Part shown: positions 1 to 64,000 of the stretch, piece after piece
How the letters are laid out: each line of letters begins with the position of its first letter
Position numbering within the stretch: position 1 is the stretch's first letter
Source of the DNA: Euglena gracilis
Lineage: Eukaryota
Assembly: GCA_039621445.1 (NCBI GenBank)
Contig: CP154954.1
Coordinates: 24,254,954 to 24,318,953, forward strand
Length of the DNA: 64,000 bases
Direction: 5' to 3'
Made by a program: the position numbers and the translations under genes
Notes under the pieces: model-generated
Seen by the model: the letters and a program-made list of their open reading frames with translations, nothing else
Databases searched by the model: none
What the model was told of the DNA's origin: nothing

Positions 1-164
1 CACCCGCACGACCCGGAGGAAGGGCTGGGGGGACTGTGGGGCTCCGCCTGGCTGACCGACCAGGCCCGGAGTGCCCCGCACCTCCCGTCCCGTGTTGGAC
101 GTTTGCCGCCCCTCCTCCTGCCCCACCCTGAACTGCCCACCCCTCAGCCCCTCGACCCGCTGCG

Positions 165-660
165 ATGGCAACCGCTCTGCTTCCTGGGGTTGTGCCTGAC
201 GCCAGACGAGGTCAGCAAGGGAATTAAGGGGGGGGGTGGCCGACTGTTACCAGACCACACTCTCCCCCAATCCTTTGGCAGTTTGGACTGTTCATGCACG
301 TATCAGGGGGGGGGGGGATGTGTTTCGCATTTTTTAACACATTTTTGCGCATTTTTTTCCCCTCAAAGCTGGGCTACCGCATTCCCCCAGCCGGCATGTA
401 TTTGAGCTTTGGGGCAATTGGAGGAAAGCAATTCGGGGCAGTGTTTCCCAGGCCGCAGCAAGAGGCCCTGTGCCCCCACCACACTCGTGCACCTTCCCTG
501 TGTTGCTTCGAAATGCTTCTCCAGCGACAAACCTGTCTTGTCTGCGCCGGTTGCCAACTCCTTGCATGGCAACAGCTTTCCATGTTCTTGTGGCACAGTC
601 AACCGTTCACTGCTGAAATGGGATTGGCCATCAACCCCATCTTGCCAGGCGGTCAACTGA
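165..660 (+). CDS. Possible two-exon small hypothetical gene (165-210 + 452-660; MATALLPGVVPDARRG/RSKRPCAPTT...QAVN*)
   Basis: C-rich tract and CAG at 145-147 before ATG 165. GT at 211 and CAG at 449-451 are phase-compatible, and the frame is open to TGA at 660. No homology recognised. Confidence 0.3.
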
Positions 661-698
661 TCTTTGGGTTTGACCGTCTTGGGTGCATGCAAATAATC

Positions 699-1117
699 TT
701 ACCCCCCCCCCAAAATAAGACCCCCCCAAAATAAGACCCCCCCTGGGCTGATCGAGCAAAAATCCAAAAATAAGACCCCCCCATAAATAAGACCCCTTGA
801 CGGTGCGAAGCGCCGGGGACGGTGAAAATTTTCCCTGAAAAATTACCAAAAACCCCAATTTCATTCACAAAAATGATGAAATTTCAAAAATTCTCAGATT
901 TTTGAAGTGCAAAAAACATGGTAAATGTCAAATTACACCAATTTACACATGGCGCGAAGCGCCGAAGGAAAATTTTTAGCACTCTTGGGAACCTCTTTGG
1001 GCCCGGGTCGGTCAAGAAAAAGTCCAAAAATAAGACCCCCCCCCCCCCAAAATAAGACCCCCCCCCCACCTGAAGGCTTCCAGCAACCGACCCAAAAATA
1101 AGACCCGGGTCACGGTA
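699..1117. mobile_element. AATAAGACCCCC-type MITE; related copies at ~10339-10690, ~13654-14058, ~18690-18860 (fragment) and ~20690-21050
   Basis: Shared internal sequence (e.g. catggtaaatgtcaa...ccaatttacacatggcgcgaagcgccgaagg) and repeated AATAAGACCC motifs across the copies. The copy at 699 ends ...cacggta. Confidence 0.75.
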
Positions 1118-1535
1118 CAGCTTTCATAACAGGTGTATGAAAGCTGTTCAAATACACAATTCCTGTGATCAGAGGAAAGTCCTACCAGAATGGAAGGCCT
1201 GATCAAATCAAGTATCATTAGTGTCATGCAATTTGACACTGTGGAAAATAGGAGAGTAATTTGTGGGATATTTGTTTGACAATAGTTTATATGTCATATA
1301 CATATTTTTCCGGGCATGCTTTTCGAAACAAGGCCTCTTTGATTGCTTTGTTTATGTCTTATTCAAACCATTTTCTTTCGAGTTTCTTTTCTTGTCGAAG
1401 GGTATTGTCGCTCTTACTGTGCGCGATTTCGTGCGAACTCGGCACAACTGCACTCAGCTAGTGGATGCACTTTTTTTTGCTACTGGTGGCTGCTGATTTT
1501 GTCAGTCTTTGTGTGCAGATGGTGCTACCCCCCAC

Positions 1536-1990
1536 CAGGGGGGGGGGAAATGCAACTTGCATAATTTGCATTTTTTTGCATAATCGGCTTTTCCCGAAAT
1601 TTGCATTTTTTTGCATTTTTTTGCATTTTGTTGCATAAAATATTTTCCCCGCAAAAATTTTTTGTGGTTGGTTGCCATATGTTTGATTTTTTTTGCATAT
1701 TTTTGCATTTTCTACATAAAATATTTTGCCCTGGAAAAAATTTTTGTTGTTGGTTGCCATATTTATGGATTTTTTTGCATTTTTTTTTTGCATTTTTTTG
1801 CATAAAATATTTTGCCCTGGAAAATTTTTTTGATCTTAGGCAGCAAAGCTCTGTTATATTCCAGCTTTTTCTCAGGTTTTTCATGCAATTTGCATTTTTT
1901 TTGCATTTTTTTGCATTTTTTTGCATTTTTTTTTGCATTTTTTTGACTTGCATAATTTGAAGGGCCCAGTTGCATTTCCCCCCCCCCCTG
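1536..1990. mobile_element. hAT-like MITE with CAG...CTG termini
   Basis: TIRs CAG(G)nAAATGCAACT and AGTTGCATTT(C)nCTG. Flanking direct repeat CCCCCAC (7 bp, or 8 bp allowing a homopolymer indel). Internal TTGCAT repeats. Confidence 0.8.
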
Positions 1991-1997
1991 CCCCCAC

Positions 1998-2076
1998 ACC
2001 CCAATTAGAAGCCCCCCGGGGACTCTATTCGGTCAGTCTGCAGAAAACCCAAAAGGAGGGGGGCTTCTAATTGGGT
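1998..2076. mobile_element. Very small TIR element (CCCAATTAGAAGCCCCCC / GGGGGGCTTCTAATTGGG)
   Basis: About 18-bp perfect inverted repeat. The same end motif recurs alone at ~5716-5745. Confidence 0.6.
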
Positions 2077-2137
2077 ACTCTTTGTCTAAAGGAAAAACCG
2101 TCGGCTGGCGGCCGATCCGGGGATCGAACGGGGTCCA

Positions 2138-5100
2138 CTTAGACGGCCGGGAATGCACTTTTCATTTTTGGTGGTTTTTTTGCGCACCTGCGCATTCTTT
2201 TGTGACCAAGTGTGCCGCCATCACTTGACGGGGCGGCGGACCCGTCAGCTGAAACGCCTGGTACCAAAATGGGTACCACTGCTTTCGACCCCCGGGTTTT
2301 TTTCTGGGCAAACCGACTTTTTTCGTTTTGAAAATGACGGTTTAGCACCTCCGCGGACCGAGGGAAAACCCCCGTCTGCCGAAGTAGGTGCGACACAAAA
2401 CGCTGTTTTACGAGGACGAACCCTCGTCAGGTGAAGGCGTTGTACCTGTCGCTGTCCCCCCCGTTTTGTGGTTCCGAGTGAATGCGCAGGTGCGCATTCA
2501 CCCCCCTCCCCGTCCCGGCCTTTTCCTGAAGTTTTGGACGGTTATTGTGGGGTGTGGGAAGGGGGTACCGTGGTCTCTGCGGTTTGAGTGGAGAGGAGGT
2601 TCTGTGCCCTGTGCTGGAAGCAGGGCACGAGGGGGCTCTGGCGACTGTTTGGTGTGTGCGTGTAGTCTGCATTCAGAGAGTGGTGGGGTGTGTGTGTTAA
2701 AATCAAGACCAGATGTCTGTAGGGGAGGGCTCGTTACCCTCCTCAGGCTGCCTGCTGTTTGCCATCCCTGCACTGCACCCCTCCTTGACACTTGCAGGCA
2801 CAGCATCCCTCCAGTGGCGCACGCAGTCTGCTCCGCATGTGCCTTCTCATGGGCACCACGGCACATCACCATGTGCGACCACCTGTGTTCAGGTCTGACG
2901 TTTGTGATGGGGTGCTGGGTATGGAATGGGGGGGGGGGGCTGGCTTGCACTCTTCTGTGTGTCACTGGTTTTAAAAGCTACGGAGCGGAGCCCCACTTCA
3001 ACCCTTTTTGCCACAGACAACACCCTCCAGAACAGCCCTCACAAACGATGTAAAATGGCTCCTCTCCGAGGTTGCATGAGGCTCAAGAATGCGCACGTGC
3101 GCACTCTTGAGGCCATTCCTTCGCTGGCTGGCTATGATTCTATCTGCAGGAGAGCAGGAGGGGAGCAGCGCTGGGCATCCACAAGAGTGCGCACCTGCGC
3201 ATTTCATGAGGGGGAGTGCGCAGGTGCGCATTCTCTGTGTTGTGGGGAGCTGTGTCTCGCACTCCTGAACCCAGTGCCAGCACAGCATTGTGGCAGGGTC
3301 ACCCCCATGGTGCACTGCTGGCCTTTTTGTGAGCGATTTCAGAGGCATCTCATTGCACAGGTGGATGCTGCCAGAGTAGGGTGAACGTCTCCTGGGCTGT
3401 GCCTCTACCTTGTGTGCTGAGTTGTTTGGCATGGCCTTGTACAGCAACCTCCTACCAGGGTGCTTTAAGGGGAGACACAAGAAGAGAATGCGATGTGCGC
3501 ATTCACCCCGATGTGCCATGTTTGACTGCAGCCATTGCGGATGCGGTGTGTGGAGAAAGTGTGTGCATATGTGCTTTCCCTGGTCTTCACAGCCGCCAGG
3601 GGTTGTGCAGTTTGCAGTGCTGGAGCGTCGACTCTGAGTACATGATAAAAAAGGGTTCTATGTGGTGGGTGACGTTTGTTGCCAACAAGGCCACAGGTGG
3701 TGGTCCTCCTCTGCCGTGTTTCGCTCCAGGGCTGCCTCGTTCTTGGACGCCATTGGATCCTCACAGGGAGGTCTGCACTTCAACCGTGTGGTTTCAAACC
3801 TATGCCATGCGGGGGGAGTTGGCGTGGGTGGTGGCATACCCACCTGGGAGCGCAAATATTCGACGGTGTGGCTGTCATTCAAAGAAAGGCACAGGACGAT
3901 TTTTTGCGCATGTGCGCATTCACCGTCTTTTCACTCATGCCATGAAAGACTGCTGACCACATTTGGGAATTAGGGTGCCCGTCACTGAATAATTTCCTCG
4001 GGCACTGAAGTCCCTTTCTCATCCGTTTTCCCTTGGTACGACACAGTGGAATACACAGAAAAAGCAGAACGGAAACAATTCCTGGGTTTATCGGCAAGTT
4101 TTTGTTGTGATGTGCTTGTGCCTGTCTCACGATCTCAAGGGCCTGGAGAAAATTTGGGGCAAGGACTGACCAGTGGTGTTCGCTTCTTTGAGTCGGTTTG
4201 GATTGTGAATTAATTCTGTGTTTACAGACCGTTTTTGGGAATGATGCCGAAGGTGGTGACAGGTGTGTTTCGCTCTCGAGGTGCCAACCCCGTGAGCACT
4301 GTGTGTGGAACCAGACACAACCCCCTGCGTTGACCCTAACTGTGGGGCACAGTGCTCCTGGCACCGTGCACTGCAGCCCAACATAAGGTTGTTCAGGGTG
4401 ACCATTGGCTGTGTGCTGCCATGCACGCTCTGGGGCGTGGGGTCGGACAACGCTGGCAGCAGCCTCCTATCACCTCCCCCAGGTGGTGGACGGTTGCATG
4501 TGCGTTGTGACTTGCTCCACACGTTCATCAGAGCAGTGTGACTCGGCTGGGCACTGGATGCAGCGGGTGAAGTGGAATGCGCAGGTGCGCATTCTGATTT
4601 GTTCGGTGACTTGCGCTGCAGGGGGTTAGTTCCCCTGTCACTGAAGGACATCAATTCGTGCTTTGACACCTGCCGTCGCCGAGCCCAGGGTTTTCGATGC
4701 TGCAGCAGGTGTTGTGTTTCAGGGTGTGGTCTGGTACAGCGACATGGTTGCCCAGGGTGATTCTGTTGGTTCATCTCCCCCTCACACACCCATGTTCCGC
4801 AAGCCCGAAACAACATCATAACGGTGCACAGCTCGCATTCAAGGCAGGCAAACAACAGGCCATACCCAGTGTGTCTTTCAACATCAATGCGCGTGTGCGC
4901 ATTCCCCCTTCCCATAGCCTGTGTCCATACCAAAGCAGCTGCGCATTCTTTTGGGTTCCCAAAAAATGCGCAGGTGCGCATTCTTCGGCCCTGATACTCA
5001 GTGACACCCCCATTGTTTTGACCTTGGGGGGGGCTGTGTCTCTGTGGCTGCAAGGTGTTCCCTCCCATGCTCATCCCAGGTTCACCAGGCCCTGCCCCCA

Positions 5101-5474
5101 GAAGCCATCAGCACCCATCGGTGAACACAAGGTGTCACACCCAGGCCCAGGCTTCCCTGCGTCGTCCGTGTTCCGCATGCTGTGTGGAGTGTGCCCACTG
5201 TGTGTCCAGCCACGCACTGTACCACAGTCGTCGTGAAACAGCTGTAAACAGCATGATACGTGGTCGAAGCAGAATACTGGGGGGTGGTTCCTGGGGTCGC
5301 GTTAAATCCAAACAGCTCATTTTTGTGGTGTTTACCCCCTGTCTGGAAGAGGCATCAAACCATGCAAAATGCGCACCTGCGCACTCCGCGTCCAAAATGC
5401 GCGGATGCGCATTTTCACTAAAACTGCCTAAATTTTGTGACTCAACAAGAAAAGTGCACTCCCGGCCATCTAAG
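2138..5474. mobile_element. 3.3 kb DNA-transposon-like element with 26-bp TIRs and 5-bp TSD; no intact transposase seen; superfamily unassigned
   Basis: CTTAGACGGCCGGGAATGCACTTTTC (2138-2163) matches the reverse complement of 5449-5474 at 24/26. GTCCA flanks both sides (2133-2137 and 5475-5479). Confidence 0.85.
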
Positions 5475-5880
5475 GTCCAAATTTAAAAGTTCGCAAGACG
5501 CATTTTTTCGAATTCTGGGTGGATAGGCCATGTTTCATGGAGACCAGATATCAATTTTTGTTCCCCTGTCGACCTGCTTTCGTAGAGTTTTTTCGAGTTT
5601 TTTACTATCGTTCGTAAAATTCTTGGTCAACTTTGTCGGCCGGCTTGGTCGGGGAGGAGCTGTTATTTGGATTTTTGAACCTGAGGGGGGTTCCATTTGG
5701 GGGAGTTGTCATTTGGGGGGGGGCTTCTAATTGGGGGGGGTTACGTTGTGGACATCGCGCCGTTGCCTTTCTGAATCGCCCTGGGAGGGCCACCCGCCAA
5801 CCGATTCCCCAGGTGCTTCCCCTCCACCCCCTGCCAAGCAAGGGTCCTGCTCACAGATTCACTTGACCTCTGTTTGCCTC

Positions 5881-6133
5881 CAGGGGTTTTTTTTAGTCGT
5901 GGACCCCCGGGGGGGTGGGTGGGTCCGGCCGAGCCCCCCCCCCCCGGGGTCCCCCCGGAGGGGGGTGGGATATACTTTTCGGCGCCAAAGGCGCCGAAAA
6001 AGTGCTATTTTTAGCACTTTTCGCGATTTTCGGCCATTTTTTTGTGGGTCCCACGGGACCCCCCCCCCCCGGGGGGGCCCCCCAGGGGGTGGGTGGGTGG
6101 GGGGGACCCCCGGGTCTTAAAAAAAAACCCCTA
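5881..6133. mobile_element. hAT-like MITE with 8-bp TSD
   Basis: TIRs CAGGGGTTTTTTTTA... and ...TAAAAAAAAACCCCTA. TTTGCCTC is duplicated at 5873-5880 and 6134-6141. Confidence 0.85.
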
Positions 6134-7725
6134 TTTGCCTCCCCCAGGGGGGGGGTGCTCTTGAGAGTGGGTGGGGTCATCGGGACCCCACACGGGTTGG
6201 CATGGAACCCACATGGGTCAATTCAGCTCGGCCTGGCTTGAATTTTTTCAAGGGTTTTTTTTTTGAAAAATTTTGGGGTTTTTTTGGTGTGGGGTCGTGA
6301 GTGAGTGGGTTGGGCTGGGGAAAAGTACCTCAAGGGGCCATTCAGTGAATCTACAGTCCTGCTGCCTTTCCATCTGCTGCCCTTGGCCAGGAACGGGGCG
6401 TGCATTGGGTTTTCATTCAGGACATGGGAATCCTCCAGGGAACACAGGGCAATCCTACAGGAGTTAGGTAACCTGTTTCATGGTCCCTCGTGATATTTTA
6501 TGGGGATAATTGTATCTCTTTTGGGCAGGGTTCACTGCATTATCAATAGCAACAAAGGCAACATATTCGTCGTTCTTCCGAACCTCAAAACAAAATGGTG
6601 GAAAATGATCTCCATTTCCGTTGCCATCTGCCCCCCCCCATGCCGCCCTGAATTTGTCACTGTGCAGTCAGTGATGCCTTGACCCTCCCTCCCGCCCTGT
6701 GCGTGACTCCTCCCTCTGACCTGTGGCTACCGATTGTTGGGCGGGCGCCTCCGTTGTGTTGCGCTGTAGACTGTCTCATTCTGATGGAGTCTGAGTGCCA
6801 ACCACTCACCACTTGGTGCCAAGGTGGTGGATTGGCGAAGAAAGGAGGCGCCAGTTCATAAACGCCATTAAGCAGGTCTTCCAAAGGCAATGCCTGGCGG
6901 GGGGGGGGGGGGCAATGAATGAATGCAATCGCACGTTGCAACGGCTGCCTCACTGTGTAGGACAAATCATCATCTGTGGCCCCCTCCATCAGCCCAGTGC
7001 TGTGTTTCTGGAGAGCTGAGTAGAAGGCCAGCCAGCTGGCAAAATAAACTTGCTTTTGCAGAAGTATCCGTGTTCGTAGACGGAATTCTGTGGAAATCTG
7101 AAGCAGTTACAAGCGGTTATTGCTGACTTGCAATCCAAAGATGTGTACGTGTCCGTCGAGGGGCCAGTGTTCTTCATGTGGTCGAACATTGTTTGCTGTG
7201 GTTTTCTCTCATTGTCAATGGAGACCCAAATTTTTGATTTTTGGGTACCCCCAAAGATTTTGGGCCGATTTTGGGACCCCCCCCCCCCAAATTGGGACCC
7301 CCCCCAAATTGGGACCCCCCCCCCAAATACAAAAACAAAACCCAACCTTGTTTGAAGAATTCCTTATTTCAACTCAGTTTTCTTCTGAGACAAAAAAGTG
7401 TGAATTGTCATTTTTGCATTTTTTTTGTCAAATTGCATTTTTTTTGCTAGTACAAGGGCAACCCCCCCCCCCGTCCGTGAGCTTGGCCCAGGGCATCGTT
7501 GAAGGTAAGGCCAGGGTGCCAACCTTAGGGGGGCCAAGTCTGCATGTTAAGAATTTTGGCGGCCATGTGCAAAAGGCGAAAGGCTAACTTTAGGGGGGCC
7601 GAGGTTGTATGAAAGGAGGAGGGGGGGCCAAGCGCCTTGGGGGGCCACCGGGCCTTCCCATACAGCCCCCCAGGGCGATTGCATACCGTTTCATTGTCCC
7701 CCGACCCTCCCCCCAGAGGCGCCCG

Positions 7726-7892
7726 ATGGGCTGTGCCACCTCGTGCCCCAACGCCCCCGGCCCTGCGGAGGCCCCCCCGGCCCCCCCGGTCGCTGGCCCC
7801 CCGGCCGGGCCCAACCCCACCACGCGGCCCCGCCTCCCGACCCGGCGCGGCACCGAGGGAGGCGCCCAGAGACCGGAAGAGAGCAGAGGCCG
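7726..7892 (+). CDS. Gene A exon 1 (MGCATSCPNAPGP...), hypothetical protein with an N-terminal acylation-like motif
   Basis: Pyrimidine tract and CAG at 7714-7716, then ATG 7726. GC-rich codons. GT donor at 7893 is phase-compatible with the next exon. Confidence 0.6.
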
Positions 7893-7995
7893 GTGGGGGT
7901 GACTGTGCGGGAGAAAGCCGGGCGACCCCGCGGGGGACCGGCGCGGTTGGCGCCGGGCTGTGAATTGTTGCTGGCCTGCCTCCCCCGGCGTGCAG

Positions 7996-8137
7996 TCCGC
8001 CGACCTTGGCCTCGGTCCCTGGCCACAGCTCCGGCGACCCCGTCCTTTGCTGGCGCGCCTCCGCCCTGCGTGGGCGATCAACGAAGCGCCGCCCCGCCTC
8101 GTTCGACGAGCTGGCGCAGGTGGAGGTGCCCTCTCCC
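7996..8137 (+). CDS. Gene A exon 2 (PPTLASVPGHSSGDPVLCWRASALRGRSTKRRPASFDELAQVEVPSP)
   Basis: CAG acceptor at 7993-7995 and a strongly GC3-biased frame. The 3' end depends on which intron model is correct. Confidence 0.65.
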
Positions 8138-9484
8138 GGCCAGGCATTTGGGCCGCGTGTGGGCAAGACCCTCTTTGCCCCCCAGGGATCATTTTCAAGG
8201 CGATTTTTCCTTCTTCAAAATGTTAAGGCTAAGGCATTTTTAAGGCTTTTTTAAGGCGCTGTTTTCCAGAACGGTCAAGGGGCTGTCTGGGCATCGAACC
8301 AACGTTTTCGAGCAAAACAAAAAGTCAAAAAAAAACACATTTTTTTGAGTTTGGTAGGATAAACAATGTCTCAGCGACGCCAAAGATCGTTTTTCCCCCA
8401 GAGTTCTCCTGTTTTTGCCCAGGTTTTGCTTTTTTCTTTTTTTCTCGGTCGGAGAAATTTGTTCCTGCCAAAAATTTAAGGAATGTTAAGACATTTTGGT
8501 CAAAAAGAATTAAGGCCCATCTTAAGGCATTTGAATGCGTTTTTTAGGCGTCTGAAAAATGCCGTCCCACCCCAATTTAATTTGGATTCCCTCCCCCAAT
8601 GCTTTGCGTATATTTTAGGGGAAGGCTGTTTCCTTTCATTGAAGGTCGGCCGCTGTGGTGAGTTTGGTTGCCAAGAGCTTTGGCAAACAAGCTCGCGCTC
8701 AGTGTCATGGTAAATGCGAGGTTCTTGGTTGGACAAGTTTCATTCACAAGCACATTTCACAAGCAAAATGCTGCATTTCATTACTCGATTTAAAGACCAG
8801 GGAGGTGAAGTGTTCTTAAATTCTTTTCAAAAAAATGCAACCTTTCGCATTCCATCTGCACAATCACATTCCAAAAATAATACTTTTGGCGTTTTAATAT
8901 TTTCTGAGATTTCTGGTGTAAAACGTAATTTTTTTGTGTTTGACAGGCCACCTGCTTGTGCTTGCGACCAAGAGAGTTCTTTTTCCAATGTCTTAATTTA
9001 TATTTTTTAACGCATTTTCATCCTTGCGCGGCTTTGCAAATGCCCCATTAAACAAAGTTTCAAAAGTCAGTAGTGCATAATTTTTGGGATTAGGGCCCTT
9101 TCCCAAAGTTTTATCTACCTGTGTTTTTTGTTTGTGTATCACACAAAATTGTTCAAGAATGCTTTTTCAAAATAATTTTTCAAATGGAAATGAAGTTCAA
9201 AAGGAACTTCAACAGTTTGTTTGTTTTATGGAAGAGCCACATGCACGGCGCTGACACAGATGCAGAAATGAGTGCGGGATCACAAGGATGACTCATCCCG
9301 ATGCGGCGTTTCATTTCGAGTTTTTCCCCGGTGCGTTTTTGTGCTGTGTTGAAACTGAAACAGCTTTCGCGCTGCAGCAGAAATTCTTTTTCGAATTATT
9401 GGCTTTTTGGGACTTTCCGTTTCCAACAAACCTTTAGTGGTTGTGCTTTTGAGTGTGCGTGCGTGCGGCACGGCTGCCTGCCCC
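8138..9484 (+). other. Candidate non-conventional (non GT-AG) euglenid-type intron
   Basis: Starts GGCCAGGCA (CAG at +4) and ends TGCCTGCCCC|A. 8141-8165 can pair with 9456-9480 at 22/25 positions including G-U. Removal keeps the frame. Confidence 0.6.
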
Positions 9485-9652
9485 ATCAACCTCCGCCTGG
9501 TGTGCCAGGAGGAGGAGAGGATCCATTCCCCGGCGACCCAGGGTCCCCCTCCTCCAAAGGAGCAGCGGAAAGCCGTCTCTTTTGTCCTCCCTGCGGAGCC
9601 CGGGCTCCACCGCACCAAGAGGTGCCGCGACCTCCCGTTCGCCTTTGCCAAG
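9485..9652 (+). CDS. Gene A exon 3 (INLRLVCQEEERIHSP...RKAVSFVLPAEPGLHRTKRCRDLPFAFAK)
   Basis: GC3-biased frame continuous with exon 2; GT at 9653. Contains KAVSF, an RVxF-like motif. Confidence 0.6.
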
Positions 9653-10202
9653 GTTGCTGCCGTGGGCTTTGCTGCCATAAACCCTGGGAATTATCTCTCT
9701 GATTGAGTTTCTAAGTGTCTAAGTTTTTGGGCCCCCTTTGCTGGTTTTCTTTTGGCACGCCTTGGGAGGTTATTGAAGTATTGAAGTATGGTGATTTGAT
9801 TGTGGACAGAATGGCCAAACTTCACTCCATCCGACGTTGCGCTGTTCTTTCCCCCTCTTTGTTCAAATTAATTATGCAGCATCTTTGATCATATGCACCC
9901 ATCGTATGCCGAAGCCTGAAAGAACGTACCATTAGAAATTGTGAGAAGTGTCAAAACTGTCATTTGTGGTCATTGTGTATTCCTATGACCGATTGTGCTG
10001 TGCTTTCTGGACCCTGGGCACAGGGTTTCTTCCTGACCCTGTCTGAGTTGCACTTGGGACGGGTAAGCAGTGCGCCCCCCCCCCCCCGTTACACAAAGCA
10101 TTCTTGTCTGCTTATGGCCAGCGCCAACTTCACTTCTGGCCCAGTTTGTGTGGTGGTGGCAGTACCCCCCCCCCGGGACCCCCCCCCCCCCCGGTGCCCC
10201 AG

Positions 10203-10283
10203 CAGAGGCCACCCACCTCCGCTGCGGTGCATGTCCCGCAGAACTGGGCCGAACCCCGACTGCTGCCCCACGCCAGCCACATC
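10203..10283 (+). CDS. Gene A probable exon 4 (QRPPTSAAVHVPQNWAEPRLLPHASHI)
   Basis: Phase-0 CAG acceptors at 10200-10205 and GC3 bias. The 3' border abuts a repeat starting CAGGCCATAC and is uncertain. Confidence 0.4.
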
Positions 10284-10769
10284 GTCCCAGGCCATACAGT
10301 TGCTAGACCATTGCCAGTGTGCGCTACACCATGGGTCATTAACCCCCCCAAAATAAGACCCCCCCCCCCCGGGCCGATCGAGCAAAAATACAGACCCCCC
10401 AAAAATAAGATCCCCCTGACCCGAAGCACCGAAGGCGGTGAAAATTTTACTTGAAAAGTTACCAAAAAACCCCCAAGAATGATGAAATTTCGCACAAAAA
10501 ATGATGAAATTTTTGAAGTGTAAAAAACATGCTAAATGTCAGCTCTCACCAATTTACACATGGTGCGGAGCGCCAAAGGAAAAATTTTAATGCTTTTGGG
10601 AACCTAAAAATGATTTTTTTTTCCGGGCCCGGGTCGGTCATAACCCCCCCCCCCCTGGAGGTTTCCAGCAATGTTGGGCTCGTTTTTGACTTGGGCTGCC
10701 GCCTTTCCCATCGGGCACTGTGGTTTCCCCAGGGTAGGGTGCACGCGATTGACGGACCACCCTCTGGTC

Positions 10770-10865
10770 GTGCGAGTCAGCCCCCCGCCACCGGTAGCAA
10801 GTGGATGCCCCGCCTGCACTGCCCTCGACGGCTTCACGCTGCCGCGAGTGCAGTGTTTCCTCTGA
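10770..10865 (+). CDS. Gene A possible terminal exon (VRVSPPPPVASGCPACTALDGFTLPRVQCFL*)
   Basis: GC-rich open frame to TGA at 10863-10865. The 5' border and the frame are both ambiguous. Confidence 0.25.
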   Translation: MRVSPPPPVASGCPACTALDGFTLPRVQCFL

Positions 10866-12121
10866 GGAGGCCTTGGCCGCTGGCTGGCTGGCTGGCCCGG
10901 GCTATGACCCCCGTTCCCTGCTTCAGGGGAACCTCCATCCCCTTGCCACCTCCAGGCCAAGCACCTCCAGCGACAAATCCTGACGATTTTGCCAAGGTGT
11001 TCGCAGCAGGGAAGAGACTGGATTATGCCGCACCCAACCCAACAAATGACGAATCACAACTAATCAAGACTGAGCCTAAATTTACATCAAAAGAAAGGAG
11101 GGATGAAGAATGTTCCTTTTTTGATAACGATTTGACACCGCTTGTCCAAAACCTTTTGGATTTGCAGTTTCTGCAGTTTCTGTCAGTCTGTCTCGTGCTT
11201 TTTTCCCTAAGAGTGTTGTTTCTTTTCTCTTCACTGGCATTTCTGTGTGGTTCTTTGAATGGACCCGTCCTGTTTCTGTGGGAGTGTTACCCCCCCCCCC
11301 CTCAAACTCAAATCAGCCCCCAAAATCCTACATTGTTCACCGTCAGGGCTGTTTGCCTTTCTGGCGTGAAAACGTATCCCCCAAAAGTTAGCCCTCAAAC
11401 CATGGCTCAAGCAAAGCCTGGGGAGGGTTGGCTGACTTCAAGCCCTGGCACTGAACCAGACCTTTCTTTGTCCCTCCTGGGTTGTTGGAGATTGGTTGGT
11501 GGTTTTGTGTCGTTTGGCAAAAGACCGGACTGTCAATTCCGTTTTACGATTTTAATGTTGTGGGTCGGCAGGGTGGGTAAATCAGACTTCTTTTAAACTC
11601 AGAAGACCCCCCCCCCCCCGGAGGGGTTGGGCTGTCCAGGGCTGGACTCCCCCACGTGGGGTTCCCGCACCAGGCTGGGTGGGTGGATGGGACCTCCCCT
11701 GTTTATATCTGCACAGTTCCGTAAGTTTGCATCCGCCAAAGTTCTTGACACATCGGAGATGCATGTTATGTCTGCCCTCTCACCCTGATTGTGCCTCCAC
11801 TCCCCCAGTGGACGTTGGGGATGCACCCCACCTGCACCCAATTTGCTGGGAGGCAACTCTCAGCGGTGGCATATGTTTTGTGCTGTTCTGGCACTTCAAG
11901 CTTTTGCTGCCTCAACCGCAGCTGTAACCATAAGTGCAGAATCAAGCCCCGTTCACCAGGTCAGGCAAAACAGGTGTCAGCCTCCTGGGCTGCCTCCCTC
12001 CCCCACCCCGCCATGGACACAGGCTGTATTTTTTTGAGGTGGTGTTGGGACCACAGGGTTCCGCTTCACGTCTCTTTAGTCACCATTGTCCCACACCAGC
12101 ACACCAGGGTTTGTCCCCGGG

Positions 12122-12275
12122 AAACAGCGTTTCGTGTCGCATCTACTTCCCCCGGTGGGCGGAGGTGGTAAACCGTCATTTTCAAAATGGGAAAAGTCGA
12201 TTTGCCCAGAAAAAAAGCCCGGGGGTCGAAAGAAATGACAACTTCGGTACCACCGGATTTCAACTGATGGTGCTC
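12122..12275 (-). repeat. Inverted diverged copy of ~2240-2408
   Basis: aacagcgtttcgtgtcgcatctacttc...aaaccgtcattttcaaaa...cccgggggtcgaaag is the reverse complement of sequence inside the 2138-5474 element. Confidence 0.75.
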
Positions 12276-13601
12276 CCACCACTGGTGACTAGCAACGTGC
12301 TTGCTTCCGGCCCCCGAACCGCTTTCTGTCCCAGTTCCGCCTCTGCCCCCCCAACCACATCTGCCTCTTCCGTCTCTGGACGGAGAGAGGTGTGTGCCCC
12401 CCCCCCCCAGCCCCCGATTGACGTGCCCCCCTCTGTCACTCATGACAGCATGACAAGTACGTCAAGGTTCCGACCAGGCTGCAGTTTAATGTGAGGTCGA
12501 CCCCATCCAGGGGGGCTGGTGGGCAGGCACTCCGACACCCACACCGACACCCGGGGGGGGGTTGGACATATGGCCTTGGTTGTGCCAGAGCCGCCAAGAA
12601 TAAATAATGTATTTTTGGGCAAATTTCCACTTAAACCTAGGCAGGCACGACCCCCCTCCCGAAAGTAGTTCCTGTGCTATTGAGGCTCCCCCTCCCGTGG
12701 GGTTGGTCAAGTTCAGCCTGACTCCAACAGCCAGTGGGCCGCTCATCGGTTGTGTGTGTTCAGCGGTTGGACAGGTCCTTGGTGGGGAAGGAACCCACTT
12801 GCAAACCAGCCCCACTTACAACTCCCCCTATTTATTTGTTTAACCCCCCTCGGGCCGACAAACCAAACTTTGGCTCATAATCTCCCCCAGGGGAAAAAAA
12901 AGAAAGACGCCGGGGATGATTTTTGGGTCGCAACACCCCCAAAACCATTTTTTTTTACGTGACCGCATGCATTCTCCGGACATTAACCACCCCCAAAATG
13001 GCCGTTTTGGGGCACAAATCCTAGCTGGAACATCGGCAACCAAAACGGCGTATGGAGGGCGACATCTTGTGGAATATAGCCTCTCCAGGGACACACTTGG
13101 TTTGGCATACACTTTCGGAAATAATGTAAAAAACATAATGGAAAAAATGATTTTTTGGACCGAAAATCTCACCCCGGTGTAATGTCGAGTGGAAACTGGG
13201 GGGGGGGTTGGCTAATCCTACTCAGTTTGGGTCCGTTATCGGCTGAACAACTCAGGCCTGGCGGGGAGTTGGGTCGGAAAGCCAGGATCCAGTCGTTCAC
13301 GGCGGGAAAAAAATTCCGGGCACAGGCCATGGTGATAATCCACAGACCTACACCCCTTTCCCCAGAGGCGAGCTCTGCTCTTACTCTGAAGGTGGAGGGG
13401 GAAATATGCAAGTTTGCATAATTTACATTCTTTGCATAATCTAAATCTTAAAAATTTGCGCTGTTTTGCATGGTTTGCATTTTTGTCGCATTTTAATAAA
13501 AAGTCGCATTTTTTTTTGCGTTTTTCTGTATTTTTTTGTGTATCCAGGTATGCCCATGTTTGTTGTTGCATTTTGCACATGCAAATTGCTCCACTTTCAG
13601 A

Positions 13602-14206
13602 CAGGCCATACAATTGCTAGACCATTGCCAGTGTGCGTTACACCATGGGTCATTACCCCCCCCCCCCCAAAATAAGACCCCCCCCCCCTGGGCCGATCGA
13701 GCAAAAATCCAAAAGTAAGACCCCCCCAAAATAAGATCCCCCTGACCCGAAGTGCCGAAGGCGGTGAAAATTTTCCTTGAAAAGCTACCAAAAAAACACC
13801 CAATTTCGCACAAAAAATGGTGAAATTTCAAACATTTTCGGATTTTGAAGTGTAACAAACATGCTAAATGTCAGCTCTCACCAATTTACACATGGTGCGA
13901 AGCGCCAAAGGAAAATTTTTAATGCTTTTGGGAACCTAAAAAATAATTTTTTTTCGGTCGGTCAAGAAAAAAATCCAAAAATAGGACCCCCCCCTGGAGG
14001 TTTCCAGCAACGGACCCAAAAATAAGACCCGGGTTTTATTTTTGTGGGGGGGTTTACACCATGGGTGGGCGAATGCCTGAGTGTTCCCCTTATCAGGGTC
14101 CCTCCCCGAGACAAAGGCAGAAAAGTATGTTGGGCTCTTTTTTTGACTTGGTCTGCCGCCTTTCCCATGGGGCACTGTGGCTTCCCCAGGGTAGGGTGCA
14201 CGCGAT
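13602..14206 (+). repeat. Diverged direct copy of 10288-10749 (MITE plus its flanks)
   Basis: Both copies start caggccataca.ttgctagaccattgccagtgtgcg and end gggcactgtgg.ttccccagggtagggtgcacgcgat. Confidence 0.85.
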
Positions 14207-17200
14207 GCTCTTTGGGTGTAAATGTTCTCATTTACACCGCTCGTTCTTTTTCTCAGACAGGGTTTTATTTCTTTCATTCATTTTAACTCATTGGGCGTCG
14301 TGGCTGTGAGCAGTCCAGATCGCCCCTCTGCTGGTTCAGCGTTTTGTGTTGGGTTAAATTGTGTCCGCATCGATGCTGTTGCCTGGAATACGCCCAACTG
14401 CTGTGTTTCCAGCCGCCCCATACACCCCTGCAGAAACCCCGGCGTAACTAACGCACGTCGCCTCACCTTAGACCTATACCGCTCCTCGCAGCGACGCTTG
14501 CTGCCCCCTGCATGACGTCCCGTCTGTGGTTGGGGGCAGGGGTCCTGCACCAGTATATGGGTGACATGCTCGTCCCTCATATTCATTCTTCAATGCCCCG
14601 CGCACGTCATGTCCCTCATGTGCCCAACTTCCACTTTCAGTTGCCCATTCGTTTGAAGTTCTCTTGTTGACCGACAGCACAACTGGTGTCTGGTGTGGTG
14701 CTTTCATGAATTGTGCAGGATCCAATCACGCAAAACCACAACCTCATACCCTTCCGATGCACAACATGAATCACGATATTGTTTGAGATTGTTCAGCTGC
14801 AATAATTTAATATTCAGGTCAGCAAGGATTCCTCTTTTGGAAGTCTCTGAGGCAAGCCTTCCCTCCCAAGGAGATTGAATTTACAAAAAGTTTGGCCAAA
14901 TTTCTTAGTGCAGGTTTTTTCCCGCTTGTCAGATTTTGGGGTTAGGGGTGTCCTCACCAACCCCTCCACCCCTCCTTTCCCTCAGGGAGGGGGTTTACTC
15001 CCTGACAAAGGGCGGGAGGGGGGATATGCGGAGCGCATACTTTCCGCATATTCCGCATTTTAGCGCATCACTTTTTTTGGCCAAAAAGCGCAAATTTCGC
15101 TTATTTTGCACATATTCAGCACATATTCCGAGGGTTGTCAGGATTTTCCCGCTGTGTATTTTCTTCGTTCCCACATATATTTTTTTGCTTATTTTCTGCA
15201 TCTCATTGGGCCATGTTGATTTTATTCAAACCATTTTATGCCATTTGCTCTCATTTTGGGGCCATTTTTGGCCCTTTTTTTTGCCAATTTTGGCCCATTT
15301 TGGTCCATTCTGAGCCACAGGGGCCCTGTTTGAGTCGTTTTCACCACTGTTGGCCATTTTTGGTCATTTTTGGCCATTGCTGGCAATTGTTTTTTCAGCT
15401 CAAAGTGGACAAAATTGGTCCAAAATGGTCCCAGAATGGCCCGAATGGCTCGAAATGGTCATAAATGGTCCGTAAATGGTCTAGACCCGGGGGGGGGGGT
15501 TCTGGAGCCAAAAACCAGCCACTATGAAAAAGCAGTTAATCATCCCCCGGGGAAACACACCTCAAGCAATGATATGGAACCTGCTCCCTCCCCCCCGAAG
15601 GCCAGCTTTTTCCAGCCAGCAGCTCCCAGCCGGGCTGAGGACCTCCCCCGGGTCCTATAAAATAAAATTCAGGCCAGCCCGACGAAGCTGTGCTGGAAGA
15701 CACGCAGGGTGGGTGGGGGATGGGATCCCAATGGCGTGGCAAACGTGCCAAAATGAAAGTGCCCCAAAAAGGTGAAACGCCGGACCAAAGGTAATAAAAT
15801 ATTTACATTTGGCATTGTTGGGGAAAGGGCCACCTTCTGGATGGTTTTTTCTGGAGGTTTAAGGAGTTTGGTCTTTTCAGACCCCTTTGCAGGGGGGATA
15901 TGCGCCAAAAGGTGTGCGTTAAAATATGTGGGAATATGCGCTAAACATTAGGAAATTATGCGGAAAATATGCGATTTTTCGAAAATCAGGCCATATTTGG
16001 CTTGTTCAGGTGATCCAATCAGCAAGTCATTTCAACCCATTATGGATCATTTTAGGACCATTTCTGTCCATATCTGGCCACAATCGGCTGTTTTCGAACG
16101 GTACCATTTTACCATTTTTGGCCGAGTGGCCAAAGTGACCGACCCTCTCCCCCCGGGGGGGAGGAAGTGGGTGAATGGTGTTTTTGAAAGTGGGAAGGAA
16201 GAAGTATATAGGCAATGGTATGGTAGGGTCCCCTCTATCCAAGCACTTTCGATGCAGGGCGATGCAAGAATATTGGAGGCCAAAGGTGGGGTTCCAATGC
16301 AGGGCAATGCAGGCATTTTTTTGGCTATCGTTGAACATTTTCCAGTGATTCGCCGCATTGGCGGCTTTTTTTAGCCTGGTTTTTTTTAAGGCACTGACTT
16401 TTGGCATTTTTTGGGGGGGGGTGATTTTTGGCCGTTTTTTTGGACATTTTTGGCCCATTTTGACAATTTGACCATTTCTCCATTCTGCAAGGCTTCATGC
16501 TGTCATGTGATTCAGCCAGCGGATGCGGGTATTGGAGTGGATGCGGAATGATGGCATGCGGGAATTGGAACGGATGCGGACTGTTGACACTTGAGCAAAT
16601 GCGGGGATGTGGCTACCGGATGCGGCTTCTGGAGCAGGTGCAGCTACATGGCTGGATGCCAGCCAAGTCGGGATGCGGGTACTGGAGAGATGCGGAAATG
16701 CATGTACTCCAGCATATGGGGGTCAAAATCAGCCAAAAGTGGCCAAAAGTGGCCAAAAGTGGCCAAAAGTAGCACAAAAGGCCAAAGTGGCAAAAAGCAG
16801 CAGAAAGAAACAGGGCACCATTTGAGCATTTCAAAGGCGATGCGGGGCGCTGCAGGGCGATGCGGGACCCAAAGGGGTGGGTGACCGAAGGCTTATGAAA
16901 ACCCCTGGCAGCCTCATAAAATTTTTTCGTGCAAAGAGCCGCAGCCCGTGGGACCCCCGGGTCCTTAAGAAGAAAATAACAACAACAAAACTACCTCAGG
17001 CTGCTTCAGGCGTTGCTCTGACTGGTGTTCTTGGTTGCTTCCTCCTGCCCGCCCCCCCCCACTCCTTCAGGTTCCAAGTCTGCCTCTGAGGAGAGGGAGA
17101 CTGGACGACCTCGGTTGTGTTTCTTCCCCAGCACCAGAAGGATCCTCCTTGTCACTTGTTCCGTGGCTGTTGCCCCGCGGAGCGGCACGTGAGGCCCCCC

Positions 17201-19379
17201 AGCACTCTTCTGCCCTGCAGCGAAGCAACCTCCCTCCTCACGCCGGGTTACATATGGCCAAGCCCTTCCCGGGCGAGGAGTTGGGTGAGCCGAGGACATA
17301 TTGGATGAAGGTCAGCCAGATCCTGGTTCGACAGGAGGGTGTTGGGGATTGGGGGGGGGGTCCCTGCCCTTGGCCAGGGAATCAGCCAAACAGCCAGGCC
17401 TGGGAGCACCAATTTTTGACCCCAAAAATTTTTCCTGGCGCTTTGGGTGCCTGGTGAAAATCAGTGAAATGCTGTGGTGGGTGGGGGGGGTCGACCCCCC
17501 CACCGTTCTTTCCCGTTCTGCGCTGCCCTTGACCATCGTGGGTCCAGACCATCCCACCTGCCAGGAGCCCATTTCCTGGGGCAGGCCCTCTGAACATTTT
17601 CCAGCATGCCACGCTGGCCGGTGTGGGTCTTAGGTTGGCGTATGCCTTTTATTTCAGGGATGTTCATTCGGATCTCCAGGATGATGCCTCTCAAACCAGG
17701 AGAATGATGCTACTGACTGGAAAATGGTCCACACAGGGCAGGGTTTAAACACCACATACAGGGCACCCCACTCCCAGTGGGAAGGGGTCTAACCAGCAGC
17801 CTTTTTCCACCCCTGGTCCCCGACACTATTTTACAGCCATCTCACGATGATGATGATAATAATGATAATACTTTTTTGAAGTAATCATGAAGAATACTAG
17901 AATTGCCCCTGTTCATAACTTCTTTTGTGTTTTATGTAGTCCTCGCTTAAGGGATAAGAGCCCCCCACCACAGTTGAGAAAGAGGGGGTACAAGTGGATA
18001 TTTCCCACCGTCAATGGAGAGGGGGGTGGCCTTGGGGGGCAATACCAGCCGAGGCCAGAGGTCTGTCCCCCCAAGGGGGGAGTCCAGTCACGTACATGTA
18101 CAAAAAAGGACAGAGGCAGACTGTGGGCCCTGGCGTTCGGTCACAGTGGCCAACGTGGTTCTGGACCCACTCTTTCAAATGTTTCGCTTTGCACCGACAA
18201 TCTTTCGATTCGGCTCGTCAGGCTGCAAACCTTCACCTTGAAGGATAGCCTTGGATGGACTTGTCTGGCTGGGCGCGTTGCGCCTTACCTCTCTCTTATC
18301 AGATCCATTCTTGTTTGACTGAGTTGTATGGTGCGCGCTTCTGCCATCACTGCGCATGCGCTGGCTGAAATCAGTTTCCAAAGAGAGGTCAGAATTGTAT
18401 TTTTGGGTTTTTTTTGGTGTTTTGCTCAAGAAACCTAATGATCCTTTGCGTGTTGGCCCCTTCTTGGGACAATTTTGGGAGCAAGCCGAACGTTGGTTTG
18501 CTCAAGGTCCCGTCAACCTTTTCAAACCACTGGCTGCCAGCTTTTTTACGTGGAAACAGATAGACAGCAGGGGAATTGTGCAAAAAAAAACACCCCAAAA
18601 TACTCCCCTGAAGCGCTGGGTATGGGTTCAATTTTCACTGAAAAATCACCCCAAACCCCAATTTCAGATGCAAAAATGATGAAAATTTGAAGGTTGCAGA
18701 TTTTGAAGTACAAAAAAAAAACATGCTGAATGTCAACTTACTCCGATTAACACACGGCACGAAGCGCCGAAGGAAAGATCTTGGAACCTGAAAAGTGGTG
18801 TGTGATGTTTTTTCGGGTTTTTTTTCTGGGCCTGGGTCGGTCAAAAAATAAGACCAGGTTTTGTGCAGTTCTAAGCTCTTCACGTGTGTGATGGTGCCAT
18901 GCTGCAGCAAATGTTTGATGCGTGCGGCAGATGTTTGAGGCGGTCGGTGGCCCAGTGCCCGGCCCGGTGGCCTATCCTGGCCGGCAGCCCAGCTGGCGGC
19001 CGGTGGCCCGGCAGCCCGGCCCAGCCCAGGAAATGGCTGAAAAATGGCCGTGACTCGGGCTACACAAAGATTTGGTGGAAAAAGTGAAGCATGGTTGGAT
19101 TTGGCATTCCAAGGGATTTAATTATTTTTGAAGCCTGTTTCTGAAGCCTGTTTCATCAGCAATACAATGCACCAAGTTGCAGAGCCCAGCTCCTCGGGGT
19201 TCCTGACTTGTGGCACATTTTTTCTTACCACCACATACAGCCAAGCACAAGGTTACATTGGTTTCGGTCGGGCAAAAATTAGGCAACCTCGTAAAGATTT
19301 TTGGACCAGTGCGTCGTAAAGATTTTGCCGTCAAGGACAGGGGGGTCCCCCCGGTCCTCTCAGAAACGTCTGTGTTGCG

Positions 19380-19991
19380 TGCTCTGCTATTGTGGAAACG
19401 CCGACGAGTGCCATGATTGCGGCGCCCCCTGATTGTGGAAGTGGCTACGCGGCCAGGCTCCTGTGTCTAAAACAGGGCTTAAAATGACTTCCCAACCCTT
19501 GTTAATCCTTGTCAATAACACTTTCGGGAATATTGCTGTGTCTCGGACAAGGGCTGGGTGGGAATGTAAAATGAAATAACTGGCTGAATTAATTGTAATA
19601 CATAGGTATTGTCATGAGTGGCAAAAATGGCACGAAACTCGGAACACAACGTGTCGAGCATTCACAAAGATTGCTTTTTGCAGCTTCGTGTTTTTTTAAT
19701 CAAATTCTTCCGACAATGTAATGATTTTGTACAAAAACAGCAATTGTGGTGTAATCATCGTTGATTCTATCCTTCTTTGTAGTGCGTGCTTTCAAAAAAA
19801 GTCTCCTGAAAAATGGGTGTTTTGAAAATCGCTCCAGAGTTTTTGAATTTGAAAAAATTTTGGTGGAAACAGCCCAAGGGTGTGAAAATGGGTGTCTGCA
19901 CCCGACCCCTCTGGCTGCAATGCCATGGAGGTTCCAGCGTGTCGTCCATGTTGGCCCCTCCTGTAGCTCTGCAGTGACTCATGCAGCGCCG
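19380..19991 (+). repeat. Segment present three times (also within 31617-32671 and 34654-35700)
   Basis: Near-identical text from tgctctgctattgtggaaacgccgacg onward. The other two copies carry ~450 bp extra between ...tttgaattt and ...tggtggaaac. Confidence 0.9.
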
Positions 19992-20333
19992 TGCCCCACT
20001 TCCTCGCCCCTCCCGATGCGTAGGTTTGCGCTGGTTGGCATTGCTTGCCAACCTGCTCGCAGGCTGTATCGGCCCGCCTTTTGGAGGTTCTTTTCTTTGG
20101 GTATTGTGGAAATGGGCTTTCTGGGCTTCTGGCATCTTCAGGGCCGAAGGCGCCTTGGCCAGGGGTTTTCTTAAGCCGGAGGGTACCATCCCCGGGGGGG
20201 GTCCAGCCAGCCAGCAGCTCAAATCCAGCCAGCAGCCTAAATTCGGGCTGGGAGCCCCCCCCCCCCCGGGGTCGAGTGAAATAAAGTTGGGTTCCAGCCC
20301 AGAAGCTGTACACTTTTCCCACGGGGCGGGCTG

Positions 20334-21521
20334 ATCCTACCCAGTTTGACCCCTTCGCGCGTGAATAATTCGGGCCTGGCAGGGAGTTGGGGGTCAAACC
20401 CAGGTGATTCGGTAACTAGAAATCCAGTCGCTCGCGACTGAAAAAAAAATTCCGGGAACGGGGCCGGGATCATGGTGATAATCCGACGGTTCTCCTGGTG
20501 GCCCCGACCCGGGGGGGGGGAGGGGGGGGTCGAGGGGGGGGTTTCGCCGGGTGTAAGCTTCGCTCTTATCCATAAAGGGAGCGACCCCCGGGGGGGTAGC
20601 GGCTCATTTCCAGCCAGCAGCCTTTTTGCCAGCCGGAGGCTGAACCCCCCCCGGGGGCCCTTCAGAAGCTCCTGACCTTGGCCGATGTGCTAACCCCCCG
20701 CCAAAATAACCCCCCTGACGATGCGTAGCACTGGGACGGTGAAAAATGTCCCTGATAAATCAACAAAAAGCCCAATCACAAAAAGGTCACAAAATGATGA
20801 AATTTCAAAGATTTTCCAATTTTTGAAGTGCAAAAAAACCATGGTAAATGTCAATTTATACCAGTACATACATGGCGCGAAGCGCCGAAGGAAGAATCTT
20901 AGTGTTTTTGGGAACCTGAAAAATGATGATTTTTTCAGGCCCCGGTCGACCAAGAGAAAAGCTAAAAATAAAACTTCCCAAAATACGACCCCACTGGAGG
21001 TTTCCAGCAACCCCCATAAAAGACCCAGGTCTCATTTTGGGGGGTTCCTTTGGGACACCCCCCCCAGGGTGGGGTCGACCCCACCTTGAAATTCAGGCTG
21101 GCAATCTGGGCTAGCAGCATCCCCAGTGGGCGTTGCCGTGGCTGGGGTGGGGACAAAATTGGAATAAATTTTTTCTTCCTCTTTTTTAAATTATAAAAAA
21201 TTAAAATTCTGGTGATTTTCTGACATTTTTGAAGCCACCATTCTTTCCTTCATGTTAGATTTTCCTTGTTCAAGGTCCCAACCAAGGAAATTTTTAAAAA
21301 GTTTGGATCCCGGTGGGGGAGGGGGTAGGGTGGGTGGGTCTGCCAGACACTTTCCCGGCCTGACGGCTGTCACCGCCCACCGCCTGGGTGGTTCCCCCTT
21401 GAGAGCCCCTGCCGCAGACGGGGGTTTTGACCATGGCCATTTCCGCTTTTTTTTTGACCCCAAAGTGATCCCCAAAAATGTGGGTCCCCTGAACCGCCCC
21501 TCCCCCCCCCGCCCGAAGGTA
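20334..21521 (+). repeat. Left copy of a long direct repeat (right copy ~38925-39770), including a subfamily-2 unit end
   Basis: Same module order in both copies. The left copy has ~440 bp of extra MITE-related sequence after gatgcgtagcactgggac. Confidence 0.85.
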
Positions 21522-21538
21522 AATCCCAACCAAATATT

Positions 21539-24500
21539 ACCAGGGTGTGACGTAGAGCTGAGCTCTTTGGGATACCACCCCAGCCCGGCCCGGCGCCCGG
21601 CGCGGCCCGGCGGCCCGGCCCGGCGGCACGGCCCGGCGGCACGGCCCGGCGGCCCGGCCGGCGGCCCGGCGGCCCGGCGGCCCAGCCCAGCGGCCCGGCG
21701 GCCCGGCCGGCGGCCCGGCGGCCCGGCGGCCCGGCCGGCGGCCCGGTGGCCCGGCCGGCGGCCCGGCGGCCCGGCAGCCCAGCGGCCCGGCCGGCGGCCC
21801 CGCGGCTCGGCGGCCCGACCCGGCTGGCGGGTCGAAAAACGCTCATTTTCGGCTCAAAAACAGGTTTTAAGGGTCCTGGAGGCCAAAAAACGTTGTTCTG
21901 GGCAAAATTTTTTTTTGATTTTTTCGACTTTTTTTGGCCCAGTTTTGACCCAAATTCAATGGGTTGGTGGCCCAAAACGGGGCGCTGGAGGGTCGAAAAA
22001 CGCTCATTTTTGGCTCGAAAACACTTTTTTGGGGTGCGGGAGGTCAAAAATCATGGTTTTGGGCAAAATTTTTTTGCAAATTTTTTCGACTTTTTGACCC
22101 AAAAATGGCTAAGTCCACCGGCCAGGGGGGCAGGGGGGGGGTCCGGGTCGGAAAAAACTTTTTCGCCCAAAAACACTTTTTTTTGATGTTCTGAAGTGAA
22201 TAAAAGTGTTTTTGAGCGAAAAAATTTTTTCCAAAATTTTGGGTCCCGACCTGCCACCCGACCCGCCCTCACTGCGCCTGCAGGGGTCCCCGAATACCCA
22301 AAACTGGCCCAAAATCGCGCAACCAGGCCCCGGGAACCCCAAAAAACGGTCAAAACCCCCCCCTAAACCTAATGTTTGACCCCCGGTTTGGGTCCCAACT
22401 CCTCGTCTAGCCCGAGATACGGCCAATTTACGGTTTCGGGCCCCGAAATGGCCAGAACTGGCAAAACTAGCCCAAAACCCCCAAAACGGCCATATCTCGG
22501 GCTAGGCGAGGAGTTGGCCCAAACTGCGCATACCGATCGATCGGGCGTCCCAAAGTTGTGGAAGGATGTCCTCTTCACTTTTTCTCAACTCCGCAGCATT
22601 TTCGAGATATTTTGAATTTTTCGATTTTTGACCCCAAAATCACCCTGCAATTTCCCCGAAAAAAAAAACGGTAGACAACTTTTTTGCTCGGGCCACATCT
22701 CCGGACTGGCGGGGAGTTGCGGGTAACCTAAGGGCTCTGGAGGTACTAGGGATCGTCCCCTGACCTATGGGCCATTCACTTTGGGGGCCACGAAATCCAG
22801 TCACATCGATAATCCCGGGGTTTCCGGACCTACCCAGGGGGGGGGGGGGGGTGGGGGTCCGACCCGCCTCCGGCCCCGGTGGTAAGCTTCGCTCTTACTC
22901 TAAAGAGATAAGAGCTCAGCGACCAGGGTGTGACGTAGAGCTGAGCTCTTTGGGAGACCACCCCAGTCCGGCCGGCGCCCGGCCCGGTCCGGACCGGCCC
23001 GGCCGGCGGCCTGGCGGCCCGGCGGCCCGGCCATGCCGGCGGCCCGGCGGCCCGGCGGCCCGGCGGCCCGGCGGCCCGGCGGCCCGGCAGCCCGGCTGGT
23101 GGCCCGGCGGCCCGGGCCCGGCGGCCTGGCCCGGCCGGCGGCCCGGCCCCGGCCCGGACCGGCCCGGCAGCCCGGCCCGGCGAGGCCGGCGGCCCGGCGA
23201 GGCCGGCGGCCCGGCCCGTCCCGGCCGGCGGCCCGGCGGCCCGGCCCGGCCCGGCCGGCGGCCTGGCGGCCCGGCCCGGCCCGGCCCGGCCGGCGGCCCG
23301 TGGAGCTCTTTTGACTGAAATGCAAGAGTTTTGTGCCCAAAACGGGGCGCCGGGGGTTGGAAAACGTCCATTTTCGGCTCAAAAAAACACCGTTTCCGGG
23401 TCCGGGAGGCCAAAAAACATCGTTTCGGGCGAAAATAATTTTCGAATTTTTTCGACTTTTTTCGACTTTTCGACCGAAAATCAATGGGTTTGCGGCCCAA
23501 AACGTGGCGCCGGCGGGTCGAAAAACGCTTGTTTTCGGCTCAAAAACAGTTTTTCTGGGTCTGGGAGGCCAAAAAACATTGTTTCGGGCAAATTTTTTTT
23601 TGGATTTTGTTCGACTTTTTTGACCTGGTTTTGACCCAAAGTCAATGGGTTGGCAGCCCAAAACGGGGCGCTGGAAGGTCGAAAAACGCTCGTTTTCGGC
23701 GGGAGGTCAAAAAACATGGTTTTGGGCGAAAATTTTTTTTGACTTTTTTTGACTTTTTGACCCAAAAATGGCTAAGTCCACCGGCCAGGGGGGGCGGGCC
23801 CCAGCCAGGGGGGGGGGGGCATGCGGGGGGGGGGGTCCGGGTCGGTAAAATTTTTTTCGCTCAAAAACACTTTTTTTGATGTTCTGAAGTGAAAAAAAGT
23901 GTTTTTGAGCGAAAAAAAATTTCAGAATTTTGGGTCCCGACCTGCCACCCGACCCCCCGCCCAGCCGCCCTCACGCCGCCCGGTGGGGTTCCCGAATACC
24001 CAAATCTGCCCCAAATTCGCACAACCAGACCCCGGGAACCCCAAAAAACGGTCAAAACACCCCCCTAAACCAATGATTGACCCCCTGGTTTGGGTCCCAA
24101 CTCCCCGTCTAGCCCGAGATACGGCCAATTTACGGTTTCGGGCCCCGAAATGGCCAAAACTGGCAAAACTAGCCCAAAAACCCCCAAAACGGCCGTATCT
24201 CGGGCTAGGCGAGGAGTTGGCCCAAACCGCGCATACCGATCGATAGGGCGTTCCAAGGTCGTCAAATTAGGTCGCCATCACTTTTCCTCAACTCCGCAGC
24301 GTTTTCGAGATATTTTGAATTTTTCGATTTTTGGACCCCCAGCCGGCGGCCCTCGAACCCCCGCAGGGGTCCCCGAATACCCAAAAATGGCCCAAAATCG
24401 CACAACCAGACCCCGGGAACCCCAAAAAACGGTCTAAACCCCCCCTAAACCTAATGATTGACCCTCTGGTTTCGGTTCCAACTCCCCATCTAGCCCGAAA

Positions 24501-26505
24501 TACGGGCAAATCGGTTTCGGGCCCCGAACGGGCCCGAAATGGCCGAAACTGGCCAAACTGGCCCAAAACCACAAAACGGCCGTATCTCGGGCTAGGCGGG
24601 GAGTTGGCCCAAACCGCGCATACCGATCGATCGGGCGTCCCAAAGTTGTGGAACGACGTCCTCATTACTTTTTCTCAACTCCGCGGCGTTTTCGAGATAT
24701 TTTGAAATTTTCGATTTTTTGACCCCAAAATGACCCTGCAATTTCCCCGGAAAAAAAAACGGTAGACAACTTTTTTGCTTGGGCCATATCTCCGGAGTGG
24801 CGGAGAGTTGCGGGTAACCGAAGGGCTCTGGAGGTACTAGGGATCGTCCCCTAACCTATAGGCCATTCACTTTGGGGGCCCGGAAATCCAATCACATCGA
24901 TAATCCCGGGGTTTCCGGACCTACCCAGGGGGGGGGGGGGCGGGGTGGGGGTCCGACCCGCCTCCGGCCCCGGTGGTAAGCTTCGCTCTTACTCTAAAGA
25001 GATAAGAGCTCAGCGACCAGGGTGTGACGTAGAGCTGAGCTCTTTGGGAGACCACTCCGGCCCGGCCCGGGAAAAACACTCATTTTCGGCTCAAAAACAG
25101 TTTTTCCGGGTCCGGGAGGGCAAAAAACGTCGTTTCGGGCAAAAAATTTTTTCGATTTTTTTCGACTTTTTTGACCCGGGGTTGACCTAAAGTCAATGGG
25201 TTGGCGGCCCAAAGCGGGGCGCTGGCGGGTCGAAAAACGTTCATTTTTGGCTCGAAAACATTTTTGTCGGGTCCGGGTGGTCAAAAAACATGGTTTTGGG
25301 CAAAATTTTTTTGATTTTTTTTGACTTTTTTGACCCAAAAATGGCTAAGTCCACCGGACCCAGCCAGGCGGGGGGGGCATGGGGGGGGGGTCCGGGTCGG
25401 AAAATTTTTTTTCGCTCAAAAACACTTTTTTTGATGTTATGAAGTGAAAAAAAGTATTTTTGAGCCAAAAAATTTTTTTCAAAATTTTGGGTCCCGACCT
25501 GCCACCCGACCCCCCGTCGCCCAGCCGCCCTCACGCCGCCCGCAGGGGTCCCCGAATACCCAAAACTGGCCCAAAATCGCACAACCAGACCCCGGGAACC
25601 CCAAAAAACGGTCAACCCCCCCCCCTAAACCTAATGATTGACCCCTGGTTTGGGTCCCAACTCCTCGTCTAGCCCGACGGCCAATTTACGGTTTCGGGCC
25701 CGAACAGGCCCGAAATGGCCAAAACTGGCCCAAAACCCCCAAAACGGCCATATCTCGGGCTAGGCGAGGAGTTGGCCCAAACCGCGCATAGCGATCGATA
25801 GGGCGTCCAAAAGTTGTGGAGGGATGTCCTCTTTACTTTTCCTCAACTCCACAGCGTTTTCGAGATATTTTGAATTTTTTGACTTTTTGATCCCAGCCCG
25901 GTAGCCCTCGAACCCCTGCAGGGGTCCCCGAATACCCAAAAATGGCCCAAAATCGCACAACCAGACCCCGGGAACCCCAAAAAAACGGTCAACCCCCCCC
26001 CCCCTAAACCTAATGATTGACCCCCTGGTTTGGGTTCCAACTCCTCGTCCAGCCCGAGATACGGGCAAATTACGGTTTCGGGCCCCGAACGGGCCCGAAA
26101 CGGCCAAAACTGGCCAAACTGGCCCAAAACCACAAAACGGCCATATCTCGGGCTAGGCGAGGAGTTGGCCCAAACCGCGCATACCGATCGATCGGGCGTC
26201 CCAAAGTTGTGGAAGGACGTCCTCTTCACTTTTTCTCAACCCCGCAGCGTTTTCGAGATATTTTGAAATTTTCGATTTTTTGACCCCAAAATGACCCTGC
26301 AATTTTCCGGAAAAAAAAAACGGTAGACAACTTTTTTGCTCGGGCCATATCTCCGGACTGGCGGGGAGTTGCGGGTAACCTAAAGGCTCCAGAGATACTA
26401 GGGATCGTCCCCTAACCTATGGGCTTTTCACTTTGGGGGCCACAAAATCCAGTCACATCGATAATCCCGGGGTTTCCGGACCTACCCGGGGGGGGGGGGG
26501 GGGGG

Positions 26506-26537
<32 letters not shown>

Positions 26538-29261
26538 CGGGGCCCCCCGTCCCCGGTGGTAAGCTTCGCTCTTACTCTAAAGAGATAAGAGCTCAGCGAC
26601 CAGGGTGTGACGTAGAGCTGAGCTCTTTGGGAGACCACCCCTGCCCGGCCCGGCGGCCCGGCCCGTCCGGCGGCTCGGCGTCCCGGCCAGGCCGGCCCGG
26701 CGGCCCGGGGCCCCCGTCGACGGCCCGCCCGGCGGCCCTCCGGTCCCCCGGAACCCGGCCCTTTTCTGGATCACGACTCCGTGGTTTTTGGTCAAAAAAC
26801 ATTTTTTTTTTTTGATTCTTTTTTTCGGGGGTTGGAGGTGCTTTTGGGTGAAATTTTTTTTGAATTTTTTTGACTTTTTTGATCCAAAATGGCTAAGTCC
26901 ACTGGCCAGGGGCGGGCCCCCAGCCAGCCAGGGGGGGGGGCTCGGAAGGGCATGGGGGGTGCGGGTCGGAAATTTCGCGGGCCCAGTGGTGGGTCTTTAA
27001 CATTGATGTTCTGAATGAAAAAAAGTGTTTTTGAGCGAAAAATTTTTTTTTTCAAAATTTTGGGTCCCGACCTGCCACCCCGCCCCCCCCCCTACGCTCG
27101 GGGCCCCGCCCCCCCGACCCAATGCTAACGCCGCCCCCGATCCAACCCCCTCCCCCCTCCCCCCCCCCAAACCCATCCCCAACCCCCATGGACCCCCCCG
27201 GGGGGAGTGGGGAAAACTCAACGCAAAATTGGGGTCCAGTTGTAACCGCTCACACGGGCGTGGGGCGTGCCCCAACCCGAACCCCTGGCCAAAAGTCTCA
27301 CAAGGTGGACGGGCAAAACCTTCAATTATCGTTTTCGATTATTTTCGATTTTGGGTTTTGACCCAACCTGGCTCCCCCCTATATCCCGCCGTCACCTCCT
27401 CCACGGGGTGGCCGAACTTGGCAGAAATTTAGGCGGTTTGGGGTCCCTCATCTGGTTGGACCCCACCCATGGGTGGCCCCGAACGCCCCCCCGTGGGTGC
27501 CCTTCACTCCAAAAAAGGCCAATTGTGCGGGTTGGGGGGAGGGAAAAACGGATTGGACCCCCAAACTGGGTCCCAAACTCCCTCATAATCCAACCTTTGC
27601 CCCCAAAAACATTTTGGATCGACCAAATGGGGTCCCCTCCCCCTCTCCCGCCTGCCGAAAACCCTCGACGGGTGGGTCCCCGAATACCCAAAAATGGCCC
27701 AAAATCCCACAACCCGACCCCGGGAAACCCAAAAAACGGTCAAAAACTAAACCATGATTGACCCCCTGGTTTGGGCTCCAACTCCCGTCTAGCCGAGATA
27801 CGGCAAATTACGGTTCCGGGCCCGAACGGGCCCGAAATGGCCAGAACTGTCAAAACTGGCCCAAAACCCCAAAACGGCCTTATCTCCGGCTAGGCGGGGA
27901 GTTGGCCCAAACCGCGCATACCGATCGATCTGGCGTCCCAAAGTTGTGGAATGACGTCCTCTTTACTTTTTGTCAATTCCGCGGTGTTTTCGAGTTATTT
28001 TGCATTTTTATATTTTTTGCCCCCAAAATGACCGTGCGATTTCCCCGGAAAAAAAAAACGGTAGACAACTTTTTTGCTCGGGCCATATCTCCGGACTGGC
28101 GGGGAGTTACGGGTAACCGAAGTGCTCTGGAGAAACTAGGGAACCTCTCCTAACCTATAGGCTATTCACTTTGGGGGAAATCCAATCACATCGATAATCC
28201 TCGGGTGCCCCGACCTACCCAGGGGGGGGGGCGGGGTGGGGGAGGGGGGGCCTTCGCTCTTACTCTAAAGAGATAAGAGCTCAGCGACCAGGGTGTGACG
28301 TAGAGCTGAGCTCTTTGGGGGACCATTCCGGCCCGGCCTGCGAAAAACGCTCATTTTTGGCCCAAAAACATGTTTTCTGGATCCGGGAGACCATAAAACA
28401 TCGTTTTGGGCTGAAAAATTTTTTCGATATTTTTCGACTTTTTTGACCCGGTTTTGACCCAAAGTCAATGGGTTGGCGGACCAAAAAGGGGCCCTGGCGG
28501 GTCGAAAAACGCTCATTTTCAGCTCAAAAACACTTTTTCCGGGTCCGGGAGGCCAAAAAACATGGTTTTGGGCGAAAAATTTTTTTTCGATTTTTTTCGA
28601 CTTTTTTGACCCGGTTTTGACCCAAAGTCAATGGGTTGGCGAACCAAAACGGGGCGCTGGCGGGTCGAAAAACGCTCATTTTCGGCCTAAAAACACTTTT
28701 TCCGGGTCCGGGAGGCCCAAAAACATGGTTTTGGGCGAAAAAATTTTTTTTCGATTTTTTTCGACTGTTTGGCCCGAAAACGGCTAAGTCGGACAGTGGG
28801 AAAAGTGTACAAAACGGCCATTTGGACCGAAAAACGGCCATATCTCGGGCCAGGCGGGGAGTTGGCCCAAACTGCGCATACCGGTGGATAGGGCGTCCCA
28901 AAGTTGTGGAATGAGGTACTCTTTAGTTTTTCTCAACTCCCCAGCGTTTTCGAGATATTTTGAATTTTTCGATTTTTTGACCCCAAAAATGACCCCTTTT
29001 GCCGGTCCAACAAAATTTCTTTGGAAAAAAAACGGTAGACAACTTTTTTGCTCGGGCCAGATCTCCGGCGTGGCGCGGAGTTGCGGGCAACCTAAGGGCT
29101 CTGGACAAACTAGGGACCGTCTCCTAACCTATAGGCTATTAACCTTTCGGGTCCCGAAATCCAATCACATCGATAATCCTCGGGGGCCCGAGCCTACTCA
29201 GGGGGGGGGGGGCGGGGGGGCGGGGGGGGGGGGGCGGGGGGGGGGGGGGGGGGGGGGGGGG
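21539..29261 (+). mobile_element. Head-to-tail array of five non-coding modular units: 21539-22921, 22922-25015, 25016-26598, 26599-28286, 28287-~29261 (truncated)
   Basis: Each unit starts ACCAGGGTGTGACGTAGAGCTGAGCTCTTTGGG. The four complete units end CTTCGCTCTTACTCTAAAGAGATAAGAGCTCAGCG, and the four junctions are identical. Module order is conserved. Confidence 0.9.
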
Positions 29262-29263
29262 TA

Positions 29264-30975
29264 ATCCCTTTATGGGTAAGAGCGAAGCTTACCACCGGCG
29301 AAACCACCCCCCCCCCCCGACCCCCCCCCCCTCCCCCCCCGCCCCCCCCGGGTCGGGGCCACCTCGGGAACCGACGGATTATCACCATGATCCCGGCCCC
29401 GTTCCCGGATTTTTTTTTTTTCAGTCGCGAGCGACTGGATTCGTAGTTTCCGAAGCACCTGGGTTTGACCCCCAACTCCCCGCCAGGTCCGAGTTATTCA
29501 CGCGCGAAGGGGTCCAAACTGGGTAGGATCGGTCCGCCCCCCCCCCCCCCTTTGGACTCTGCCATTTCGGCCAAAAAAATGTCAATTTTCAAAATATCTC
29601 CAAAATGAAGCCAAATCAAAGGAAATGTCCGGAGACCTAAATTGAAGCCCTTGGAACGCCCCATCCACCGGTATTTTGATTTCCCCCCAACTCCCCGCCT
29701 AGCCCGAGATACGGCCGTTTTCGGCCCGGATGGCCGTTTTGTACACTTTTCCCTCTGTTCGACTTGGCCGTTTTCGGGGGGTGGGGGGTCAAAAAATCGA
29801 TGTTTTCAAAATTTATCGAAAATGATGCAAAATCAAAGGAAATGTCCGGAGACCTAAATTGAAGCCCTTGGAACGTCCCATCTACCGGTATTTTGGTTTC
29901 CCCGCAACTCCCCGCCCAGCCCGAGATACGGGCGTTTTTTTGGCCAATTTGGGCCATTTCAGGCCATTTTGTACACTTTTCCCTCTGTTCGACTTAGCCG
30001 TTTTCCGCCAAAAAAATCAAGAAAAATCGGAAAATCTTTTTTTGCCCGAAACGATGTTTTTTGGCCTCCCGGACCCGGAAAAACTGTTTTTGAGCCGAAA
30101 ACGAGCGTTTTTCGACCCGCCAGCGCCCCGTTTTGGGCCGCCGACCCATTGACTTTGGGTCAAAACCGGGTCGAAAAAGTCGAAAAAAATCGAAACCCGA
30201 AACGATGTTTTTTGGCCTCCCGGACCCAGAAAAACTGTTTTTGAGCCGAAAACGAGCGTTTTTCGACCCGCCAGCGCCCCGTTTTGGGCCGCCGACCCAT
30301 TGACTTTGGGTCAAAACCGGGTCGAAAAAGTCGAAGAAAATCCAAAAATTTTTTTTTGCCCGAAACGATGTTTTTTGGCCTCCCGGACCGTGAAAAACTG
30401 TTTTTGAGCCGAAAACGAGCGTTTTTCGACCCGCCAGCGCCCCGTTTTGGGCCGCCGACCCATTGACTTTGGGTCAAAACCGGGTCGAAAAAGTCGAAAA
30501 AAATCCAAAAAAATTTTTTTGCCCGAAACGATGTTTTTTGGCCTCCCGGACCCGGAAAAACTGTTTTTGAGCCGAAAACGAGCGTTTTTCGACTCGCCAG
30601 CGCCCCGTTTTGGGCCGCCGACCCATTGACTTTGGGTCAAAACCGGGTCGAAAAAGTCGAAAAAAATCCAAAAATTTTTTTTGCCCGAAACGATGTTTTT
30701 TGGTTCTCGGACCCGGAAAAACTGTTTTTGAGCCGAGACTGAGTGTTTTTCGACCCGTTTTGGGTGGCCGACCTATTGACTCTGGGTCAAAACCGGGTCA
30801 AAAAAGTGGAAAAAATCGAAAAAATTTTTTTTGCCCGAAACGATGTTTTTGGGTCTCCCGGACCCGGAAGAACTGTTTTCGAGCCGAAAATGAGCGTTTT
30901 TCGACTTCGACCCACCGGCCCCCTGTTTCTGGCACAAAACCCATGGATTTCAGGCAAAAGAGCTCCATGGAGTGG
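29264..30975 (-). mobile_element. Inverted subfamily-2 unit (CCCATAAAGGG hairpin variant)
   Basis: atccctttatgggtaagagcgaagcttacc is the reverse complement of the unit end seen at 39143-39172. The body is homologous to 38368-39184. Confidence 0.85.
30044..30905. repeat. Tandem ~163-bp repeat (about 5 copies) with regularly spaced A/T tracts
   Basis: cccgaaacgatgtttttt recurs at ~30045, 30196, 30359, 30522, 30684 and 30834. Confidence 0.9.
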
Positions 30976-31105
30976 GCCGGTATGTATGGAGGGGTCAATG
31001 AAGGGGTGGGTGCGCGCTTATTAAGACCTCAGCACTATTCAAAACCTGGTTTCGGGGGGGGGGTGGTAAGCTTCGCTCTTACTCTAAAGAGATAAGAGCT
31101 CAGCG

Positions 31106-32670
31106 CCCCCCCCCCCCCAAATAATACCCCCCCTTTGGTGTCTGACTTTGGCTGCCGAAATAATACTCCCCCCCCCCCGGTTTCGGGCCGAAGGCCCGAA
31201 TTTTTACCTGAAAATGAAGGTAAAAATCACAATCTCTGACAACATATTACGAAAAAAATCGATTCTTCTGGCTCATCAGACCTCCAAAAAATGGTAAATT
31301 TCACAAGAAAGTGCAAAAAATGACCCCAAAGGGGGGTTTTGGGTGCTATTTTGGGTTTTACGGGACTTCGAAAAATTTCGAAAATTTTGGAAAAAATAAT
31401 ACCCCCCCTCCCCAAATAATACCCCCCCCCTCGGGCCGGGACTTCGGGCGAAAAAAATAATACCCCGGGGGGTATTGTTTGGGGGGGGTATACCCCTGGA
31501 TGGATGGGTTGGAACCCCCCCAACTCCTCCGCGGCCTTAAAAAATGGGGGCTTGGAGCCCATTGAGCACCTCCGACCCGTGTCCCAAGCCTTCTGGCCTA
31601 TCCCACAGTGCCACGTTGCTCTGCTATTGTGGAAACGCCGACGAGTGCCATGATTGCGGCGCCCCCTGATTGTGGAAGTGTCTACGCGGCCAGGCACCTG
31701 TGTCTAAAACAGGGCCTAAAATGACTTCCCAACCCTTGTTAATCCTTGTCAATAACACTTTCGGGAATATTGCTGTGTCTCGGACAAGGGCTGGGTGGGA
31801 ATGTAAAATGAAATAACTGCCTGAATTAATTGTAATCCACAGGTATTGTCATGAGTAGCAATAATGGCACGAAACTCGGAACACACGTGTCGAGCATCCA
31901 CAAAGATTGCTTTTTGCAGCTTCGTGTTTTTTTTAATCAAATTCTTCCGACAATGTAATGATTTTGTACAAAAACAGCAATTGTGGTGTAATCATCGTTG
32001 ATTCTATCCTTCTTTGTAGTGCGTGCTTTCTTAAAAAAGTCTCCTGAAAAATGGGTGTTTTGAAAAATCGCTCCAGAGTTTTTGAATTTCAGAGCAAAGG
32101 TGTCTAAATTGGTGGTCTCCAAATTCAGCGGAGATGACCAGGTCTCCCCCCCCCCCCCCCCCGCCGACCCCTCCCTGCGGGGTCAGGTTTTGGGGCAGGG
32201 AGTGTAGCGTTGTGCCCCCCCCGCCGAGCGCTTGGCCCCCCTCCTCCTCACATGCAAACCTGGCCGCCCTGAAGCTGACTTCAGGAAAATATTTGACTGT
32301 TGGCTTGCGCTGGACCCAAACCGCACCCCCCCCCCACCGGGGATTATGCGCAGCAGAATCTCTTCTGTCAGGATTTTCCCTTCCCACGTACGATTTTTGA
32401 ACAGAGCCTCACCTAGATTTGATCAGTTTTCATGAATACGTCCCTGCTTCCTTTGACATGGGTTTCTGATTGAAGACTTGTGAACGTCTGATGAATCATT
32501 GGACTTTCAGAACAACCCAGTTTTGGTCAAGAAAATTTTTTGGTGGAAACAGCCCAAGGGTGTGAAAATGGGTGTCTGCACCCGACCCCTCTGGCTGCAA
32601 TGCCGTGGGGGTTCCAGCGTGTCGTCCATGTTGGCCCCTCCTGTAGCTCTGCAGTGACTCATGCAGCGCC
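31106..32670 (+). repeat. ~1.55 kb direct duplication (second copy ~34165-35700)
   Basis: Near-identical sequence; each copy starts immediately after a unit end (...GCTCAGCG) at a C tract. Confidence 0.9.
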
Positions 32671-34163
32671 GAAGCTTACCACCCCGGCGACGGGGGGGTC
32701 CAACCCCCCCCGCCCCCCCCCCCCCGCCCCCCCCGCCCCCCCCCCCCGCGCCCCCCCGCCCCCCCCCCCCTGGGTGCAATGGCCCCCGAGGATTATCGAT
32801 GTGATTGGATTTCCGGGCCCCCAAAGTGAATAGCCTATAGGTTAGGAGATGGTCCCTAGTTTCTCCAGAGCCCTTCGGTTACCCGTAACTCCCCGCCAGC
32901 CCGGAGATATGGCCCGAGCAAAAAAGTTGTCTACCGTTTTTTTTTCCGGGGAAATTGCAGGGTGATTTTGGGGTCAAAAAATCGAAAAATTCAAAATATC
33001 TCGAAAACGCTGGGGAGTTGACAAAAAGCGAAGAGGACGTCGTTCCACAACTTTGGGACGCCCGATCGATCGGTATGCGCGGTTTGGGCCAACTCCTCGC
33101 CTAGCCCGAGATACGGCCGTTTTGTGGTTTTGGGCCAGTTTTGCCAGTTTTGGCCATTTCGGGCCTATACGGGGCCCGAAACCGTAATTTGCCCGTATCT
33201 CGGGCTAGACGGGGAGTTGGAACCCAAACCAGGGGGTCAATACTTAGGTTTAGGGGGGGGTTTTGACCGTTTTTTGGGGTTCCCGGGGCCTGGTTGTGCC
33301 ATTTTGGGCCAGTTTTGGGTATTCGGGGACCACCGGCGCGTCAGGGCGGTGGCTGGGGGGGGTCGGGAACAGTGCAGGTCGGGACCCAAAATTTTTTTTC
33401 GCTCAAAAACACTTTTTTTCACTTCAGAACATCAAAAAAAGTGTTTTTGAGCGAAAAAAATTTTCCGACCCGAACCCCCCCCATGCCCCCCCCCCCTGGC
33501 TGGGGCCCGCCCCCTGACCGGTGGACATTTTTGGGTCAAAAGCCGAAAAAATTCGAAAATTTTTTTTTTGACCAAAACCATGATTTTTGACCTCCCGGAC
33601 CCGAAAAAAGTGTTTTCGAGCCAAAAATGAGCGTTTTTCGACCCGCCGGCGCCCCGTTTTGGGCCGCCAACCCATTGACTTTGGGTCAAAACCGGGTCAA
33701 AAAGGTCGAAAAAAATCGAAATTTTTTTTTGCCCCAAAGCGATGTTTTTTGGCCTCCCGGACCCGGAAAGCCTGTGTTTGAGCCGAAAATGAGCGTTTTT
33801 CGACCCGCCAGCGCCCCGTTTTGGGCCACCAACCCATGACTTCAGGTCAAAACCGGTCAAAAAAGTCGACAAGAATTGAAAAAAAAAATTTGGGCCCAAA
33901 ACCGTGTTTTTTGGCCTCCCTGACCCAGAAAAAAATGTTTTTGAGCCGAAAATGAGCGTTTTTCCCGGGACGGGCCGGGGTGGTCTCCCAAAGAGCTCAG
34001 CTCTACGTCACACCCTGGTCACTTTGGGGGCCCAGAAATCCAATCACATCGATAATCCTCGGGTGCCCCGACCTACCCAGAGGGGGGGGGCGGGGGGGGT
34101 CGGACCCCCCAGTCGCCGGGGTGGTAAGCTTCGCTCTTACTCTAAAGAGATAAGAGCTCAGCG
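32671..34163. mobile_element. Inverted near-full unit (32671-34019) joined to a short forward copy of the unit end (34020-34163)
   Basis: ...acgtcacaccctggt at 34005-34019 is the reversed unit start. 32671-32829 and 34020-34132 are mutually inverted. Confidence 0.85.
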
Positions 34164-37068
34164 ACCCCCCCCCAAATAATACCCCCCCCAAATAATACCC
34201 CCCCCTTTGTCTGACTTTGGCGACCGAAGGCCCGAATTTTTACCTGAAAATGAAGGTAAAAATCACAATCTCTGACAACATATTACGAAAAAAATCGATT
34301 CTTCTGGCTCATCAGACCTCCAAAAAATGGTAAATTTCACAAGAAAGTGCAAAAAATGACCCCAAAGGGGGGTTTTGGGTGCTATTTTGGGTTTTACGGG
34401 ACTTCGAAAAATTTCGAAAATTTTGGAAAAAATAATACCCCCCCCCCCCCAAATAATACCCCCCCCCCTCGGGCCGGGACTTCGGGCGAAAAAATAATAC
34501 CCCGGGGGGTATTGTTTGGGGGGGGGTTACCCCTGGATGGATGGGTTGGAACCCCCCCAACTCCTCCGCGGCCTTAAAAAATGGGGGCTTGGAGCCCATT
34601 GAGCACCTCCGACCCGTGTCCCAAGCCTTCTGGCCTATCCCACAGTGCCACGTTGCTCTGCTATTGTGGAAACGCCGACGAGTGCCATGATTGCGGCGCC
34701 CCCTGATTGTGGAAGTGGCTACGCGGCCAGGCACCTGTGTCTAAAACAGGGCCTAAAATGACTTCCCAACCCTTGTTAATCCTTGTCAATAACACTTTCG
34801 GGAATATTGCTGTGTCTCGGACAAGGGCTGGGTGGGAATGGAAAATGAAATAACTGCCTGAATTAATTGTAATACACAGGTATTGACATGAGTGGCAAAA
34901 ATGGCACGAAACTCGGAACACACGCGTAGAGCATCCACAAAGATTGCTTTTTGCAGCTTCGTGTTTTTTTAATCAAATTCTTCCGACAATGTAATGATTT
35001 TGTACAAAAACAGCAATTGTGGTGTAATCATCGTTGATTCTATCCTTCTTTGTAGTGCGTGCTTTCTTAAAAAAGTCTCCTGAGAAATGGGTGTTTTGAA
35101 AGATCGCTCCAGAGTTTTTGAATTTCAGAACAAAGGTGTCTAAATTGGTGGTCTCCAAATTCAGCGGAGATGACCAGGTCTCCCCCCCCCCCCCCCCCCG
35201 CCGACCCCTCCCTGTGGGGTCAGGTTTTGGGGCAGGGAGTGTAGCGTTGTGCACCCCCCGAGCGCTGGCCCCCCTCGTCCTCACATGCGATCCTGTCCTC
35301 CCTGAAGTTGACTTCAGGAAAATTTTGACTGTGCTTGCGCTTCCACCCCCCCCCCCAAACCGCCCCACCCCCCCCCGGGATTATGTGCAGCAGAATCTCT
35401 TCTGTCAGGATTCCCCTTCCACGGATTTTGAACAGAGCCTCACCTAGATTTGATCAGTTTTCATGAATACGTCCCTGCTTGCTGTGACATGGGTTTCTGA
35501 TTGAAGACTTGTGAACGTCTTATGAATCATTGGACTTCAGAACAACCCCCGTTTGGGTCAAGAAAAATGGTGGAAAACAGCCCAAGGGGGTGAATATGGG
35601 TGTCTGCACCCGGCCCCTCGGGCTGCAAATATGCGGCGCCGCGGCCCGGTTTCCGGGCTCAGCTGGATTGCAATTTTGACCGTGACTCATGCACGCTTGC
35701 GCTGAGTCCTCAAAAGTGCAACTTATGGCGCTGGATGCGCGGTTGGCATTGTTAAATGCCAACCCCCCCGCAGGCTGATTCCCCCCACCTTCCTTCCTTT
35801 GCGAGTGGAATCAGGTTTGGGGGGAAGGGTATAGGGTGCCTCGGCCTGCAGGCCAGAGGCCAGCTCCTGCGCTTTGTTCTAAGCTCCCCCTGCTTCCTCC
35901 ATGCCACCCCATCCGGCCAGCGCATGACCGACAGTGTCCACCAAGCGCTGCTCAGCCCCCCTGAGGGATTTCCCCCCCCCCACCCCCTGGAGCATGTTGT
36001 CCCTCCTGGACCATAGTTCATGCCGGCACTGATGCGCCGACCAACCTGGCCCTCACCGGCCCCCATTGACTGGCAATGACCCCCGTCAGCCAGACCTTTC
36101 CAGCGCCATCTGATGACGCTTTTGCACCCAAAATGACCGGCGTGAATCGTCCCGTAGTTTTGATCATCATTAAGTCTTTGACAGAAAATTTTTTGTTTGT
36201 TTTCATGACCAAAAAAGCCCAATGAGCACCCTCATGGCCATCTCAGGCCGCACATGGCCATGTGGATCTGTACATGAGTCATCTGGCCGCGGAATAACGC
36301 TCCCCCACCCTTCATGCCCCCTATCGCGGGTCCCGAGCTCGCGAGGCTTATAAGGGGTCCATGGGTGTCGGGATGGGTGAGGGGGGGGTCGGCCAAGCTT
36401 CCATCTTACCCATTGGCTCTTTTTCCTCTACGACATTTTGGTTCGGCACAGAGCCCACTGCCCCTGAGCGCCCTGGGGGTCAAGCTTCATTGAGGTTTTT
36501 GAGCAAATAGGGGCCCCTGACCGGGGATGGTGTTCACCATAACCACCTGAAGACCTCAGCCCAATTGTGGGCCTCCCCCATGATGGCTCTGACCGTTTTT
36601 TTTTGTGATCCTGGGCAAGCCCACCCTTGCCTTCATGATGATTGTTCAGCCAAGGTACTGAAGCTGCCACCATGATTGTGGCCATCATGTTGGCCCCTGC
36701 CCAATGGCCTGACCTTGTCGCCGACCTGGGTGCGCCATGAGGTCGAAAATGGCCACTAGTTTTTTGACAATAACCGCACCCCCTCCGATGGGTTGGAAAC
36801 CAAGCCTATTGAGCCTTTTTTATTCATGCACCCCATATGACCTGTCTGCGCACAAATGGCCGAAACACATGCGGTCTGTGGCCACGATGGGCCCATTTTC
36901 CCGAGGCAAGTGGAAACGGGCCAGGATTTGTGTTTTTTCTATTTTTTTGTTTTCGGACACATGGCATGGTGAATGAAAAATATAACTGCATTGTACACGT
37001 GGGGCATCATGAGGCATGAAATGGCCCACTTGGAAACCCATGATCCACATTTCGATTGTGTTTTTTTG

Positions 37069-38367
37069 CATCATGGGTCATGATGGGCATCATGGGTCAT
37101 GATGGGCATCATTGGTCAGGATGGCCATCATGGGTCATGATGGCCATCATGGGTCATGATGGCCATCGTGGGTCATGATGGGCATCATGGGTCATGATGG
37201 CCACCGTGGGTCATGATGGGCATCATGGGTCATGATGGCCATCATGGGTCATGATGAGCATCATGGTCATGATGGCCATCATGGGTCATGATGGGCATCA
37301 TGGGTCGTGATGGGCATCATTGGTCATGATGGCCATCATTGGTCATGCTGGGCATCATGGGTCATGATGGGCATCATGGGTCATGATGGCCATCATGGGT
37401 CATGATGAGCATCATGGGTCATGATGGCCATCATGGGTCATGATGGGCATCATGGGTCGTGATGGGCATCATTGGTCATGATGGCCATCATTGGTCATGA
37501 TGGGCATCATTGGTCATGATGGCCATCATGGATCATGATGGGCATCATGGGTCATGATGGCCATCATGGGTCATGATGGCCATCATTGGTCATGATGGCC
37601 ATCATGGATCATGGTGGGCATCATTGGTCATGATGGCCACCATTGGCTATGATAAGCATCATGGGTCATGATGGGCATCATTGGTCATGATGGCCATCAT
37701 GGGTCGTGATGGGCATCATGGGTCATGATGGCCATCATTGGTCATGATGGCCATCATTGGTCATGATGGCCATCATGGATCATGGTGGGCATCATTGGTC
37801 ATGATGGCCACCATTGGCTATGATAAGCATCATGGGTCATGATGGCCATCATGGGTCATGATGGGCATCATGGATCATGATGGGCATCATTGGTCATGAT
37901 GGCCATCATTGGTCATGATGGGCATCATTGGTCATGATGGCCATCATGGATCATGATGGTCATCATGGGTCATGATGGCCATCATGGGTCATGATGGCCA
38001 TCATGGATCATGATGGGCATCATTGGTCATGATGGCCATCATGGGTCATGATGGGCATCATGGTTCATGATGGGCATCATTGGTCATGATGGCCATCATT
38101 GGTCATGATGGCCATCATGGATCATGATGGGCATCATTGGTCATGATGGCCACCATGGGTCATGATGGCCATCATGGGTCATGATGGCCATCATGGGTCA
38201 TGATGGGCATCGTGGGTCATGATGGGCATTATTGGTCATGATGGCCATCATTGGTCATGATGGCCATCATGGATCATGATGGACATCATTGGTCATGATG
38301 GCCACCATGGGTCATGATGGCCATCATGGATCATGATGGGCATCATGGCCATCACGGGCCATGATGG
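37069..38367. repeat. 19-bp palindromic minisatellite, about 68 copies (CATCATGGGTCATGATGG[C/G])
   Basis: Uninterrupted tandem array. Each monomer is CATCATG-NNN-CATGATG plus 2 nt. Confidence 0.95.
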
Positions 38368-39184
38368 TCGAAAAAAGCTCATTTTCGGCTCGAAAACCCT
38401 TTTTCCGGGTCCGGGAGGCCAAGAAGCAAGGTTTTGGGTAAAATTTTTTTTTCGATATTTTTCGCCTTTTTTGGCCGAAAACGGCTAAGTCCACCAGTGG
38501 AAAAAGTGTACAAAATGGCCAAAATCGGCCGAAAAACGGCCGTATCTCGGGCTACGCGAACGGTTGCGGGGAAATCAAAAATACCGGTAGATGGAGTGTT
38601 CCAAGGGTTTCAAATTAGGTCTCCGGACATTTCCTTTGATTTTGCTTCATTTTGAGAAATTTTGAAAATATTGATTTTTGGCCGAATTTTGGCCGAAAAC
38701 GTACAAAATGGCCCGTTGGCCGAAAACGGGCTTATCTCGGGCCAGGCGGGGAGTTGCGGGGAAATCAAAATACCAGCAGATGGGGCGTTCCAAGGGCTTC
38801 AAATTAGGTCACCAGACATTTCGTTTGATTTGGCTTCATTTTGGAGATATTTTGAAAAGTGACATTTTTTGGCCGAAATGGCAGAGTCCAAAGGGGGGGG
38901 CTTATCCAGGGGGGGGGGGTGGGCCAATCCTACCCAGTTTGGACCCCTTCGCGGGTGAATAACTCGGGCCTGGCAGGGAGTTGGGGCTCAAACCCAGGTG
39001 GTTCGGAAACTCGGAATCCAGTCGCTCGCGACTGAAATTTTTTTTTTCGGGAACGGGGCCGGGATCATGGTGATAATCCGTCGGTTCCCGAGGTGGCCCT
39101 GAGGGGGGGGGAGGGGTGGGTTTGGGGGGGGTTTCCCCCAGGGGTAAGCTTCGCTCTTACCCATAAAGGGATAAGAGCTCAGCG
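38368..39184 (+). mobile_element. Forward, start-truncated subfamily-2 unit
   Basis: Ends GGTAAGCTTCGCTCTTACCCATAAAGGGATAAGAGCTCAGCG, followed by ACCCCCCCC. Confidence 0.85.
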
Positions 39185-40057
39185 ACCCCCCCCTATACCC
39201 CCCGGGGGGGGGTAGCAGCTCATTTCCACCAGCCCAGCCCAGCCCCCTCCAGCCCGGGACCCTCCCCCCCCCCTAATTCCCCTGGGGGGGGTAGCAGCTC
39301 ATTTCCAGCCAGCAGCCTTTTTTGCCAGCCGGAGGCTGGACCCCACCCCGAGGATCCTTAAGAAAACCCCTGACCTTGGCCGATGTGCTAACCCCCCGCC
39401 AAAATAACCCCCCTGACGATGCGTAGCACTGGGACCTCTTTTTTAAATTATAGAATTCAAAAATCTGGTGATTTTCTGACATTTTTGAAGCCACCATTCT
39501 TTTCTTCATGTTAGATTTTCCTTGTCCAAGGTCCCAACCAAGGAAATTTTTAAAATTTTTGGATCCCAGTGGGGGGGGTCTGTCAGACACTTTCCCGGCC
39601 TGACAGCTGTCACCGCCTCTCACCGCCTGGGCGGTTCCCCCAAGGACCTTGAGAGCCCCTGCCGCAGACGGGGGTTTTGACCATGGCCATTTCCGCTTTT
39701 TTTTTTGACCCCAAAGTGATCCCCAAAAATGTGGGTCCCCTGAACCGTCCCTCCCCCCCCCCCGAAGGTATTCCTGGGTGGATGGGTTGGGAACCCCGCA
39801 ACACCTCCGCGGCCTAAAAAAAAATGGGGGCTTGGGGCCCATTGAGCACCTCCGACCCGTGTCCCCAGCCTTCTGGCCTATCCCACAGTGCCACGTTTTG
39901 ATTGGCCACTGCCACTGAGGTACGTCCCCCACTGGGTCTCTTGGGAGCGGGGTTGCTGCGATACCGATGGCTCGAGGCCTGATGGGTGGATAGGTGGGAC
40001 GGCCGCGTAATGGGTGAATCTGACCTGCCAGCCAGAGGCTGTTGTGTGGCAGTGCAG

Positions 40058-40153
40058 CCCTTCAGCAAACGAACCAAGTGGCTCCTCACATTTTCCCAGT
40101 GCCTCGGTCATCTTTGTCACACCCAAAACGAGCTGGAGGTCAACCCAGTGACA
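40058..40153 (+). CDS. Possible upstream exon of gene B (PFSKRTKWLLTFSQCLGHLCHTQNELEVNPVT)
   Basis: CAG acceptor and GTGAGT donor; phase 0 is compatible with the exon at 40980. Confidence 0.3.
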
Positions 40154-40979
40154 GTGAGTTGCAGCAATGTCTCGAAATATTTAGCCAGAAAACTTCATTT
40201 TTTTAAAAAAAAAGCCCGGGGAAATACTGAAAAGAAAACATGATGACATGGCATAAATTTTGTGAATATGCTTCTTGCTAAATTTTGTGAATATGCTTTA
40301 AGGACATTTTTGTTTTTACAATGACGCAACACGAGGCAGCAAGCAGAAAGACTTAATAAATTGGCCACCTCTCCCAAGGCACCACATTGCCACAGCAAAT
40401 GCACTGTTGAAATACGGCATGGGGTGGTTCCTTCAACAGCAAACGCCGGGTGTCGTCCCAGAAAAGCGTCTTTGACGTGGGAGGGGGTGGCAAATACATT
40501 CTGTACCTTGGACAAGGGGGTAACTGGTTCATATGCACGGTGTTTTCCTGAGCTTTCCCCCTAACTGATTTTGTCACAAGCGACCAATCTGCCGGACTCG
40601 TGGAATGCGTTGGTTGAGTGAGAGATTCTCATTTCCCCGAAATTTCAACCCCCAGCGCCACCTTTTGGCCCGAAACCCATGGATTTTGAGTCAAAACTGG
40701 GTCAAAAAAAAGCGGAAAAAAATAATGTAAATCTGCGAAATTCGCAGTCCTAGTCTTTTCCAACGTCCATTACGCGCAGCTCCCTTGTGGTGAACTGCCT
40801 CCGGCCACCCGGCCTTCCCATATTGCACGAGGGGGATCTGGGGAGGACGCCGTGTTTGATTTGTGCCTGTCCCGGCGTTGCACCACCACGAAAGCAGCCA
40901 GTGAGCTGGGCCCGACTGAGCCAAGGCTGGCCCGCCCCGACCGGCAACTGCCCCGTCCCGTCCCCGTCTGTCCCGGCAG

Positions 40980-41154
40980 CCGACCTCCCTCCAAAACGTG
41001 ATGCACCCGATGGGCCCCCTGGGCTTCTCCGTCAACCTGCTGGCGACGGGCCCTCTGGCGGTGATGGGGCTCGCCTGCGGCGTCTACATGGCGGAGGAGG
41101 CCGCCGCGGCGCGCCGCTGCCTCGTCCGGCGCCCGCGGCCTGCCCCTTGGTCCC
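40980..41154 (+). CDS. Gene B exon (PTSLQNVMHPMGPLGFSVNLLATGPLAVMGLACGVYMAEEAAAARRCLVRRPRPAPWS); hydrophobic segment; could instead start at ATG 41001
   Basis: Pyrimidine-rich tract and CAG at 40977-40979; very strong GC3 bias. Confidence 0.65.
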
Positions 41155-42916
41155 TCCCAGAGGGACGAGCCTTCGTGCACACTCCCCCTCGAATAACAGC
41201 CCTCCCCCCAAATAATAACACCCCCCATCAGGAGCCATTTCCGTGCAAAGCAGCTCAAAAATATGCACCCTTTTCCGCCAAAAAAAACACCAACAAAAAT
41301 CTGTCATATTTTCATGGGTATCATCATCATCAGCCCAATCGAAGGTAGGTGCAATATAGCTCGTCCTGGAATCTCGAGGACGCAGGGTACCCTTTTTCTG
41401 AGGCAACACCTCGAGAACCAGCCACACCCCATGATTTTAGCCGCCTGTCTGAACAGCAGCTGTAGAGGACAAGTGTGGGGGGGTTTATGGGATGGGATTC
41501 TTCCATGGTTGGATCCAGTGCTTGGTGGCCAGTTGGGTTCGTAGACCCTGACAGCTTGTGGAAACACACTGCAGTGGACCTCTGGGGATGCTGACTCACA
41601 GAGGTCAGCACTCCGTCCCGCTCTTCTTGGCTGGTCCGACGTGTTCGCATTGCATTTTTTCCAACCCTGCATCTTATGCGTTGTTCGGAATGGGTTCGGA
41701 TTTTTTTTTTAGCGAGATTTTTGTAATTTGACAAAAAAAGACGGTGCCCAAGGTGCCGCACGGGGCGCACAAGGTCCTCCTTAAACTCCTCGAAAGGGAC
41801 CCTTTGGACTCAACACAAAATCCTAATGATTGGAGCGGCCATGCCATCCACAATCCTGGTGGGTGACTCCCCCCATCTGTCCAAGACACAATGTCGTTGA
41901 CGCCCCCCCCCCCTGCCAACTCCGCATTTTTTTGAACTTTTTGAACGTGTGCTTTTCCAGAAAAAAATCTGCCAAAATTTGAAACTAAACCGGTTGGATC
42001 CTGTCCGCAACCCCATTTTGCCCAAACAGCACCGAAATTGCATAAAATAATTTTATTTATCATTGCTGTCCCCGAATAATGCCGTTCCATTGACGCACCG
42101 TGTCGTTGAGACCCCCCCCCCCGATATCAATGCCACAGTCCTGGTACATTGGAATGCCCAGGACGAGGGGGGGGTATTAATGTCAAATAATTCGAAGAGT
42201 GCTGGGAAATCCAGGCATTAGTTTAAAATGTGTATTTTTGGCTCTTTATCTTGAGGTGAGATTCACCCAAGTAATGACATCTCAAACGATACACCCCTGC
42301 CAGGTTCACTATTAGGGGGGGGGGTGTTTCGCAGATCCTTCTGAGGAACTGAAACAGTTCACTAACAAAAGGAACTTCATACCCAAAAAAAAATCACTCC
42401 TCTCCTCTCATATTCATAAAATTCAACAAGGAATCATTCAGATATCAAATCAAATTCAAATATCAAATCAAAGGAGAAAAGGGAAAGAACGACAAGTGCG
42501 TTTTTTTTTGGTGTGCATTTGCGTGTTCTTTTGGCGATTTTTTGAGTGCTGGGAACAAAATTGACATCTACATTTTGATATTTCTCCCTTGCCGTTGAAA
42601 TTTTCGAGCAAATGAACGGACCCCCCCCCCCAGCCCACTGAAAACGACACCTGAGAAGTGTTCCTTTGAACCACATTTTTTCTGCTGCCCATCCTGGACA
42701 GTTCTGCCTTGCTGTGCCTGTCTTCCTCCCGGTTGATGTCGGGCCTTCTGCCGTCCAATGCAAGAATCAATTTTTTTTCAACTTGATTTAGTTCCCACGG
42801 GATCTCGATTCGCTGCCATTCATCCTGAATCCGTTCTCGCCCACCCACCGTGCAACTCCCCTGCCCCGGGGTTCCTCCATCCGGGAGGCCAGGCCCCCCC
42901 TCGCCCCTCTGCCGCC
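41155..42916 (+). other. Non-conventional euglenid-type intron
   Basis: CAGAGGGACGAG (41158-41169, CAG at +4) pairs 11/12 with CTCGCCCCTCTG (42900-42911, CTG at -8 to -6). Removal joins two GC3-rich frames. Confidence 0.7.
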
Positions 42917-42987
42917 GCGGCCTGGACCGGCAGTTCGTGTGGCGCCTCATCCAGAAGCACCCGCTGGCCCTCACCGCCAACCTGTAG
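42917..42987 (+). CDS. Gene B terminal exon ((R)GLDRQFVWRLIQKHPLALTANL*)
   Basis: All codons end in G or C; TAG at 42985-42987; in frame after intron removal. Confidence 0.7.
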
Positions 42988-45071
42988 AGCCACCCGCGGA
43001 GCTGGCCGAACCCCCCCCCCCTCGACAGGAGTGTCCACACACACCAGCCCGTGGAGGGGGGAGTGTGGACCTTCTCATCTGTCTGGCAGGGGCACCTTCG
43101 TCTCCCTCCTGGCAGGGCAGTCCATGTGGGATGGGTATTTTTTTTTCGCTAAGGACTGCCCCTTGACGACCGCCCTTTGGCCATACACCCGGGCCCGTCT
43201 GCCTCGCCGCGCCACCCTCTCCATCGTTGCGGTGCAGCCGCCGTGGTTCGTCGCCGCCGCTCACCGCTGTAGTGGCCGACCTCCGCAGTGGCTGCCTTTC
43301 GCAGCCAAGCGCCTTCAGTGACAAATCCCGACAATTCCGACAAATCCCGACACATCCCGACAAAACCTAACAACGCCACCAAAATACCAAGTGTGGAGGT
43401 GCTTGTTCATAGCCAAGCAGCACCCGCTTCCCAATCCCTGCTTGTTGATCCGCCCACTGACTCACTGTTGAGCAGCGAGCCCAGCATCAAGCACAAACTC
43501 ACCAAAGTTAAGCAAAAATGCTTAATTCGCCGAAATCACGTTTGAAATCATGTCGAAATATGTTTCTAACAGAAGTCAAAAGAAATAATTCAGGAGAAAA
43601 GATAAAAAAAAAGCGCACACAGCCTTTTAATCTTTTTTTTTGAAAAAAGTCTCCACCAAAAAGCCAGAAATTGTGTTCCAGTTTTTACTTCATTTTTCCT
43701 GAACCCCCGAAAATGCATGAAATCGATTTTGGCTTTTTTTGCCTTTTGGTTTTTTGATTATTTATTTTCTGCGGCCTTTCTAAGGCCAAGAGTGTCTCGC
43801 TCAATAGCTCCCCTAAGGACCTTTTTTTTCTGTTGCTTTTTTGACTGAGATTTCTGTTCAAATGAAACGAGTTTGCCAGTTGAGAGGATCCTTCCCCCTC
43901 CCCACTCACAGCGAGTCCAGTGCCGATACCGCGGCCCTCATTTAATATATGTGGATGCACCGTGCTCAGCACAGGTTGAGCCTTCAGCTTTTGACCTTGC
44001 ACACAATAACAGTCCCATCCCCCCGCCCCCCCCCTTCCAATCGATGCCTCCACCACTACTCTGCCACGGCCCCATTCCAGTCCATTTCCCTTTCAGAAGC
44101 ATCAGATTCCAAAGAAGTTTTTTTTCACATTCAAAAACCTCCAGCACTCAGGAACATCACAGAATCAAACAAGCAAAAGATGCAATACATCGACATGGAT
44201 TGACCATGACCATGACATCGACATGATTGAACGTGTCATTACGGTGCAAAAAAATAAAGTTTTCGCTTTTTAAAGCTTTTCGGCATTGGATAGTCACTCA
44301 ATCTCGCTCTTAATATCTTTCTTATTCCTTTGTGCATTTGTGGAAAGGAACACGAGTTTTATTTTTGGGTAGGTTAGGGTCCGGATCCTGGCCGGGTGAC
44401 AGGCCCATCCCTTTGGTTGCTTTTGGATTTGCCGTAGATGAGCACCAATCACAATCCTCGCCATCTGTAACAGAGAAGGGGATCAAACACATATATTTTC
44501 TTTTAAGAAACAGAAGCATGTAAAACAAACAAAAAAAAACTCCCGGAGAAGAACTTGAGGTCTCCACCGCGGATGCGAGGTAATCCTTGCATCTTCCCAC
44601 CCAAACCCAAACCTTTAAGAAGGTCCCTCTGATGTCTCCCATACTCCCCCCCCCCCAAGTTCTTGGACAGGGAAGAGGAGGCTGCCAGCCATTTGGCGCA
44701 AATTTTGTGTCTGTTTCTTATTGCAAATCCTTTGCGTTAGTGACTGTTTTTGTATCAGTTTTTTCTTCTTCCTCGGAAAAGGTAGCCTCTGCACTGGTGC
44801 ATTGAGAGGGTACAGAATGGGCGTGTGCCTGTGTGGGTCAGTTGGGATGTTCATTTCTGGCACCAAGGAAGGGAAATTTGAGTTATTTATATTTGGTTCC
44901 TCCGTGGATCTCTGCTTGTTGGTCTACACTTTCTCATCCTTGTTTCATCACTGTCACTGGCATCACCTGCCACCTGCAGGTATTTGATCCTTTCCTCACC
45001 CTCCTTTTTTTTTGCTTTATTCTCTATTTAAATTGTGTAAATCTTGGTGTAAAAGAAGAAAAGAATCAAGA

Positions 45072-45270
45072 GTAACCCCACCCCCCCAAATAACCTGGCG
45101 GGGTGCCAGGTCATTGGAACCAACTTTTGGCCCTTCCCCCCCTGCCAGGTTATTTGGGCCCTTTTTTCAGCACCATAAAGGAATTTTGCCTAAAAAGGGG
45201 GGTGCCATCTTTTTTGACCCTACCCCCGCCAGGAACAAGGACCCCGCCAGGTTATTTGGGGGGGGTTTAG
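45072..45270. mobile_element. MITE with AAATAACCTGGCGGGGT inverted repeats
   Basis: ccccaaataacctggcggggt at the left end and accccgccaggttatttgggg at the right end. Confidence 0.7.
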
Positions 45271-48041
45271 TGCCTTTTTATTGCTGAACTCCAGTTTCGT
45301 ACACACTGGATTATTACTGTATCGTTCTTTCGGCTTTTATTTGTGCCTCCCAACTTGAATTTTTTGTTGCCAATTTACTCTGAGGGGAACAGTGTAATGG
45401 TGAATCGCTTTTTCCGCGTTTGAAATTTTTAGTCCGTATTGAAGTTACCCCCCCCCCCCCAATGTAAAGCCCCCCCCCCTCCGCAGCTTTTTATTTGGGT
45501 GGAATTTCAAGACTCTCAGGGGGGCTTCATCTTTGGGAGGGGGGCCTTTATATATTTCTGGGGGGAGAATTCAAAGTTTTTGGGTGAATTCCACAAACTG
45601 TCATTGCTTACTAATGTCGTCGAATGCCAATTTTATACAATTTCTGTCTTCCCCAAAAATGAACATGTTATTAACCCGAAAATTTTGGTCATTTCCGGTG
45701 GAAAGTTGCTGTGTGCACCCAAAATTTTTCTGCTTTTGCCTCAAACCTGTGAATTGCTTCCTTGCTCTCCTTTTTTTCCGGCAGCAAAATCAAACCCATG
45801 GGGGTAAGGCTTTATATTTTCTTATATAAAGACAGGTTTTTTTTTCATTTGGGGGTTTATGCTGTCTGTTCGGAGGTGATACCATGCTGGGCCGTGGAAC
45901 AAGGATGTGGCAATGGCCTCACTACAGCGCAGACACTTCTTGTACAGTACATCTGCACCCGGTCTCAGATAACTTCGATGAGTCTCGCTGGCTTGGGTGC
46001 ACGCTTCCGTTTTTGATCCCCCTTTTTTTGTGCTTCTGGGGGGGGGGCTCTCTTCAGCAAGTTCCCCCTAGGAGTTTGGCTGAATGTTGTGTTCATGTGA
46101 CACCCCCATCTGGTTGGATGCCCTCCCAGCCTCCCGACAGGGTACACCGGGCGTTCATGGGGTTCTTGTCATTGTTACAACATACGGGAGCATTTCTGTG
46201 TGATTGCAAGACAGCCTGTGCCCTGTCCCCCTCCCCCCAGGCCTTGGAAAAGACTGAGGGTAAATTGTGTGCCGCTGGGGTGAGCCATGGCCTCGGCCTG
46301 TGTTGGAGCTTTAGCGTGTTTGAGCCCTCTTACCCCCCCCCCCCCTGTTTAAGCCCCACCCCCCGGGTTCTTCTTCTTTTGAAGGAAGTGCGCACCCAAC
46401 TGGGTGCCTTGGGCAGGCAGGGGGGAGGGGTTCGACGGGGGGGGGGTCGGATTCTGGGGTGGGTAGTGCTATAGCATCCCCCCCGCCTCCGTGCCGAAGG
46501 TGCTGGGGCCCGAAAATGGACATTTTCAAAGGAAAATTGTCTGGGTCGGCAGCCACCGGGGTCCAGATCGACGTGCCTGCTATGGGCACCCCATAGGACA
46601 AGGACCCCCCCAGGCTTGGTGAAAGAAGCCTGGTTGTTACCAAAGGTCCAATGGTCATCTTCTTGGTAAACGCCTTTCTCGTGTATTTTCTTGACCAAAT
46701 TTCTCGAAATTGCGATAACGCAGAAGCTTCTGAAGCTTGACATGGTGAGTTATTGTTGATTCTCACCTCTTCCTTCATATTGAACAAGGTCCCCAAAAAC
46801 AAGGGTTTTTTTTCGGAGCTAAAAACGGATTTTTTTTTCAGTCAGGTTGCTCTCCCCCCTGAGTAAGCATCCCTAGGTTCTTACCCATGCTGCTATAAAG
46901 TCTTTCACTGGTCGCTCGTTGTTGGTGTCTTTTTGTCTGCATCAATTTTTTTGAGGTCAGTGCAAGAGTCACAAGAATGACGGAAGCAGCCCAATTTCCT
47001 CATATCCCACCTCTCCAACGCTTTTGGCTCCGAAACGTGGCCAAATTTTTTGACATCAATGCAGACAGCATTGAGTTAACACGCTGTCTGGTCCAATGCT
47101 GCTTTGGGAGTTCATTTTCCATTCAAGGGTATAACCACTTGGCTTCCCCCCAATGAAGGTAAATTTTCATTTCCCACTTGCCATTTCCCACACCCATTTC
47201 CCAATTTCCCACTTCATTTCATAGCTTGTCCTCCGCAAATCACTCGGTATTGTTTTTCCTTCCTGTCTTTTCTGTCTGAACTTGTCGGGCTACCAAATGG
47301 CTCACCTCTCTTCGGTGCCTCCCGTCGGTGAGCCTGCTGGGCCACCGACATGTATATTTGTGCCCGGTGGAAAGTGGTCTCAAAACCTGCAGCTGAGAGT
47401 TTGTTTTATATATTGTCCATCTGCATCTCCACAATACTCTGCATGGTGACGCTTGGTGCGTTTGGAATTTTTTTGATCAGCACTCGGGCAATGGGCTTTT
47501 TTTTTCAAGTGTTGGTGAGTTTTGCAAAACTCTGCAATGCATTTCACGAATATTTGCAAGCATCTGGGCCTCACAGCCACGATTTGTCCCTGGGCAAATC
47601 GTACCCCTGCCCTGGGAAGCTGTCCTCCAACCTCCGTTGTCGCCATCCAGTTGTCTTGGGGTCCTTCTCTGTGCTTGCCAACCTGTTATCTGCAGTGCAG
47701 ACAAAAAGCACGGGAGACCAAAATTAAGGAAAAAGTATTGCGGGAACAACTTTCATGGGAAATTTTTGATTTTACAAACAAATTATTATGGGAAAATTCA
47801 AAATTTGAAGAAAAACGGTGGTGATTTTTGCCAGGTACAATGAAGATTTTTTTGGCAAAAAGCAAACCAGAATGAATGGCAGAGATGGACGTCTGCTGGA
47901 GGTTTTTATGATTTTGAGTTCTCAAATACCCCCAAAATTGACAATATCACATTACCCCGTTTTTCGTGTTTGAACTTCGAACAAACTTGGCCCTGGGCGC
48001 TAATTTGCGTTTTTCGCCCCCCATTTTTAAGGGCTTTGGCC

Positions 48042-48416
48042 TACCCCCCCCAAATGTAAAGCCCCCCCCCCCCCCCAGGGGGTTTGGTTTTGCCGCCAAA
48101 TTGTAAAGCCCCCCCCCCCCTATGTGGAGCTGGACGATGGTGCCATTCAGGAAAAAGTAGAAAAAAATTTGGTGGATACGACCTTTTTTTCACCAGAAAT
48201 GCCCCATTTTGGATAAAAATTGCACATTTTTGGGAAAATAGGAGGTACACAACGAAACATTTGGCATAGAATTGGTATTTGGCCACAATTGAGGCCGCCG
48301 AAGATCATAGAGACCACCCAAAAAAAGTTTGATCCCCCCAAATATAAAGCCCCCCCTGAGGGTCTTGAAACCCCGTCCAAATATAAAGCTGGGGGGGCTT
48401 TATATTTGGGGGGGTT
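48042..48416. mobile_element. MITE with AAATRTAAAGCCCCC inverted repeats (relatives at ~45447-45820 and ~55365-55400)
   Basis: ccccaaatgtaaagccccc at the left end and gggggctttatatttgggg at the right end. Confidence 0.65.
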
Positions 48417-49732
48417 TATTTTGCGCACGGCCTGCCGAAATTCTTCACATGCAAACTTGAGCCCCCAAGGTCCCCCCCTCCCCCCGGGCCTTTTCCTTCA
48501 ATTGTGGCCGGGCGATGCGCCCGGGGGGGGGGGGAGGTTTGCAAATCTGCAAACCTGCAAACAAATATGTTGTTTATTACAACGTCCTTGAAAGGTATGC
48601 ACCGGTTGCTTTTATTCATAGTAATTTAAGCCACTGCATTGACATAAGCACACACGTTCGCCAGACAGAACCCAGCACACCTTTTCACAGGAAGAGGCCC
48701 TTCTGCCCCTCTCCCCAGTGCCACAGCACGCAGCCTCTGCCCGATGACTCCTTTTTTCTGTGCCTTTTTCTTGGGTCTCATGCCTTGTGATCTTTTGAAA
48801 TGAACGTTTGCAACAGCCTGTCCTCATTCCATACTGTTGGTTCAATAGGCCGTTTCCTGTGAGTTCTTCCATTTCAGCTTCATTTGCCTTAATAAATATA
48901 TATTATATTATACATATTATATTTTCTAAGACACGAGTCTCCCTTGTTAGGCAGCATTACACTCTGGCTTGCTCCTGCCCTCTTCCAAGTCCTCAAGGTC
49001 CTGTGGATGATTTTTTCTGTCGTTCACGGATATTTTGTGTGTCTGGGCAGGAGTCGGTGTTTGGTTAGGTGGGAATTTCTGAGTTTCTCTGTGAGTTAAA
49101 TCTGTGTTAGGTGGGAGTTTCCCCCACTTTGTCCGAACCGACCCCAGGAAAAGATGAATTTTTCCTTCTGCCACAAGGAGCCGGACTTTTTGGCATTTTC
49201 ATCCAAAAATTGCCCCAAATTGTGTTTAATTTTTTTTTCGCAATTTTCGCGCGGCAAAAATTTCGGCACTGCCCAAAATTTTGGTCAGGCCCCCCCCCAC
49301 CACGGTCGAGGGGGTGGGGCACCGCCTCCCTTAACAGTGGTGTTTTTGTGCCTCTCCTTATCTCAAACTCTGCTGCAGGCTGGCTATTTCCTGGGACCAT
49401 TTCTGTCAACCATCCACAAAATGGGCAAGAAAACACCGCCAATCGAGTAGCGACAATCCGTTGAGAATATTCCATGCAAAGGAAAAAAAGGGAAGAAAAC
49501 CATTGAGATGACTGAAATCAAAAGAAGTGCATCATTTCCTGGGGGGGAGTCCATGTTGCACTTCCACAACTGTAACTGTATTCCCTTTTTCCATTTTGAC
49601 CTTTTTCACACCTTTTGGGGCGGGGCTCTTTCACCTCTGAACGGATATCAAGCCGAGAGCATCGCCCATGGGATCTTTGATGTCTCACTTCCTGTGTCTC
49701 CTCTAGCCTGGTCTCTCTCCCCAGTCCTGTGA

Positions 49733-49837
49733 ATGGGTTGCGCGTCGTCTTGCGCGACCATCCTCTCCTGCCCCCATGCCCCCAGGCGCCGGGGTTGCCC
49801 CATCGACCCCCGAGCAGTATACAGTCGGAGCCTCTCT
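49733..49837 (+). CDS. Gene C exon 1 (MGCASSCATILSCPHAPRRRGCPIDPRAVYSRSLS)
   Basis: Long pyrimidine tract and CAG at 49722-49724, ATG 8 nt later, MGCxxS motif, GTGGGT donor at 49838. Confidence 0.55.
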
Positions 49838-50430
49838 GTGGGTGGCTTTCAGAGAAGCCAAGGAATCGTATCCAACAGGTGGTTTAAACGCTTCCACAAA
49901 TCCCCACTCTCCTGCATGCGTTTTTTTTTTTTTGCTTCTGATCCACTTGGAGTGCATTTCGCTGGGTGCCCAAGTGGTGCATGAGTGGACCAGAGGCATC
50001 CCTGGGAACGTGGGAACCAAATTTTTGCAGCACACCAGCAACTTTTTCTGCCACAGTGGTTGTGGTACAAGAATTTTTTGTCCTGCTGCAGTGCTGAATA
50101 AAATATTCAATGCAATGAATGAGAATGAGAAGGCGCGGCACAGACTTTCAAATTTGCCGCAGCAATGCAGCACACAAGGAAAATTCTACCGCGGCGCAGC
50201 CGGCTCCAAAAGGAATTCTTTCGCTGTGACAGGCGCCAAGCAAAATTATCCTTGGCAAAATGCAGTGGTTTTGGGCCATTTTGGGCGGAGTGGGTCGGAA
50301 ATGACTGATTGTGTTCCAAAAAAAATGACACATCGGTTTTTCGAACTCCACATGGTGGATGCAGCCGAGCCGGCAGCGTTTGTGGCGTTGAGCTGGCTCA
50401 CTTTTGGGTTCATGGGTTGCAGGCACCTAC

Positions 50431-50560
50431 GGCCGACCAGGGCCCACCAGGGCCGACCAGGGCCGACTATGATTTTCAGGACCCCCGTAGGTGGGGGTTC
50501 TGACCAGGGCCGACCAGGGCCGACCAGGGCCGACCAGGGCCGACCAGGGCCGACCAGGGC
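50431..50560. repeat. 10-bp tandem repeat (GGCCGACCAG)n; a second 10-bp repeat (GATGCTGGGY)n lies at ~50640-50755
   Basis: Read directly from the sequence. Confidence 0.85.
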
Positions 50561-51309
50561 GGACTTGCATGTGGTTGGCCGACCGAAGGGGAATGGATGA
50601 AGGAATTCGGCAGCTTTCCCTCTGGAACAAGCACCTCTGATGATGCTGGGCGATGCTAGGCGATGCTGGGTGATGCTGGATTTTTGGAGACCAGAGGTGG
50701 GGTTCCGATGCTGGGCGATGCAGGGCGGTGCTGGGCGATGCTGGGTGATGCTGGCATTTTTTTTGTATATTTTTGAAGAACTAAACCCATTTTTGGATAT
50801 TTTTCTCACAAATCTCCAGTTTTACACCCATTTTGGCCGTTATGGATCAGTTTTTTGCTAATTTGGGCTATTTGTCACTGATTTGGCAAATATTGGGCTA
50901 ATTTGGGTCAATATGAGCATTTTTTTATGGCATTTTGGCCATTTTGCGCCCTTTTGGTAATTTTGGGTCATTTTTCACAAATCTTTTGTGGATTTTGTTG
51001 GCATTTTTGGGTAATTTTTGGTTATTTCAAGCCATTTTTGGTCATTTCGGTTGCTTTTGGGGAGCCAATGGAGGCCTTATGGGGAACTTCCTTTTGATCT
51101 TGGCGATACAATTCAGACAATCATTGCGTCCCTTCACATTTTTTTCTGTGACGGATACCCCCACCTACCGCCGACTGTTTGCCGACCAGGGCCGACCAGT
51201 GAGCACCAAAATGGGAAGTGACCATAGGTGCCTGATGGGGGGGTCCTTCAGGTCCGCTGCCCTTGCTTTATGACTTCCAAATCTACTCGCTTGTGGCCGG
51301 GCCGGGCAG

Positions 51310-51453
51310 AGGGGCCCCGCGGCCTCCACCTCCGGGGAGGACGTGTCTGCCATTAGCGACGAGGAGGGCAGCAGCAGTGGCGGCAGTGGCGACGAGGGCG
51401 GCCGGCTGCTCCGCGGGGGGCTGACCGCCAGCCAAGTGTTCACCCAGGCGTAG
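51310..51453 (+). CDS. Terminal exon, probably gene C (RGPAASTSGEDVSAISDEEGSSSGGSGDEGGRLLRGGLTASQVFTQA*)
   Basis: CAG at 51307-51309; GC3-rich; TAG at 51451-51453; phase 0 fits the donor at 49838. Internal exons are not excluded. Confidence 0.55.
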   Translation, partial: RGPAASTSGEDVSAISDEEGSSSGGSGDEGGRLLRGGLTASQVFTQA

Positions 51454-51833
51454 GCCCCAGCCCTGCCCGGCGCTGGAGTTCCTGGCGACTTCAGCTTGAA
51501 TTGTGGAATACACCCACCCCACCCACCCACCTTCCCACTCACACCAGGGATTAAAAAGAGGTTGGGCACCAGGGATTGAAAGAGGTTTGGGGTGGGGGGC
51601 AGCCAGGGGGTGGGGAACGCCACACCCCACCCCACCCAGAGAGTGGGGGGGGGTTGGTCCAAGTGGGTCCGTCCCGGAGGGCTTTTTTTATTATCTGTTT
51701 TCGACACGAAGTACCAATTTTTTTGACCTCAAAGTTGACACCCAAAAAGTGGGGATGGGTCGGTGGATATACCCCTGGGGGGGTGGCGGGGACCCCTCTC
51801 CCCCAGTCTCAAAAAAAAACATTCACCCACAAA

Positions 51834-51864
<31 letters not shown>

Positions 51865-51914
51865 GTTAGGGTAGGAGTTAGGCCTAAATTTGGGCCTAAA
51901 TTATAGATTACTGT

Positions 51915-52354
51915 CAGTTGTACAAGTCAGGCCGAACTCCTGACACTGACCCTATTTCATCAATGACACAAAGAATTTTTTGGACCCCCCTGATCCAACT
52001 ATACGCTTCCCCTGGGGGTTCCATGTAGTTGGGACCTGCCACACTGCCAAGTATATACACATGTGTACCTATCTAAACAAGCATTTCTATATTTGTAAAA
52101 ATGGCACCGAAAATTTTCTCCCACCTGGGAGGCCAAAAGTAACCGGTGCAGAGAGGGAAGCCAACCCACTGTGTGGCCAGGTTGCAATCACAGGCTTGGA
52201 GGCTGACTTCTGGGGGGGGGTGTCACAAAAGTTGAAGGTCCCAGCTATATGGAACCCCCCGGGGGGGGCATATTGGATCAGGGGGGTCCAATTTTTTTTG
52301 CGTTATTGATGCAATAGGGTTAGGGTTAGGAGTTCGCCCTAACTTGTAAAACTA
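51915..52354. mobile_element. Foldback-like MITE with ~85-bp imperfect TIRs containing TTAGGG-like motifs
   Basis: cagttgtacaagtcaggccgaactcctgacactgaccctatttcatcaat...ggacccccctgatccaa matches the reverse complement of ~52272-52354. No TSD found. Confidence 0.75.
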
Positions 52355-52647
52355 ACACGGCAAATCCGGCGTATGACCACCAGACTTTTTTTTTAAAGCT
52401 TGGTGGCCGGGGGGGGGGTACCTTGCCCGACCCCAGGGTTGGGTCGGGTGGAGACCCGCTGCTTTCCTCTTTTGCTGCACGAAGCGCTGAAAAATTTCTG
52501 CCCCCCCCCCCCAACATCGTGGAGGGATTGGGGGCCCCTCCTCAAGGGGCATTGCTCATCCCCCCTCCCTGGGTCCTTAGAAGAGCCAATGGGCACTGAA
52601 AACCCCTCCGTACACCAACCGAGCAGCCTGTGCCGCCTCGGTGCCCC

Positions 52648-52949
52648 ATGCGCTGGTCGTCCGGGGCGCCTTCTGTGGGCGGGAGGGGCCCACGCCTGGC
52701 GCCGCCCGCCCGCCCACCTTTGGGGACACGGTGCCCTCGCCGCGGCCCGGAGGAGGGGGGGCGGTGGGGCAGCCAAATGTTCGGCTAATTTTTGCCCGTG
52801 TTTGTCCCATTTGTGCCCCCCCCCCCCTCGAAAGCCAAGAATCCCTGACTGTCCAGCCGCTCAAAGGGCGGCTGGAAACAAACAACTCGTCGATGTCAGG
52901 GATTGCGGCCCCGCAGATGGGAAAGGCTGCTGGTTGGCCAGGGCGGTCC
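52648..52949 (+). CDS. Gene D possible exons 1-2 (52648-52763 and 52857-52949); frame chosen for compatibility with the next exon
   Basis: GT...AG intron 52764-52856 and GTAAGG donor at 52950. All three frames are locally open, so the reading is uncertain. Confidence 0.35.
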
Positions 52950-53056
52950 GTAAGGGACGGTATTTTTTATATATATTTTTTTAGTTAACGACCACCCCCT
53001 TAAGGACCCCCCCCCCCCCAATACACAGAAAGGCCCCTACACCACCGGTTTTTTTC

Positions 53057-53090
53057 ATATATATATATATATATATATATCTATATATAT

Positions 53091-53135
<45 letters not shown>

Positions 53136-53158
53136 CTATATATATATAGATATAATAT

Positions 53159-53190
<32 letters not shown>

Positions 53191-53201
53191 ATATATATAT
53201 A

Positions 53202-53236
<35 letters not shown>
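53057..53236. repeat. (TA)n microsatellite
   Basis: Read directly from the sequence. Confidence 0.95.
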
Positions 53237-53239
<3 letters not shown>

Positions 53240-53269
53240 CATCTCTTTATTTTTTGTCTGTCTTTAAAG

Positions 53270-53385
53270 GGATGTGTGCAACCAGCAAGCTGCCGAGCAG
53301 AGGAAGGAGAAGGACCGGAAGCAAGCCCTTCGGAAGCTGGCGCTCACAATTACGTTCAACCCGGCACCGGATTTGGACGACAATT
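53270..53385 (+). CDS. Gene D exon (DVCNQQAAEQRKEKDRKQALRKLALTITFNPAPDLDDN)
   Basis: Pyrimidine tract and AAG acceptor; GTGAGC donor at 53386; protein-like composition; phase fits the exon at 55941. Confidence 0.6.
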
Positions 53386-55051
53386 GTGAGCGTCGCACTG
53401 TAAAAAAATCGTTTTCCCTATTACTCACTTTATCAAAGGCGGGAATCCTACAACCCTGGTCACAAGTAAGGGGCACTTCCCATTGCGGACTGGACGGAGA
53501 GTGACTCCTGCATTTTTGAGAAGGGCGGGAAACCTGTGGGCATCTGTCCTCCAAAAATACCCCAAAGCCAAATTTTTGCTGTCCCCACGTCTGGGGGGGA
53601 TGCCGAGGTGTGACAGGTGAAGAAGAGGCACCCACCTAGCGCACCCTCCTAATTTTTGTCGTTCCAGCAGTCTGGAAGTTGGGCGTCCTAACTCGCATTT
53701 AAAGTTTTCAATTCTCTACTGCATATATGCGAAATTTTTCACTTTTTTGAAGCCCCACTTTGAGACCTTTCTGTCCGGAGCGGTGCTGTAGGGAACTAAC
53801 CAGGTGCACAGGTTTGGGGGGGGGTTGAGGGCAAACACAGGATTTTCCCCCTGTTTCAGGTGAACAGCTCCAGCCAAAGCTGGATACGGAACAGTTATGT
53901 GCGCAACGGATATGGCCATTGCGCACATGTGCTCTGACTGCACACTTTGAAAGAGCGTGGGCGAAGACTTAGGATTTTTGATTCAGGGGGAGGGGAGGGG
54001 TCACACATGAGTGTATATCAGCATGTGTATTGCATGCACATGTATTGGATGCACTGCAATCTGATCCATTGTGGTATTTGGGCATCCAAAGGTTGAATGA
54101 CACTTGAGCTGTCTTTCTTTTGTATTTGAGCCTTTTTTGGATGGTTGACCCAGTCAATACAAGCACTTTTGCAACTACAGATAACTTGGACAACTGCGGA
54201 TAGCTACGGAAAACTCCAGATAAAACGGACCAGATGTTCGCCCTCCAACTGCGGATAAGCACCGCTGCGGATAAGCACCGTAAACAGCTTATTCTGATGC
54301 ATCAATGAAAAATAACGTTTTGTGTCAGCTCCGGTTTCAGCATGTGTCCATAAATTTGGAGTATTTATTCATTTCAGAAAGCAGAAACCATGGGCACACA
54401 CCCCCATAATATGACTGTTCAAATTTTTGGCAATTCCAGCATCAAACACCTCTAAACAGGGCAGTCCTCAAGGGACGGGAAAGTTTTTTTTCCCCTTGAG
54501 ACCCCCCCCTTTGGGCCAAAGGGCGGGCCAAGGGCTGGACTGGGGCTTGAACAGGGTCGGAAATCAATAATTCGAAGAACACATTTTTGACGTTTTGGGT
54601 GGATGGGCGATGATCCAAGGATGAGAGGAATCAATTCTTTCCCCAATGTCGACCTGTCCTTGCCAAAAAGACGCCAAATTCCCTTGCCCATTTTTCCTGT
54701 GGTTTTTGCATTGAATGTGCTGGGACAGCCAAGTTTTTTTAAAAATTTCCTTAAGGACCGCCCTGTGGTTGGCTGGACCACCCCCCTTGGGTGGGCTGTC
54801 CTTTGGCTCAAGCGATGCCCAGGTCAAATTCTGGGTCAAACAGAATAAATTATTCGTCGCCTATTTTTGGCAGTTTTGGAGAGTTTTTTGCAGTTTCTAA
54901 AACCAAATTCCTGCGACCCAAAGCGTACATGTAACCTTGTCCCGATTTTGCCCAAATTTCACCGTTTTTTTCGGCAAAATTCCAACCGACGACAACTTCT
55001 TGGACGAAAAGTGCCAGAATAACACCCTGAAACTGTCACGAAATGATAAAG

Positions 55052-55270
55052 TACCCGCCCCCCCCCCCCTTGTCGTACGACCACCCCTCATTTACGACCA
55101 CCCCCCGGTCACGGGTTGCAGGTTGCAAAAATTTTAACACCACCTTACCTACGACCGCCCCCTCATTTACGACCACCCCCCGGTCGCAGGTTGCAGGTTA
55201 TGGGGGTGTTACGACCCCCCCCCCCCCAGTCACAGGTTGCAGGAACCCGGTCGTACGACGGGGGGGGGTA
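55052..55270. mobile_element. MITE with GTCGTACGACC inverted ends and internal TACGACCACCC repeats
   Basis: ta(c)n...gtcgtacgacc at the left end and ggtcgtacgac(g)nta at the right end. Confidence 0.6.
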
Positions 55271-55536
55271 ATTGGGATTTTTTCCCTCTCGCACCACTCA
55301 GGCGGTGCCTGTTGGCGTTTCCTCAGAGGGCGGGGGTGGGTTAGATTCGGGTGAAATTTCAGGACCCCCAAGGGGGGTTTTATATTTGGGGGCGGTTTAC
55401 CCGCCCGGTTCGACCCTGGGTCGGACCCAGTTTCAGCTGGGGGGAGCCCCCACAAAGGGGGCGGGGGTCTGCCAGCAGCCCCTTTCCAGCCAGCCCACAT
55501 TTTCCAGCCTTCGAGTTGACCTCATTCCCCCAGGAT

Positions 55537-55539
55537 GTG

Positions 55540-55581
<42 letters not shown>

Positions 55582-55851
55582 GCGCGCGCGCGTGTGCGTG
55601 TGTGCGCGCGCGTATGTGTGTTGTGTTGTGTTGTGTTGTGTGTATCTGTGTGTTGTGTGTTGTGTGTGTGTGTGCGTGCGTGTGCGTGTGCGTGTGCGTG
55701 TGTGTTGTGAGTGCGTGTGTGGTTGTGTGTGTGTGTGTGTGTGTTGTGTTGTGTTGCGTTGTGTGTTGTGTGTGTGTGTGTTGTGTGTGTTGTGTTGTGT
55801 GTGTGTGTGTGTGTGTGCGTGCGTGCGTGCGTGTGTGTGTGTGTGTGTGTG
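55537..55851. repeat. Compound (TG)/(TGT)/(CG) microsatellite
   Basis: Read directly from the sequence. Confidence 0.95.
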
Positions 55852-55940
55852 GTTGCGCAGGGACGCCCTGGGGGGGGGATGGTCTGGGCGGAGGAAGGGG
55901 GATGGTCTGCTGGTGCCCAGGAGGGGCGGCGGTGGGGCAG

Positions 55941-56094
55941 GGACCCTCAAGGGCCCGGCCGACGCCCAGCGGCGGGCGCCGCGCGGCACGACACTGACGT
56001 TCCGGGTGAAGGGCCCCCGGGCCGACCGGGCGCGGCCCCAGCCGCTCGTGTACCGCCTCGTCGCCCTGGGCCTGGCCGGCGGGGCCAGGGAGGG
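55941..56094 (+). CDS. Gene D exon (TLKGPADAQRRAPRGTTLTFRVKGPRADRARPQPLVYRLVALGLAGGARE)
   Basis: CAG at 55938-55940; GTACGT at 56095; near-total GC3 bias. Confidence 0.65.
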
Positions 56095-56775
56095 GTACGT
56101 TCACCAACAAAAAACACACGGAGGTGAATAACAGCGCCAGGCCAGAGGAATGGATAAAAGTTACCAAACAAGGAGCCACAGTGCAAACAGGGGGGGGGCA
56201 GCGGCCAGGGGCCGGCCCACACACCGGGCTGGGAACCATTTGGCGGAAGCCGTTCGGCTGGTGGGGATTGATTCCCCCGAGCTGAGATGGTGGGAACGTC
56301 GGACAGCAGGTTCATATCACAACGACGCAACATGCTTTGAGAAAGCGCAGCAAGGGGGGGGATGGGGGAACTGATTCCAGCAATTTTTCTGCAATTCCCC
56401 CCAATGTACGTAATTTTCTCAATTTTTCCAATATGAATCCCCCCTTCATGAGCGCAGAGTCTTTCTCTGCACTTTTTTCAAGGAGCTTGGACTCAGGGAC
56501 GTGGACACGGGGGCGAGGCAAAGATATGAACATTGGGTGTCAGACCGAAATACAAAAAGAATGAAAAGGACCGAATAATGAGTCAAGTATTATTGGGGCG
56601 GTTCCGGGGCGAGGATTGGTGTTCCCCGTACAGTGTGAGATTATTGCATTTGTTGATGACTCAGGCACGCTCTGAGCTGAACAAGAGAAACCTGAGCGGT
56701 TTCCCCAAAAATTCACCGACCGACCATAAACCCCGGCAAACTCTAGCCCAGCACCCCAAATTAATTGTGCTTCAG

Positions 56776-56962
56776 GTACCTGCGCGTGGGGCCAGGGACA
56801 GGCCCAGGCCTCCCAACCCCACCACCGTGTCGGAGCCGTTCAGCCAAGCCCAACGCCCCATCCGGACCTCCAGCCGCCAGCACCTCCCCCCTCTTGCCCC
56901 CAAGCCCACCCCCGGTGCCCCGCGGCCTCATGTCCCACCCCTTTACCAGCGATGGGTCCTGA
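56776..56962 (+). CDS. Gene D probable downstream Pro-rich exon; frame ambiguous
   Basis: TTCAG acceptor ending at 56775 is phase-compatible (YLRVGPG...DGS*), but a different frame has the better GC3 bias. Confidence 0.35.
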
Positions 56963-59900
56963 TATTTGAGGTGTATGTGTTCTGTTTGTCTTCATCACAT
57001 CACATCGTGGTTTGTGGCAGGTTGCCATTTCTCTGTTTTGCATTCCTCTTCCAACGGCAACCCGCTCAGTTTGGAGCACGTTGTTGATATGCCGTACGGC
57101 GCACAGTGATACCGACACTAATGCTGGCACGACGGCATTGGCGCACATTGGCAGCACAATCGCGGAAACTGTCGGTGGGAGTTCCGGTGCCGAAGACAAT
57201 TCCTCGAATCAATTGCACGCCCCTCCCATCTCCGGGTGGCTGACCCCCCCCCCCCCAGCCCAGCCATCCCTGCCCTCGACGGCGACAGCCCCTCCAACCA
57301 ACGAGGATGCGGGCCTGAGTCCCCACCTGCTGTCGACCGGTCTCTCCCTTCACTCGCGCTAGCCCCACCCCTGGGACCTTAAAAGGGCACAACAGGGAAA
57401 ACATTGAACGGAGGGAAGAAATCGCATCTCGTGGAAGTGTCACCGAACCAAGTGTTTGGGTTACGCATTTTGGGCTGTAACAATAAGGGGCAAAATCACA
57501 TGATTTTTTTTGAGAACAACAAAAATGAACCGATGCATGATGGGGAGACACACAAGAGGGGTCTTGGTTTTACGTTCCAAATTATTGCAGGAAGGGTCAG
57601 AAATATTGTATCACATGATTCCAAAGGTATTTTTCCCCTGTTGTCTGAGGTGAGTATTTATTCATAGTGTTTCCAAATAAGAAGCCCAAGCCCCTTCGGA
57701 GCTTCTGAGGAGCCCGGTTTGGCGGGGGGCTCCCCCAGGTGACCAATTTTGTCGCCACCCCCGAACTTTTTCGGGCGATGGTCACCAATTGGAGATAGTT
57801 TGTGGTTGTTTGCCAGAGCAGTTCAACCTGTAGGAGTAGTTGAACCTGTCTCGCATCGTCCTCATATTTACCTCTGCAGAGTGTTCAGCAAACCCAAACA
57901 GTCGCCCAATCAGGGTCAAAAACATGGGGAAGCCCGAGTGAGGCGCCGAAGGTGCCATATGTAGTAACCCCTGTTAGATGAGGGCAGCTGGCTTCTTAAG
58001 GGGGCAACGAATCACGAAGGAAACTTTTTTTTGAGAAAATCCGAGCCTACAAACCTGGTTATTTGGGCTCTGCAGAGCCTCCACGCAGCCCTTGTCTGAG
58101 CCACCTTAGATCCTCCTTCAGGTTACCAGAAATGCAAGCTTCCATTTTTTTTTGTGGTGGAACCCCAACGTGAAGTTTTGTATTAAACGGCGGCACAGTT
58201 TTGTCAAAAACTGATGGTATTTGGTTCCATGCTTTCACTCAAAGATCCCCAGCCAGCAGCTCTTGGGGGACCAGTGGCTGAGGTTTGACTCCGCCGAAGC
58301 CATGTGTAACGGGGAGGGAGCACATCACTGCGACACCGGCCAATGCCAACGAGGTGGGGAAGGGGGGTGGCCGCTGCCAGTCGGACCCCACGGTGCCTGC
58401 AAACATGGCTGCTGCCTCAGCAGGTGGTCGCCGAGCCTCTCCCCACGTAACCGCCTACTCTCCGCCTCGCCCGTCCTGTCTTGATGAACGCCGATGTTTA
58501 GAGCGCATCGGGGTCCATCGCAGTATTTTTCTACAAGTGGTTTCAATTTACGTTTGTCAAAGTGGGACCGGGCTTTTGTTTTGTGTATATTGTTATTATG
58601 TTGAATTATTGTTATTATGTTTGTGTTGAATTATAAGGGGTTGTCACCTACCTGGCCAGACACTCCAAGGCACTCAACACTCAGCTTCTACCCTACAGTG
58701 CACTCAGCCAAGTCGCCATTTTTCAGGGCACAGTTCTGCACAAGACCTGGCAGGCAGACACCCAGCCGGAAAAATGTGCGCTGGCTGAAAAAAAAATGTG
58801 CTGGCTGGACTCCCTGACCCACGGCTGTGCTTGGATGGCCTTCCTTCCTTCCAACCTTCAGCCAGCCAGCAACCTGGCCTGACCTGCAGCCCAGGATGCT
58901 GGCTGGCTGGACCCCCCCCCCCCAAGGTTGGGGTTTGTGGTGGGTAGTGCTGTGGCAGAGCCTGTCATGAGCACCCGGGGGGTGGGGTACCCTTTGGCTA
59001 AACAATATCCCTGACACCGCCAGCTCATCATGCGGGGTACCATCCAGAGGTGAACCCCCACCCAAAAACGGTAATTCCATTGTTGGGGGGTTGGGGGCTG
59101 CCTACACTGCCATGATCGGTAATAAGAAGCCTGCCTACAGTCCAGAACGGTTGCGAAAACTCTTTCTCTAGCATTAGACATTTTTTTAGCATTAGATTTT
59201 CACATTTGCCAGGGTCCACAAGCACCAAACCAGGTTTTGAATAGTGGTGAACTCTTAAAGTGACTTGCACGCAATGGACAGTCAAAAAGACCAGCATTGC
59301 AAATTTCGCACAAATTGCACACCTGCAATTTATGGTAATTTTTGAAATATTAAGCGCTCATACCCCACATACCCCCTTTCGTATATTTCTTCGAATTTTC
59401 TGACCTGGAAATGACCCAAACTGCATGGGTTTCGGGCCAAAAAAGCGGTGCGCCGGGGGTGTCGAAGATGCTCATTTTTGGTTCAAAAGAAAACAGTTTT
59501 TCCGGGCCCGGGAGGCCCAAAAACATGGTGCAGAATGAGTCTTTTCCCAACAGAAGATTGGGCACATTGATTGAAGGTGAGGTGCCTTCTGCCTATTGCA
59601 TGCACTTGGGGTTGATTTTGAACAGTGGTTCCTTTGTGGTGCATCTCGTGCTGGAGTTTTACCTCTGCTTGCCCATAGAACACCCGCACACCCATTCAGG
59701 AGGATCATGCTGATTTTGGCCAACGCTGGGCTGTGTACTGCCTGGTCAGGTAGAGGCCTCAGGGCACAGGGCAGTACGGGAATCGGCCAAACAGCCAGGG
59801 TCATGGGTGGGGGGGTCGACCCCCCAAACACCTCCTCCCCTATTTCCGGGAGCACCAATTTTCGACCGCAATTTTTTTTCCCGGCGCGGAAGGCACTGGG

Positions 59901-62900
59901 GAAAATTTGTTAAAAAAATATGTGAGAATGCTGTGGTGGGTGGGGGGGTCAACCCCCCCAACCAGGCCTTCCCGTACAGCCCTGCCAGGGCCCCCCGGGT
60001 CCTTTAGGCAACCCCTGGTCAGCGTTCATCTCTATTGACCCGCTTTTGTATGCCGCGAGTGGGAGCCTTGGCCAATGCAGTTGGCCACAGGCGACCTCCT
60101 GAAAAGCTTGTGCCTGTCGCCGAACATTTCCCCCAAATCTACCCTCAAAAGTGGGGACTGTCTGGGGGCCCCACCCCAGCGTCAAAAGTGGCCCAACCCA
60201 GCGTGGATGCCGACTCCTCCAAGAGAACGTGGCACTGGCCGTTGCTGTTGGGCCACAGTTTCGAATGAGATGGTTTACATCATAAAAACGAACCAACACG
60301 AGTGTGCAACATAGCGCTGCATCAGTTCATATTGTCAATGCTGCCATTGTTTAATGGTGCTTTTGGATGGTCTTTTCGCAATTTCGTCAACTTTGAATTA
60401 CAGATTTCCCCCCTTTTTGAAATCCCAACGAAATGACGGCTGACAACACACACAGGTCTGGCCACTGCCCCCCAGCGACCTCCAGATAGATTCACCAGAA
60501 ATAGATCCCATGGGTTTGGGATAGAGGTCTCCTGTGCATCATTCCGGCTCAACTGCTGGAAATCCTCACCTGCTCTGTCCCAACCTGTGGGTCCATCTGG
60601 GCTGCAATGTACTCTGTACTTTACTACACGCTGCTGTGCTCTGGAGACGGTCGACACAGCCTAAACGATGGCGATCACAATGAGGCTCTAACTTATCACC
60701 TAGTGCATGGTGTCACAGTGTTGTTTTTTTTCAAAAGACGACGACCCACACATTTAGCATACAACAATGGTTCACATTTGGCGAGTTGGAGGTGGTGCAA
60801 ACCAATCCTCTTGGGTTACAAACAAGGAACATTCATTTCCCCAGGTTGCTACCTCCTTCTTCTCATCTCGTATTCAACCCGCCAACCAAACCACATCCTT
60901 TTTACCCCGAGGTTGATACTTCTTTTGGACGTTGACCTGCTGGCCCAAACTTGCCAAACTGATCTTTGAGGAGGTTCGCATCTTCCTACGGACCACCAAC
61001 TTGGCCTAGCGAACAGTTTTGGGACAAGGTTGCGTATACGCTTTGGGTCGCAGAAATCTGATTTTCCCACCCAAATATGACCACCCCAAATATATGAGGG
61101 TCTTGGAATTTCCACCCAAACGTAAAACCGAGGAGTTTTGTGTTTGGTGGGGGTTATTTGCCAACCAACTCCCACAGGGACCGGGAGTAGGTAAGTAATG
61201 AAGCTCATCGGGTGGTGTTTTGCAGCTTTGGCCGAGGGGCCCCTGACCATACAACTCTTTAAGGTTTTGTTGACCCCCCCCCTGGACACCTGCCGGCCAG
61301 CCCCCTTGGAGGGTCCAGCCTACAATTCTCGGCACAAAACGCCGAAGATTTTTGAAAAAGATGGTCAAAAATGGCGTTTTGGGGGTTTGTGGCGTTTTTT
61401 TGGGGGTTGTCAGATGCTCATTGTTTTCAAATCTGTGTTTTGCAGGTCATTTTTTAGGCAATTGTCCGATTTCGGCCTAGCCCGGCCCAGCTCAGGTCCA
61501 GCTCGGGTCCAGCCCCTTCCCCCACCCTCGGGCGGGCTAGCGAGCCCAAATTTCTAGCCCTAGCCCAGCAACCCCCCCCCCCCGGGTCCTTCAAGAGATG
61601 CATGCCCCTGACATCCTGCCCTGGCCCCAGCATCCTTCCTGCTAACCTTTCTGCCCCCGTTTTTTTTTTAGCTGGACTACGGATTTTTTTTTTGAAGGCT
61701 TTCCCACTATCGCCTTCCCCTCTGTGTTTTGGAGGAGTGACCCCCCCCCCTGTCGGTCGGACCCACCTCTTCGCCAGCAAACTGGGTCCCCAAAGTGGCT
61801 TCCCATTTAATAATAATTCTTTTTAAACTCGAAAGTGTCTATAAAACTTATTAGTTCCTAGGTCCTTTTTTGCGATTTTCGGGGACGCATTTTCATAGAT
61901 TTCGTATTTTTTTTGGAGGTGTCGTTTTTGCTTCCAGGCCTTCACTGGGATGTGTCAGGGGGATATTATGTGGTATTTAGAAATCGAGAGTTTCGTTCTT
62001 CTCACCAGCGCTGCAGAAGCAACCCGTATCATTTCGACCCCCCCCCCCGAAATCATTTGTTTCTTTCGTTTTCATTTCCCTGCACCAGTGCAGTCTTTCT
62101 TCAGGGACAAGTCGGATATAAATAAAATTGATTTGGACAAAAGTTGCCCAGTTATTTCTGGATCATTTTTTTGGAACACCACCAGGGTCCAGGTGATTGA
62201 ACTGCCTTGTGTATTGATGTGGTGCTGGACCCCATCCTCACGAACATTGCTGGTGTTGCTGCTGGTGCGGCTGCCCATCCCATGTTGATGAGGCAGCCTT
62301 TGAAAGGTTCCAAACACGCATGCTAGGCGTTATGTACCCCGTATGCTGTGGTTACACCTGCTGTCAGGGACCCCTGCAACCATCTCCACGTCCTGGGGCA
62401 CCAGATCACATTCTGATTACACTATTTGGGCTTCGGGGGTCAGGTGTAGTCACCTCTATAAAAAAATGTCGGCGTGGGCATTTGCGCACACCACGGGTGA
62501 ATCACGGGTTAGGTCAGGATTCAGGTTGCAATTCGGGATTTAACTTTCAATTTGCAATTTAGGGAGGCTGATTTCTGACGCAGATTTCGGCCTAAATTTA
62601 ACCCGATTCTTAACCCTAATCCTAATCCTGGCCCTAAGCCCATTCCTAAAGTTAATCCACACCCAACCCTGTGGTGCAAAAAGTTACTCGCCGTTGCTCG
62701 GCGGTCCAAGGAAAGATTGGGAGGGTGGCTGTGGACCCCAAGTCATTTCACTGCTGGGCCCTCCCCCTGGAGGGGGGTCAGCAGGGTCAGCAGGGCAGTT
62801 ACGGGAATTCCCGTAGCCCAATTGGTGGTGGGGGGGTGGGTGGGTGGGTCGACCCCCCCCCCACCTCCCGGGTCGACCCCCCCAGCAGGGCTTCCCATAC

Positions 62901-63903
62901 AGCCCTGGGGGAGGGGTCACAGACGAGGGCTGCTCAACTTTATGTCCGCCCCATTTCTCCTCCACGACCCCTTCTGCCGCAAAAAAAAGGGGATCCCGTC
63001 TCACCGGCACTGGCGCCTCGCCCCTTCCCTTCCTGGGCCTCGGCACGACAGCTCCCCTCCGCTGCATCTCCACAGTGCGGGCGGCAGGCCCCAGCCACAT
63101 GGCGGGCAAGCCTCCCCTTCATTGTGGGGCAGACCCCCCTCGTTGCGTAACCCCTCCCACATATCATCCAGGAACCCCAGCCAGAACCCAGTGGGCTGCC
63201 ACGGGGTGATGGCATATGCGAAGCACACAGCACCCGGCTCAGCTCTCACGGGGATAATCGTCTTTTTGTATTCTTCCCCCTCCCCTCCCCTGGAAGTTGT
63301 CGCCCCCAGCATCTGATCTATTTTCTGGCACAGGTTCATTGCCCCACCCACCCACCCCCAAGGGTGGGTGGGTGGGGCAATAATACACCAGAGGGGGGGC
63401 TGGGGGGGGACTTTGGGGGTCAATTTTGGTCAAATTAGGGAAAGCCCTGCCTTCAGTGGGGTAGCCCCAGGCCCGATACCCATCGGGGGGGGGGGTATCG
63501 GACCCCCCTATATCCCCGGGCCCAAACCCCCCCACCCATCCCTGGTCACCCAAAAAAGTTTAAAAAAACCACCATACAATTCTTGCTGGCCTCAAGGGGG
63601 GGAGGGTCATTTCCACTGTTCCAAAAAAAATAGTCCGTCGATTTTTTTGAAAACCATTCAGTCACTACCCCCATCCATGGGGAGAACTGGCCCAAAATCG
63701 ACCGAAAACCCTTGAAAAAAATATCCCAGCCACTGGTGCACCTTGGAGGGGGGGGGGCGTCCAGCGACACCAACCCACCCACTCCTGAAACCCCTACTCC
63801 GGGAGGGAGAGAGGTCATGCAGGTGGTAAGTGAATCTATGCCAGAAACAAACGGACTCCCCCCTTGGTCCAAAACGAACTCTGGTGAGGAAGCAGTTTGG
63901 AGT

Positions 63904-64000
63904 CAGGGGTTTTTTTAGTCGTGGACTCCCGGGGGGGGGCAGGGTGGGTGGGTCCGGCCGAGCCCCCCCCCCCCCCCCCCCCGGGGGGGGGTCCCTCAGA
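63904..64000 (+). mobile_element. Second copy of the 5881-6133 MITE, cut by the window end
   Basis: caggggttttttttagtcgtggac...gggtgggtccggccgagcccccc matches 5881-5945. Confidence 0.85.

Follow-up and report, generated by a model that had tools for sequence, protein, structure and literature searches.

MITE1 and MITE2, two inverted-repeat elements within a 64,000-nt stretch of DNA (hereafter the window), look by their ends and flanks like non-autonomous hAT-type transposons (MITEs), and we consider it probable that the window elements are hAT MITEs and that the nonconventional introns of euglenids go back, for the most part, to ancient insertions of this kind, since decayed. On this account, insertion of a hAT element would duplicate an 8-bp target around a CAGGG/TAGGG-ended element, a euglenid-type host would cut its transcripts 3 nt before CAG and 5 nt after the pairing CTG, and a CAG...CTG transposon with its 8-bp duplication would already have the shape of an intron. 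An element lying in an exon would be removed together with 3 + 5 = 8 nt, i.e. one copy of the duplication, so that the message would be restored exactly; after capture by splicing, the duplications and inverted repeats would decay with age. How these introns originated and how they are removed has been a standing question since the 1990s. A MITE-like origin has been in print since 2014, a proposal that predates any transposon known in these genomes, insofar as the available portion of that 2014 paper states that no transposable elements had been identified in euglenids by then; the argument that 3 + 5 = 8 equals the hAT duplication was not found in print. The window elements support a transposon origin but do not prove it, and they provide concrete candidates, namely elements with CAG...CTG terminal inverted repeats and 8-bp duplications located near RNA-proven introns of similar layout.

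A sequence-only reading of the window had described MITE2 as a CAG...CTA element with an exact 8-bp target site duplication, and MITE1 as a CAG...CTG element with one of 7-8 bp. The two elements and their related sequences are as follows:

5881-6133, unstranded: MITE2, 253 nt, ends CAGGGGTTTTTTTT ... AAAAAAAAACCCCTA
5873-5880, unstranded: left copy of the MITE2 duplication, TTTGCCTC
6134-6141, unstranded: right copy of the MITE2 duplication, TTTGCCTC
63904-64000, + strand: left end of a second MITE2 copy, truncated by the end of the window
1536-1990, unstranded: MITE1, 455 nt, with 22-nt terminal inverted repeats
1529-1535, unstranded: left copy of the MITE1 duplication, CCCCCAC (as 8 nt CCCCCCAC, from 1528)
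1991-1997, unstranded: right copy of the MITE1 duplication, CCCCCAC
13394-13543, + strand: degenerate fragment resembling MITE1 (74-75% identity) that lacks an intact CAG end

The left end of MITE2 is CAGGGGTTTTTTTT and its right end, once reverse-complemented, is TAGGGGTTTTTTTTT, a CAGGGG/TAGGGG inverted repeat whose outermost C/T mismatch is the one printed for Ac/Ds ends. Its two flanks are identical (8/8), in agreement with the duplication first described. The second copy (84% identity in 93 aligned columns, against MITE2 positions 1-86) has kept the CAG end and has a different left flank, the combination of common ends and unrelated flanks that characterizes a multi-copy element. In DNA run X1, a single-copy contig has its start within MITE2, at 6107 (27 nt from the right end), and the run passes from single-copy to repeated sequence within those 27 nt of the right end. 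The ends of MITE1 are CAGGGGGGGGGG(G)AAATGCAACT, 22 nt with a single extra G on one side, and its interior carries numerous subterminal TTTGCAT repeats and an 82-nt tandem at 1605-1832. In predicted minimum-energy RNA folds, the ends of MITE1 would form a 20-bp stem, while no pairing was found between those of MITE2. The MITE1 flanks, CCCCCCAC / CCCCCACA, share an exact 7-mer (1529-1535 = 1991-1997), agree in 5/8 positions when aligned position by position, and give a repeat of 8 only if one C has been lost from the C-run, so that 7-8 bp was a fair description. Contigs of run X1 join 1575>1906 and 1580>1891, which points to shorter members of the MITE1 family. A MITE1 31-mer had 0 matches in metagenomes; the 22-nt end had one (L001), which was discarded as a chance match, being unrelated sequence with no element around it.

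Four more inverted-repeat elements were recognized in the window:

52939-54765 (52931-54773 with duplications), unstranded: E3, 1827 nt, ends CAGGGCGGTCCGTAAGG / CAGGGCGGTCCTTAAGG
50420-51234, unstranded: E4, 815 nt, inverted repeat CAGGCACCTACGG, flanks 6/8 alike
51982-52289 (51974-52297 with duplications), unstranded: E5, 308 nt, 17-nt inverted repeat GGACCCCCCTGATCCAA
61248-61604 (61240-61612 with duplications), unstranded: E6, 357 nt, CAT...ATG ends

Beyond MITE2, at least three elements in the same 64 kb (E3, E5 and E6) are thus bounded by exact 8-bp duplications. E3, a CAG...CTG element, has TGGTTGGC at both sides and a third similar left end inside, at 54457; its 15 inner ORFs gave 0 Pfam matches. 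The E5 duplication, AATTTTTT, is exact and of low complexity, and the element starts with GGA (GGACC), that is, with neither a CAG end nor YARNG. E6, with a 14/17 inverted repeat and the exact duplication CCCCTGAC, starts with CATAC and also departs from YARNG.

The available portions of the hAT literature give 8-bp duplications and terminal YARNG as traits of the superfamily (PMC3014272), and print the Ac/Ds ends as C/TAGGGATGAAA ... TTTCATCCCTA, with 8-bp duplications (PMC3260210). The duplication is exact in MITE2, E3, E5 and E6, and measures 7 nt in MITE1 (8 with a 1-nt slip). The YARNG motif, within short terminal inverted repeats, takes the form CAGGG at each end of MITE1 and of E3, and CAGGG/TAGGG in MITE2. 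As in the non-autonomous Ac/Ds-type elements (maize Ds1), we found a length of a few hundred bp, C/TAGGG inverted repeats, an 8-bp duplication, subterminal short repeats, no coding capacity and many copies, and the CAGGG...CCCTA asymmetry of MITE2 is that of the Ac/Ds ends. The sequence likeness to Ac/Ds stops after the first five bases, however, and the host here is a euglenid-type protist with no cognate transposase in the window. Since none of the 140 ORFs of at least 125 aa in the 64-kb window had any Pfam match, the hAT assignment is one that we infer from the ends and the duplication. The MITE1 and MITE2 families are highly repeated in the genome: the summed word depth of run X1 over 668-6670, which is not equivalent to copy number, ranged between 143,026 and 749,212 per bin; on unique flanks, single contigs had 59-112. 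No DNA joint skipping exactly one element was present among the 15 joints listed, and self-comparison of the window for pairs of filled and empty sites found none. Paralogue gaps gave 32 candidates, mostly within tandem arrays; the clean indels at 14011-14126, 20738-21177 and 32090-32530 were rejected as empty sites, as they had neither inverted repeats nor duplications. Rfam (gathering threshold) and ARAGORN returned nothing in the window.

The published splice rule consists of a 3-nt spacer, CAG ... CTG and a 5-nt spacer, with a purine as the first base of the downstream exon, and a CTG-to-CTA mutant intron was retained, according to the available part of PMC12501133. The proposal that cutting at +4/-8 takes away the element plus 8 nt, equal to one duplication copy, is arithmetically correct and fits this 3/5 rule. 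MITE1 presents paired CAG...CTG at the 3-nt and 5-nt spacing on both strands, and the first downstream-exon base after its splicing would be A (+) or G (-), both purines. E3 and E4 also have the paired triplets at that spacing on both strands, and the complete series of CAG, CTG and then a purine on the + strand only, the first downstream base for E3 being G (+) or C (-). MITE1 and E3 should therefore be spliceable by the published rule. The triplets of MITE2 are CAG...CTA on the + strand and TAG...CTG on the - strand, outside the splice layout, and the base after its 3' spacer is C (+) or A (-), hence a pyrimidine on the + strand. Given its CTA/TAG ends and the retention of the CTG-to-CTA mutant, MITE2 is predicted not to be spliceable, and by the rule this copy should not be spliced. 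RNA depth at MITE1 and MITE2 was about 1-3 reads, derived from repeats, with no RNA joint at the ends of either among the 15 joints listed, and removal of each element plus 8 nt gained no convincing coding frame.

Nonconventional introns are themselves present in the window. Five RNA joints in 1-20000, all non-GT-AG, were found in RNA runs X21, X24 or X15 and were absent from DNA run X1; they are given here together with the predicted intron cited in the sequence-only reading:

174-463, + strand: RNA-defined intron, GCT + CTGCTTCCTGGG ... CCCAGGCCGCAG + CAAGA, then G
14605-17200, + strand: RNA-defined intron, the RNA having 6 joint letters absent from the DNA
17257-18267 (reported as 17255-18265, slidable by 4), + strand: RNA-defined intron, GCC + AAG ... 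CTT + GTCTG, then G
18351-19413, + strand: RNA-defined intron, non-GT-AG, lacking on both strands a terminal stem where the rule would place it
19451-19903 (reported as 19450-19902, slidable by 2), + strand: RNA-defined intron, GGC + CAG ... CTG + CACCC, then G
41155-42916, + strand: predicted intron, TCC + CAGAGGG ... CCCTCTG + CCGCC, then G

In three of the five RNA-defined introns, the triplet at +4..+6 pairs with that at -8..-6 and the next base after the intron is G: 174-463 (stem 10/12), 17257-18267, and 19451-19903, which was covered by 41 reads in X21. The fourth, 14605-17200, fits the rule provided that the 6 additional letters of the RNA belong to the exon; the reading 14611-17200 gives GTC + CCTCATGTGCC ... 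GGCACGTGAGG + CCCCCC, with a 10/11 stem and a 6-nt 3' spacer. The 8-nt flanks of the five introns, in order, were identical in 4, 2, 5, 3 and 5 of 8 positions, a sum of 19/40 against a null mean of 2.01 each (about 10 expected, P = 0.003), and those of the three clearly rule-following introns in 14/24 (P = 0.001). The flanks are alike above chance, each of these window introns retaining only 2-5/8. The likeness is concentrated beside the cut sites, and a preference of the cutting enzyme for certain sequences, instead of ancestry, might account for it. The 41155-42916 segment has the CAG...CTG layout attributed to it, with 3 nt on the left and 5 nt on the right, and flanks alike in 3/8; when these are joined, a short frame stays open as far as the TAG at 42985-42987. 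A protein search with its upstream exon returned 231 word-sharing candidates, and no protein of 42-137 aa among them reached E <= 0.001. The spliced exons of 14300-20300 contain no long frame on either strand, so this transcript may not code for protein, or its definition may be incomplete. A small share of the window words was present in a metatranscriptome of leaf litter (run X20).

The elements and euglenid nonconventional introns have in common a paired triplet, CAG...CTG or another, at +4..+6 and -8..-6, further pairing immediately inside it, a purine following the 3' cut and junctions with direct repeats, and introns of such a layout are removed from RNA in the same window. They differ in that MITE1 and MITE2 are located in repeat-rich DNA that yields almost no RNA and MITE2 has a CTA end, while the RNA-defined introns, unlike these two elements, are single- or low-copy sequences with 2-5/8 flank identities. 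In the parts available, the literature reports direct repeats at the junctions of about 84% of E. agilis introns (PMC12501133) and a consensus common to both cut sites, with the cut between a pyrimidine and a purine (PMC11282704). In gapC of E. agilis ACOI 323, intron 4, which is not in other strains, has eight-nucleotide direct repeats, regarded by the authors as a mark of break repair (PMC4770533, available text). As printed in Table S3 of that paper, this intron reads GTCCC/aac cattaccttg ... caaggtatg gtccc/AAC, so its repeat is an 8-mer split into 5 and 3 nt that abuts an inverted repeat, as in the proposed insertions. We tallied by hand the 43 N-typed rows of Table S3, which cover 10 intron positions (rows of one position being orthologues and non-independent; 35/78 rows, typed C, C/I?, I/N? 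or C/I/N?, omitted), and obtained a mean flank identity of 3.1/8, with per-position means of 3.3, 3.2, 1.5, 4.0, 2.0, 1.6, 1.75, 3.5, 4.2 and 8.0.

The suggestion that hAT-like MITEs are ready-made introns is partly supported, namely by CAG...CTG elements with 8-bp duplications, by the layout and the alike flanks of RNA-defined introns and by gapC intron 4. This support does not extend to splicing of the copies named at the outset; MITE2 ends in CTA, and the RNA-defined introns belong to none of these repeat families. If the transposon origin is true, young introns would carry the 8-mer repeat split 5 and 3, the slidable range of intron boundaries would lie within -5 and +3, and a MITE in an exon would be removed without a scar; the junction repeats of E. 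agilis and the pyrimidine-purine consensus at both cuts would be accounted for, and transposons would be known in a second case, independent of the spliceosome, to have made introns genome-wide. A wider reading, which we advance only tentatively, is that most nonconventional introns are fossils of TIR transposons, mainly hAT-like ones with 8-bp duplications, whose 3 + 5 offsets match the transposase stagger. It would concern several hundred thousand introns in Euglena genomes: a non-spliceosomal machinery would measure 3 nt and 5 nt because together they equal the stagger at which the transposase cuts, and any insertion into an exon would be erased from the message without a scar. The host would thereby possess an 'undo' for one superfamily at the RNA level, either evolved by itself or taken over from the transposon, letting the elements flood genes.

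Introners, described in the available part of PMC11282704 as MITE-like transposons with inverted repeats and duplications that become introns upon insertion, offer a precedent. In Micromonas, Aureococcus and dinoflagellates, the element and one duplication copy are spliced out, with one cut within the duplication; introners depend on the spliceosome, GT/GC-AG sites and 3-5-nt duplications, whereas the window introns are non-GT-AG (5/5 joints), with ends set by stem distance, the window elements lack GT...AG ends, and their duplication is of 8 bp, split 5 and 3. Introner elements are reportedly also the subject of Huff et al. 2016. Comparable as well is a maize Ds reported to be spliced like a novel intron (Giroux et al. 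1994, mentioned in PMC3935182), in that a hAT element in an exon is removed from the transcript. In maize, Ds splicing relies on cryptic sites of the spliceosome and is seldom exact.

It is unlikely, in our estimate, that the elements are ordinary hAT MITEs whose likeness to introns is a coincidence, the offsets being structural and the introns arising otherwise, e.g. as filler DNA in break repair. In its favour, many genomes that have no such introns contain elements with CAG ends and 8-bp duplications, both being generic traits of hAT, filler DNA from double-strand-break repair also leaves short direct repeats, and gapC intron 4 was assigned to that process by its authors. The five RNA-defined introns had no resemblance to MITE1, MITE2 or E3 (0/5 in the window MITE families), the window paralogue indels lack duplications, and flank identity is at chance level at 4/10 positions in our hand count of Table S3. 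Against it, three features concur, namely CAG...CTG termini, pairing just inside them and offsets that add up to the duplication length; the 5 and 3 split of the gapC 8-mer and its abutment on the inverted repeat are not predicted by break repair, and the flanks of the RNA-defined introns exceed chance.

We consider it quite improbable that the direction is the reverse, with introns or their circular RNAs being mobile and the intergenic CAG...CTG elements being intron copies returned to DNA. Excised nonconventional introns have been reported as circular RNAs (PMC11282704, available part) and strain-specific intron gains have been described (PMC4770533, available part), and the window encodes no recognizable transposase. 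Yet YARNG, the outermost C/T asymmetry and the 8-bp duplication are given in print as hallmarks of cut-and-paste elements of the hAT kind, and the subterminal TTTGCAT repeats of MITE1 resemble Ds transposase-binding repeats. Moreover, MITE2 has a perfect duplication in spite of being CTA-ended and unspliceable by the rule, and the families occur at very high depth in untranscribed, repeat-rich DNA. We infer a descent from transposon to intron.

That chance matching or faulty assembly of homopolymer- and repeat-rich sequence produced the duplications is scarcely credible: the MITE1 flank is indeed a C-run with copies one base apart, the E5 duplication is a low-complexity sequence and random 8-mer pairs from the window are identical with P = 1.45e-4, about 10x more often than in random sequence, but TTTGCCTC, TGGTTGGC and CCCCTGAC are not of low complexity, and the change to repeated sequence near the right end of MITE2 comes from an independent DNA run. 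A scan of the window for short-stem CAG...CTG pairs with exact 8-mer flanks gave no further candidates. Among 50 YAG...CTR pairs (at least 12/14 complementary bases, 40-3000 nt apart, tandem arrays excluded), the longest exact flank repeat was 0 nt in 30, 1 in 5, 2 in 12, 7 in 1 and 8 in 2, the lengths 3-6 between these groups being empty. Finally, in 30 dinucleotide shuffles, pairs combining an inverted repeat of at least 10/12 with an exact 8-mer flank averaged 0.5 per window, a figure that covers any inverted-repeat end sequence and not CAG alone.

Both elements for which the sequence-only reading had claimed target site duplications (TSDs) do carry them: MITE2 (5881-6133) is flanked on each side by the 8 nt TTTGCCTC, an exact 8-bp TSD, and MITE1 (1536-1990) has the exact 7-mer CCCCCAC in both flanks, which becomes an 8-mer match only if one C was lost from the run. 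The MITE2 boundary was placed at the C of CAG because a second copy, from 63904, shares its CAG end but has a left flank unrelated to that of MITE2. A decayed MITE1-like fragment was recognised at 13394-13543. After an open scan of the window for terminal inverted repeat (TIR) elements with flanking duplications, the elements considered were:

1536-1990, MITE1, both termini CAGGGGGGGGGG(G)AAATGCAACT, the right one in reverse complement
5881-6133, MITE2, start CAGGGGTTTTTTTT, end as reverse complement TAGGGGTTTTTTTTT
50420-51234, E4, CAG...CTG ends, flank likeness 6/8
51982-52289, E5, 308 nt, inverted repeat GGACCCCCCTGATCCAA (17 nt), flanked on each side by AATTTTTT
52939-54765, E3, 1827 nt, ends CAGGGCGGTCCGTAAGG, flanked on each side by exact TGGTTGGC
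61248-61604, E6, 357 nt, CAT...ATG ends, inverted repeat 14/17, exact CCCCTGAC

A third, diverged E3 left end lies inside E3 itself (54457-54476, 309 nt short of the right end), and given this internal end E3 may combine a short element with captured DNA. Sixteen nt past the right end of MITE1 there is also a 64-nt element (2006-2069) consisting almost entirely of a 12-15-nt inverted repeat, (AAT)TAGAAGCCCCCC ... GGGGGGCTTCTA(ATT).

The layout of nonconventional introns, as established by knock-ins, runs from a 3-nt spacer and CAG to CTG, a spacer of 5 nt and finally a purine; the 5' spacer length is strict, one added base in the 3' spacer is tolerated, and a CTG-to-CTA change abolishes splicing (PMC12501133). 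MITE1 has this layout on both strands and E3 and E4 on the + strand, and by the rule these would be predicted to splice; MITE2, which ends in CTA or TAG, departs from it on both strands and would not. In minimum-energy folds, the ends of MITE1 form a 20-bp stem and those of MITE2 are unpaired. Among the 15 joints listed (a further 472 lie outside the listing), no RNA joint falls at the ends of MITE1 or MITE2, where RNA depth is about 1-3 reads and repeat-derived. The predicted intron at 41155-42916 has the shape attributed to it earlier, CAG...CTG pairing with 3 nt on the left and 5 nt on the right (TCC + CAGAGGG...CCCTCTG + CCGCC, then G; stem 7 + 4). Its flanks agree at 3/8 positions, and its predicted removal would join a short open frame; a protein search with the exon upstream of 41155 gave no match among proteins of 42-137 aa.

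Introns defined by RNA were read from the sets placed on 1-20000, namely the raw RNA runs X21 and X24, a contig set of spliced RNA (X15) and a DNA contig set (X1). Five joints (173>464, 14604>17201, 17254>18266, 18350>19414 and 19449>19903, the last with 41 reads in X21) were present in the RNA runs and absent from X1, and none of the five was GT-AG. Taken with the CAG...CTG stems, this points to a euglenid-type organism. When the reported sliding of joints was allowed, three of them displayed the published layout on the + strand, the next base being G in each:

173>464, + strand, intron, GCT + CTG...CAG + CAAGA, then G, stem 10/12
17254>18266, + strand, intron, GCC + AAG...CTT + GTCTG, then G
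19449>19903, + strand, intron, GGC + CAG...CTG + CACCC, then G

Joint 14604>17201 contains six RNA letters, TGTTAT, that are absent from the DNA on either side and from the whole intron, and that differ at 2/6 positions from the adjoining DNA CGTCAT, which may reflect divergence between alleles or paralogues, or a joint made imprecisely; if the six letters are exon, the intron reads GTC + CCTCATGTGCC...GGCACGTGAGG + six C and its stem is 10/11. For 18350>19414, no stem was found at the rule positions on either strand. Outside the stems, the 8-nt flanks of the five introns agreed at 4, 2, 5, 3 and 5 positions (19/40, P = 0.003, against a within-window null mean of 2.01 per intron), and those of the three clear introns at 14/24 (P = 0.001). 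The transcribed segment at 19380-19991 occurs with its CAG...CTG intron in three copies of about 97% identity (the others at 31617-32671 and 34654-35628; also 39867); loose-ended RNA reads at 19380 derive from the distal copies, whose introns hold an extra 441-443 nt lacking both inverted repeat and duplication.

Directly observed are how the elements are built, their duplications, their repetition in the DNA, the layout of the introns seen in RNA and a leftover likeness between intron flanks. These data are consistent with CAG...CTG elements with an 8-bp duplication being a source of nonconventional introns. A hAT-type transposase would insert the element with an 8-bp staggered cut, the inverted repeat would fold in the transcript, and a probably non-spliceosomal activity would join the exons after cutting 3 nt ahead of the stem and 5 nt beyond it, so that the element would be removed with one copy of the duplication. 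Later mutation would then erode the duplication and reduce the stem to its first few pairs. The proposed cut geometry is reminiscent of RNA endonucleases that are guided by structure, the tRNA splicing enzyme being one example. The strongest point against this reading is that so far no intron has been found to be a member of a MITE family. None of the five RNA-defined introns resembled the MITE families of the window. Metagenome scans, Rfam and tRNA scans and a search for filled versus empty sites were dead ends.

The MITE hypothesis and the 'TSD-like' repeats of euglenid introns are already in print: MITE-like insertion was proposed as an intron source when no euglenid transposon was known (PMC3935182), and a review treats CAG/CTG as TIR and junction repeats as TSD-like (PMC11282704). 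Our full-text search, outside subscription papers and bioRxiv supplements, found no euglenid MITE families with CAG...CTG ends, no hAT assignment of such elements and no argument equating 3 + 5 with the duplication length. Junction direct repeats are given for 84.4% of E. agilis introns in PMC12501133; our rough estimate of the chance expectation of slidable introns is about 44%. The main alternative considered is that the likeness is a coincidence and the introns arose by break repair, the origin to which the authors ascribed the 'eight nucleotide direct repeats' of a gapC intron confined to one E. agilis strain (PMC4770533). As printed in Table S3 of that paper (GTCCC/aac cattaccttg ... caaggtatg gtccc/AAC, cuts as slashes), the 8-mer adjoins the inverted repeat and is split 5/3 by the cuts, exactly as descent from a duplicated insertion demands. 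We also counted flank identity by hand in its supplement, using the rows typed N, which number 43 and cover 10 intron positions; the remaining 35/78 rows were excluded. The mean was 3.1/8, with an effective sample of 10 because rows at one position are orthologues; per-position means were 3.2 to 8.0 at six positions and 1.5 to 2.0 at four. As a lead only, hsp90 intron 9 of E. agilis ACOI 2970 (2343 nt; Table S2) has, past its 3-nt spacer, first 12 letters CAGGGGTTTTTT equal to the MITE2 start, its other end being without the A-run. Reverse descent, in which introns became mobile, was likewise considered.

As for chance or assembly artefact, the flanking duplications are real: among 50 YAG...CTR pairs (at least 12/14 complementary bases, tandem arrays excluded), the longest exact flanking direct repeat was 0 nt in 30, 1 in 5, 2 in 12, 7 in 1 and 8 in 2, with none of 3-6 nt, two 8-mers drawn at random from the window coincide with P = 1.45e-4, and 30 dinucleotide shuffles gave a mean of 0.5 pairs per window with any inverted repeat and an exact 8-mer flank.

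In print, hAT elements are marked by 8-bp duplications together with a terminal YARNG motif (PMC3014272), and Ac/Ds ends read C/TAGGGATGAAA ... TTTCATCCCTA (PMC3260210). Three elements of the window start with CAGGG, the outermost-base C/T asymmetry of Ac/Ds is also seen in MITE2, and the TTTGCAT repeats abundant close to both ends of MITE1 recall the Ds subterminal repeats. From ends and duplication alone, we infer a hAT label for the elements. P elements likewise make 8-bp duplications and start with CATG, and P-element kinship may fit E6 better. No transposase was found: the window's 140 ORFs of 125 aa or more and the 15 ORFs inside E3 matched 0 Pfam families; the elements are therefore non-autonomous.

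In the DNA set X1, the summed word depth over 668-6670 (143,026 to 749,212 per bin, which is not a copy number) shows that this region is heavily repeated; single contigs over unique stretches have a depth of 59-112. Contig joins 1575>1906 and 1580>1891 indicate shorter MITE1 relatives, and a single-copy contig begins at 6107, 27 nt within the right end of MITE2, which is the behaviour expected of a 31-mer assembly passing from unique DNA to repeat. A separate repeat family with very high DNA depth, the hairpin motif GAATGCGCAGGTGCGCATTC, occurs at least 6 times in both orientations at 2487-5379. Elsewhere, 37069-38348 is a 67-copy array whose 19-nt unit reads CATCATGGGTCATGATGGC and whose self-complementarity extends across more than 500 nt, and 21586-23700, 28341-30905 and 33533-33964 hold GC-rich (CCGGC)n-like arrays together with a 161-163-nt tandem repeat family, the families being in both orientations, with inverted arms of 361 nt at 28390-28750 versus 30344-30704.

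Follow-up and report, generated by a model that had tools for sequence, protein, structure and literature searches.

Junctions in a Euglena gracilis repeat array are probably joined ends of a non-autonomous Helitron2/Helentron-like transposon

Introduction

In the sections of the literature consulted here, HINE/DINE-1 elements are described with subterminal inverted repeats (subTIRs) of 11-15 bp, an inverted repeat (IR) nested in the 5' subTIR, a microsatellite, central tandem repeats and a TT target (PMC4067079; PMC7492417). The corresponding excerpts place the insertion of HLE2 elements between T and T (PMC11417382) and report tandem copies and joined ends for such elements (PMC5148889). For Helitron2, pairing of the two ends in competition with the terminal hairpin is a printed hypothesis (Bao and Jurka, 2013; PMC3627910, in the part drawn on here). 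As far as the consulted parts of the Helitron2 and Helentron literature go, the mechanism of end recognition has apparently not yet been worked out by experiment.

Here, a window of 64 kb (the whole stretch of Euglena gracilis DNA that was analysed) is compared with these systems, starting from a junction at which the tail of one repeat unit (44 nt) meets the head of the next (41 nt). This junction is very probably the point at which neighbouring copies of a non-autonomous, HINE/DINE-1-like rolling-circle transposon of the Helitron2/Helentron group (HLE2) meet. Because the junction joins transposon copies end to end, its inverted repeat and hairpin are ordinary end signals of the family, and neither a new class of element nor a new RNA is revealed. 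The surrounding block of approximately 18 kb (20.5-39.2 kb) is a nest of one such HLE2-type family.

Results and discussion

The array and its dispersed relatives

The junction belongs to a head-to-tail array of five units, and further copies of the family lie outside it in both orientations (Table 1). Units U1 to U4 vary in length from 1383 to 2094 nt, and the units diverge by 5-14%, yet their ends are identical; BLAST with U3 as the query against the window returned inter-unit identities of 83-88%. Internal repeats comprise (CCGGC)n arrays (21586-21817, 22968-23300 and 26643-26738) and 161-163-bp tandem repeats (23335-23700 and 28341-28770). A Pfam scan of 150 of the 204 open reading frames of at least 110 aa in the window gave no match, the other 54 lying mostly in the array and in other simple-repeat stretches; thus, the units and their surroundings appear to be non-coding. 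No Rep/helicase partner is present inside the window.

Table 1. Junctions, units and dispersed copies of the family in the window. Tail and head follow the plus-strand naming of the first-pass annotation.
Feature	Positions	Strand	Remarks
Junction	22878..22962	+	tail of 44 nt (to 22921) and head of 41 nt (from 22922)
Terminal hairpin	22886..22920	+	GCT-TC-GCTCTTA-CTC...GAG-A-TAAGAGC-TC-AGC
AAGAGCTCAGC	22910..22920	+	terminal repeat copy, 1-2 nt from element end; overlaps 3' arm of hairpin
GCTGAGCTCTT	22940..22950	+	subterminal repeat copy, 18 nt from the other element end; partly self-complementary
Second identical junction	24972..25056	+	joint 25015|25016; public reads placed here
Third identical junction	26555..26639	+	joint 26598|26599
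Fourth junction	28252..28325	+	joint 28286|28287; identical core, GGTGGT/ACCACC gone
Five-unit head-to-tail array	21539..29261	- (probable sense)	non-coding, 1.0-2.1 kb each; from BLAST, head/tail positions and junction alignments
U1	21539-22921		
U2	22922-25015		
U3	25016-26598		
U4	26599-28286		
U5	28287-~29261		without tail
Solo head, array start	21539..21579	+	40/41 letters matched; ...AAATATT precedes
Inverted copy	32670..34019	-	head 33979-34019, 41/41 letters matched
Final 144 nt of plus-strand copy	34020..34163	+	intact solo tail 34120-34163, then A and a C-rich motif
Solo tail	31062..31105	+	44/44 letters; unrelated sequence upstream, C-run downstream
Inverted copy, variant subfamily	29264..31053	-	divergent head 31000-31053 with GCTGAGGTCTT
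Variant (B-type) tail	39143..39184	+	loop CCCATAAAGGG, 11-mer intact; source of one compensatory pair
B-type tail	20553..20580	+	10-nt deletion takes out TAAGAGCTCA

Outside the array, the head of the inverted copy at 32670 abuts the last 144 nt of a plus-strand copy at ...CCAT^TCACTTT, and its other end is a 14-nt stub (32670-32683). The right flank of the solo tail at 31062 is a paralogue of the 34163 locus. The variant inverted copy has a variant tail (29264-29296) without the 11-mer, and no head of the B-type element was found upstream of the 19-bp satellite. Two further candidates were set aside. AAGACCTCAGC at 36550, tried as a family member, has no family similarity nearby and is regarded as a chance occurrence (0.41 one-mismatch matches to the 11-mer are expected per window), and the geminivirus-like appearance of the flank 21531-21541, a single case, was judged a coincidence.

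The 30-nt tail string occurs exactly six times in the window, as compared to no occurrence in 100 shuffles, and in four of these six places the head follows 30 nt further on. All six tails are identical, as are the first 32 nt of six heads. The joint 22921|22922 is located to within 1 nt, and the solo ends leave no extra letters between the two ends; these boundaries rest on two solo heads and three solo tails and keep a 1-nt ambiguity.

As the first-pass annotation had described, AAGAGCTCAGC and its reverse complement GCTGAGCTCTT form a perfect 11-nt inverted repeat, the second copy being located 18 nt inside the next unit. Block shuffles predict 0.52 perfect 11-nt inverted repeats with a spacer of up to 40 nt per 64 kb. 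The hairpin arms GCTCTTA (22891-22897) and TAAGAGC (22909-22915) are likewise as described, but the hairpin is longer than was recognised and comprises a 35-nt imperfect palindrome with 13 predicted pairs. In the terms used for Helitron2, this palindrome corresponds to the 5' hairpin, which is made up of the 5' subTIR and the IR complementary to it. It folds as ssDNA at -7.9 kcal/mol (z -2.2 and -2.6), and one of its 13 pairs is changed on both sides (UA <-> CG) in the variant tail 39149-39184. This compensatory pair supports the hairpin as a paired structure, and it bears on the hairpin only, not on pairing between the 11-mers. An additional clamp around the whole junction, proposed from the complementary hexamers GGTGGT (22878-22883) and ACCACC (22957-22962), fared less well: the letters are in place, but the clamp is not conserved across copies, because both halves are missing at junction 28286 and the tail half is missing at 39143. 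A rough estimate puts a 6-nt complement in a stretch of 85 nt at about chance level.

Constraint on the ends

The first-pass annotation had staked its interpretation on a junction better conserved than the interior of the unit, and this is the pattern observed. Across four junctions, all 68 columns of a block spanning the joint are invariant, as compared to 273 of 331 columns upstream (82.5%), where the longest invariant run is 29 columns (P ~2e-6). This difference indicates that the ends are under constraint. No substitution was found in the 11-mers of any intact copy in the window, and the sole divergent head, on the minus strand at 31000-31053, has no intact partner tail. Among 40 of the 227 listed variants none falls into 24947-25055, where approximately 2.5 would be expected under an even distribution; this observation carries little weight.

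Identity and orientation of the element

Likeness to Helentron, DINE-1 and Helitron2 ends had been proposed, and the anatomy indeed fits the published definitions in the portions consulted. Short (8-16 bp) inverted repeats at the ends, as in HLE2, are represented by the perfect 11-bp repeat at all four junctions. Its placement is asymmetric: as defined by three solo tails and two solo heads, one copy lies 1-2 nt inside the element and the other 18 nt. In HLE2, these distances are 0-4 nt at the 5' end and tens of nt at the 3' end, and 18 nt is close to the lower limit of the published values. The 5' repeat takes part in a 5' hairpin, the 13-pair palindrome with its one compensatory pair. An internal microsatellite and central tandem repeats, which are typical of HLE2 without being obligatory, are present as well. 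Tails occur with unrelated sequence upstream (31062) and with unrelated sequence downstream (31105, 34163 and 39184), and thus behave like the terminus of a mobile element.

The hairpin at one end, together with the inverted repeat shared by the two ends, could also suggest a canonical Helitron (HLE1) in the plus-strand orientation or a MITE of the cut-and-paste type, bounded by terminal inverted repeats. Both are very improbable. The 5'-TC...CTRR-3' ends and the A^T site of HLE1 are absent, the tail ending in ...CTCAGCG(A) and the head starting with (A)CCAGGG, and here the inverted repeat links the two ends. Its asymmetric spacing speaks against either type of element, and the one nested site shows no duplicated flank.

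For the favoured HLE2 assignment, the ends were correctly recognised in the first-pass annotation, but their naming is probably swapped with respect to the Helitron2 convention. As the tail probably is the 5' end, the sense strand of the element probably is the minus strand of the window. Read in this direction, a unit would start with (T)C-GCTGAGCTCTT, the putative 5' subterminal inverted repeat at 1-2 nt from the end, which would pair back with TAAGAGC, located 11 nt further downstream, in the 5' hairpin. A homopolymer run, the core, the 163-bp tandem repeats and a (GCCGG)n microsatellite would follow, and the unit would end with ...AAGAGCTCAGC-TCTACGTCACACCCTGG, the putative 3' subterminal repeat being 18 nt from the end. 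On the minus strand, a T follows the 3' end in both solo cases, and for one of them the host site is known (CCAT^TCAC). Immediately before CGCTGAG, two of three solo cases have a T, with G-runs preceding, whereas the solo end at 31105 lacks this T; the 5' flank is G-rich rather than T-rich. Three copies (U5, 29264-31053 and 32670-34019) combine a damaged 5' end with an intact 3' end in the minus-strand reading. The 5'-end-only fragments at 31062 and 34120, which represent one duplicated locus, would fit the orientation of the first-pass annotation better.

Abundance of the family and RNA-level evidence

In public data from the same organism, 123,609 contig records were placed on 1.76 kb around the second junction. 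Loose ends occur just behind 25018 in all four runs (215, 7, 10 and 15 records), and in the DNA run further loose ends occur before 24968 (116 records); these positions therefore delimit a shared end module of 48 nt. The summed depth reaches 2.4-3.0 million in the two junction bins versus 0.2 million in the upstream bin. In its host, the family reaches an extremely high copy number.

Such abundance, the tandem units and the satellite-like 163-bp repeats would also be expected of a plain satellite or an immobile segmental tandem duplication, in which gene conversion or a host function keeps the junction block intact. This explanation is improbable, since the end modules also occur solo, in both orientations and beside unrelated sequence, and since the loose ends found genome-wide fall exactly at the module borders. 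The unequal lengths and the divergence of U1 to U4, combined with identical ends, argue in the same direction.

An exact 30-mer search of viral contigs retrieved no locus. In metagenome contigs, a search for the tail pattern with a free loop yielded two candidates (L001 and L002), which are AT-rich and unrelated to the family outside the pattern and thus are chance matches. A small share of the sequence words was seen in one leaf-litter RNA run, an observation to which no weight is given.

The first-pass annotation had also considered that the junction might encode an unclassified self-cleaving or self-processing RNA transcribed from the array. The RNA fold of the junction is more stable than that of shuffled sequences (z -2.5 and -2.9), and there is low-level transcription from both strands. 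However, an Rfam search of the 64 kb gave no match at the gathering score; the four matches in 22700-23100 all have E-values of at least 5.6, are far under the gathering scores, and include no small self-cleaving ribozyme. Reads from three RNA runs cross the joint on both strands at low coverage (depths per bin and direction of 4-8, 4-7 and 10-20), and the table of pile-ups of molecule starts or ends is empty at this depth. Moreover, transposon ends acting at the DNA level account for the same letters, and solo copies exist without the partner half. A self-processing RNA is thus weakly refuted, at an RNA depth too low to exclude a rare event, and must be considered extremely improbable.

Competing folds of the joined ends

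The junction was folded as ssDNA and as RNA on both strands. An 11-bp helix between tail and head appears in the minimum-energy folds of the plus strand and in all four centroids, and the minimum-energy folds of the minus strand retain the tail hairpin plus a head hairpin. The z-scores of the junction folds range from -2.5 to -2.9. Taken alone, the tail folds at -7.9 and the head at -4.2 kcal/mol, and the joined ends at -12.7 (60 nt) and -15.3 kcal/mol (85 nt); joined and separate ends thus differ little (-12.7 versus -12.1 kcal/mol). The head contributes a mini-hairpin of 5 bp (AGAGC-TGA-GCTCT, 22937-22949), whose stem AGAGC/GCTCT overlaps the repeat; the 41-nt head module as a whole folds about as well as shuffles (z -0.3 and -0.7). 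The first-pass annotation's notion of two competing folds is borne out by these predictions: the alternatives are near-isoenergetic and both need TAAGAGC. As this heptamer is common to both, formation of the end-to-end helix excludes the terminal hairpin and vice versa. This competition is a direct consequence of the architecture of the family.

Whether the predicted switch has a function is a separate question, and one answer to it would refine the transposon-end interpretation rather than exclude it. Pairing of the 11-mers may require a circle or concatemer in which the ends are joined; the resulting 11-bp stem, with a 19-nt loop that contains the joint, would be an obligatory cleavage substrate and would switch with the terminal hairpin. 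Besides the recurrence of the helix in plus-strand minimum-energy folds and in centroids of both strands, as DNA and as RNA, and the near-equal energies, this possibility is favoured by the invariance of the 18 nt between repeat and end, most of the loop, in six of six heads, and by the similar idea printed for Helitron2 (PMC3627910, in the part consulted). On the other hand, the 11-mers of intact copies carry no substitutions that could co-vary, inverted repeats at the ends are equally expected if one protein binds both ends, and the additional clamp is not conserved. Even co-variation of the 11-mers would be expected if the two ends just carried the same protein-binding motif. Obligatory pairing is rather unlikely, and the same tentative rating applies to the modelled helix actually forming and signalling cleavage.

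Proposed mechanism and origin of the array

A transposase (Rep/helicase) encoded elsewhere in the genome would recognise the end signals on ssDNA, nick at the ends, peel off one strand and join the 3' end to the 5' end. The tail-to-head joint of the array would match such a joined intermediate precisely in form. The array more likely arose from different family members inserting one after another beside existing ends than from a single recent concatemer, because adjacent units differ in sequence and internal structure, yet have identical ends.

A more specific model is rather doubtful. The joined ends may rebuild an origin-like stem-loop, with an 11-bp stem and a 19-nt invariant loop at whose edge the joint lies, that would be the real substrate of the Rep nuclease, and the near-isoenergetic switch with the terminal hairpin could set whether an end is taken for a 'start' or for a 'joined junction'. 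If so, each joint of a tandem array would be a ready-made origin plus terminator, which would help to account for the extreme copy number, and the Helitron2 pairing hypothesis of 2013 would gain a directly testable substrate. For tests of end recognition, the junction offers a compact substrate (60-85 nt) whose ends are perfectly conserved and of which joined-end copies occur naturally. The definition of the family ends to within 1 nt also helps in annotating repeats and in searching for the autonomous partner.

Comparison with known systems

As far as the consulted portions of the descriptions reach, the family resembles HINE/DINE-1-like Helentrons (Thomas et al., 2014, PMC4067079; oyster Cg_HINE, PMC7492417) in its 11-bp, partly palindromic subTIRs, in the position of the 5' subTIR at 1-2 nt from the end with a nested complementary IR (here 7 bp after an 11-nt spacer), in the internal microsatellite, the satellite-like central repeats and the short 3' module (~41-55 nt), and in the T beside the ends and the very high copy number. 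Judged by the same excerpts, it differs from mite HINEs, whose 3' repeat is 38-60 bp from the end (18 nt here), and from oyster HINEs, in which the microsatellite lies by the 5' module (beside the 3' module here). Unlike in the HINEs so described, there is no separate 3' palindrome behind the 3' subTIR, and G-runs precede the 5' end. The endonuclease domain that defines Helentrons would reside in an autonomous partner, which would have the same ends and also encode Rep/helicase.

With Helitron2 (Bao and Jurka, 2013; PMC3627910) and HLE2 (HELIANO; PMC11417382), the family shares asymmetric terminal inverted repeats, for which these papers give a range of 8-15 bp. A 5' hairpin built from the 5' repeat, a 5' T and a compensatory hairpin change between related elements are further features found in the Helitron2 description (PMC3627910, same part). 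There, a 3' hairpin follows the 3' repeat, which is ~20-30 bp from the end, whereas in this family the distance is 18 nt and no comparable hairpin is evident. Membership in HLE2 is assigned by end anatomy, not by transposase phylogeny.

At the ends of IS200/IS605 elements and at the origins of rolling-circle replicons, HUH-type nucleases read hairpins in ssDNA and cut beside or within them. These elements and stem-loop origins are prokaryotic or viral, and the comparison is by analogy only, with no claim of homology. Helraiser reportedly forms circles with precise joints of the 3' to the 5' end. Precise joints of this kind, in tandem genomic copies or joined ends, are also described for FoHeli1 in the part of that study drawn on here (PMC5148889), and the family has them too; unlike those of circular intermediates, its joints are chromosomal and lie between diverged units.

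Element ends at the junction

The joint between the tail of one unit and the head of the next is a mobile-element terminus. Copies of the tail module adjoin unrelated sequence upstream at 31062 and downstream at 31105, 34163, and 39184, and the head is preceded by unrelated sequence at 21539 and lies inverted within another copy at 34019. In the window, a 30-nt tail string has six perfect plus-strand copies (22891, 24985, 26568, 28256, 31075, and 34133; none in 100 shuffles), and the terminal 11-mer or its complement occurs 15 times with at most one mismatch, against 0.41 expected. By chance, 64 kb should contain 0.52 perfect 11-nt inverted repeats with spacers of up to 40 nt. Four public runs of the same organism (one DNA, three RNA) were mapped to 24727-26487. 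The DNA run contributed 123,609 contig records over these 1.76 kb; the two junction bins have a summed depth of 2.4-3.0 million, the bin directly upstream 0.2 million. Loose ends running on into C-rich sequence occur directly behind 25018 in all four runs (215, 7, 10, and 15 records), and the DNA run has 116 before 24968. Loose ends and depth therefore indicate an end module of about 48 nt that is common to many copies with differing neighbours and often has no head after it.

C-runs alternate with AAATAAGA- or AAATAATA-like words in a motif that recurs at 705-796, 7279-7328, 10340-10420, 13660-13750, 31106-31180, 34164-34206, and 48340-48420. It lies immediately behind both solo tails (31105 and 34163), and the genome-wide consensus of loose ends behind the tail is likewise C-rich. 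The motif could mark a preferred target, or it could be where another abundant repeat ends. At the lone head, the flank and first two letters (21531-21541, AAATATT^AC) resemble the nonanucleotide that forms the nick site in geminivirus origins, and the boundary falls at the corresponding position; as a single case, this likeness was judged a coincidence.

Units and further copies

Four identical joints (22921/22922, 25015/25016, 26598/26599, and 28286/28287) link the five units, U1 to U5, of the array. U1-U4 measure 1383, 2094, 1583, and 1688 nt, and U5 is shortened, breaking off within a G-run. In the orientation of the first-pass annotation, a unit consists of a 41-nt head, (CCGGC)n, 161-163-bp repeats, a core, a G-run, and a 44-nt tail. 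The (CCGGC)n microsatellite varies in length and is absent from U3 and U5, the tandem repeats number one to three per unit, and the core contains a 387-bp duplication. Units are 83-88% identical overall and 86-95% over the last 331 ungapped columns. No Pfam match was found in the 150 scanned ORFs of the window, out of 204 with at least 110 aa; the remaining 54 lie mostly within the array and other simple-repeat stretches. Scans of viral and metagenome contigs gave no further copies.

Features of the junction, the array, and other copies
Feature	Position	Strand	Remark
GGTGGT	22878-22883	+	clamp half, letters checked
Hairpin 5' arm GCTCTTA	22891-22897	+	letters checked
Hairpin 3' arm TAAGAGC	22909-22915	+	letters checked
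11-mer AAGAGCTCAGC	22910-22920	+	overlaps hairpin 3' arm
11-mer GCTGAGCTCTT	22940-22950	+	perfect reverse complement of AAGAGCTCAGC
ACCACC	22957-22962	+	clamp half, letters checked
Array of five head-to-tail units	21539-29261		contains all four joints
Inverted copies	29264-31053, 32670-34019	-	
Solo tails	31062-31105, 34120-34163		
B-type variant tail	39143-39184		
B-type variant tail	20553-20580		10-nt deletion
B-type variant tail	29264-29296	-	lacks 11-mer

Two variant tails lack the 11-mer stretch independently, through the deletion at 20553-20580 and through replacement of about 12 nt at 29264-29296; this double loss could reflect hairpin-linked instability or a processing footprint. Several copies keep an inverted repeat inside the unit, about 22 nt long (TTTTCGCTCAAAAACACTTTTT with its complement, separated by some 18 nt; 23854-23916, 22168-22214, and 33396-33458), and G or C homopolymer runs of 43-67 nt lie within or beside elements (26488-26542, 29201-29261, 29307-29349, and 32704-32770). 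About 3 kb are segmentally duplicated (29900-31620 versus 32900-34660, spacing 3036-3037 nt, right flank 82-97% identical), and the duplication includes an inverted copy and a solo tail, with the same sequence downstream. The partly palindromic 19-bp satellite CATCATGGGTCATGATGGC (67 copies, 37069-38348) closely precedes a 163-bp-type repeat and the B-type tail ending at 39184, and could be a variant element's central repeat; a search upstream of it for a matching head found none.

Conservation and folding of the ends

All four junctions share 68 consecutive invariant columns (CTTCGCTC...CTCTTTGGG), compared with 273 of 331 ungapped columns upstream, where invariant runs reach at most 29; the probability of a 68-column run by chance is about 2e-6. 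Solo tails match at 44/44 letters and solo heads at 41/41 and 40/41. The ends are therefore constrained, and the junction is more conserved than the unit interior, contrary to the counter-case that the first-pass annotation had considered.

The tail hairpin, the 11-nt inverted repeat, and GGTGGT/ACCACC were all found where they had been placed (see table). The hairpin extends further than described: its imperfect palindrome spans 35 nt (22886-22920) and has 13 predicted pairs. The head carries its own predicted 5-bp mini-hairpin. The 85-nt junction was folded as ssDNA and as RNA on each strand, with z-scores of -2.5 to -2.9. The 11-bp tail-head helix appears in the plus-strand minimum-energy folds and in all four centroids, whereas the minus-strand minimum-energy folds retain the tail and head hairpins. 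Predicted energies are -7.9 kcal/mol for the tail alone, -4.2 for the head alone, and -12.7 and -15.3 for the joined 60 and 85 nt. In these predictions, hairpin and helix compete for TAAGAGC at similar energy. Junction 28286 has lost both halves of the suggested clamp of the whole junction, and the variant tail at 39143 has lost its tail half; the clamp is thus not conserved, and it is short enough for chance to produce it.

Among intact copies of the window, neither 11-mer carries a substitution; the one head that diverges (GCTGAGGTCTT; minus strand, 31000-31053) comes from a copy with the 11-mer missing from its tail. The only compensatory change, UA in the common type and CG in the B-type at one of 13 pairs, lies in the inner stem of the hairpin and supports the hairpin, not the long-range helix.

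A self-processing RNA, also suggested earlier, gained no support. Across the 64 kb, no Rfam family reached its gathering score, and the only four matches within 22700-23100 (E at least 5.6) fell far below theirs. The three RNA runs place 255, 168, and 579 reads on 24727-26487, on both strands and spanning the joint, and show no pile-ups of read begins or ends at about 4-20 depth per direction at the joint, where a rare event could escape. The 163-bp repeat (25081-25257) has the highest coverage of the mapped stretch in all three RNA runs, on both strands, with a maximum near 150 in each direction for the size-fractionated run.

Possible mechanism and origin of the array

Anatomy, end conservation, abundance, and precise end-to-end joints are established by this analysis. 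By analogy with HUH-type rolling-circle transposases, a Rep/helicase provided in trans would read the end signals on single-stranded DNA, nick the 5' end, unwind, recognise the 3' end, and join the ends; such a joined intermediate would have the same form as the tandem joint. The array could be one old concatemer, but then the ends would have decayed too. Successive insertions beside a resident end are favoured, given that the ends are identical between neighbouring units despite 5-14% divergence and structural differences. Paired ends are a reasonable, unproven hypothesis. That the predicted 11-bp helix forms and matters seems rather unlikely. One protein site used twice equally predicts inverted repeats at both ends.

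Comparison with known elements

The idea of competing folds is not new, having been published in outline. For Helitron2, Bao and Jurka (2013; PMC3627910) describe a 5' repeat 0-2 bp from the end that pairs with downstream letters as a 5' hairpin, a 3' repeat set some 20-30 bp in from the 3' end, a favoured 5' T, and compensatory changes, and propose that repeat-repeat pairing abolishes the hairpin and fixes the replication endpoint. As described by Thomas et al. (2014; PMC4067079) and by Vojvoda Zeljko et al. (2020; PMC7492417), HINE/DINE-1 elements have 11-15-bp subterminal inverted repeats and a complementary inverted repeat nested in the 5' one; they carry satellite-like central repeats as well as a microsatellite, their 3' module is short, and their target is TT. 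The insertion rule given for HLE2 is T^T (HELIANO paper, PMC11417382), and joined ends and tandem copies are reported, with tandem insertions cited for several organisms (Chellapan et al., 2016, PMC5148889).

Read on the minus strand, the present element agrees with these descriptions. It starts (T)C-GCTGAGCTCTT, followed after an 11-nt spacer by a 7-bp complementary inverted repeat, and it ends with AAGAGCTCAGC plus 18 nt. In this reading, a T follows the 3' end in 2/2 solo cases, one at the known host site CCAT^TCAC, a T precedes CGCTGAG in 2/3 solo cases, and in three copies the 5' end is damaged and the 3' end intact. This makes the annotated 'tail' the probable 5' end of the element, with some reserve because one duplicated locus retains only the putative 5' end. 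Unlike in Helitron2, no separate 3' stem-loop is evident in the element, and its 3' repeat, 18 nt from the end, is short of the usual distance. The G-runs in front of its 5' end and the microsatellite on its 3' side also depart from the published HLE2/HINE pattern. The likeness to Helentron/DINE-1/Helitron2 ends noted at first is correct as a family assignment, and the anatomy fits the published descriptions.

What the first reader, a model, noticed from the sequence alone, without database searches (positions are those of the whole stretch)
21539..29261. Non-coding mobile unit in exact head-to-tail concatemers with invariant junctions and variable interiors
Seen: five tandem units of 1383, 2094, 1583, 1688 and >970 bp. 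The interiors vary freely in copy number of their modules (CCGG-rich tract, A/T-tract repeats, a ctagcccgagatacggcc module, poly-G). All four junctions read ...AAGAGCTCAGCG|ACCAGGGTGTGACG... identically. Inference: this is not a homogenised satellite. Diverged monomers joined at a fixed nucleotide point to an end-specific mechanism: rolling-circle concatemers (Helentron/Helitron2-like), Penelope-like tandem insertion, or repeated insertion into its own end. No RT, Rep/helicase or transposase ORF is present, so it would be non-autonomous. I do not recognise the family.
Basis: partly seen in the sequence, partly recalled or inferred. Interest (0 to 1): 0.85.

Follow-up and report, generated by a model that had tools for sequence, protein, structure and literature searches.

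The report
Stacked non-coding transposon copies, Helitron-like ends
A very abundant protein-less mobile DNA element with fixed ends sits here as five different copies stacked head to tail beside a run of C's, with ends built like those of rolling-circle (Helitron-type) transposons.

Summary
The 26-nt junction occurs exactly four times, against 0 expected, and the unit lengths are as stated. Two corrections. Unit 5 is complete: a related 1.8-kb element is nested, inverted, in its poly-G tract, and the unit ends at 31105. The cut point is ambiguous by 1-3 nt.

The junction coincides with real element ends:
- Solo ends occur elsewhere in the window.
- In two independent DNA runs, 112-188 contigs per junction leave the 3' end at the same base and continue as C-runs.
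- Only the two termini are invariant among six copies that differ by 8-28%.
- No protein domain (301 ORFs) and no ribozyme were found.

Read on the minus strand, the unit is 5'-TC...CTGG-3' followed by T (4 of 4). It has an 11-nt terminal/subterminal inverted repeat, hairpins near both ends, microsatellites and central tandem repeats, and no target duplication (2 of 2 sites).

Best reading: a non-autonomous Helitron2/HINE-like element that inserts at G-run|T and re-creates that target, so different family members stack head to tail. The class is unproven, because no genome, Repbase or Dfam was available.

The parts
21539..22921 (+). unit 1 (1383 bp), leftmost; its left flank is ...CCCAACCAAATATT
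22922..25015 (+). unit 2 (2094 bp): long CCGG tract, about 3 x 163-bp repeats, 2 x 387-bp module
25016..26598 (+). unit 3 (1583 bp), the unit used as reference for read laying
26599..28286 (+). unit 4 (1688 bp), the most divergent unit, with a private segment at about 27090-27660
28287..29261 (+). unit 5, left part, ending inside its own poly-G tract
29262..31049 (-). nested full-length B-type relative (1788 bp). On the minus strand its 5' end reads C10-GAA|ACCAGGTTTTGAATAGTGCTGAGGTCTT and its 3' end ...CTCTTACCCATAAAGGGATTA|C-run. It holds 5.5 copies of the 163-bp repeat
31050..31105 (+). unit 5, right part: TTTCG-G10-TGGTAAGCTTCG...CTCAGCG, the true end of the array
25004..25044 (.). junction hairpin: 11-bp inverted repeat AAGAGCTCAGC / GCTGAGCTCTT with a 19-nt loop that holds the unit boundary. 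The same structure is at the other three junctions
24985..25009 (.). subterminal hairpin GCTCTTA-CTCT-AAA-GAGA-TAAGAGC, present in every unit. The B-type has CCC/GGG in the inner stem
31106..31118 (+). C13 run that flanks the array on the right. It is part of the left inverted repeat of a 378-bp MITE-like element and is the inferred target
32670..34019 (-). solo A-type copy in opposite orientation. Its ACCAGGG end is intact at 34019; its other end is cut at GGTAAGCTTCG
34020..34164 (+). A-type 3' fragment ending ...CTCAGCGA, followed by C9
38366..39185 (+). B-type copy without its 5' end; its 3' end ...GGGATAAGAGCTCAGCGA is followed by C8
20323..20585 (+). B-type 3' part, a paralogue of 38916-39233, with a deletion in the terminal hairpin, followed by C5
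59229..59529 (+). B-like 5' fragment: CACCAA|ACCAGGTTTTGAATAGTGGTGAACTCTT plus one 163-bp-like repeat

Best explanation
This is a family of protein-less (non-autonomous) mobile elements of 1.4-2.1 kb with fixed termini. Read on the window's minus strand, a unit is 5'-TCGCTGAGCTCTT...CACACCCTGG-3'. It inserts in one orientation, without target-site duplication, between a G-run and a T (on the plus strand, A|C-run).

Its ends are built like those of Helitron-type rolling-circle transposons, closest to Helitron2 and the Helentron-derived HINE/DINE-1 elements:
- a TC start and a CTGG end followed by a host T;
- an 11-nt inverted repeat that lies 2 nt from one terminus and 17 nt from the other;
- hairpins beside both ends;
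- microsatellites and central tandem repeats.

Inferred: a Rep-helicase encoded elsewhere nicks one strand at these ends, and the head-to-tail junction is the joined-ends form. Because the element begins with T, each insertion re-creates 'G-run|T' at its own start. Later copies, from different family members, then land at the same spot and stack head to tail with an identical junction. Read-through rolling-circle copying may add to this. The 163-bp central repeat has spread further as a satellite.
For: SHOWN.
- Termini are real and precise. Besides the 4 junctions, the window holds 7 strong 5' ends and 9 strong 3' ends.
- In DNA runs X1 and X2 (different samples and studies), 174/188 contigs leave the reference right after ...AGCGACC at 25018, and 112 (X1) at 26601. 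All continue as C-runs.
- 123,240 and 139,797 contigs were laid, so the family is very abundant.
- Mobility: a full-length B-type copy is nested in unit 5's poly-G. A paralogue at 39.77 kb has the two flanks Q|R adjacent, without the MITE-plus-array block.
- No target duplication at 2 of 2 reconstructible sites. Both are restored without gain or loss of a base if the element is TC...CTGG.
- The flank on the TC side is a G/C run in 5 of 5 window cases. The base after CTGG is T in 4 of 4.
- Only the termini are invariant. Of 1081 windows of 33 alignment columns, 4 have no variable site: 1 at the very 5' end and 3 at the very 3' end. Overall 397 of 1113 columns vary. The six A-type copies differ by 8-28%.
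- The 11-nt repeat and ACCAGG are kept in the B-type, while the spacer between them has changed.
- The 11-bp stem is in the centroid fold of both strands.
- The subterminal hairpin has one compensatory pair, T-A against C-G, between A- and B-type.
- No ORF domain was found.

FROM PAPERS (passages read).
- HINEs have 12-15-bp palindromic subTIRs 2-4 nt from the 5' end, a 3' palindrome, and central repeats or microsatellites (PMC4067079).
- Helitron2 has asymmetric terminal inverted repeats and hairpins at both termini (PMC5148889).
- Precise joined-end junctions and tandem Helitron arrays are known (PMC5876387; 10.1101/2021.06.02.446622).
Against: - No Rep-helicase could be sought: no genome is held, and there is none in the window.
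- The target G|T is neither A|T (canonical Helitron) nor TT (Helentron).
- The small hairpin before CTGG (AGAGC-TCA-GCTCT) does not form in the one B-type copy that has that end.
- Fold z-scores are weak: -1.6 and -2.4.
- The covariation is one event only, and 24 of 500 shuffles reach it.
- At 31106 the expected A (T on the minus strand) is a C.
- The TC/CTGG reading uses a 1-nt freedom in placing the boundary.
- Reconstruction of the nested site assumes that TTTCG is native to unit 5, as it is in B-types.
- Units 1-3 are a little closer to each other (8%) than to the solo copy (10%), so some local duplication is not excluded.
- Private substitutions show no age gradient along the array.
- 121 of the 212 G/C runs in the window are preceded by A anyway, so an A|C-run flank is partly what this genome offers.
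- RNA from both strands exists at low depth, so an RNA route is not excluded.
- No loose end on the 5' side of the junction is among the rows shown (2208 rows hidden).
- No copy was found outside this organism's runs.
- Repbase and Dfam could not be searched.
Confidence: 0.5

Rival explanations
1. A retroelement without its own enzyme (SINE-like or Penelope-like), copied by target-primed reverse transcription. The nick is made at G-run|T. The RNA 5'-ACCAGG...AGCGACC-3' primes on the run, and template jumps between RNAs through the shared ACC join different copies head to tail.
For: The 3' end (plus-strand sense) is precise and abuts a homopolymer in 112-188 contigs per site. ACC is shared at both ends. 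Different units in one array would follow from jumps between RNAs. Low-level RNA is present on both strands. No 5'-side loose end is among the rows shown, as would be expected if arrays start with truncated units.
Against: There is no tail and no target duplication at 2 of 2 sites. Depth of the 5' terminal bins is about the same as that of the 3' bins (0.8-1.4 M against 1.0-1.3 M), so there is no 5'-truncation gradient. RNA starts or ends do not pile up at the junction, though depth there is only 2-14 (table 6). No hammerhead, HDV-like or other self-cleaving ribozyme, and no tRNA, 7SL or 5S head, at E<=10. Terminal/subterminal inverted repeats are not a retroelement feature.
Confidence: 0.15
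2. An element that integrates from a double-stranded circle by site-specific recombination (a Crypton or DIRS-like derivative). The crossover takes place in a short core (ACC) shared by the circle junction and the target. Further circles recombine with a resident end and build tandems.
For: ACC stands on both sides of the unit, and the target ...TTACC|CCCC is restored exactly. There is no target duplication. The junction carries two inverted 11-bp arms, as a recombinase site does.
Against: The arms are 19 nt apart and the crossover lies 1-4 nt from one arm, unlike the 6-8-bp spacers of known tyrosine-recombinase sites (recalled, not tested). The solo copy at 34019 has ACC where the interrupted sequence has none. 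No recombinase ORF is in the window.
Confidence: 0.1
3. An ordinary long-monomer satellite or local segmental duplication. One unit was duplicated in place, inner sub-repeats changed copy number by slippage and unequal exchange, and the 'junction' is just a non-repetitive part of the monomer.
For: The inner length differences are changes in copy number of sub-repeats. The surrounding 19-40 kb is a mosaic of segmental duplications. Units 1-3 are slightly closer to each other than to the solo copy.
Against: The array starts and ends exactly at the same points as the solo copies and the nested copy. Hundreds of contigs end the unit at one base and go on as C-runs. Only the two termini lack variable sites, which neutral decay in place does not predict.
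Confidence: 0.07
4. The same Helitron-like element, but the array was made in one event by rolling-circle read-through (a concatemer) and the units diverged afterwards.
For: Tandem Helitron arrays are ascribed to a bypassed termination signal (PMC4067079, PMC5876387, passages). All units share one orientation and one exact junction.
Against: Copies of one template would decay evenly. Here the termini are invariant while 36% of columns vary. Units differ by 8-28% and in subfamily-like traits: unit 5 has a B-like TTTCG segment. Private changes are only 1.4-2.4% in units 1-3, so most differences are shared with other copies and so probably predate the array.
Confidence: 0.1

Closest known systems
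HINE / DINE-1-like elements (non-autonomous Helentrons) and Helitron2 elements
   Same: No coding capacity. A short palindromic inverted repeat lies 2 nt from one terminus and well inside the other (asymmetric). Hairpins lie near the ends. There are a microsatellite and central tandem repeats of variable copy number, no target duplication, very high copy number and clustering. The central repeat is more abundant than the ends, as in satellite-forming DINE-type elements (features from PMC4067079 and PMC5148889, passages; here).
   Different: The target here is G-run|T, not TT or TNAT|A. The inner inverted repeat is 17 nt from the end rather than about 20-60. The repeat is 11 nt rather than 12-15. 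No Rep-helicase partner is known. Units of 1.4-2.1 kb stand in arrays of unlike copies.
Canonical Helitrons (Helitron1) and their tandem arrays in bat, silkworm, maize centromeres and the Drosophila pseudoobscura Y
   Same: 5'-TC and 3'-CTRR (CTGG) with a host T after the end. A small hairpin lies 14 nt before the 3' end in the A-type. There is no target duplication. Head-to-tail junctions have the two ends joined directly, like the joined-end circle junction of Helraiser (PMC5876387; 10.1101/2021.06.02.446622, passages).
   Different: Canonical Helitrons have no terminal inverted repeats and insert after a host A. Here the host side is a G-run. The known arrays are explained by read-through and are often partial copies. 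Here five full, mutually different units share an invariant junction.
IS200/IS605 and IS91 (bacterial HUH single-strand transposons)
   Same: The geometry is alike: subterminal hairpins, cleavage a fixed few bases outside them, orientation-specific insertion next to a short specific sequence that stays beside the element and can be used again, and no target duplication (recalled general knowledge; cited within PMC5876387's reference list, not read).
   Different: Those are prokaryotic and carry their own transposase. No sequence relation was tested.

Membership tests
Helitron (canonical, Helitron1) | 5'-TC and 3'-CTRR termini | tested here: met
   On the minus strand the unit reads TCGCTGAG...CACACCCTGG, and the B-type reads TC...AACCTGG. 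The boundary has a 1-nt freedom, and one end (31106) lacks the T.
Helitron (canonical, Helitron1) | 16-20-nt palindrome about 10-12 nt before the 3' end | tested here: inconclusive
   The A-type has AGAGC-TCA-GCTCT (13 nt) 14 nt before CTGG. The one B-type copy with this end cannot form it.
Helitron (canonical, Helitron1) | insertion between host A and T without target duplication | tested here: not met
   No duplication at 2 of 2 sites and host T in 4 of 4. However, the 5' host side is a G-run in 5 of 5 window cases and in the contig consensus.
Helitron / Helentron in general | autonomous partner encoding Rep-helicase with the same termini | not testable with these tools
   No genome is held. 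There are 0 Pfam families in 301 window ORFs.
Helitron2 / Helentron-HINE | asymmetric terminal (subterminal) inverted repeats, one 2-4 nt from the 5' end and the other tens of nt inside the 3' end | tested here: met
   GCTGAGCTCTT lies 2 nt from the TC end, and AAGAGCTCAGC lies 17 nt from the CTGG end. The 11-mer (up to 1 mismatch) has 15 matches in the window against 0.42 expected. It is kept in the B-type with 1 mismatch.
Helitron2 / Helentron-HINE | palindromes/hairpins near the termini; central tandem repeats or microsatellite | tested here: met
   The hairpin GCTCTTA..TAAGAGC has one compensatory pair. CCGG tract, poly-G, 163-bp and 387-bp repeats are present.
Helentron-HINE | insertion into TT with T strings at the boundaries | tested here: not met
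   The flanks are G-run and T.
Penelope-like elements / retrozymes | hammerhead ribozyme in the repeated ends; RT with GIY-YIG in full copies | tested here: not met
   The Rfam scan of 20300-35700 at E<=10 gave 82 rows, none a hammerhead, HDV-like, twister, pistol or hatchet. The only ribozyme-type row is nuclear RNase P at 17.6 bits, below its gathering score of 28. No RT is in the window.
non-LTR retrotransposon / SINE | 3' tail, target-site duplication, frequent 5' truncation, pol III head for SINEs | tested here: not met
   No duplication at 2 of 2 sites. Depth of the 5' bins is about that of the 3' bins. No tRNA and no 7SL or 5S match.
satellite DNA | arrays with arbitrary phase at their edges; no discrete solo units inserted elsewhere | tested here: not met
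   The array edges coincide with the termini, and there are solo and nested copies.
cut-and-paste TIR transposon / MITE | inverted repeats at the very termini plus target-site duplication | tested here: not met
   The outermost bases (CCAGGGTG... and ...CTCAGCGA) are not inverted copies of each other, and there is no duplication.

The most novel reading that the evidence does not exclude
This is a mobile-element type not yet described. It recognises the edge of a G/C homopolymer, integrates one strand there without duplication, and by its own first base restores the target. Arrays are then built one unlike unit at a time at the same address. On this reading the family, and the 163-bp satellite it seeds, are a main shaper of this homopolymer-rich genome, and the enzyme need not be a Helitron Rep-helicase.
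Probability: 0.2. Interest if true: 0.7.

Novelty: new variant of a known kind. Interest (0 to 1): 0.5.

Why it matters
Head-to-tail transposon arrays are usually put down to rolling-circle read-through, which gives identical copies. Here the copies differ while the junction is invariant. That points to a second route to the same pattern: a target that the element restores by inserting. The route is directly testable in an organism in which the family is extremely abundant.

The locus also shows a transposon's central repeat (163 bp) outnumbering its ends about tenfold. That is a clear case of a satellite arising from a mobile element. It also ties a mobile family to the unusual wealth of G/C homopolymers in this genome.

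Tried and rejected
- **Whole-genome search:** not possible, because no genome is held.
- **Exact scans of public collections:** 3' end 24-mer and a 163-bp-repeat 24-mer in metagenome contigs; junction 29-mer in prokaryote genome contigs; 5' end 24-mer in viral contigs. All gave 0 matches, so there is no outside copy to compare.
- **Earlier notes of this scan:** nothing, by place, sequence or words.
- **Rfam:** 0 at gathering scores over the window. At E<=10 there were only miRNA-like rows on the inner palindromes and poly-G/C hairpins, plus scattered sRNA, lncRNA and cis-regulatory rows, all below their gathering scores, and one sub-threshold RNase P row, all taken as chance.
- **Small RNA gene array with spacers** (5S, SL or snRNA-like): rejected. 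There is no Rfam match, and RNA depth at the junction is not raised (2-14 reads per bin).
- **tRNA head:** none.
- **AAGACCTCAGC at 36550:** looked like a possible covarying end but has no related context, so it is chance.
- **Age gradient along the array** from private substitutions: none readable. Unit 4's 13% is inflated by its private segment.
- **A fuzzy-regex script for ends:** timed out; replaced by the DNA search and nhmmer.
- **Taxon:** not established. One paper on a slime mould reports large homopolymer tracts (PMC4758236, passages). I did not test any link to this window and draw no conclusion.

Full report
**1. The observation**

The 26-mer AAGAGCTCAGCG|ACCAGGGTGTGACG occurs four times, all exact and all on the plus strand, at 22910, 25004, 26587 and 28275. 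None occurred in 100 shuffles.

Tandem Repeats Finder confirms the variable inner modules:
- CCGG-type tracts at 21586-21817, 22968-23300 and 26643-26738;
- a 161-163-bp repeat, 2.3 copies at 23335-23700 and 2.6 copies at 28341-28770;
- a 387-bp module, 1.9 copies at 23985-24726;
- poly-G of 55 and 61.

No protein domain is present. Of the 306 stop-to-stop ORFs of at least 90 aa in the whole window, 301 were scanned against Pfam, with 0 families at E<=0.01.

**2. Corrections to the observation**

Unit 5 is not truncated at 29261.
- From 29262 to 31049 lies a related element on the other strand, here called B-type.
- It matches the B-type copy at 38366-39172 at 80% over 871 bases. It holds 5.5 copies of the 163-bp repeat.
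- It has its own 5' end, ACCAGGTTTTGAATAGTGCTGAGGTCTT, which aligns to the A-type ACCAGGGTGTGACGTAGAGCTGAGCTCTT (nhmmer E 1.5e-09).
- Right after it the plus strand reads TTTCG-G10-TGGTAAGCTTCGCTCTTACTCTAAAGAGATAAGAGCTCAGCG up to 31105. That is the missing end of unit 5.

The array is therefore five complete units, 21539-31105, with a nested insertion in the poly-G tract of the last one.

The junction is also not a plain joint. The last 11 nt of a unit (AAGAGCTCAGC, then G) are the exact inverted copy of bases 19-29 of the next unit (GCTGAGCTCTT). The 11-mer (up to 1 mismatch) has 15 matches in the window against 0.42 expected. Folded as single-stranded DNA, this 11-bp stem with a 19-nt loop is in the centroid structure of both strands, though the z-scores are modest at -1.6 and -2.4.

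**3. Are the junctions real element ends?**

Yes, for four reasons.

(a) *Solo ends in the window.*
- The 5' end motif occurs six times exactly: five in the array and one on the minus strand at 34019.
- Profile searches add the B-type end at 31050 and a B-like end at 59229 (sequence).
- The 3' end occurs nine times. It stands outside a tandem junction at 31105, 34164, 39185, 20585 and 29262.

(b) *Genome-wide evidence.* I laid two DNA runs of different samples and studies (X1, X2; Logan contigs) and two RNA runs (X21, X24; raw reads) on unit 3 with both junctions (24880-26720, likeness 88).
- 123,240 and 139,797 contigs were laid, so the family is very abundant.
- 174 (X1) and 188 (X2) contigs follow the reference up to 25018 (...AGCGACC) and then leave it. 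Another 112 (X1) do so at the second junction, 26601.
- The consensus of what follows is C7-8, two to four A/T-rich bases, then C9-15.
- The 3' end is therefore precise genome-wide, and its alternative neighbour is a C-run.
- No loose end on the 5' side of the junction is among the rows shown. However, 2208 rows are hidden and the tool says that some were not counted, so I draw nothing firm from that.

(c) *Conservation.* I aligned six A-type copies: five units plus the solo copy 32670-34019.
- 397 of the 1113 columns that hold at least five sequences vary.
- Of 1081 windows of 33 such columns, only 4 have no variable site: one at the very 5' end and three at the very 3' end.
- The first 33 nt and the last 35 nt are identical in six of six A-type ends.
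- Pairwise distances on 675 gap-free columns are 8% among units 1-3, 10% from these to the solo copy, about 15% to unit 5 and 23-28% to unit 4. Unit 4 is inflated by a private segment.
- Private substitutions are only 1.4-2.4% in units 1-3 and the solo copy. Most differences are therefore shared with other copies and so probably predate the array.

(d) *An empty-like paralogue.* At 39.77 kb two flanking segments (Q and R) are adjacent: GAAGGTA|TTCCTGGGTGGATGGG. At the array locus the same Q and R are about 10 kb apart, separated by the array plus a 378-bp MITE-like element.

**4. Insertion sites**

*The nested B-type copy.* On the plus strand the order is G61 | B | TTTCG-G10-TGGTAAGC. B-type copies natively read G-run-TTTCG/C...TAAGC (20520-20556 and 39112-39147). 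If TTTCG is native to unit 5, the site was G-run|TTTC. Nothing was duplicated or lost if the inserted element runs from T (29262) to CTGG (31049).

*The array.* Its left flank is CCCAACC-AAATATTA and its right flank is C13-AAATAATA-C7-TTTGG. Joined, these give the doubled motif that stands intact at 34165-34205, C9-AAATAATA-C8-AAATAATA-C8-TTTG. That motif is the left inverted repeat of the MITE-like element (22-nt arms, 95% complementary). Again nothing is duplicated or lost, provided the leftmost A is host and the units run CCAGG...AGCGA.

So 2 of 2 reconstructible sites show no target duplication and the same kind of target, A|C-run. On the minus strand this is G-run|T.

- The flank on that side is a G/C run in 5 of 5 window cases: 31106, 34165, 39186, 20586 and 29261.
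- At 31106 the expected A is a C.
- The base next to the other end is A in 4 of 4 cases, that is, T after CTGG on the minus strand: TAATATT, TCACTTT, TTTCGGG and TTTGGTG.
- A caution: G/C runs of at least 7 are very common here. There are 212 in 64 kb, and 121 of them are preceded by A. My own estimate from base composition is that fewer than ten would be expected. Only 4 of those sites carry an element end.

**5. Anatomy read on the minus strand**

5'-TC-GCTGAGCTCTT-ATCTCTTTAGAGTAAGAGC-GAAGCTTACC ... poly-C ... 387-bp modules with long palindromes ... 163-bp repeats ... CCGG tract ... CCCAAAGAGCTCAGCTCTACGTCACACCCTGG-3', followed by T.

- The inverted repeat is 2 nt from the 5' end and 17 nt from the 3' end.
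- The 5' copy overlaps a hairpin, GCTCTTA...TAAGAGC. Its inner stem is CTC/GAG in the A-type and CCC/GGG in the B-type. That is one pair changed on both sides, in 3 against 3 distinct rows. 94% of cells are paired, against 20-58% when the partners are slid. 24 of 500 shuffles reach the score.
- The 3' copy is itself a small hairpin, AGAGC-TCA-GCTCT, 14 nt before the end. The one B-type copy that has this end cannot form it.
- Between A- and B-type the terminal ACCAGG and the 11-nt repeat are kept, while the 12-nt spacer has changed.

**6. RNA**

- Both RNA runs show low depth on both strands: 2-14 reads per bin at the termini, and 22-264 on the 163-bp repeat.
- Only about 5-6% of each run was read.
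- Starts or ends do not pile up at the junction. The only such place listed is 25296.
- 16 reads in X24 run through a solo 3' end into C-rich flank.
- Rfam finds nothing at gathering scores. At E<=10 it finds no self-cleaving ribozyme. The rows are mostly miRNA-like hits on palindromes, plus a few other RNA types, all below their gathering scores, and one RNase P row at 17.6 bits, below its threshold of 28.
- There is no tRNA.

**7. Interpretation**

*Shown:* a non-coding unit with fixed ends, which occurs solo, nested and in head-to-tail arrays. It inserts in one orientation at the edge of a G/C run without target duplication. Its ends alone are conserved.

*Comparison with the papers (passages read):*
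- HINE/DINE-1 elements have 12-15-bp palindromic subterminal inverted repeats 2-4 nt from the 5' end and 38-60 nt from the 3' end, a 3' palindrome, microsatellites and central repeats, and a TT target (PMC4067079).
- Helitron2 elements have asymmetric terminal inverted repeats and hairpins at both termini. Joined-end circles and tandem copies are reported for them (PMC5148889).
- Canonical Helitrons have 5'-TC, 3'-CTRR, a hairpin about 11 nt from the 3' end, and insert at A|T (same papers).
- Helraiser forms precise joined-end junctions that the transposase cleaves on one strand, and tandem Helitron arrays are known (PMC5876387; 10.1101/2021.06.02.446622).

The element here combines TC/CTGG-T with the asymmetric inverted repeat and the HINE-like inner layout. 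Its target is different.

*Inferred:* mobilisation in trans by a Rep-helicase.

*Origin of the array:* one-shot read-through would give identical units that decay evenly, which one search does not show. The simplest account is that an insertion at G-run|T leaves G-run|T(C...) intact, because the element starts with T. The same address is then hit again by other family members. This gives the junction ...CTGG|TC... each time and leaves the run on one side of the array, as seen here and in the contig consensus.

*Confidence:* about 0.85 that this is a mobile family with end-specific joining, and about 0.5 for the Helitron-type mechanism.

**8. Rivals**

- Target-primed reverse transcription with template jumps through the shared ACC would also use a nick at G-run|T and would explain unlike units. 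It lacks a tail, a duplication, a truncation gradient and a ribozyme or pol III head.
- Recombinase-mediated integration of circles through an ACC core fits the exact restoration of the target. The 19-nt spacing of the arms does not fit, and the copy at 34019 has ACC where the interrupted sequence has none.
- A plain satellite is disfavoured by section 3.

None of the rivals is excluded without the genome.

**9. What could not be done**

- No whole genome is held, and there is no Repbase or Dfam.
- No copies were found in metagenome, prokaryote-genome or viral collections.
- Only one read-laying run was available, so the 5'-side flanks genome-wide and the ratio of tandem to solo ends remain unknown.
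- The contigs are short, and no listed piece spans the stretch. Independent support for this particular array is therefore indirect: it rests on the distinct unit interiors in the assembly and on junction bins covered at the depth of their neighbours.

**10. Verdict**

This is a real, very abundant, non-autonomous mobile family, stacked head to tail at a homopolymer edge. In architecture it is closest to Helitron2/HINE elements, but its target and the make-up of its arrays set it apart: a new variant of a known kind, with the class unproven. Interest 0.5.

Noticed in passing
whole window: G/C homopolymer runs of 7 or more are extremely frequent: 212 in 64 kb on both strands, 125 of them outside 19-40 kb. 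121 are preceded by A. Many sit in a motif C-run, 8-9 A/T-rich bases, C-run (e.g. CCCCCAAAATAAGA|C-run at 721-1058, 10359, 13678).
   Followed up: partly
31106-31494 and 34164-34531: A MITE-like element of about 380 bp with 22-nt terminal inverted repeats CCCCCCCCAAATAATACCCCCC / GGGGGGTATTGTTTGGGGGGGG, 95% complementary. Both copies have an A-type element end abutting a C-run of the left repeat.
   Followed up: partly
25066-25251; 30045-30905; 23335-23700; 28341-28770: The 163-bp inner repeat has about ten times the summed contig depth of the element's termini in both DNA runs (8-20 M against about 1 M). 335-385 contigs continue it as its own array, so it looks like a satellite that grew out of the element.
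   Followed up: partly
37068-38367: A 1.3-kb satellite of short palindromic units (CATCATGGGTCATGATGGC-like, about 19 bases by eye) matches itself on both strands. It directly abuts a B-type copy that lacks its 5' end.
   Followed up: no
19380-19991, 31617-32671, 34654-35628; 20590-21521 and 39285-39770; 31495-31617, 34532-34654, 39773-39897: The 19-40 kb region is a mosaic of segmental duplications at 88-97% identity, around which the elements are arranged differently in each copy.
   Followed up: partly
720-1110, 10288-10671, 13602-14054, 18610-18800, 20696-21046: Another dispersed repeat family of about 350-400 bp, at 70-80% identity. One copy interrupts the flank just left of the array.
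   Followed up: no
13200-13400: A more distant relative of the B-type 3' region (...CCATGGTGATAATCC...GCTCTTACTCTGAAGG), found by the 3'-end profile at E 0.0079. The superfamily has older members.
   Followed up: no
27090-27660: Unit 4 holds about 570 bp that match nothing else in the window. This may be a variant module or another nested insert.
   Followed up: no
whole window: None of the 301 ORFs of at least 90 aa that were scanned has a Pfam match, and there is no tRNA. The 64 kb look gene-free or hold only short exons.
   Followed up: partly
25016-26598 against the DNA runs: Where unit 3 differs from most genomic copies it more often has A or T where they have G or C (A>G 18-19 and T>C 21-22 places, against G>A 8 and C>T 8). 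This is as expected from C-to-T decay of this copy. The three CpGs at the junction are intact in all units.
   Followed up: no

What the first reader, a model, noticed from the sequence alone, without database searches (positions are those of the whole stretch)
39143..39187. Compensatory base change in the terminal hairpin between two subfamilies
Seen: subfamily 1 has inner stem CTC...GAG (CTCTAAAGAGA) and subfamily 2 has CCC...GGG (CCCATAAAGGGA; also inverted at 29264-29290 and degenerate at 20553-20586). This is a T-A to C-G double change inside an otherwise identical stem, while the adjacent bodies differ. On the minus strand the stem reads GCT-GA-GCTCTTA...TAAGAGC-GA-AGC, giving tandem GA/GA mismatches; on the plus strand these are TC/TC. 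Established: tandem sheared G-A pairs are stabilising. Inference: the structure is under selection and the minus strand is the functional single strand.
Basis: partly seen in the sequence, partly recalled or inferred. Interest (0 to 1): 0.7.

Follow-up and report, generated by a model that had tools for sequence, protein, structure and literature searches.

The report
Conserved end hairpin of abundant repeat
A 45-base hairpin-forming module shared by two versions of a very abundant non-coding repeat differs by one matched base-pair swap, which fits a maintained stem but is too little to prove selection or to say which strand matters.

Summary
39143-39187 is an imperfect palindrome with 16 pairs, a 2x2 TC/TC internal loop, an A bulge and a 5-nt loop. 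Six other intact copies carry CTC-TAAA-GAG where this one has CCC-ATAAA-GGG. That is one T-A to C-G swap plus one extra loop A. The neighbouring bodies are only 49% alike, against 95% for the hairpin.

The module is real and very abundant: 37,499 and 21,398 contigs of two DNA runs lay on the 551-nt stretch, with depth peaking on the hairpin. Similarity between copies breaks in the homopolymer runs on both sides.

The inference is weak. It rests on one event among 5 distinct sequences, and 188 of 500 shuffles reach the same covariation. Every other stem change in the window breaks pairing, and 3 of 10 copies lack the 3' arm. Both strands fold about equally. RNA reads are few, come from both directions and show no defined ends.

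Best reading: the cis-acting end signal of a non-autonomous mobile or tandem repeat in a homopolymer-rich eukaryotic genome, class unresolved. A single template-switch mutation could give the same double change without selection. The claim that the minus strand is the functional one is not supported.

The parts
39143..39187 (.). Only intact subfamily-2 hairpin module: GGT/ACC, GCT/AGC, 2x2 loop TC/TC, GCTCTTA/TAAGAGC, bulged A, CCC/GGG, loop ATAAA
   Evidence: covariance-model match of 74.7 bits
39160..39170 (.). Inner stem and loop. The pair 39161/39169 is C-G here and T-A in subfamily 1. A39163 is an extra loop base.
39151..39152 (.). 5' half of the 2x2 internal loop. It is TC on the plus strand, facing TC at 39179-39180. 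The minus strand reads GA facing GA. It is invariant in all 7 intact copies.
39179..39180 (.). 3' half of the 2x2 internal loop
22881..22924 (+). Subfamily-1 hairpin (CTC-TAAA-GAG), first of four head-to-tail units
   Evidence: (83.9 bits)
24975..25018 (+). Subfamily-1 hairpin
26558..26601 (+). Subfamily-1 hairpin
28246..28289 (+). Subfamily-1 hairpin in which GGTAAG is replaced by GGGGGC. This breaks two outer pairs.
   Evidence: (71.0 bits)
31065..31108 (+). Subfamily-1 hairpin with no subfamily-1 body upstream, only a G-run. A-to-C at 31106 breaks one outer pair. A 1.5-kb duplicated block (31060-32600) starts here.
34123..34166 (+). Subfamily-1 hairpin with about 120 nt of body upstream. 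The twin 1.5-kb block (34118-35628) starts here.
29264..29293 (-). Subfamily-2 copy with the 5' arm, inner stem and loop only. The 3' arm is replaced by a poly-C run.
   Evidence: (18.5 bits)
20552..20583 (+). Subfamily-2 copy lacking the 10 nt TAAGAGCTCA of the 3' arm, with a C-to-T change in the inner stem. It is a paralogue of the 39-kb locus over more than 1 kb.
32670..32688 (-). Subfamily-1 body and G-run ending in GGTGGTAAGCTTCG, followed by unrelated sequence. The hairpin is cut after 6 nt.
38916..39142 (+). Subfamily-2 body and G-rich tract upstream of the hairpin. It is shared with 20323-20580 and, inverted, with 29322-29726.
39186..39193 (+). C-run after the hairpin. It can pair with the upstream G-run. 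Similarity between genomic copies breaks at 39193.
   Evidence: loose ends at 39193: 160 and 134 contigs
22940..22950 (+). 11-nt perfect inverted copy of the 3' arm, 19 nt downstream of the hairpin. It recurs at 25034, 26617 and 28305. The same block is found without a hairpin at 21557 and inverted at 33991.

Best explanation
The 45-nt stretch is the conserved end module of a very abundant, non-coding repeat family. The family is both dispersed and in head-to-tail arrays. It sits in a eukaryotic nuclear genome littered with G/C homopolymer runs.

The module is an imperfect palindrome that can fold on either strand. It lies where similarity between copies stops. I read it as a cis-acting end signal. 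An enzyme supplied in trans would recognise, start at or stop at the stem-loop while copying the element. Only templates with an intact module would then leave many descendants, which would keep the sequence and, where it changes, the pairing.

Of the two possible chemistries I lean to DNA-level, rolling-circle-like copying (about 0.25) over RNA-level retroposition (about 0.15). The reasons are that hairpin-ended units lie head to tail, that unrelated bodies share the same end, and that no poly(A) tail or tRNA-like head was found.

Shown here: the sequence, its folding, its conservation relative to the flanks, its abundance, its position at similarity breaks, and low RNA from both strands. Inferred: mobility, recognition by an enzyme, and the chemistry. 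The T-A to C-G swap is what such a constraint would allow, but it is one event. Which strand is read is unresolved.
For: Conservation. The hairpin is 42 of 44 identical between subfamilies whose bodies are 64 of 130 identical. Within subfamily 1, 1 of 35 core columns varies against 38 of 230 body columns.

Abundance. 37,499 of 30.08 million contigs (X1) and 21,398 of 13.98 million (X2) lay on 551 nt. Summed word depth on the hairpin bins is 3.41-3.47 million (X1) and 1.34-1.36 million (X2). It is 0.24-1.28 million just upstream, 0.85 million just downstream, and 145-339 at 39394-39450. The tool warns that depth is not a copy number.

End position. Contigs run on into unlike sequence before 39143 (136 in X1, 119 in X2) and behind 39193 (160 and 134). 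In the window the hairpin is followed by three unrelated contexts.

Arrangement. Hairpins lie head to tail at spacings of 2094, 1583 and 1688 nt. One copy has only a G-run plus the hairpin.

Folding. Energies are -8.5 to -10.4 kcal/mol as DNA and -17.5 to -21.8 as RNA, with z from -2.4 to -4.6.

No coding capacity. 0 Pfam matches in the 210 longest of 306 open frames of 90 or more codons.
Against: Three of ten copies lack the 3' arm. This is unexpected if the 3' end were always required, unless they are decayed copies.

No target-site duplication, empty site or 5' end was defined.

The sequence after the stem is G + ACC/CCC followed by a C-run or ACCAGGG, not the Helitron CTRR.

No partner gene lies in the window, and no genome is held to search for one.

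The hairpin also sits at the start of a 1.5-kb duplicated block. It may therefore be a junction module rather than an end.

All stem changes other than the one swap break pairs.

Genome-wide variants of the hairpin could not be counted. One search showed only 40 of 166 variant rows, and none between 39143 and 39255.
Confidence: 0.4

Rival explanations
1. No selection on structure. The palindrome is a piece of satellite-like or segmentally duplicated DNA. It is alike among copies because they are recent duplicates or are homogenised by conversion. The T-A to C-G swap, together with the neighbouring loop insertion, arose as one clustered mutation. One arm was copied from the other by template switching during replication.
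For: The three differences between the two hairpin versions lie within 9 nt, at 39161, 39163 and 39169. That pattern is typical of a single complex event. Template switching is reported to fix stem pairing in one step (PMC8794818, abstract read). Many window copies are not independent: four are units of one array, 31065 and 34123 lie in a 92.8% duplicated block, and 20552 and 39143 lie in another. All other stem changes break pairs, and 3 of 10 copies lack an arm. 188 of 500 shuffles reach the observed covariation.
Against: The same module is joined to bodies only 49% alike and to three unrelated downstream contexts. Its depth peaks above both flanks in two independent DNA runs. Plain duplication of larger blocks explains this poorly.
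Confidence: 0.3
2. RNA-level version. The module is the 3' tail stem-loop of a SINE-like retroposon, recognised by the reverse transcriptase of a partner LINE and followed by a simple-repeat tail.
For: A conserved tail is shared by different bodies. The stem has an internal loop, as in the eel UnaL2 tail (PMC1636434, abstract start seen in the listing). The module is followed by a C-run plus short A/T-rich words, and C-run AAATAATA occurs twice at 34165-34205. Two copies are cut short on the 5' side. Some RNA covers the module.
Against: No tRNA-like head: ARAGORN found 0 genes, and relaxed runs gave only scattered noise with nothing at 38950-39040. There is no poly(A) and no target-site duplication. 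Head-to-tail arrays are not expected for retroposons. Three copies are cut on the 3' side. RNA depth is tiny: 203 of 12.9 million and 203 of 8.29 million reads. It tracks DNA depth, and no place was found where molecules begin or end.
Confidence: 0.15
3. The minus strand is the working single strand, because there the 2x2 loop is a tandem sheared G-A pair (5'-YGAR-3' on both sides), which stabilises the stem.
For: The minus strand reads T-GA-G opposite C-GA-A. From recalled knowledge, that is the context in which tandem sheared G-A pairs form and stabilise. The RNA model gives the minus strand 1.0-1.8 kcal/mol more stability. In the one library that looks stranded (X24), first mates lie on plus 35.7 and 33.8 against 14.7 and 16.8 on the hairpin bins. 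Under the commonest library chemistry that would mean more minus-sense RNA.
Against: The DNA model shows no difference: -10.4 against -10.3 and -8.5 against -8.5. The loop never varies in the 7 intact copies, so it carries no evolutionary signal. The chemistry of library X24 is not on record, its bias is only about 2.4 to 1, and 0.90 of its laid reads run on into unlike sequence. X21 shows 12.8 and 13.3 against 8.95 and 9.89. Either strand has a near-neutral wobble intermediate.
Confidence: 0.1

Closest known systems
3' palindrome of Helitrons (rolling-circle DNA transposons)
   Same: A short palindrome lies at the conserved 3' end of non-coding copies. Bodies differ while the end is shared. 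Head-to-tail arrays occur. There is no coding capacity in the copies.
   Different: Canonical Helitrons end in CTRR about 11 bp after a 16-20-nt palindrome, begin with TC, and insert between A and T (PMC4067079, passages read). Here the palindrome spans 35-45 nt. Similarity ends 1-9 nt after the stem, in G + ACC/CCC plus a C-run, with no CTRR. The 5' end and target are undefined, and no Rep/helicase was seen.
HINE / DINE-1 non-autonomous Helentrons
   Same: Very abundant non-coding elements with a 3' stem-loop. They have internal microsatellite or tandem-repeat blocks and short inverted repeats near the ends (PMC4067079, passages). Here 163-nt tandem repeats and a mononucleotide G-run lie upstream of the stem-loop. 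An 11-nt inverted copy of the 3' arm lies 19 nt downstream in four copies.
   Different: HINE palindromes are 5-10 bp, sit 8-35 bp from the end, and are flanked by T strings in T-rich targets. Here the flanks are C-runs followed by TATA or AAATAATA. SubTIRs at the 5' end could not be tested.
3' tail stem-loop of stringent LINE/SINE pairs (e.g. eel UnaL2)
   Same: A conserved tail is shared by different elements. The stem has an internal loop that matters for mobilisation (PMC1636434, abstract start in the listing). A short repeat tail follows.
   Different: No partner LINE, promoter-bearing head, target-site duplication or clean 5'-truncation series was found. Some copies are truncated on the 3' side.
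Template-switch ('quasipalindrome') mutation in inverted repeats
   Same: It explains a matched double change plus a nearby indel in a stem as one event (PMC8794818, abstract).
   Different: It is a mutation mechanism, not a kind of element. It does not explain why the module is so abundant or sits at similarity breaks.

Membership tests
Canonical Helitron | 3' terminus CTRR about 11 bp after the palindrome | tested here: not met
   After the stem come G + ACC/CCC and then a C-run or ACCAGGGTG. There is no CTRR in any of the 7 intact copies.
Canonical Helitron | 16-20-nt palindrome near the 3' end | tested here: inconclusive
   A palindrome is present at the similarity break. It is 35-45 nt with 16 pairs, an internal loop and a bulge.
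Canonical Helitron | 5' TC, insertion between A and T, no target duplication | tested here: inconclusive
   The 5' end could not be defined in this nest of repeats, and no empty site was found.
Canonical Helitron | Autonomous partner with Rep/helicase carrying the same ends | not testable with these tools
   0 Pfam matches in 210 of 306 open frames in the window. No genome is held.
HINE / DINE-1 (Helentron non-autonomous) | 12-15-bp subterminal inverted repeats at both ends | tested here: inconclusive
   An 11-nt inverted copy of the 3' arm lies 19 nt downstream in 4 copies. The 5' end is unknown.
HINE / DINE-1 (Helentron non-autonomous) | T strings at the boundaries, T-rich target | tested here: not met
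   The 3' flanks are a C-run followed by TATA (39148 copy) or AAATAATA (31070 and 34128 copies).
HINE / DINE-1 (Helentron non-autonomous) | Internal microsatellite or tandem repeats in some copies | tested here: met
   163-nt tandem repeats and G-runs of 8-31 nt lie upstream of the hairpins.
Stringent LINE/SINE 3' tail | Conserved 3' stem-loop shared by elements with different bodies | tested here: met
   42 of 44 identical in the hairpin against 64 of 130 in the body.
Stringent LINE/SINE 3' tail | Pol III head (tRNA-, 7SL- or 5S-like) | tested here: not met
   ARAGORN found 0 genes. Relaxed runs gave nothing at the body. Rfam gave 0 matches at gathering score and only sub-threshold noise otherwise.
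Stringent LINE/SINE 3' tail | Target-site duplications, intact 3' ends, 5' truncations | tested here: inconclusive
   Two copies are cut on the 5' side, but three are cut on the 3' side. No duplication was seen.
Any Rfam RNA family | Match at the family's gathering score | tested here: not met
   0 matches in the whole window. The best match over the hairpin is 26.1 bits against a gathering score of 47.

The most novel reading that the evidence does not exclude
The module may belong to an undescribed kind of hairpin-ended modular element. In this kind, short conserved blocks are bracketed by G-runs and C-runs, so that the G-run, hairpin and C-run together form a long cruciform. The blocks would be joined to ever-different neighbours at those homopolymer runs. 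Possible mechanisms are a structure-specific nuclease or transposase, or a polymerase or reverse transcriptase that adds homopolymer tails and jumps templates. That would tie the genome's striking load of G/C homopolymers (157 runs of 8 nt or more in 64 kb) to the spread of its commonest repeats.
Probability: 0.1. Interest if true: 0.6.

Novelty: new member of a known kind. Interest (0 to 1): 0.25.

Why it matters
If the hairpin is a true end signal, it gives a handle for defining and classifying what may be one of the commonest repeats of a hard-to-assemble, homopolymer-rich genome. It would also help find the enzyme that moves the repeat. The covarying pair, taken alone, adds little. It is one event in a repeat hairpin, and a known mutation mechanism can produce it without selection.

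Tried and rejected
Outside copies. Pattern scans found 0 matches in genome contigs, metagenome contigs (where I wrote the wrong loop spacing, and with the right one) and viral contigs. No whole genome is held for this window.

Genome-wide variants. The one read-laying run printed 40 of 166 variant rows, none inside 39143-39255. Compensatory and disruptive changes could therefore not be counted beyond the window. I do not take the absence of rows as evidence.

More local copies. A covariance model of the 7 intact hairpins, run with filters off, found only the copies already known. Everything else was noise at 12 bits or less. A fuzzy regular-expression search timed out.

tRNA-derived SINE head. 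A-box-like and B-box-like words in the body led nowhere.

Known RNA families. None matched.

Coding capacity. No Pfam matches.

Literature. A full-text search for four 12-mers of the arms returned only unrelated primer-type hits in 6 papers.

Earlier scan notes. None were found.

Organism. The homopolymer load resembles what the Physarum genome paper describes (PMC4758236, passages; related searches). I have no test of the organism and make no claim about it.

Canonical Helitron membership. Rejected on the missing CTRR.

Strand from wobble routes. Computed single-change intermediates show one cheap route on each strand, so they do not discriminate.

Full report
WHAT IS THERE

One search shows GGTAAGCTTCGCTCTTACCCATAAAGGGATAAGAGCTCAGCGACC at 39143-39187. 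One search gives the parts:
- outer pairs GGT/ACC
- GCT/AGC
- a 2x2 internal loop, TC opposite TC
- a 7-bp stem, GCTCTTA/TAAGAGC
- a bulged A at 39171
- an inner 3-bp stem, CCC/GGG
- the loop ATAAA

Six further intact copies lie on the plus strand at 22881, 24975, 26558, 28246, 31065 and 34123. They carry CTC-TAAA-GAG in the inner stem and loop. The two versions therefore differ by T-A against C-G at one pair (39161/39169) and by one extra loop A (39163).

The 5' arm is far commoner than chance. There are 18 matches at up to 2 mismatches against 1.65 expected, and 0 of 100 shuffles reach 18.

A covariance model of the seven intact hairpins, run over the whole window with filters off, found no further copies beyond two broken ones. 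Everything else scored 12 bits or less.

The three broken copies are:
- 29264-29293 (minus strand). Subfamily-2 type, ending after GGGAT and running into poly-C.
- 20552-20583. Subfamily-2 type, lacking TAAGAGCTCA and carrying a C-to-T change in the inner stem.
- 32670-32688 (minus strand). A subfamily-1 body and G-run that end in GGTGGTAAGCTTCG, followed by unrelated sequence.

Two additions are needed: two of the three subfamily-2 copies have no 3' arm, and there is a tenth, truncated copy.

THE SETTING

The window has no tRNA gene and no Rfam match at gathering score. There was no Pfam match in the 210 longest of its 306 open frames of 90 or more codons. No whole genome is held for it.

The window is a mosaic of repeats:
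- 163-nt tandem repeats
- (GGCCCGGCGG)n arrays
- a 19-nt array
- TG and AT microsatellites
- many inverted repeats

It also holds 157 G or C runs of 8 nt or more. It looks like non-coding nuclear DNA of a eukaryote. I could not establish which one.

ABUNDANCE AND POSITION

I laid two DNA runs and two RNA runs on 38900-39450.

In the DNA runs, 37,499 of 30.08 million contigs (X1) and 21,398 of 13.98 million (X2) lay on these 551 nt. Summed word depth in X1 was:

| Stretch | Summed word depth (X1) |
|---|---|
| 39109-39127 | 0.24 million |
| 39128-39146 | 1.28 million |
| 39147-39184 (the two hairpin bins) | 3.41 and 3.47 million |
| 39185-39203 | 0.85 million |
| 39204-39222 | 3,134 |
| 39394-39450 | 145-339 |

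In X2 the two hairpin bins reached 1.34 and 1.36 million. The tool warns that these sums are not copy numbers. I take them only to show that the module is very abundant and more so than its immediate flanks.

Many contigs run on into unlike sequence just before 39143 (136 in X1, 119 in X2) and just behind 39193 (160 and 134). The loose-end consensus is G-rich upstream and C-rich downstream.

In the window the hairpin is followed by three unrelated contexts:
- ACCAGGGTG... in the four arrayed copies. The same block occurs without any hairpin at 21548-21580.
- A C-run followed by AAATAATA, in the copies at 31065 and 34123.
- A C-run, TATA, a C-run and a G-run, then TAGCAGC, in the copy at 39143.

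The hairpin is preceded by two kinds of body that are only 64 of 130 positions alike, while the hairpins are 42 of 44 alike (Fisher p = 7e-9). Within subfamily 1, 38 of 230 body columns vary among four copies against 1 of 35 core hairpin columns (p = 0.038). These copies are units of one array and are not independent.

So the module is conserved, sits at the point where similarity between copies ends, and is shared by different neighbours.

Two complications remain. A 1.5-kb duplicated block (31060-32600 and 34118-35628, 92.8% identical) starts exactly at the hairpin's G-run. The 20-kb and 39-kb subfamily-2 loci are paralogous well beyond the hairpin.

FOLDING AND THE STRAND QUESTION

| Model | Subfamily 2, plus / minus (kcal/mol) | Subfamily 1, plus / minus (kcal/mol) | z-scores |
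|---|---|---|---|
| DNA | -10.4 / -10.3 | -8.5 / -8.5 | -2.4 to -4.0 |
| RNA | -20.0 / -21.8 | -17.5 / -18.5 | -3.2 to -4.6 |

With the flanking G-run and C-run included, the stem lengthens. The stretch 39120-39215 folds at -29.8 kcal/mol as DNA, with z = -4.2.

The minus strand does place GA opposite GA in a Y-GA-R context. From recalled knowledge, that is where tandem sheared G-A pairs form. The models give that strand at most 1.8 kcal/mol more stability, and none as DNA. The DNA parameter set may simply lack a specific term for this motif.

The loop never varies in the seven intact copies, so it says nothing about selection.

Single-change intermediates between the two stem versions were computed, using the RNA model:
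- T-G on the plus strand costs 0.9 kcal/mol.
- The other single change gives G-U on the minus strand, and there the fold is 1.2 kcal/mol more stable than the real subfamily-1 hairpin.
- The remaining two single-change readings cost more: C-A on the plus strand 4.3 kcal/mol, and C-A on the minus strand 2.8.

So the swap does not point to either strand.

RNA

Only 203 of 12.9 million reads (X21) and 203 of 8.29 million reads (X24) lay on the stretch. Of these, 0.95 and 0.90 run on into unlike sequence, so they come from other copies.

Depth on the hairpin bins, first mate on plus against first mate on minus:
- X21: 12.8 and 13.3 against 8.95 and 9.89
- X24: 35.7 and 33.8 against 14.7 and 16.8

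RNA depth along the stretch follows DNA depth. No place was found where many molecules begin or end.

X24 looks stranded, because the next module (39223-39374) has the opposite bias. Its chemistry is not on record, so the 2.4-to-1 bias cannot be turned into a strand. This pattern is low-level read-through transcription of a repeat, not a discrete structured RNA.

THE COVARIATION

On the seven intact copies (five distinct sequences), one search gives, for the 16 pairs:
- 13 never vary.
- 1 has a change on both sides.
- 2 depart only by unpaired cells. There are three such cells: two in the copy at 28246 and one in the copy at 31065.
- 188 of 500 shuffles reach the observed covariation score.

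A simple count puts the chance that two random substitutions in 44 positions hit both sides of one pair at 0.017, or about 0.006 if they must also restore a pair. That is suggestive, but it rests on one event.

The three differences between the versions lie within 9 nt. That is the pattern expected of one complex mutation. Replication template switching is reported to fix stem pairing in a single step (PMC8794818, abstract read).

Adding the three copies without a 3' arm, every stem change in the window other than the swap breaks pairing, apart from one wobble in a copy that has already lost its arm. Dead copies are, however, expected to decay in this way.

WHAT IT MOST LIKELY IS

I read the module as the cis-acting end signal of a non-autonomous repeat that is copied by an enzyme encoded elsewhere (confidence 0.4).

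I lean to DNA-level, rolling-circle-like copying for these reasons:
- hairpin-ended units lie head to tail, at spacings of 2094, 1583 and 1688 nt
- unrelated bodies share one end
- tandem-repeat blocks and a mononucleotide run lie upstream of the stem-loop, as in HINE/DINE-1 elements
- there is no poly(A) tail or tRNA-like head

Membership in the canonical Helitrons fails on the 3' CTRR. The HINE T-string flanks are also absent (definitions from passages of PMC4067079).

The RNA-level alternative is a LINE-recognised 3' tail with an internal loop, as in UnaL2 (PMC1636434, abstract start seen in the listing). It fits the shared tail and the short repeat tail. It does not fit the arrays or the 3'-truncated copies.

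A neutral palindrome maintained by descent and template switching remains a serious rival (0.3).

NOVELTY AND SCORE

A conserved terminal hairpin in an abundant repeat is a known kind of thing. This one matched nothing in the libraries and collections I could search, but no repeat library was on hand. The single covarying pair is of low interest by itself.

The link between module boundaries and G/C homopolymer runs is the more unusual aspect. I keep it as the novel reading, at low probability.

Noticed in passing
whole window; e.g. 26488-26537, 29201-29261, 63963-63982: There are 157 G or C homopolymer runs of 8 nt or more (longest G run 31, longest C run 20) in 64 kb, about one per 400 nt. 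Boundaries between repeat modules often fall in them.
   Followed up: partly
36942-38370: A tandem array of a 19-nt unit with 65 or more registers, also about 73% self-complementary over roughly 500-nt arms.
   Followed up: no
29962-30905, 33488-33964, 28343-28776, 38366-38700: A family of 151-163-nt tandem repeats rich in A and T runs. It occurs in both orientations and flanks the hairpin-bearing units.
   Followed up: no
21568-21852 and 22966-23245: Arrays of (GGCCCGGCGG)-like 8- and 12-nt periods. They follow the block ACCAGGGTGTGACGTAGAGCTGAGCTCTTTGGGA both with a hairpin before it (22921) and without one (21548).
   Followed up: partly
38956-39004: In RNA run X21, 29 reads share one foreign flank before 38956 and 19 reads share another behind 39004. 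They carry letters rare in DNA, e.g. 38982 T>C in 33 of 90 RNA reads against about 1% of DNA depth. Some expressed locus elsewhere holds just this 49-nt piece of the subfamily-2 body.
   Followed up: no
39223-39374: The next module downstream is itself abundant, with summed depth up to 0.96 million in X1. In X24 it shows the opposite read-direction bias to the hairpin: 1-3 against 8-23.
   Followed up: no
39036-39047, 20441-20452, 29411-29424: An A-run/T-run junction inside the subfamily-2 body varies between copies: AAATTTTTTTTTT, AAAAAAAAATT and A12T. In the reads, T>A at 39038-39044 holds 11-72% of DNA depth, and many contigs break there.
   Followed up: no
39146-39151 and 39175-39180: Each arm of the hairpin holds a 6-nt palindrome, AAGCTT and GAGCTC. 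These allow alternative local pairing or pairing between copies.
   Followed up: no
55528-55880 and 53053-53270: Long TG/CG-type and AT microsatellites.
   Followed up: no
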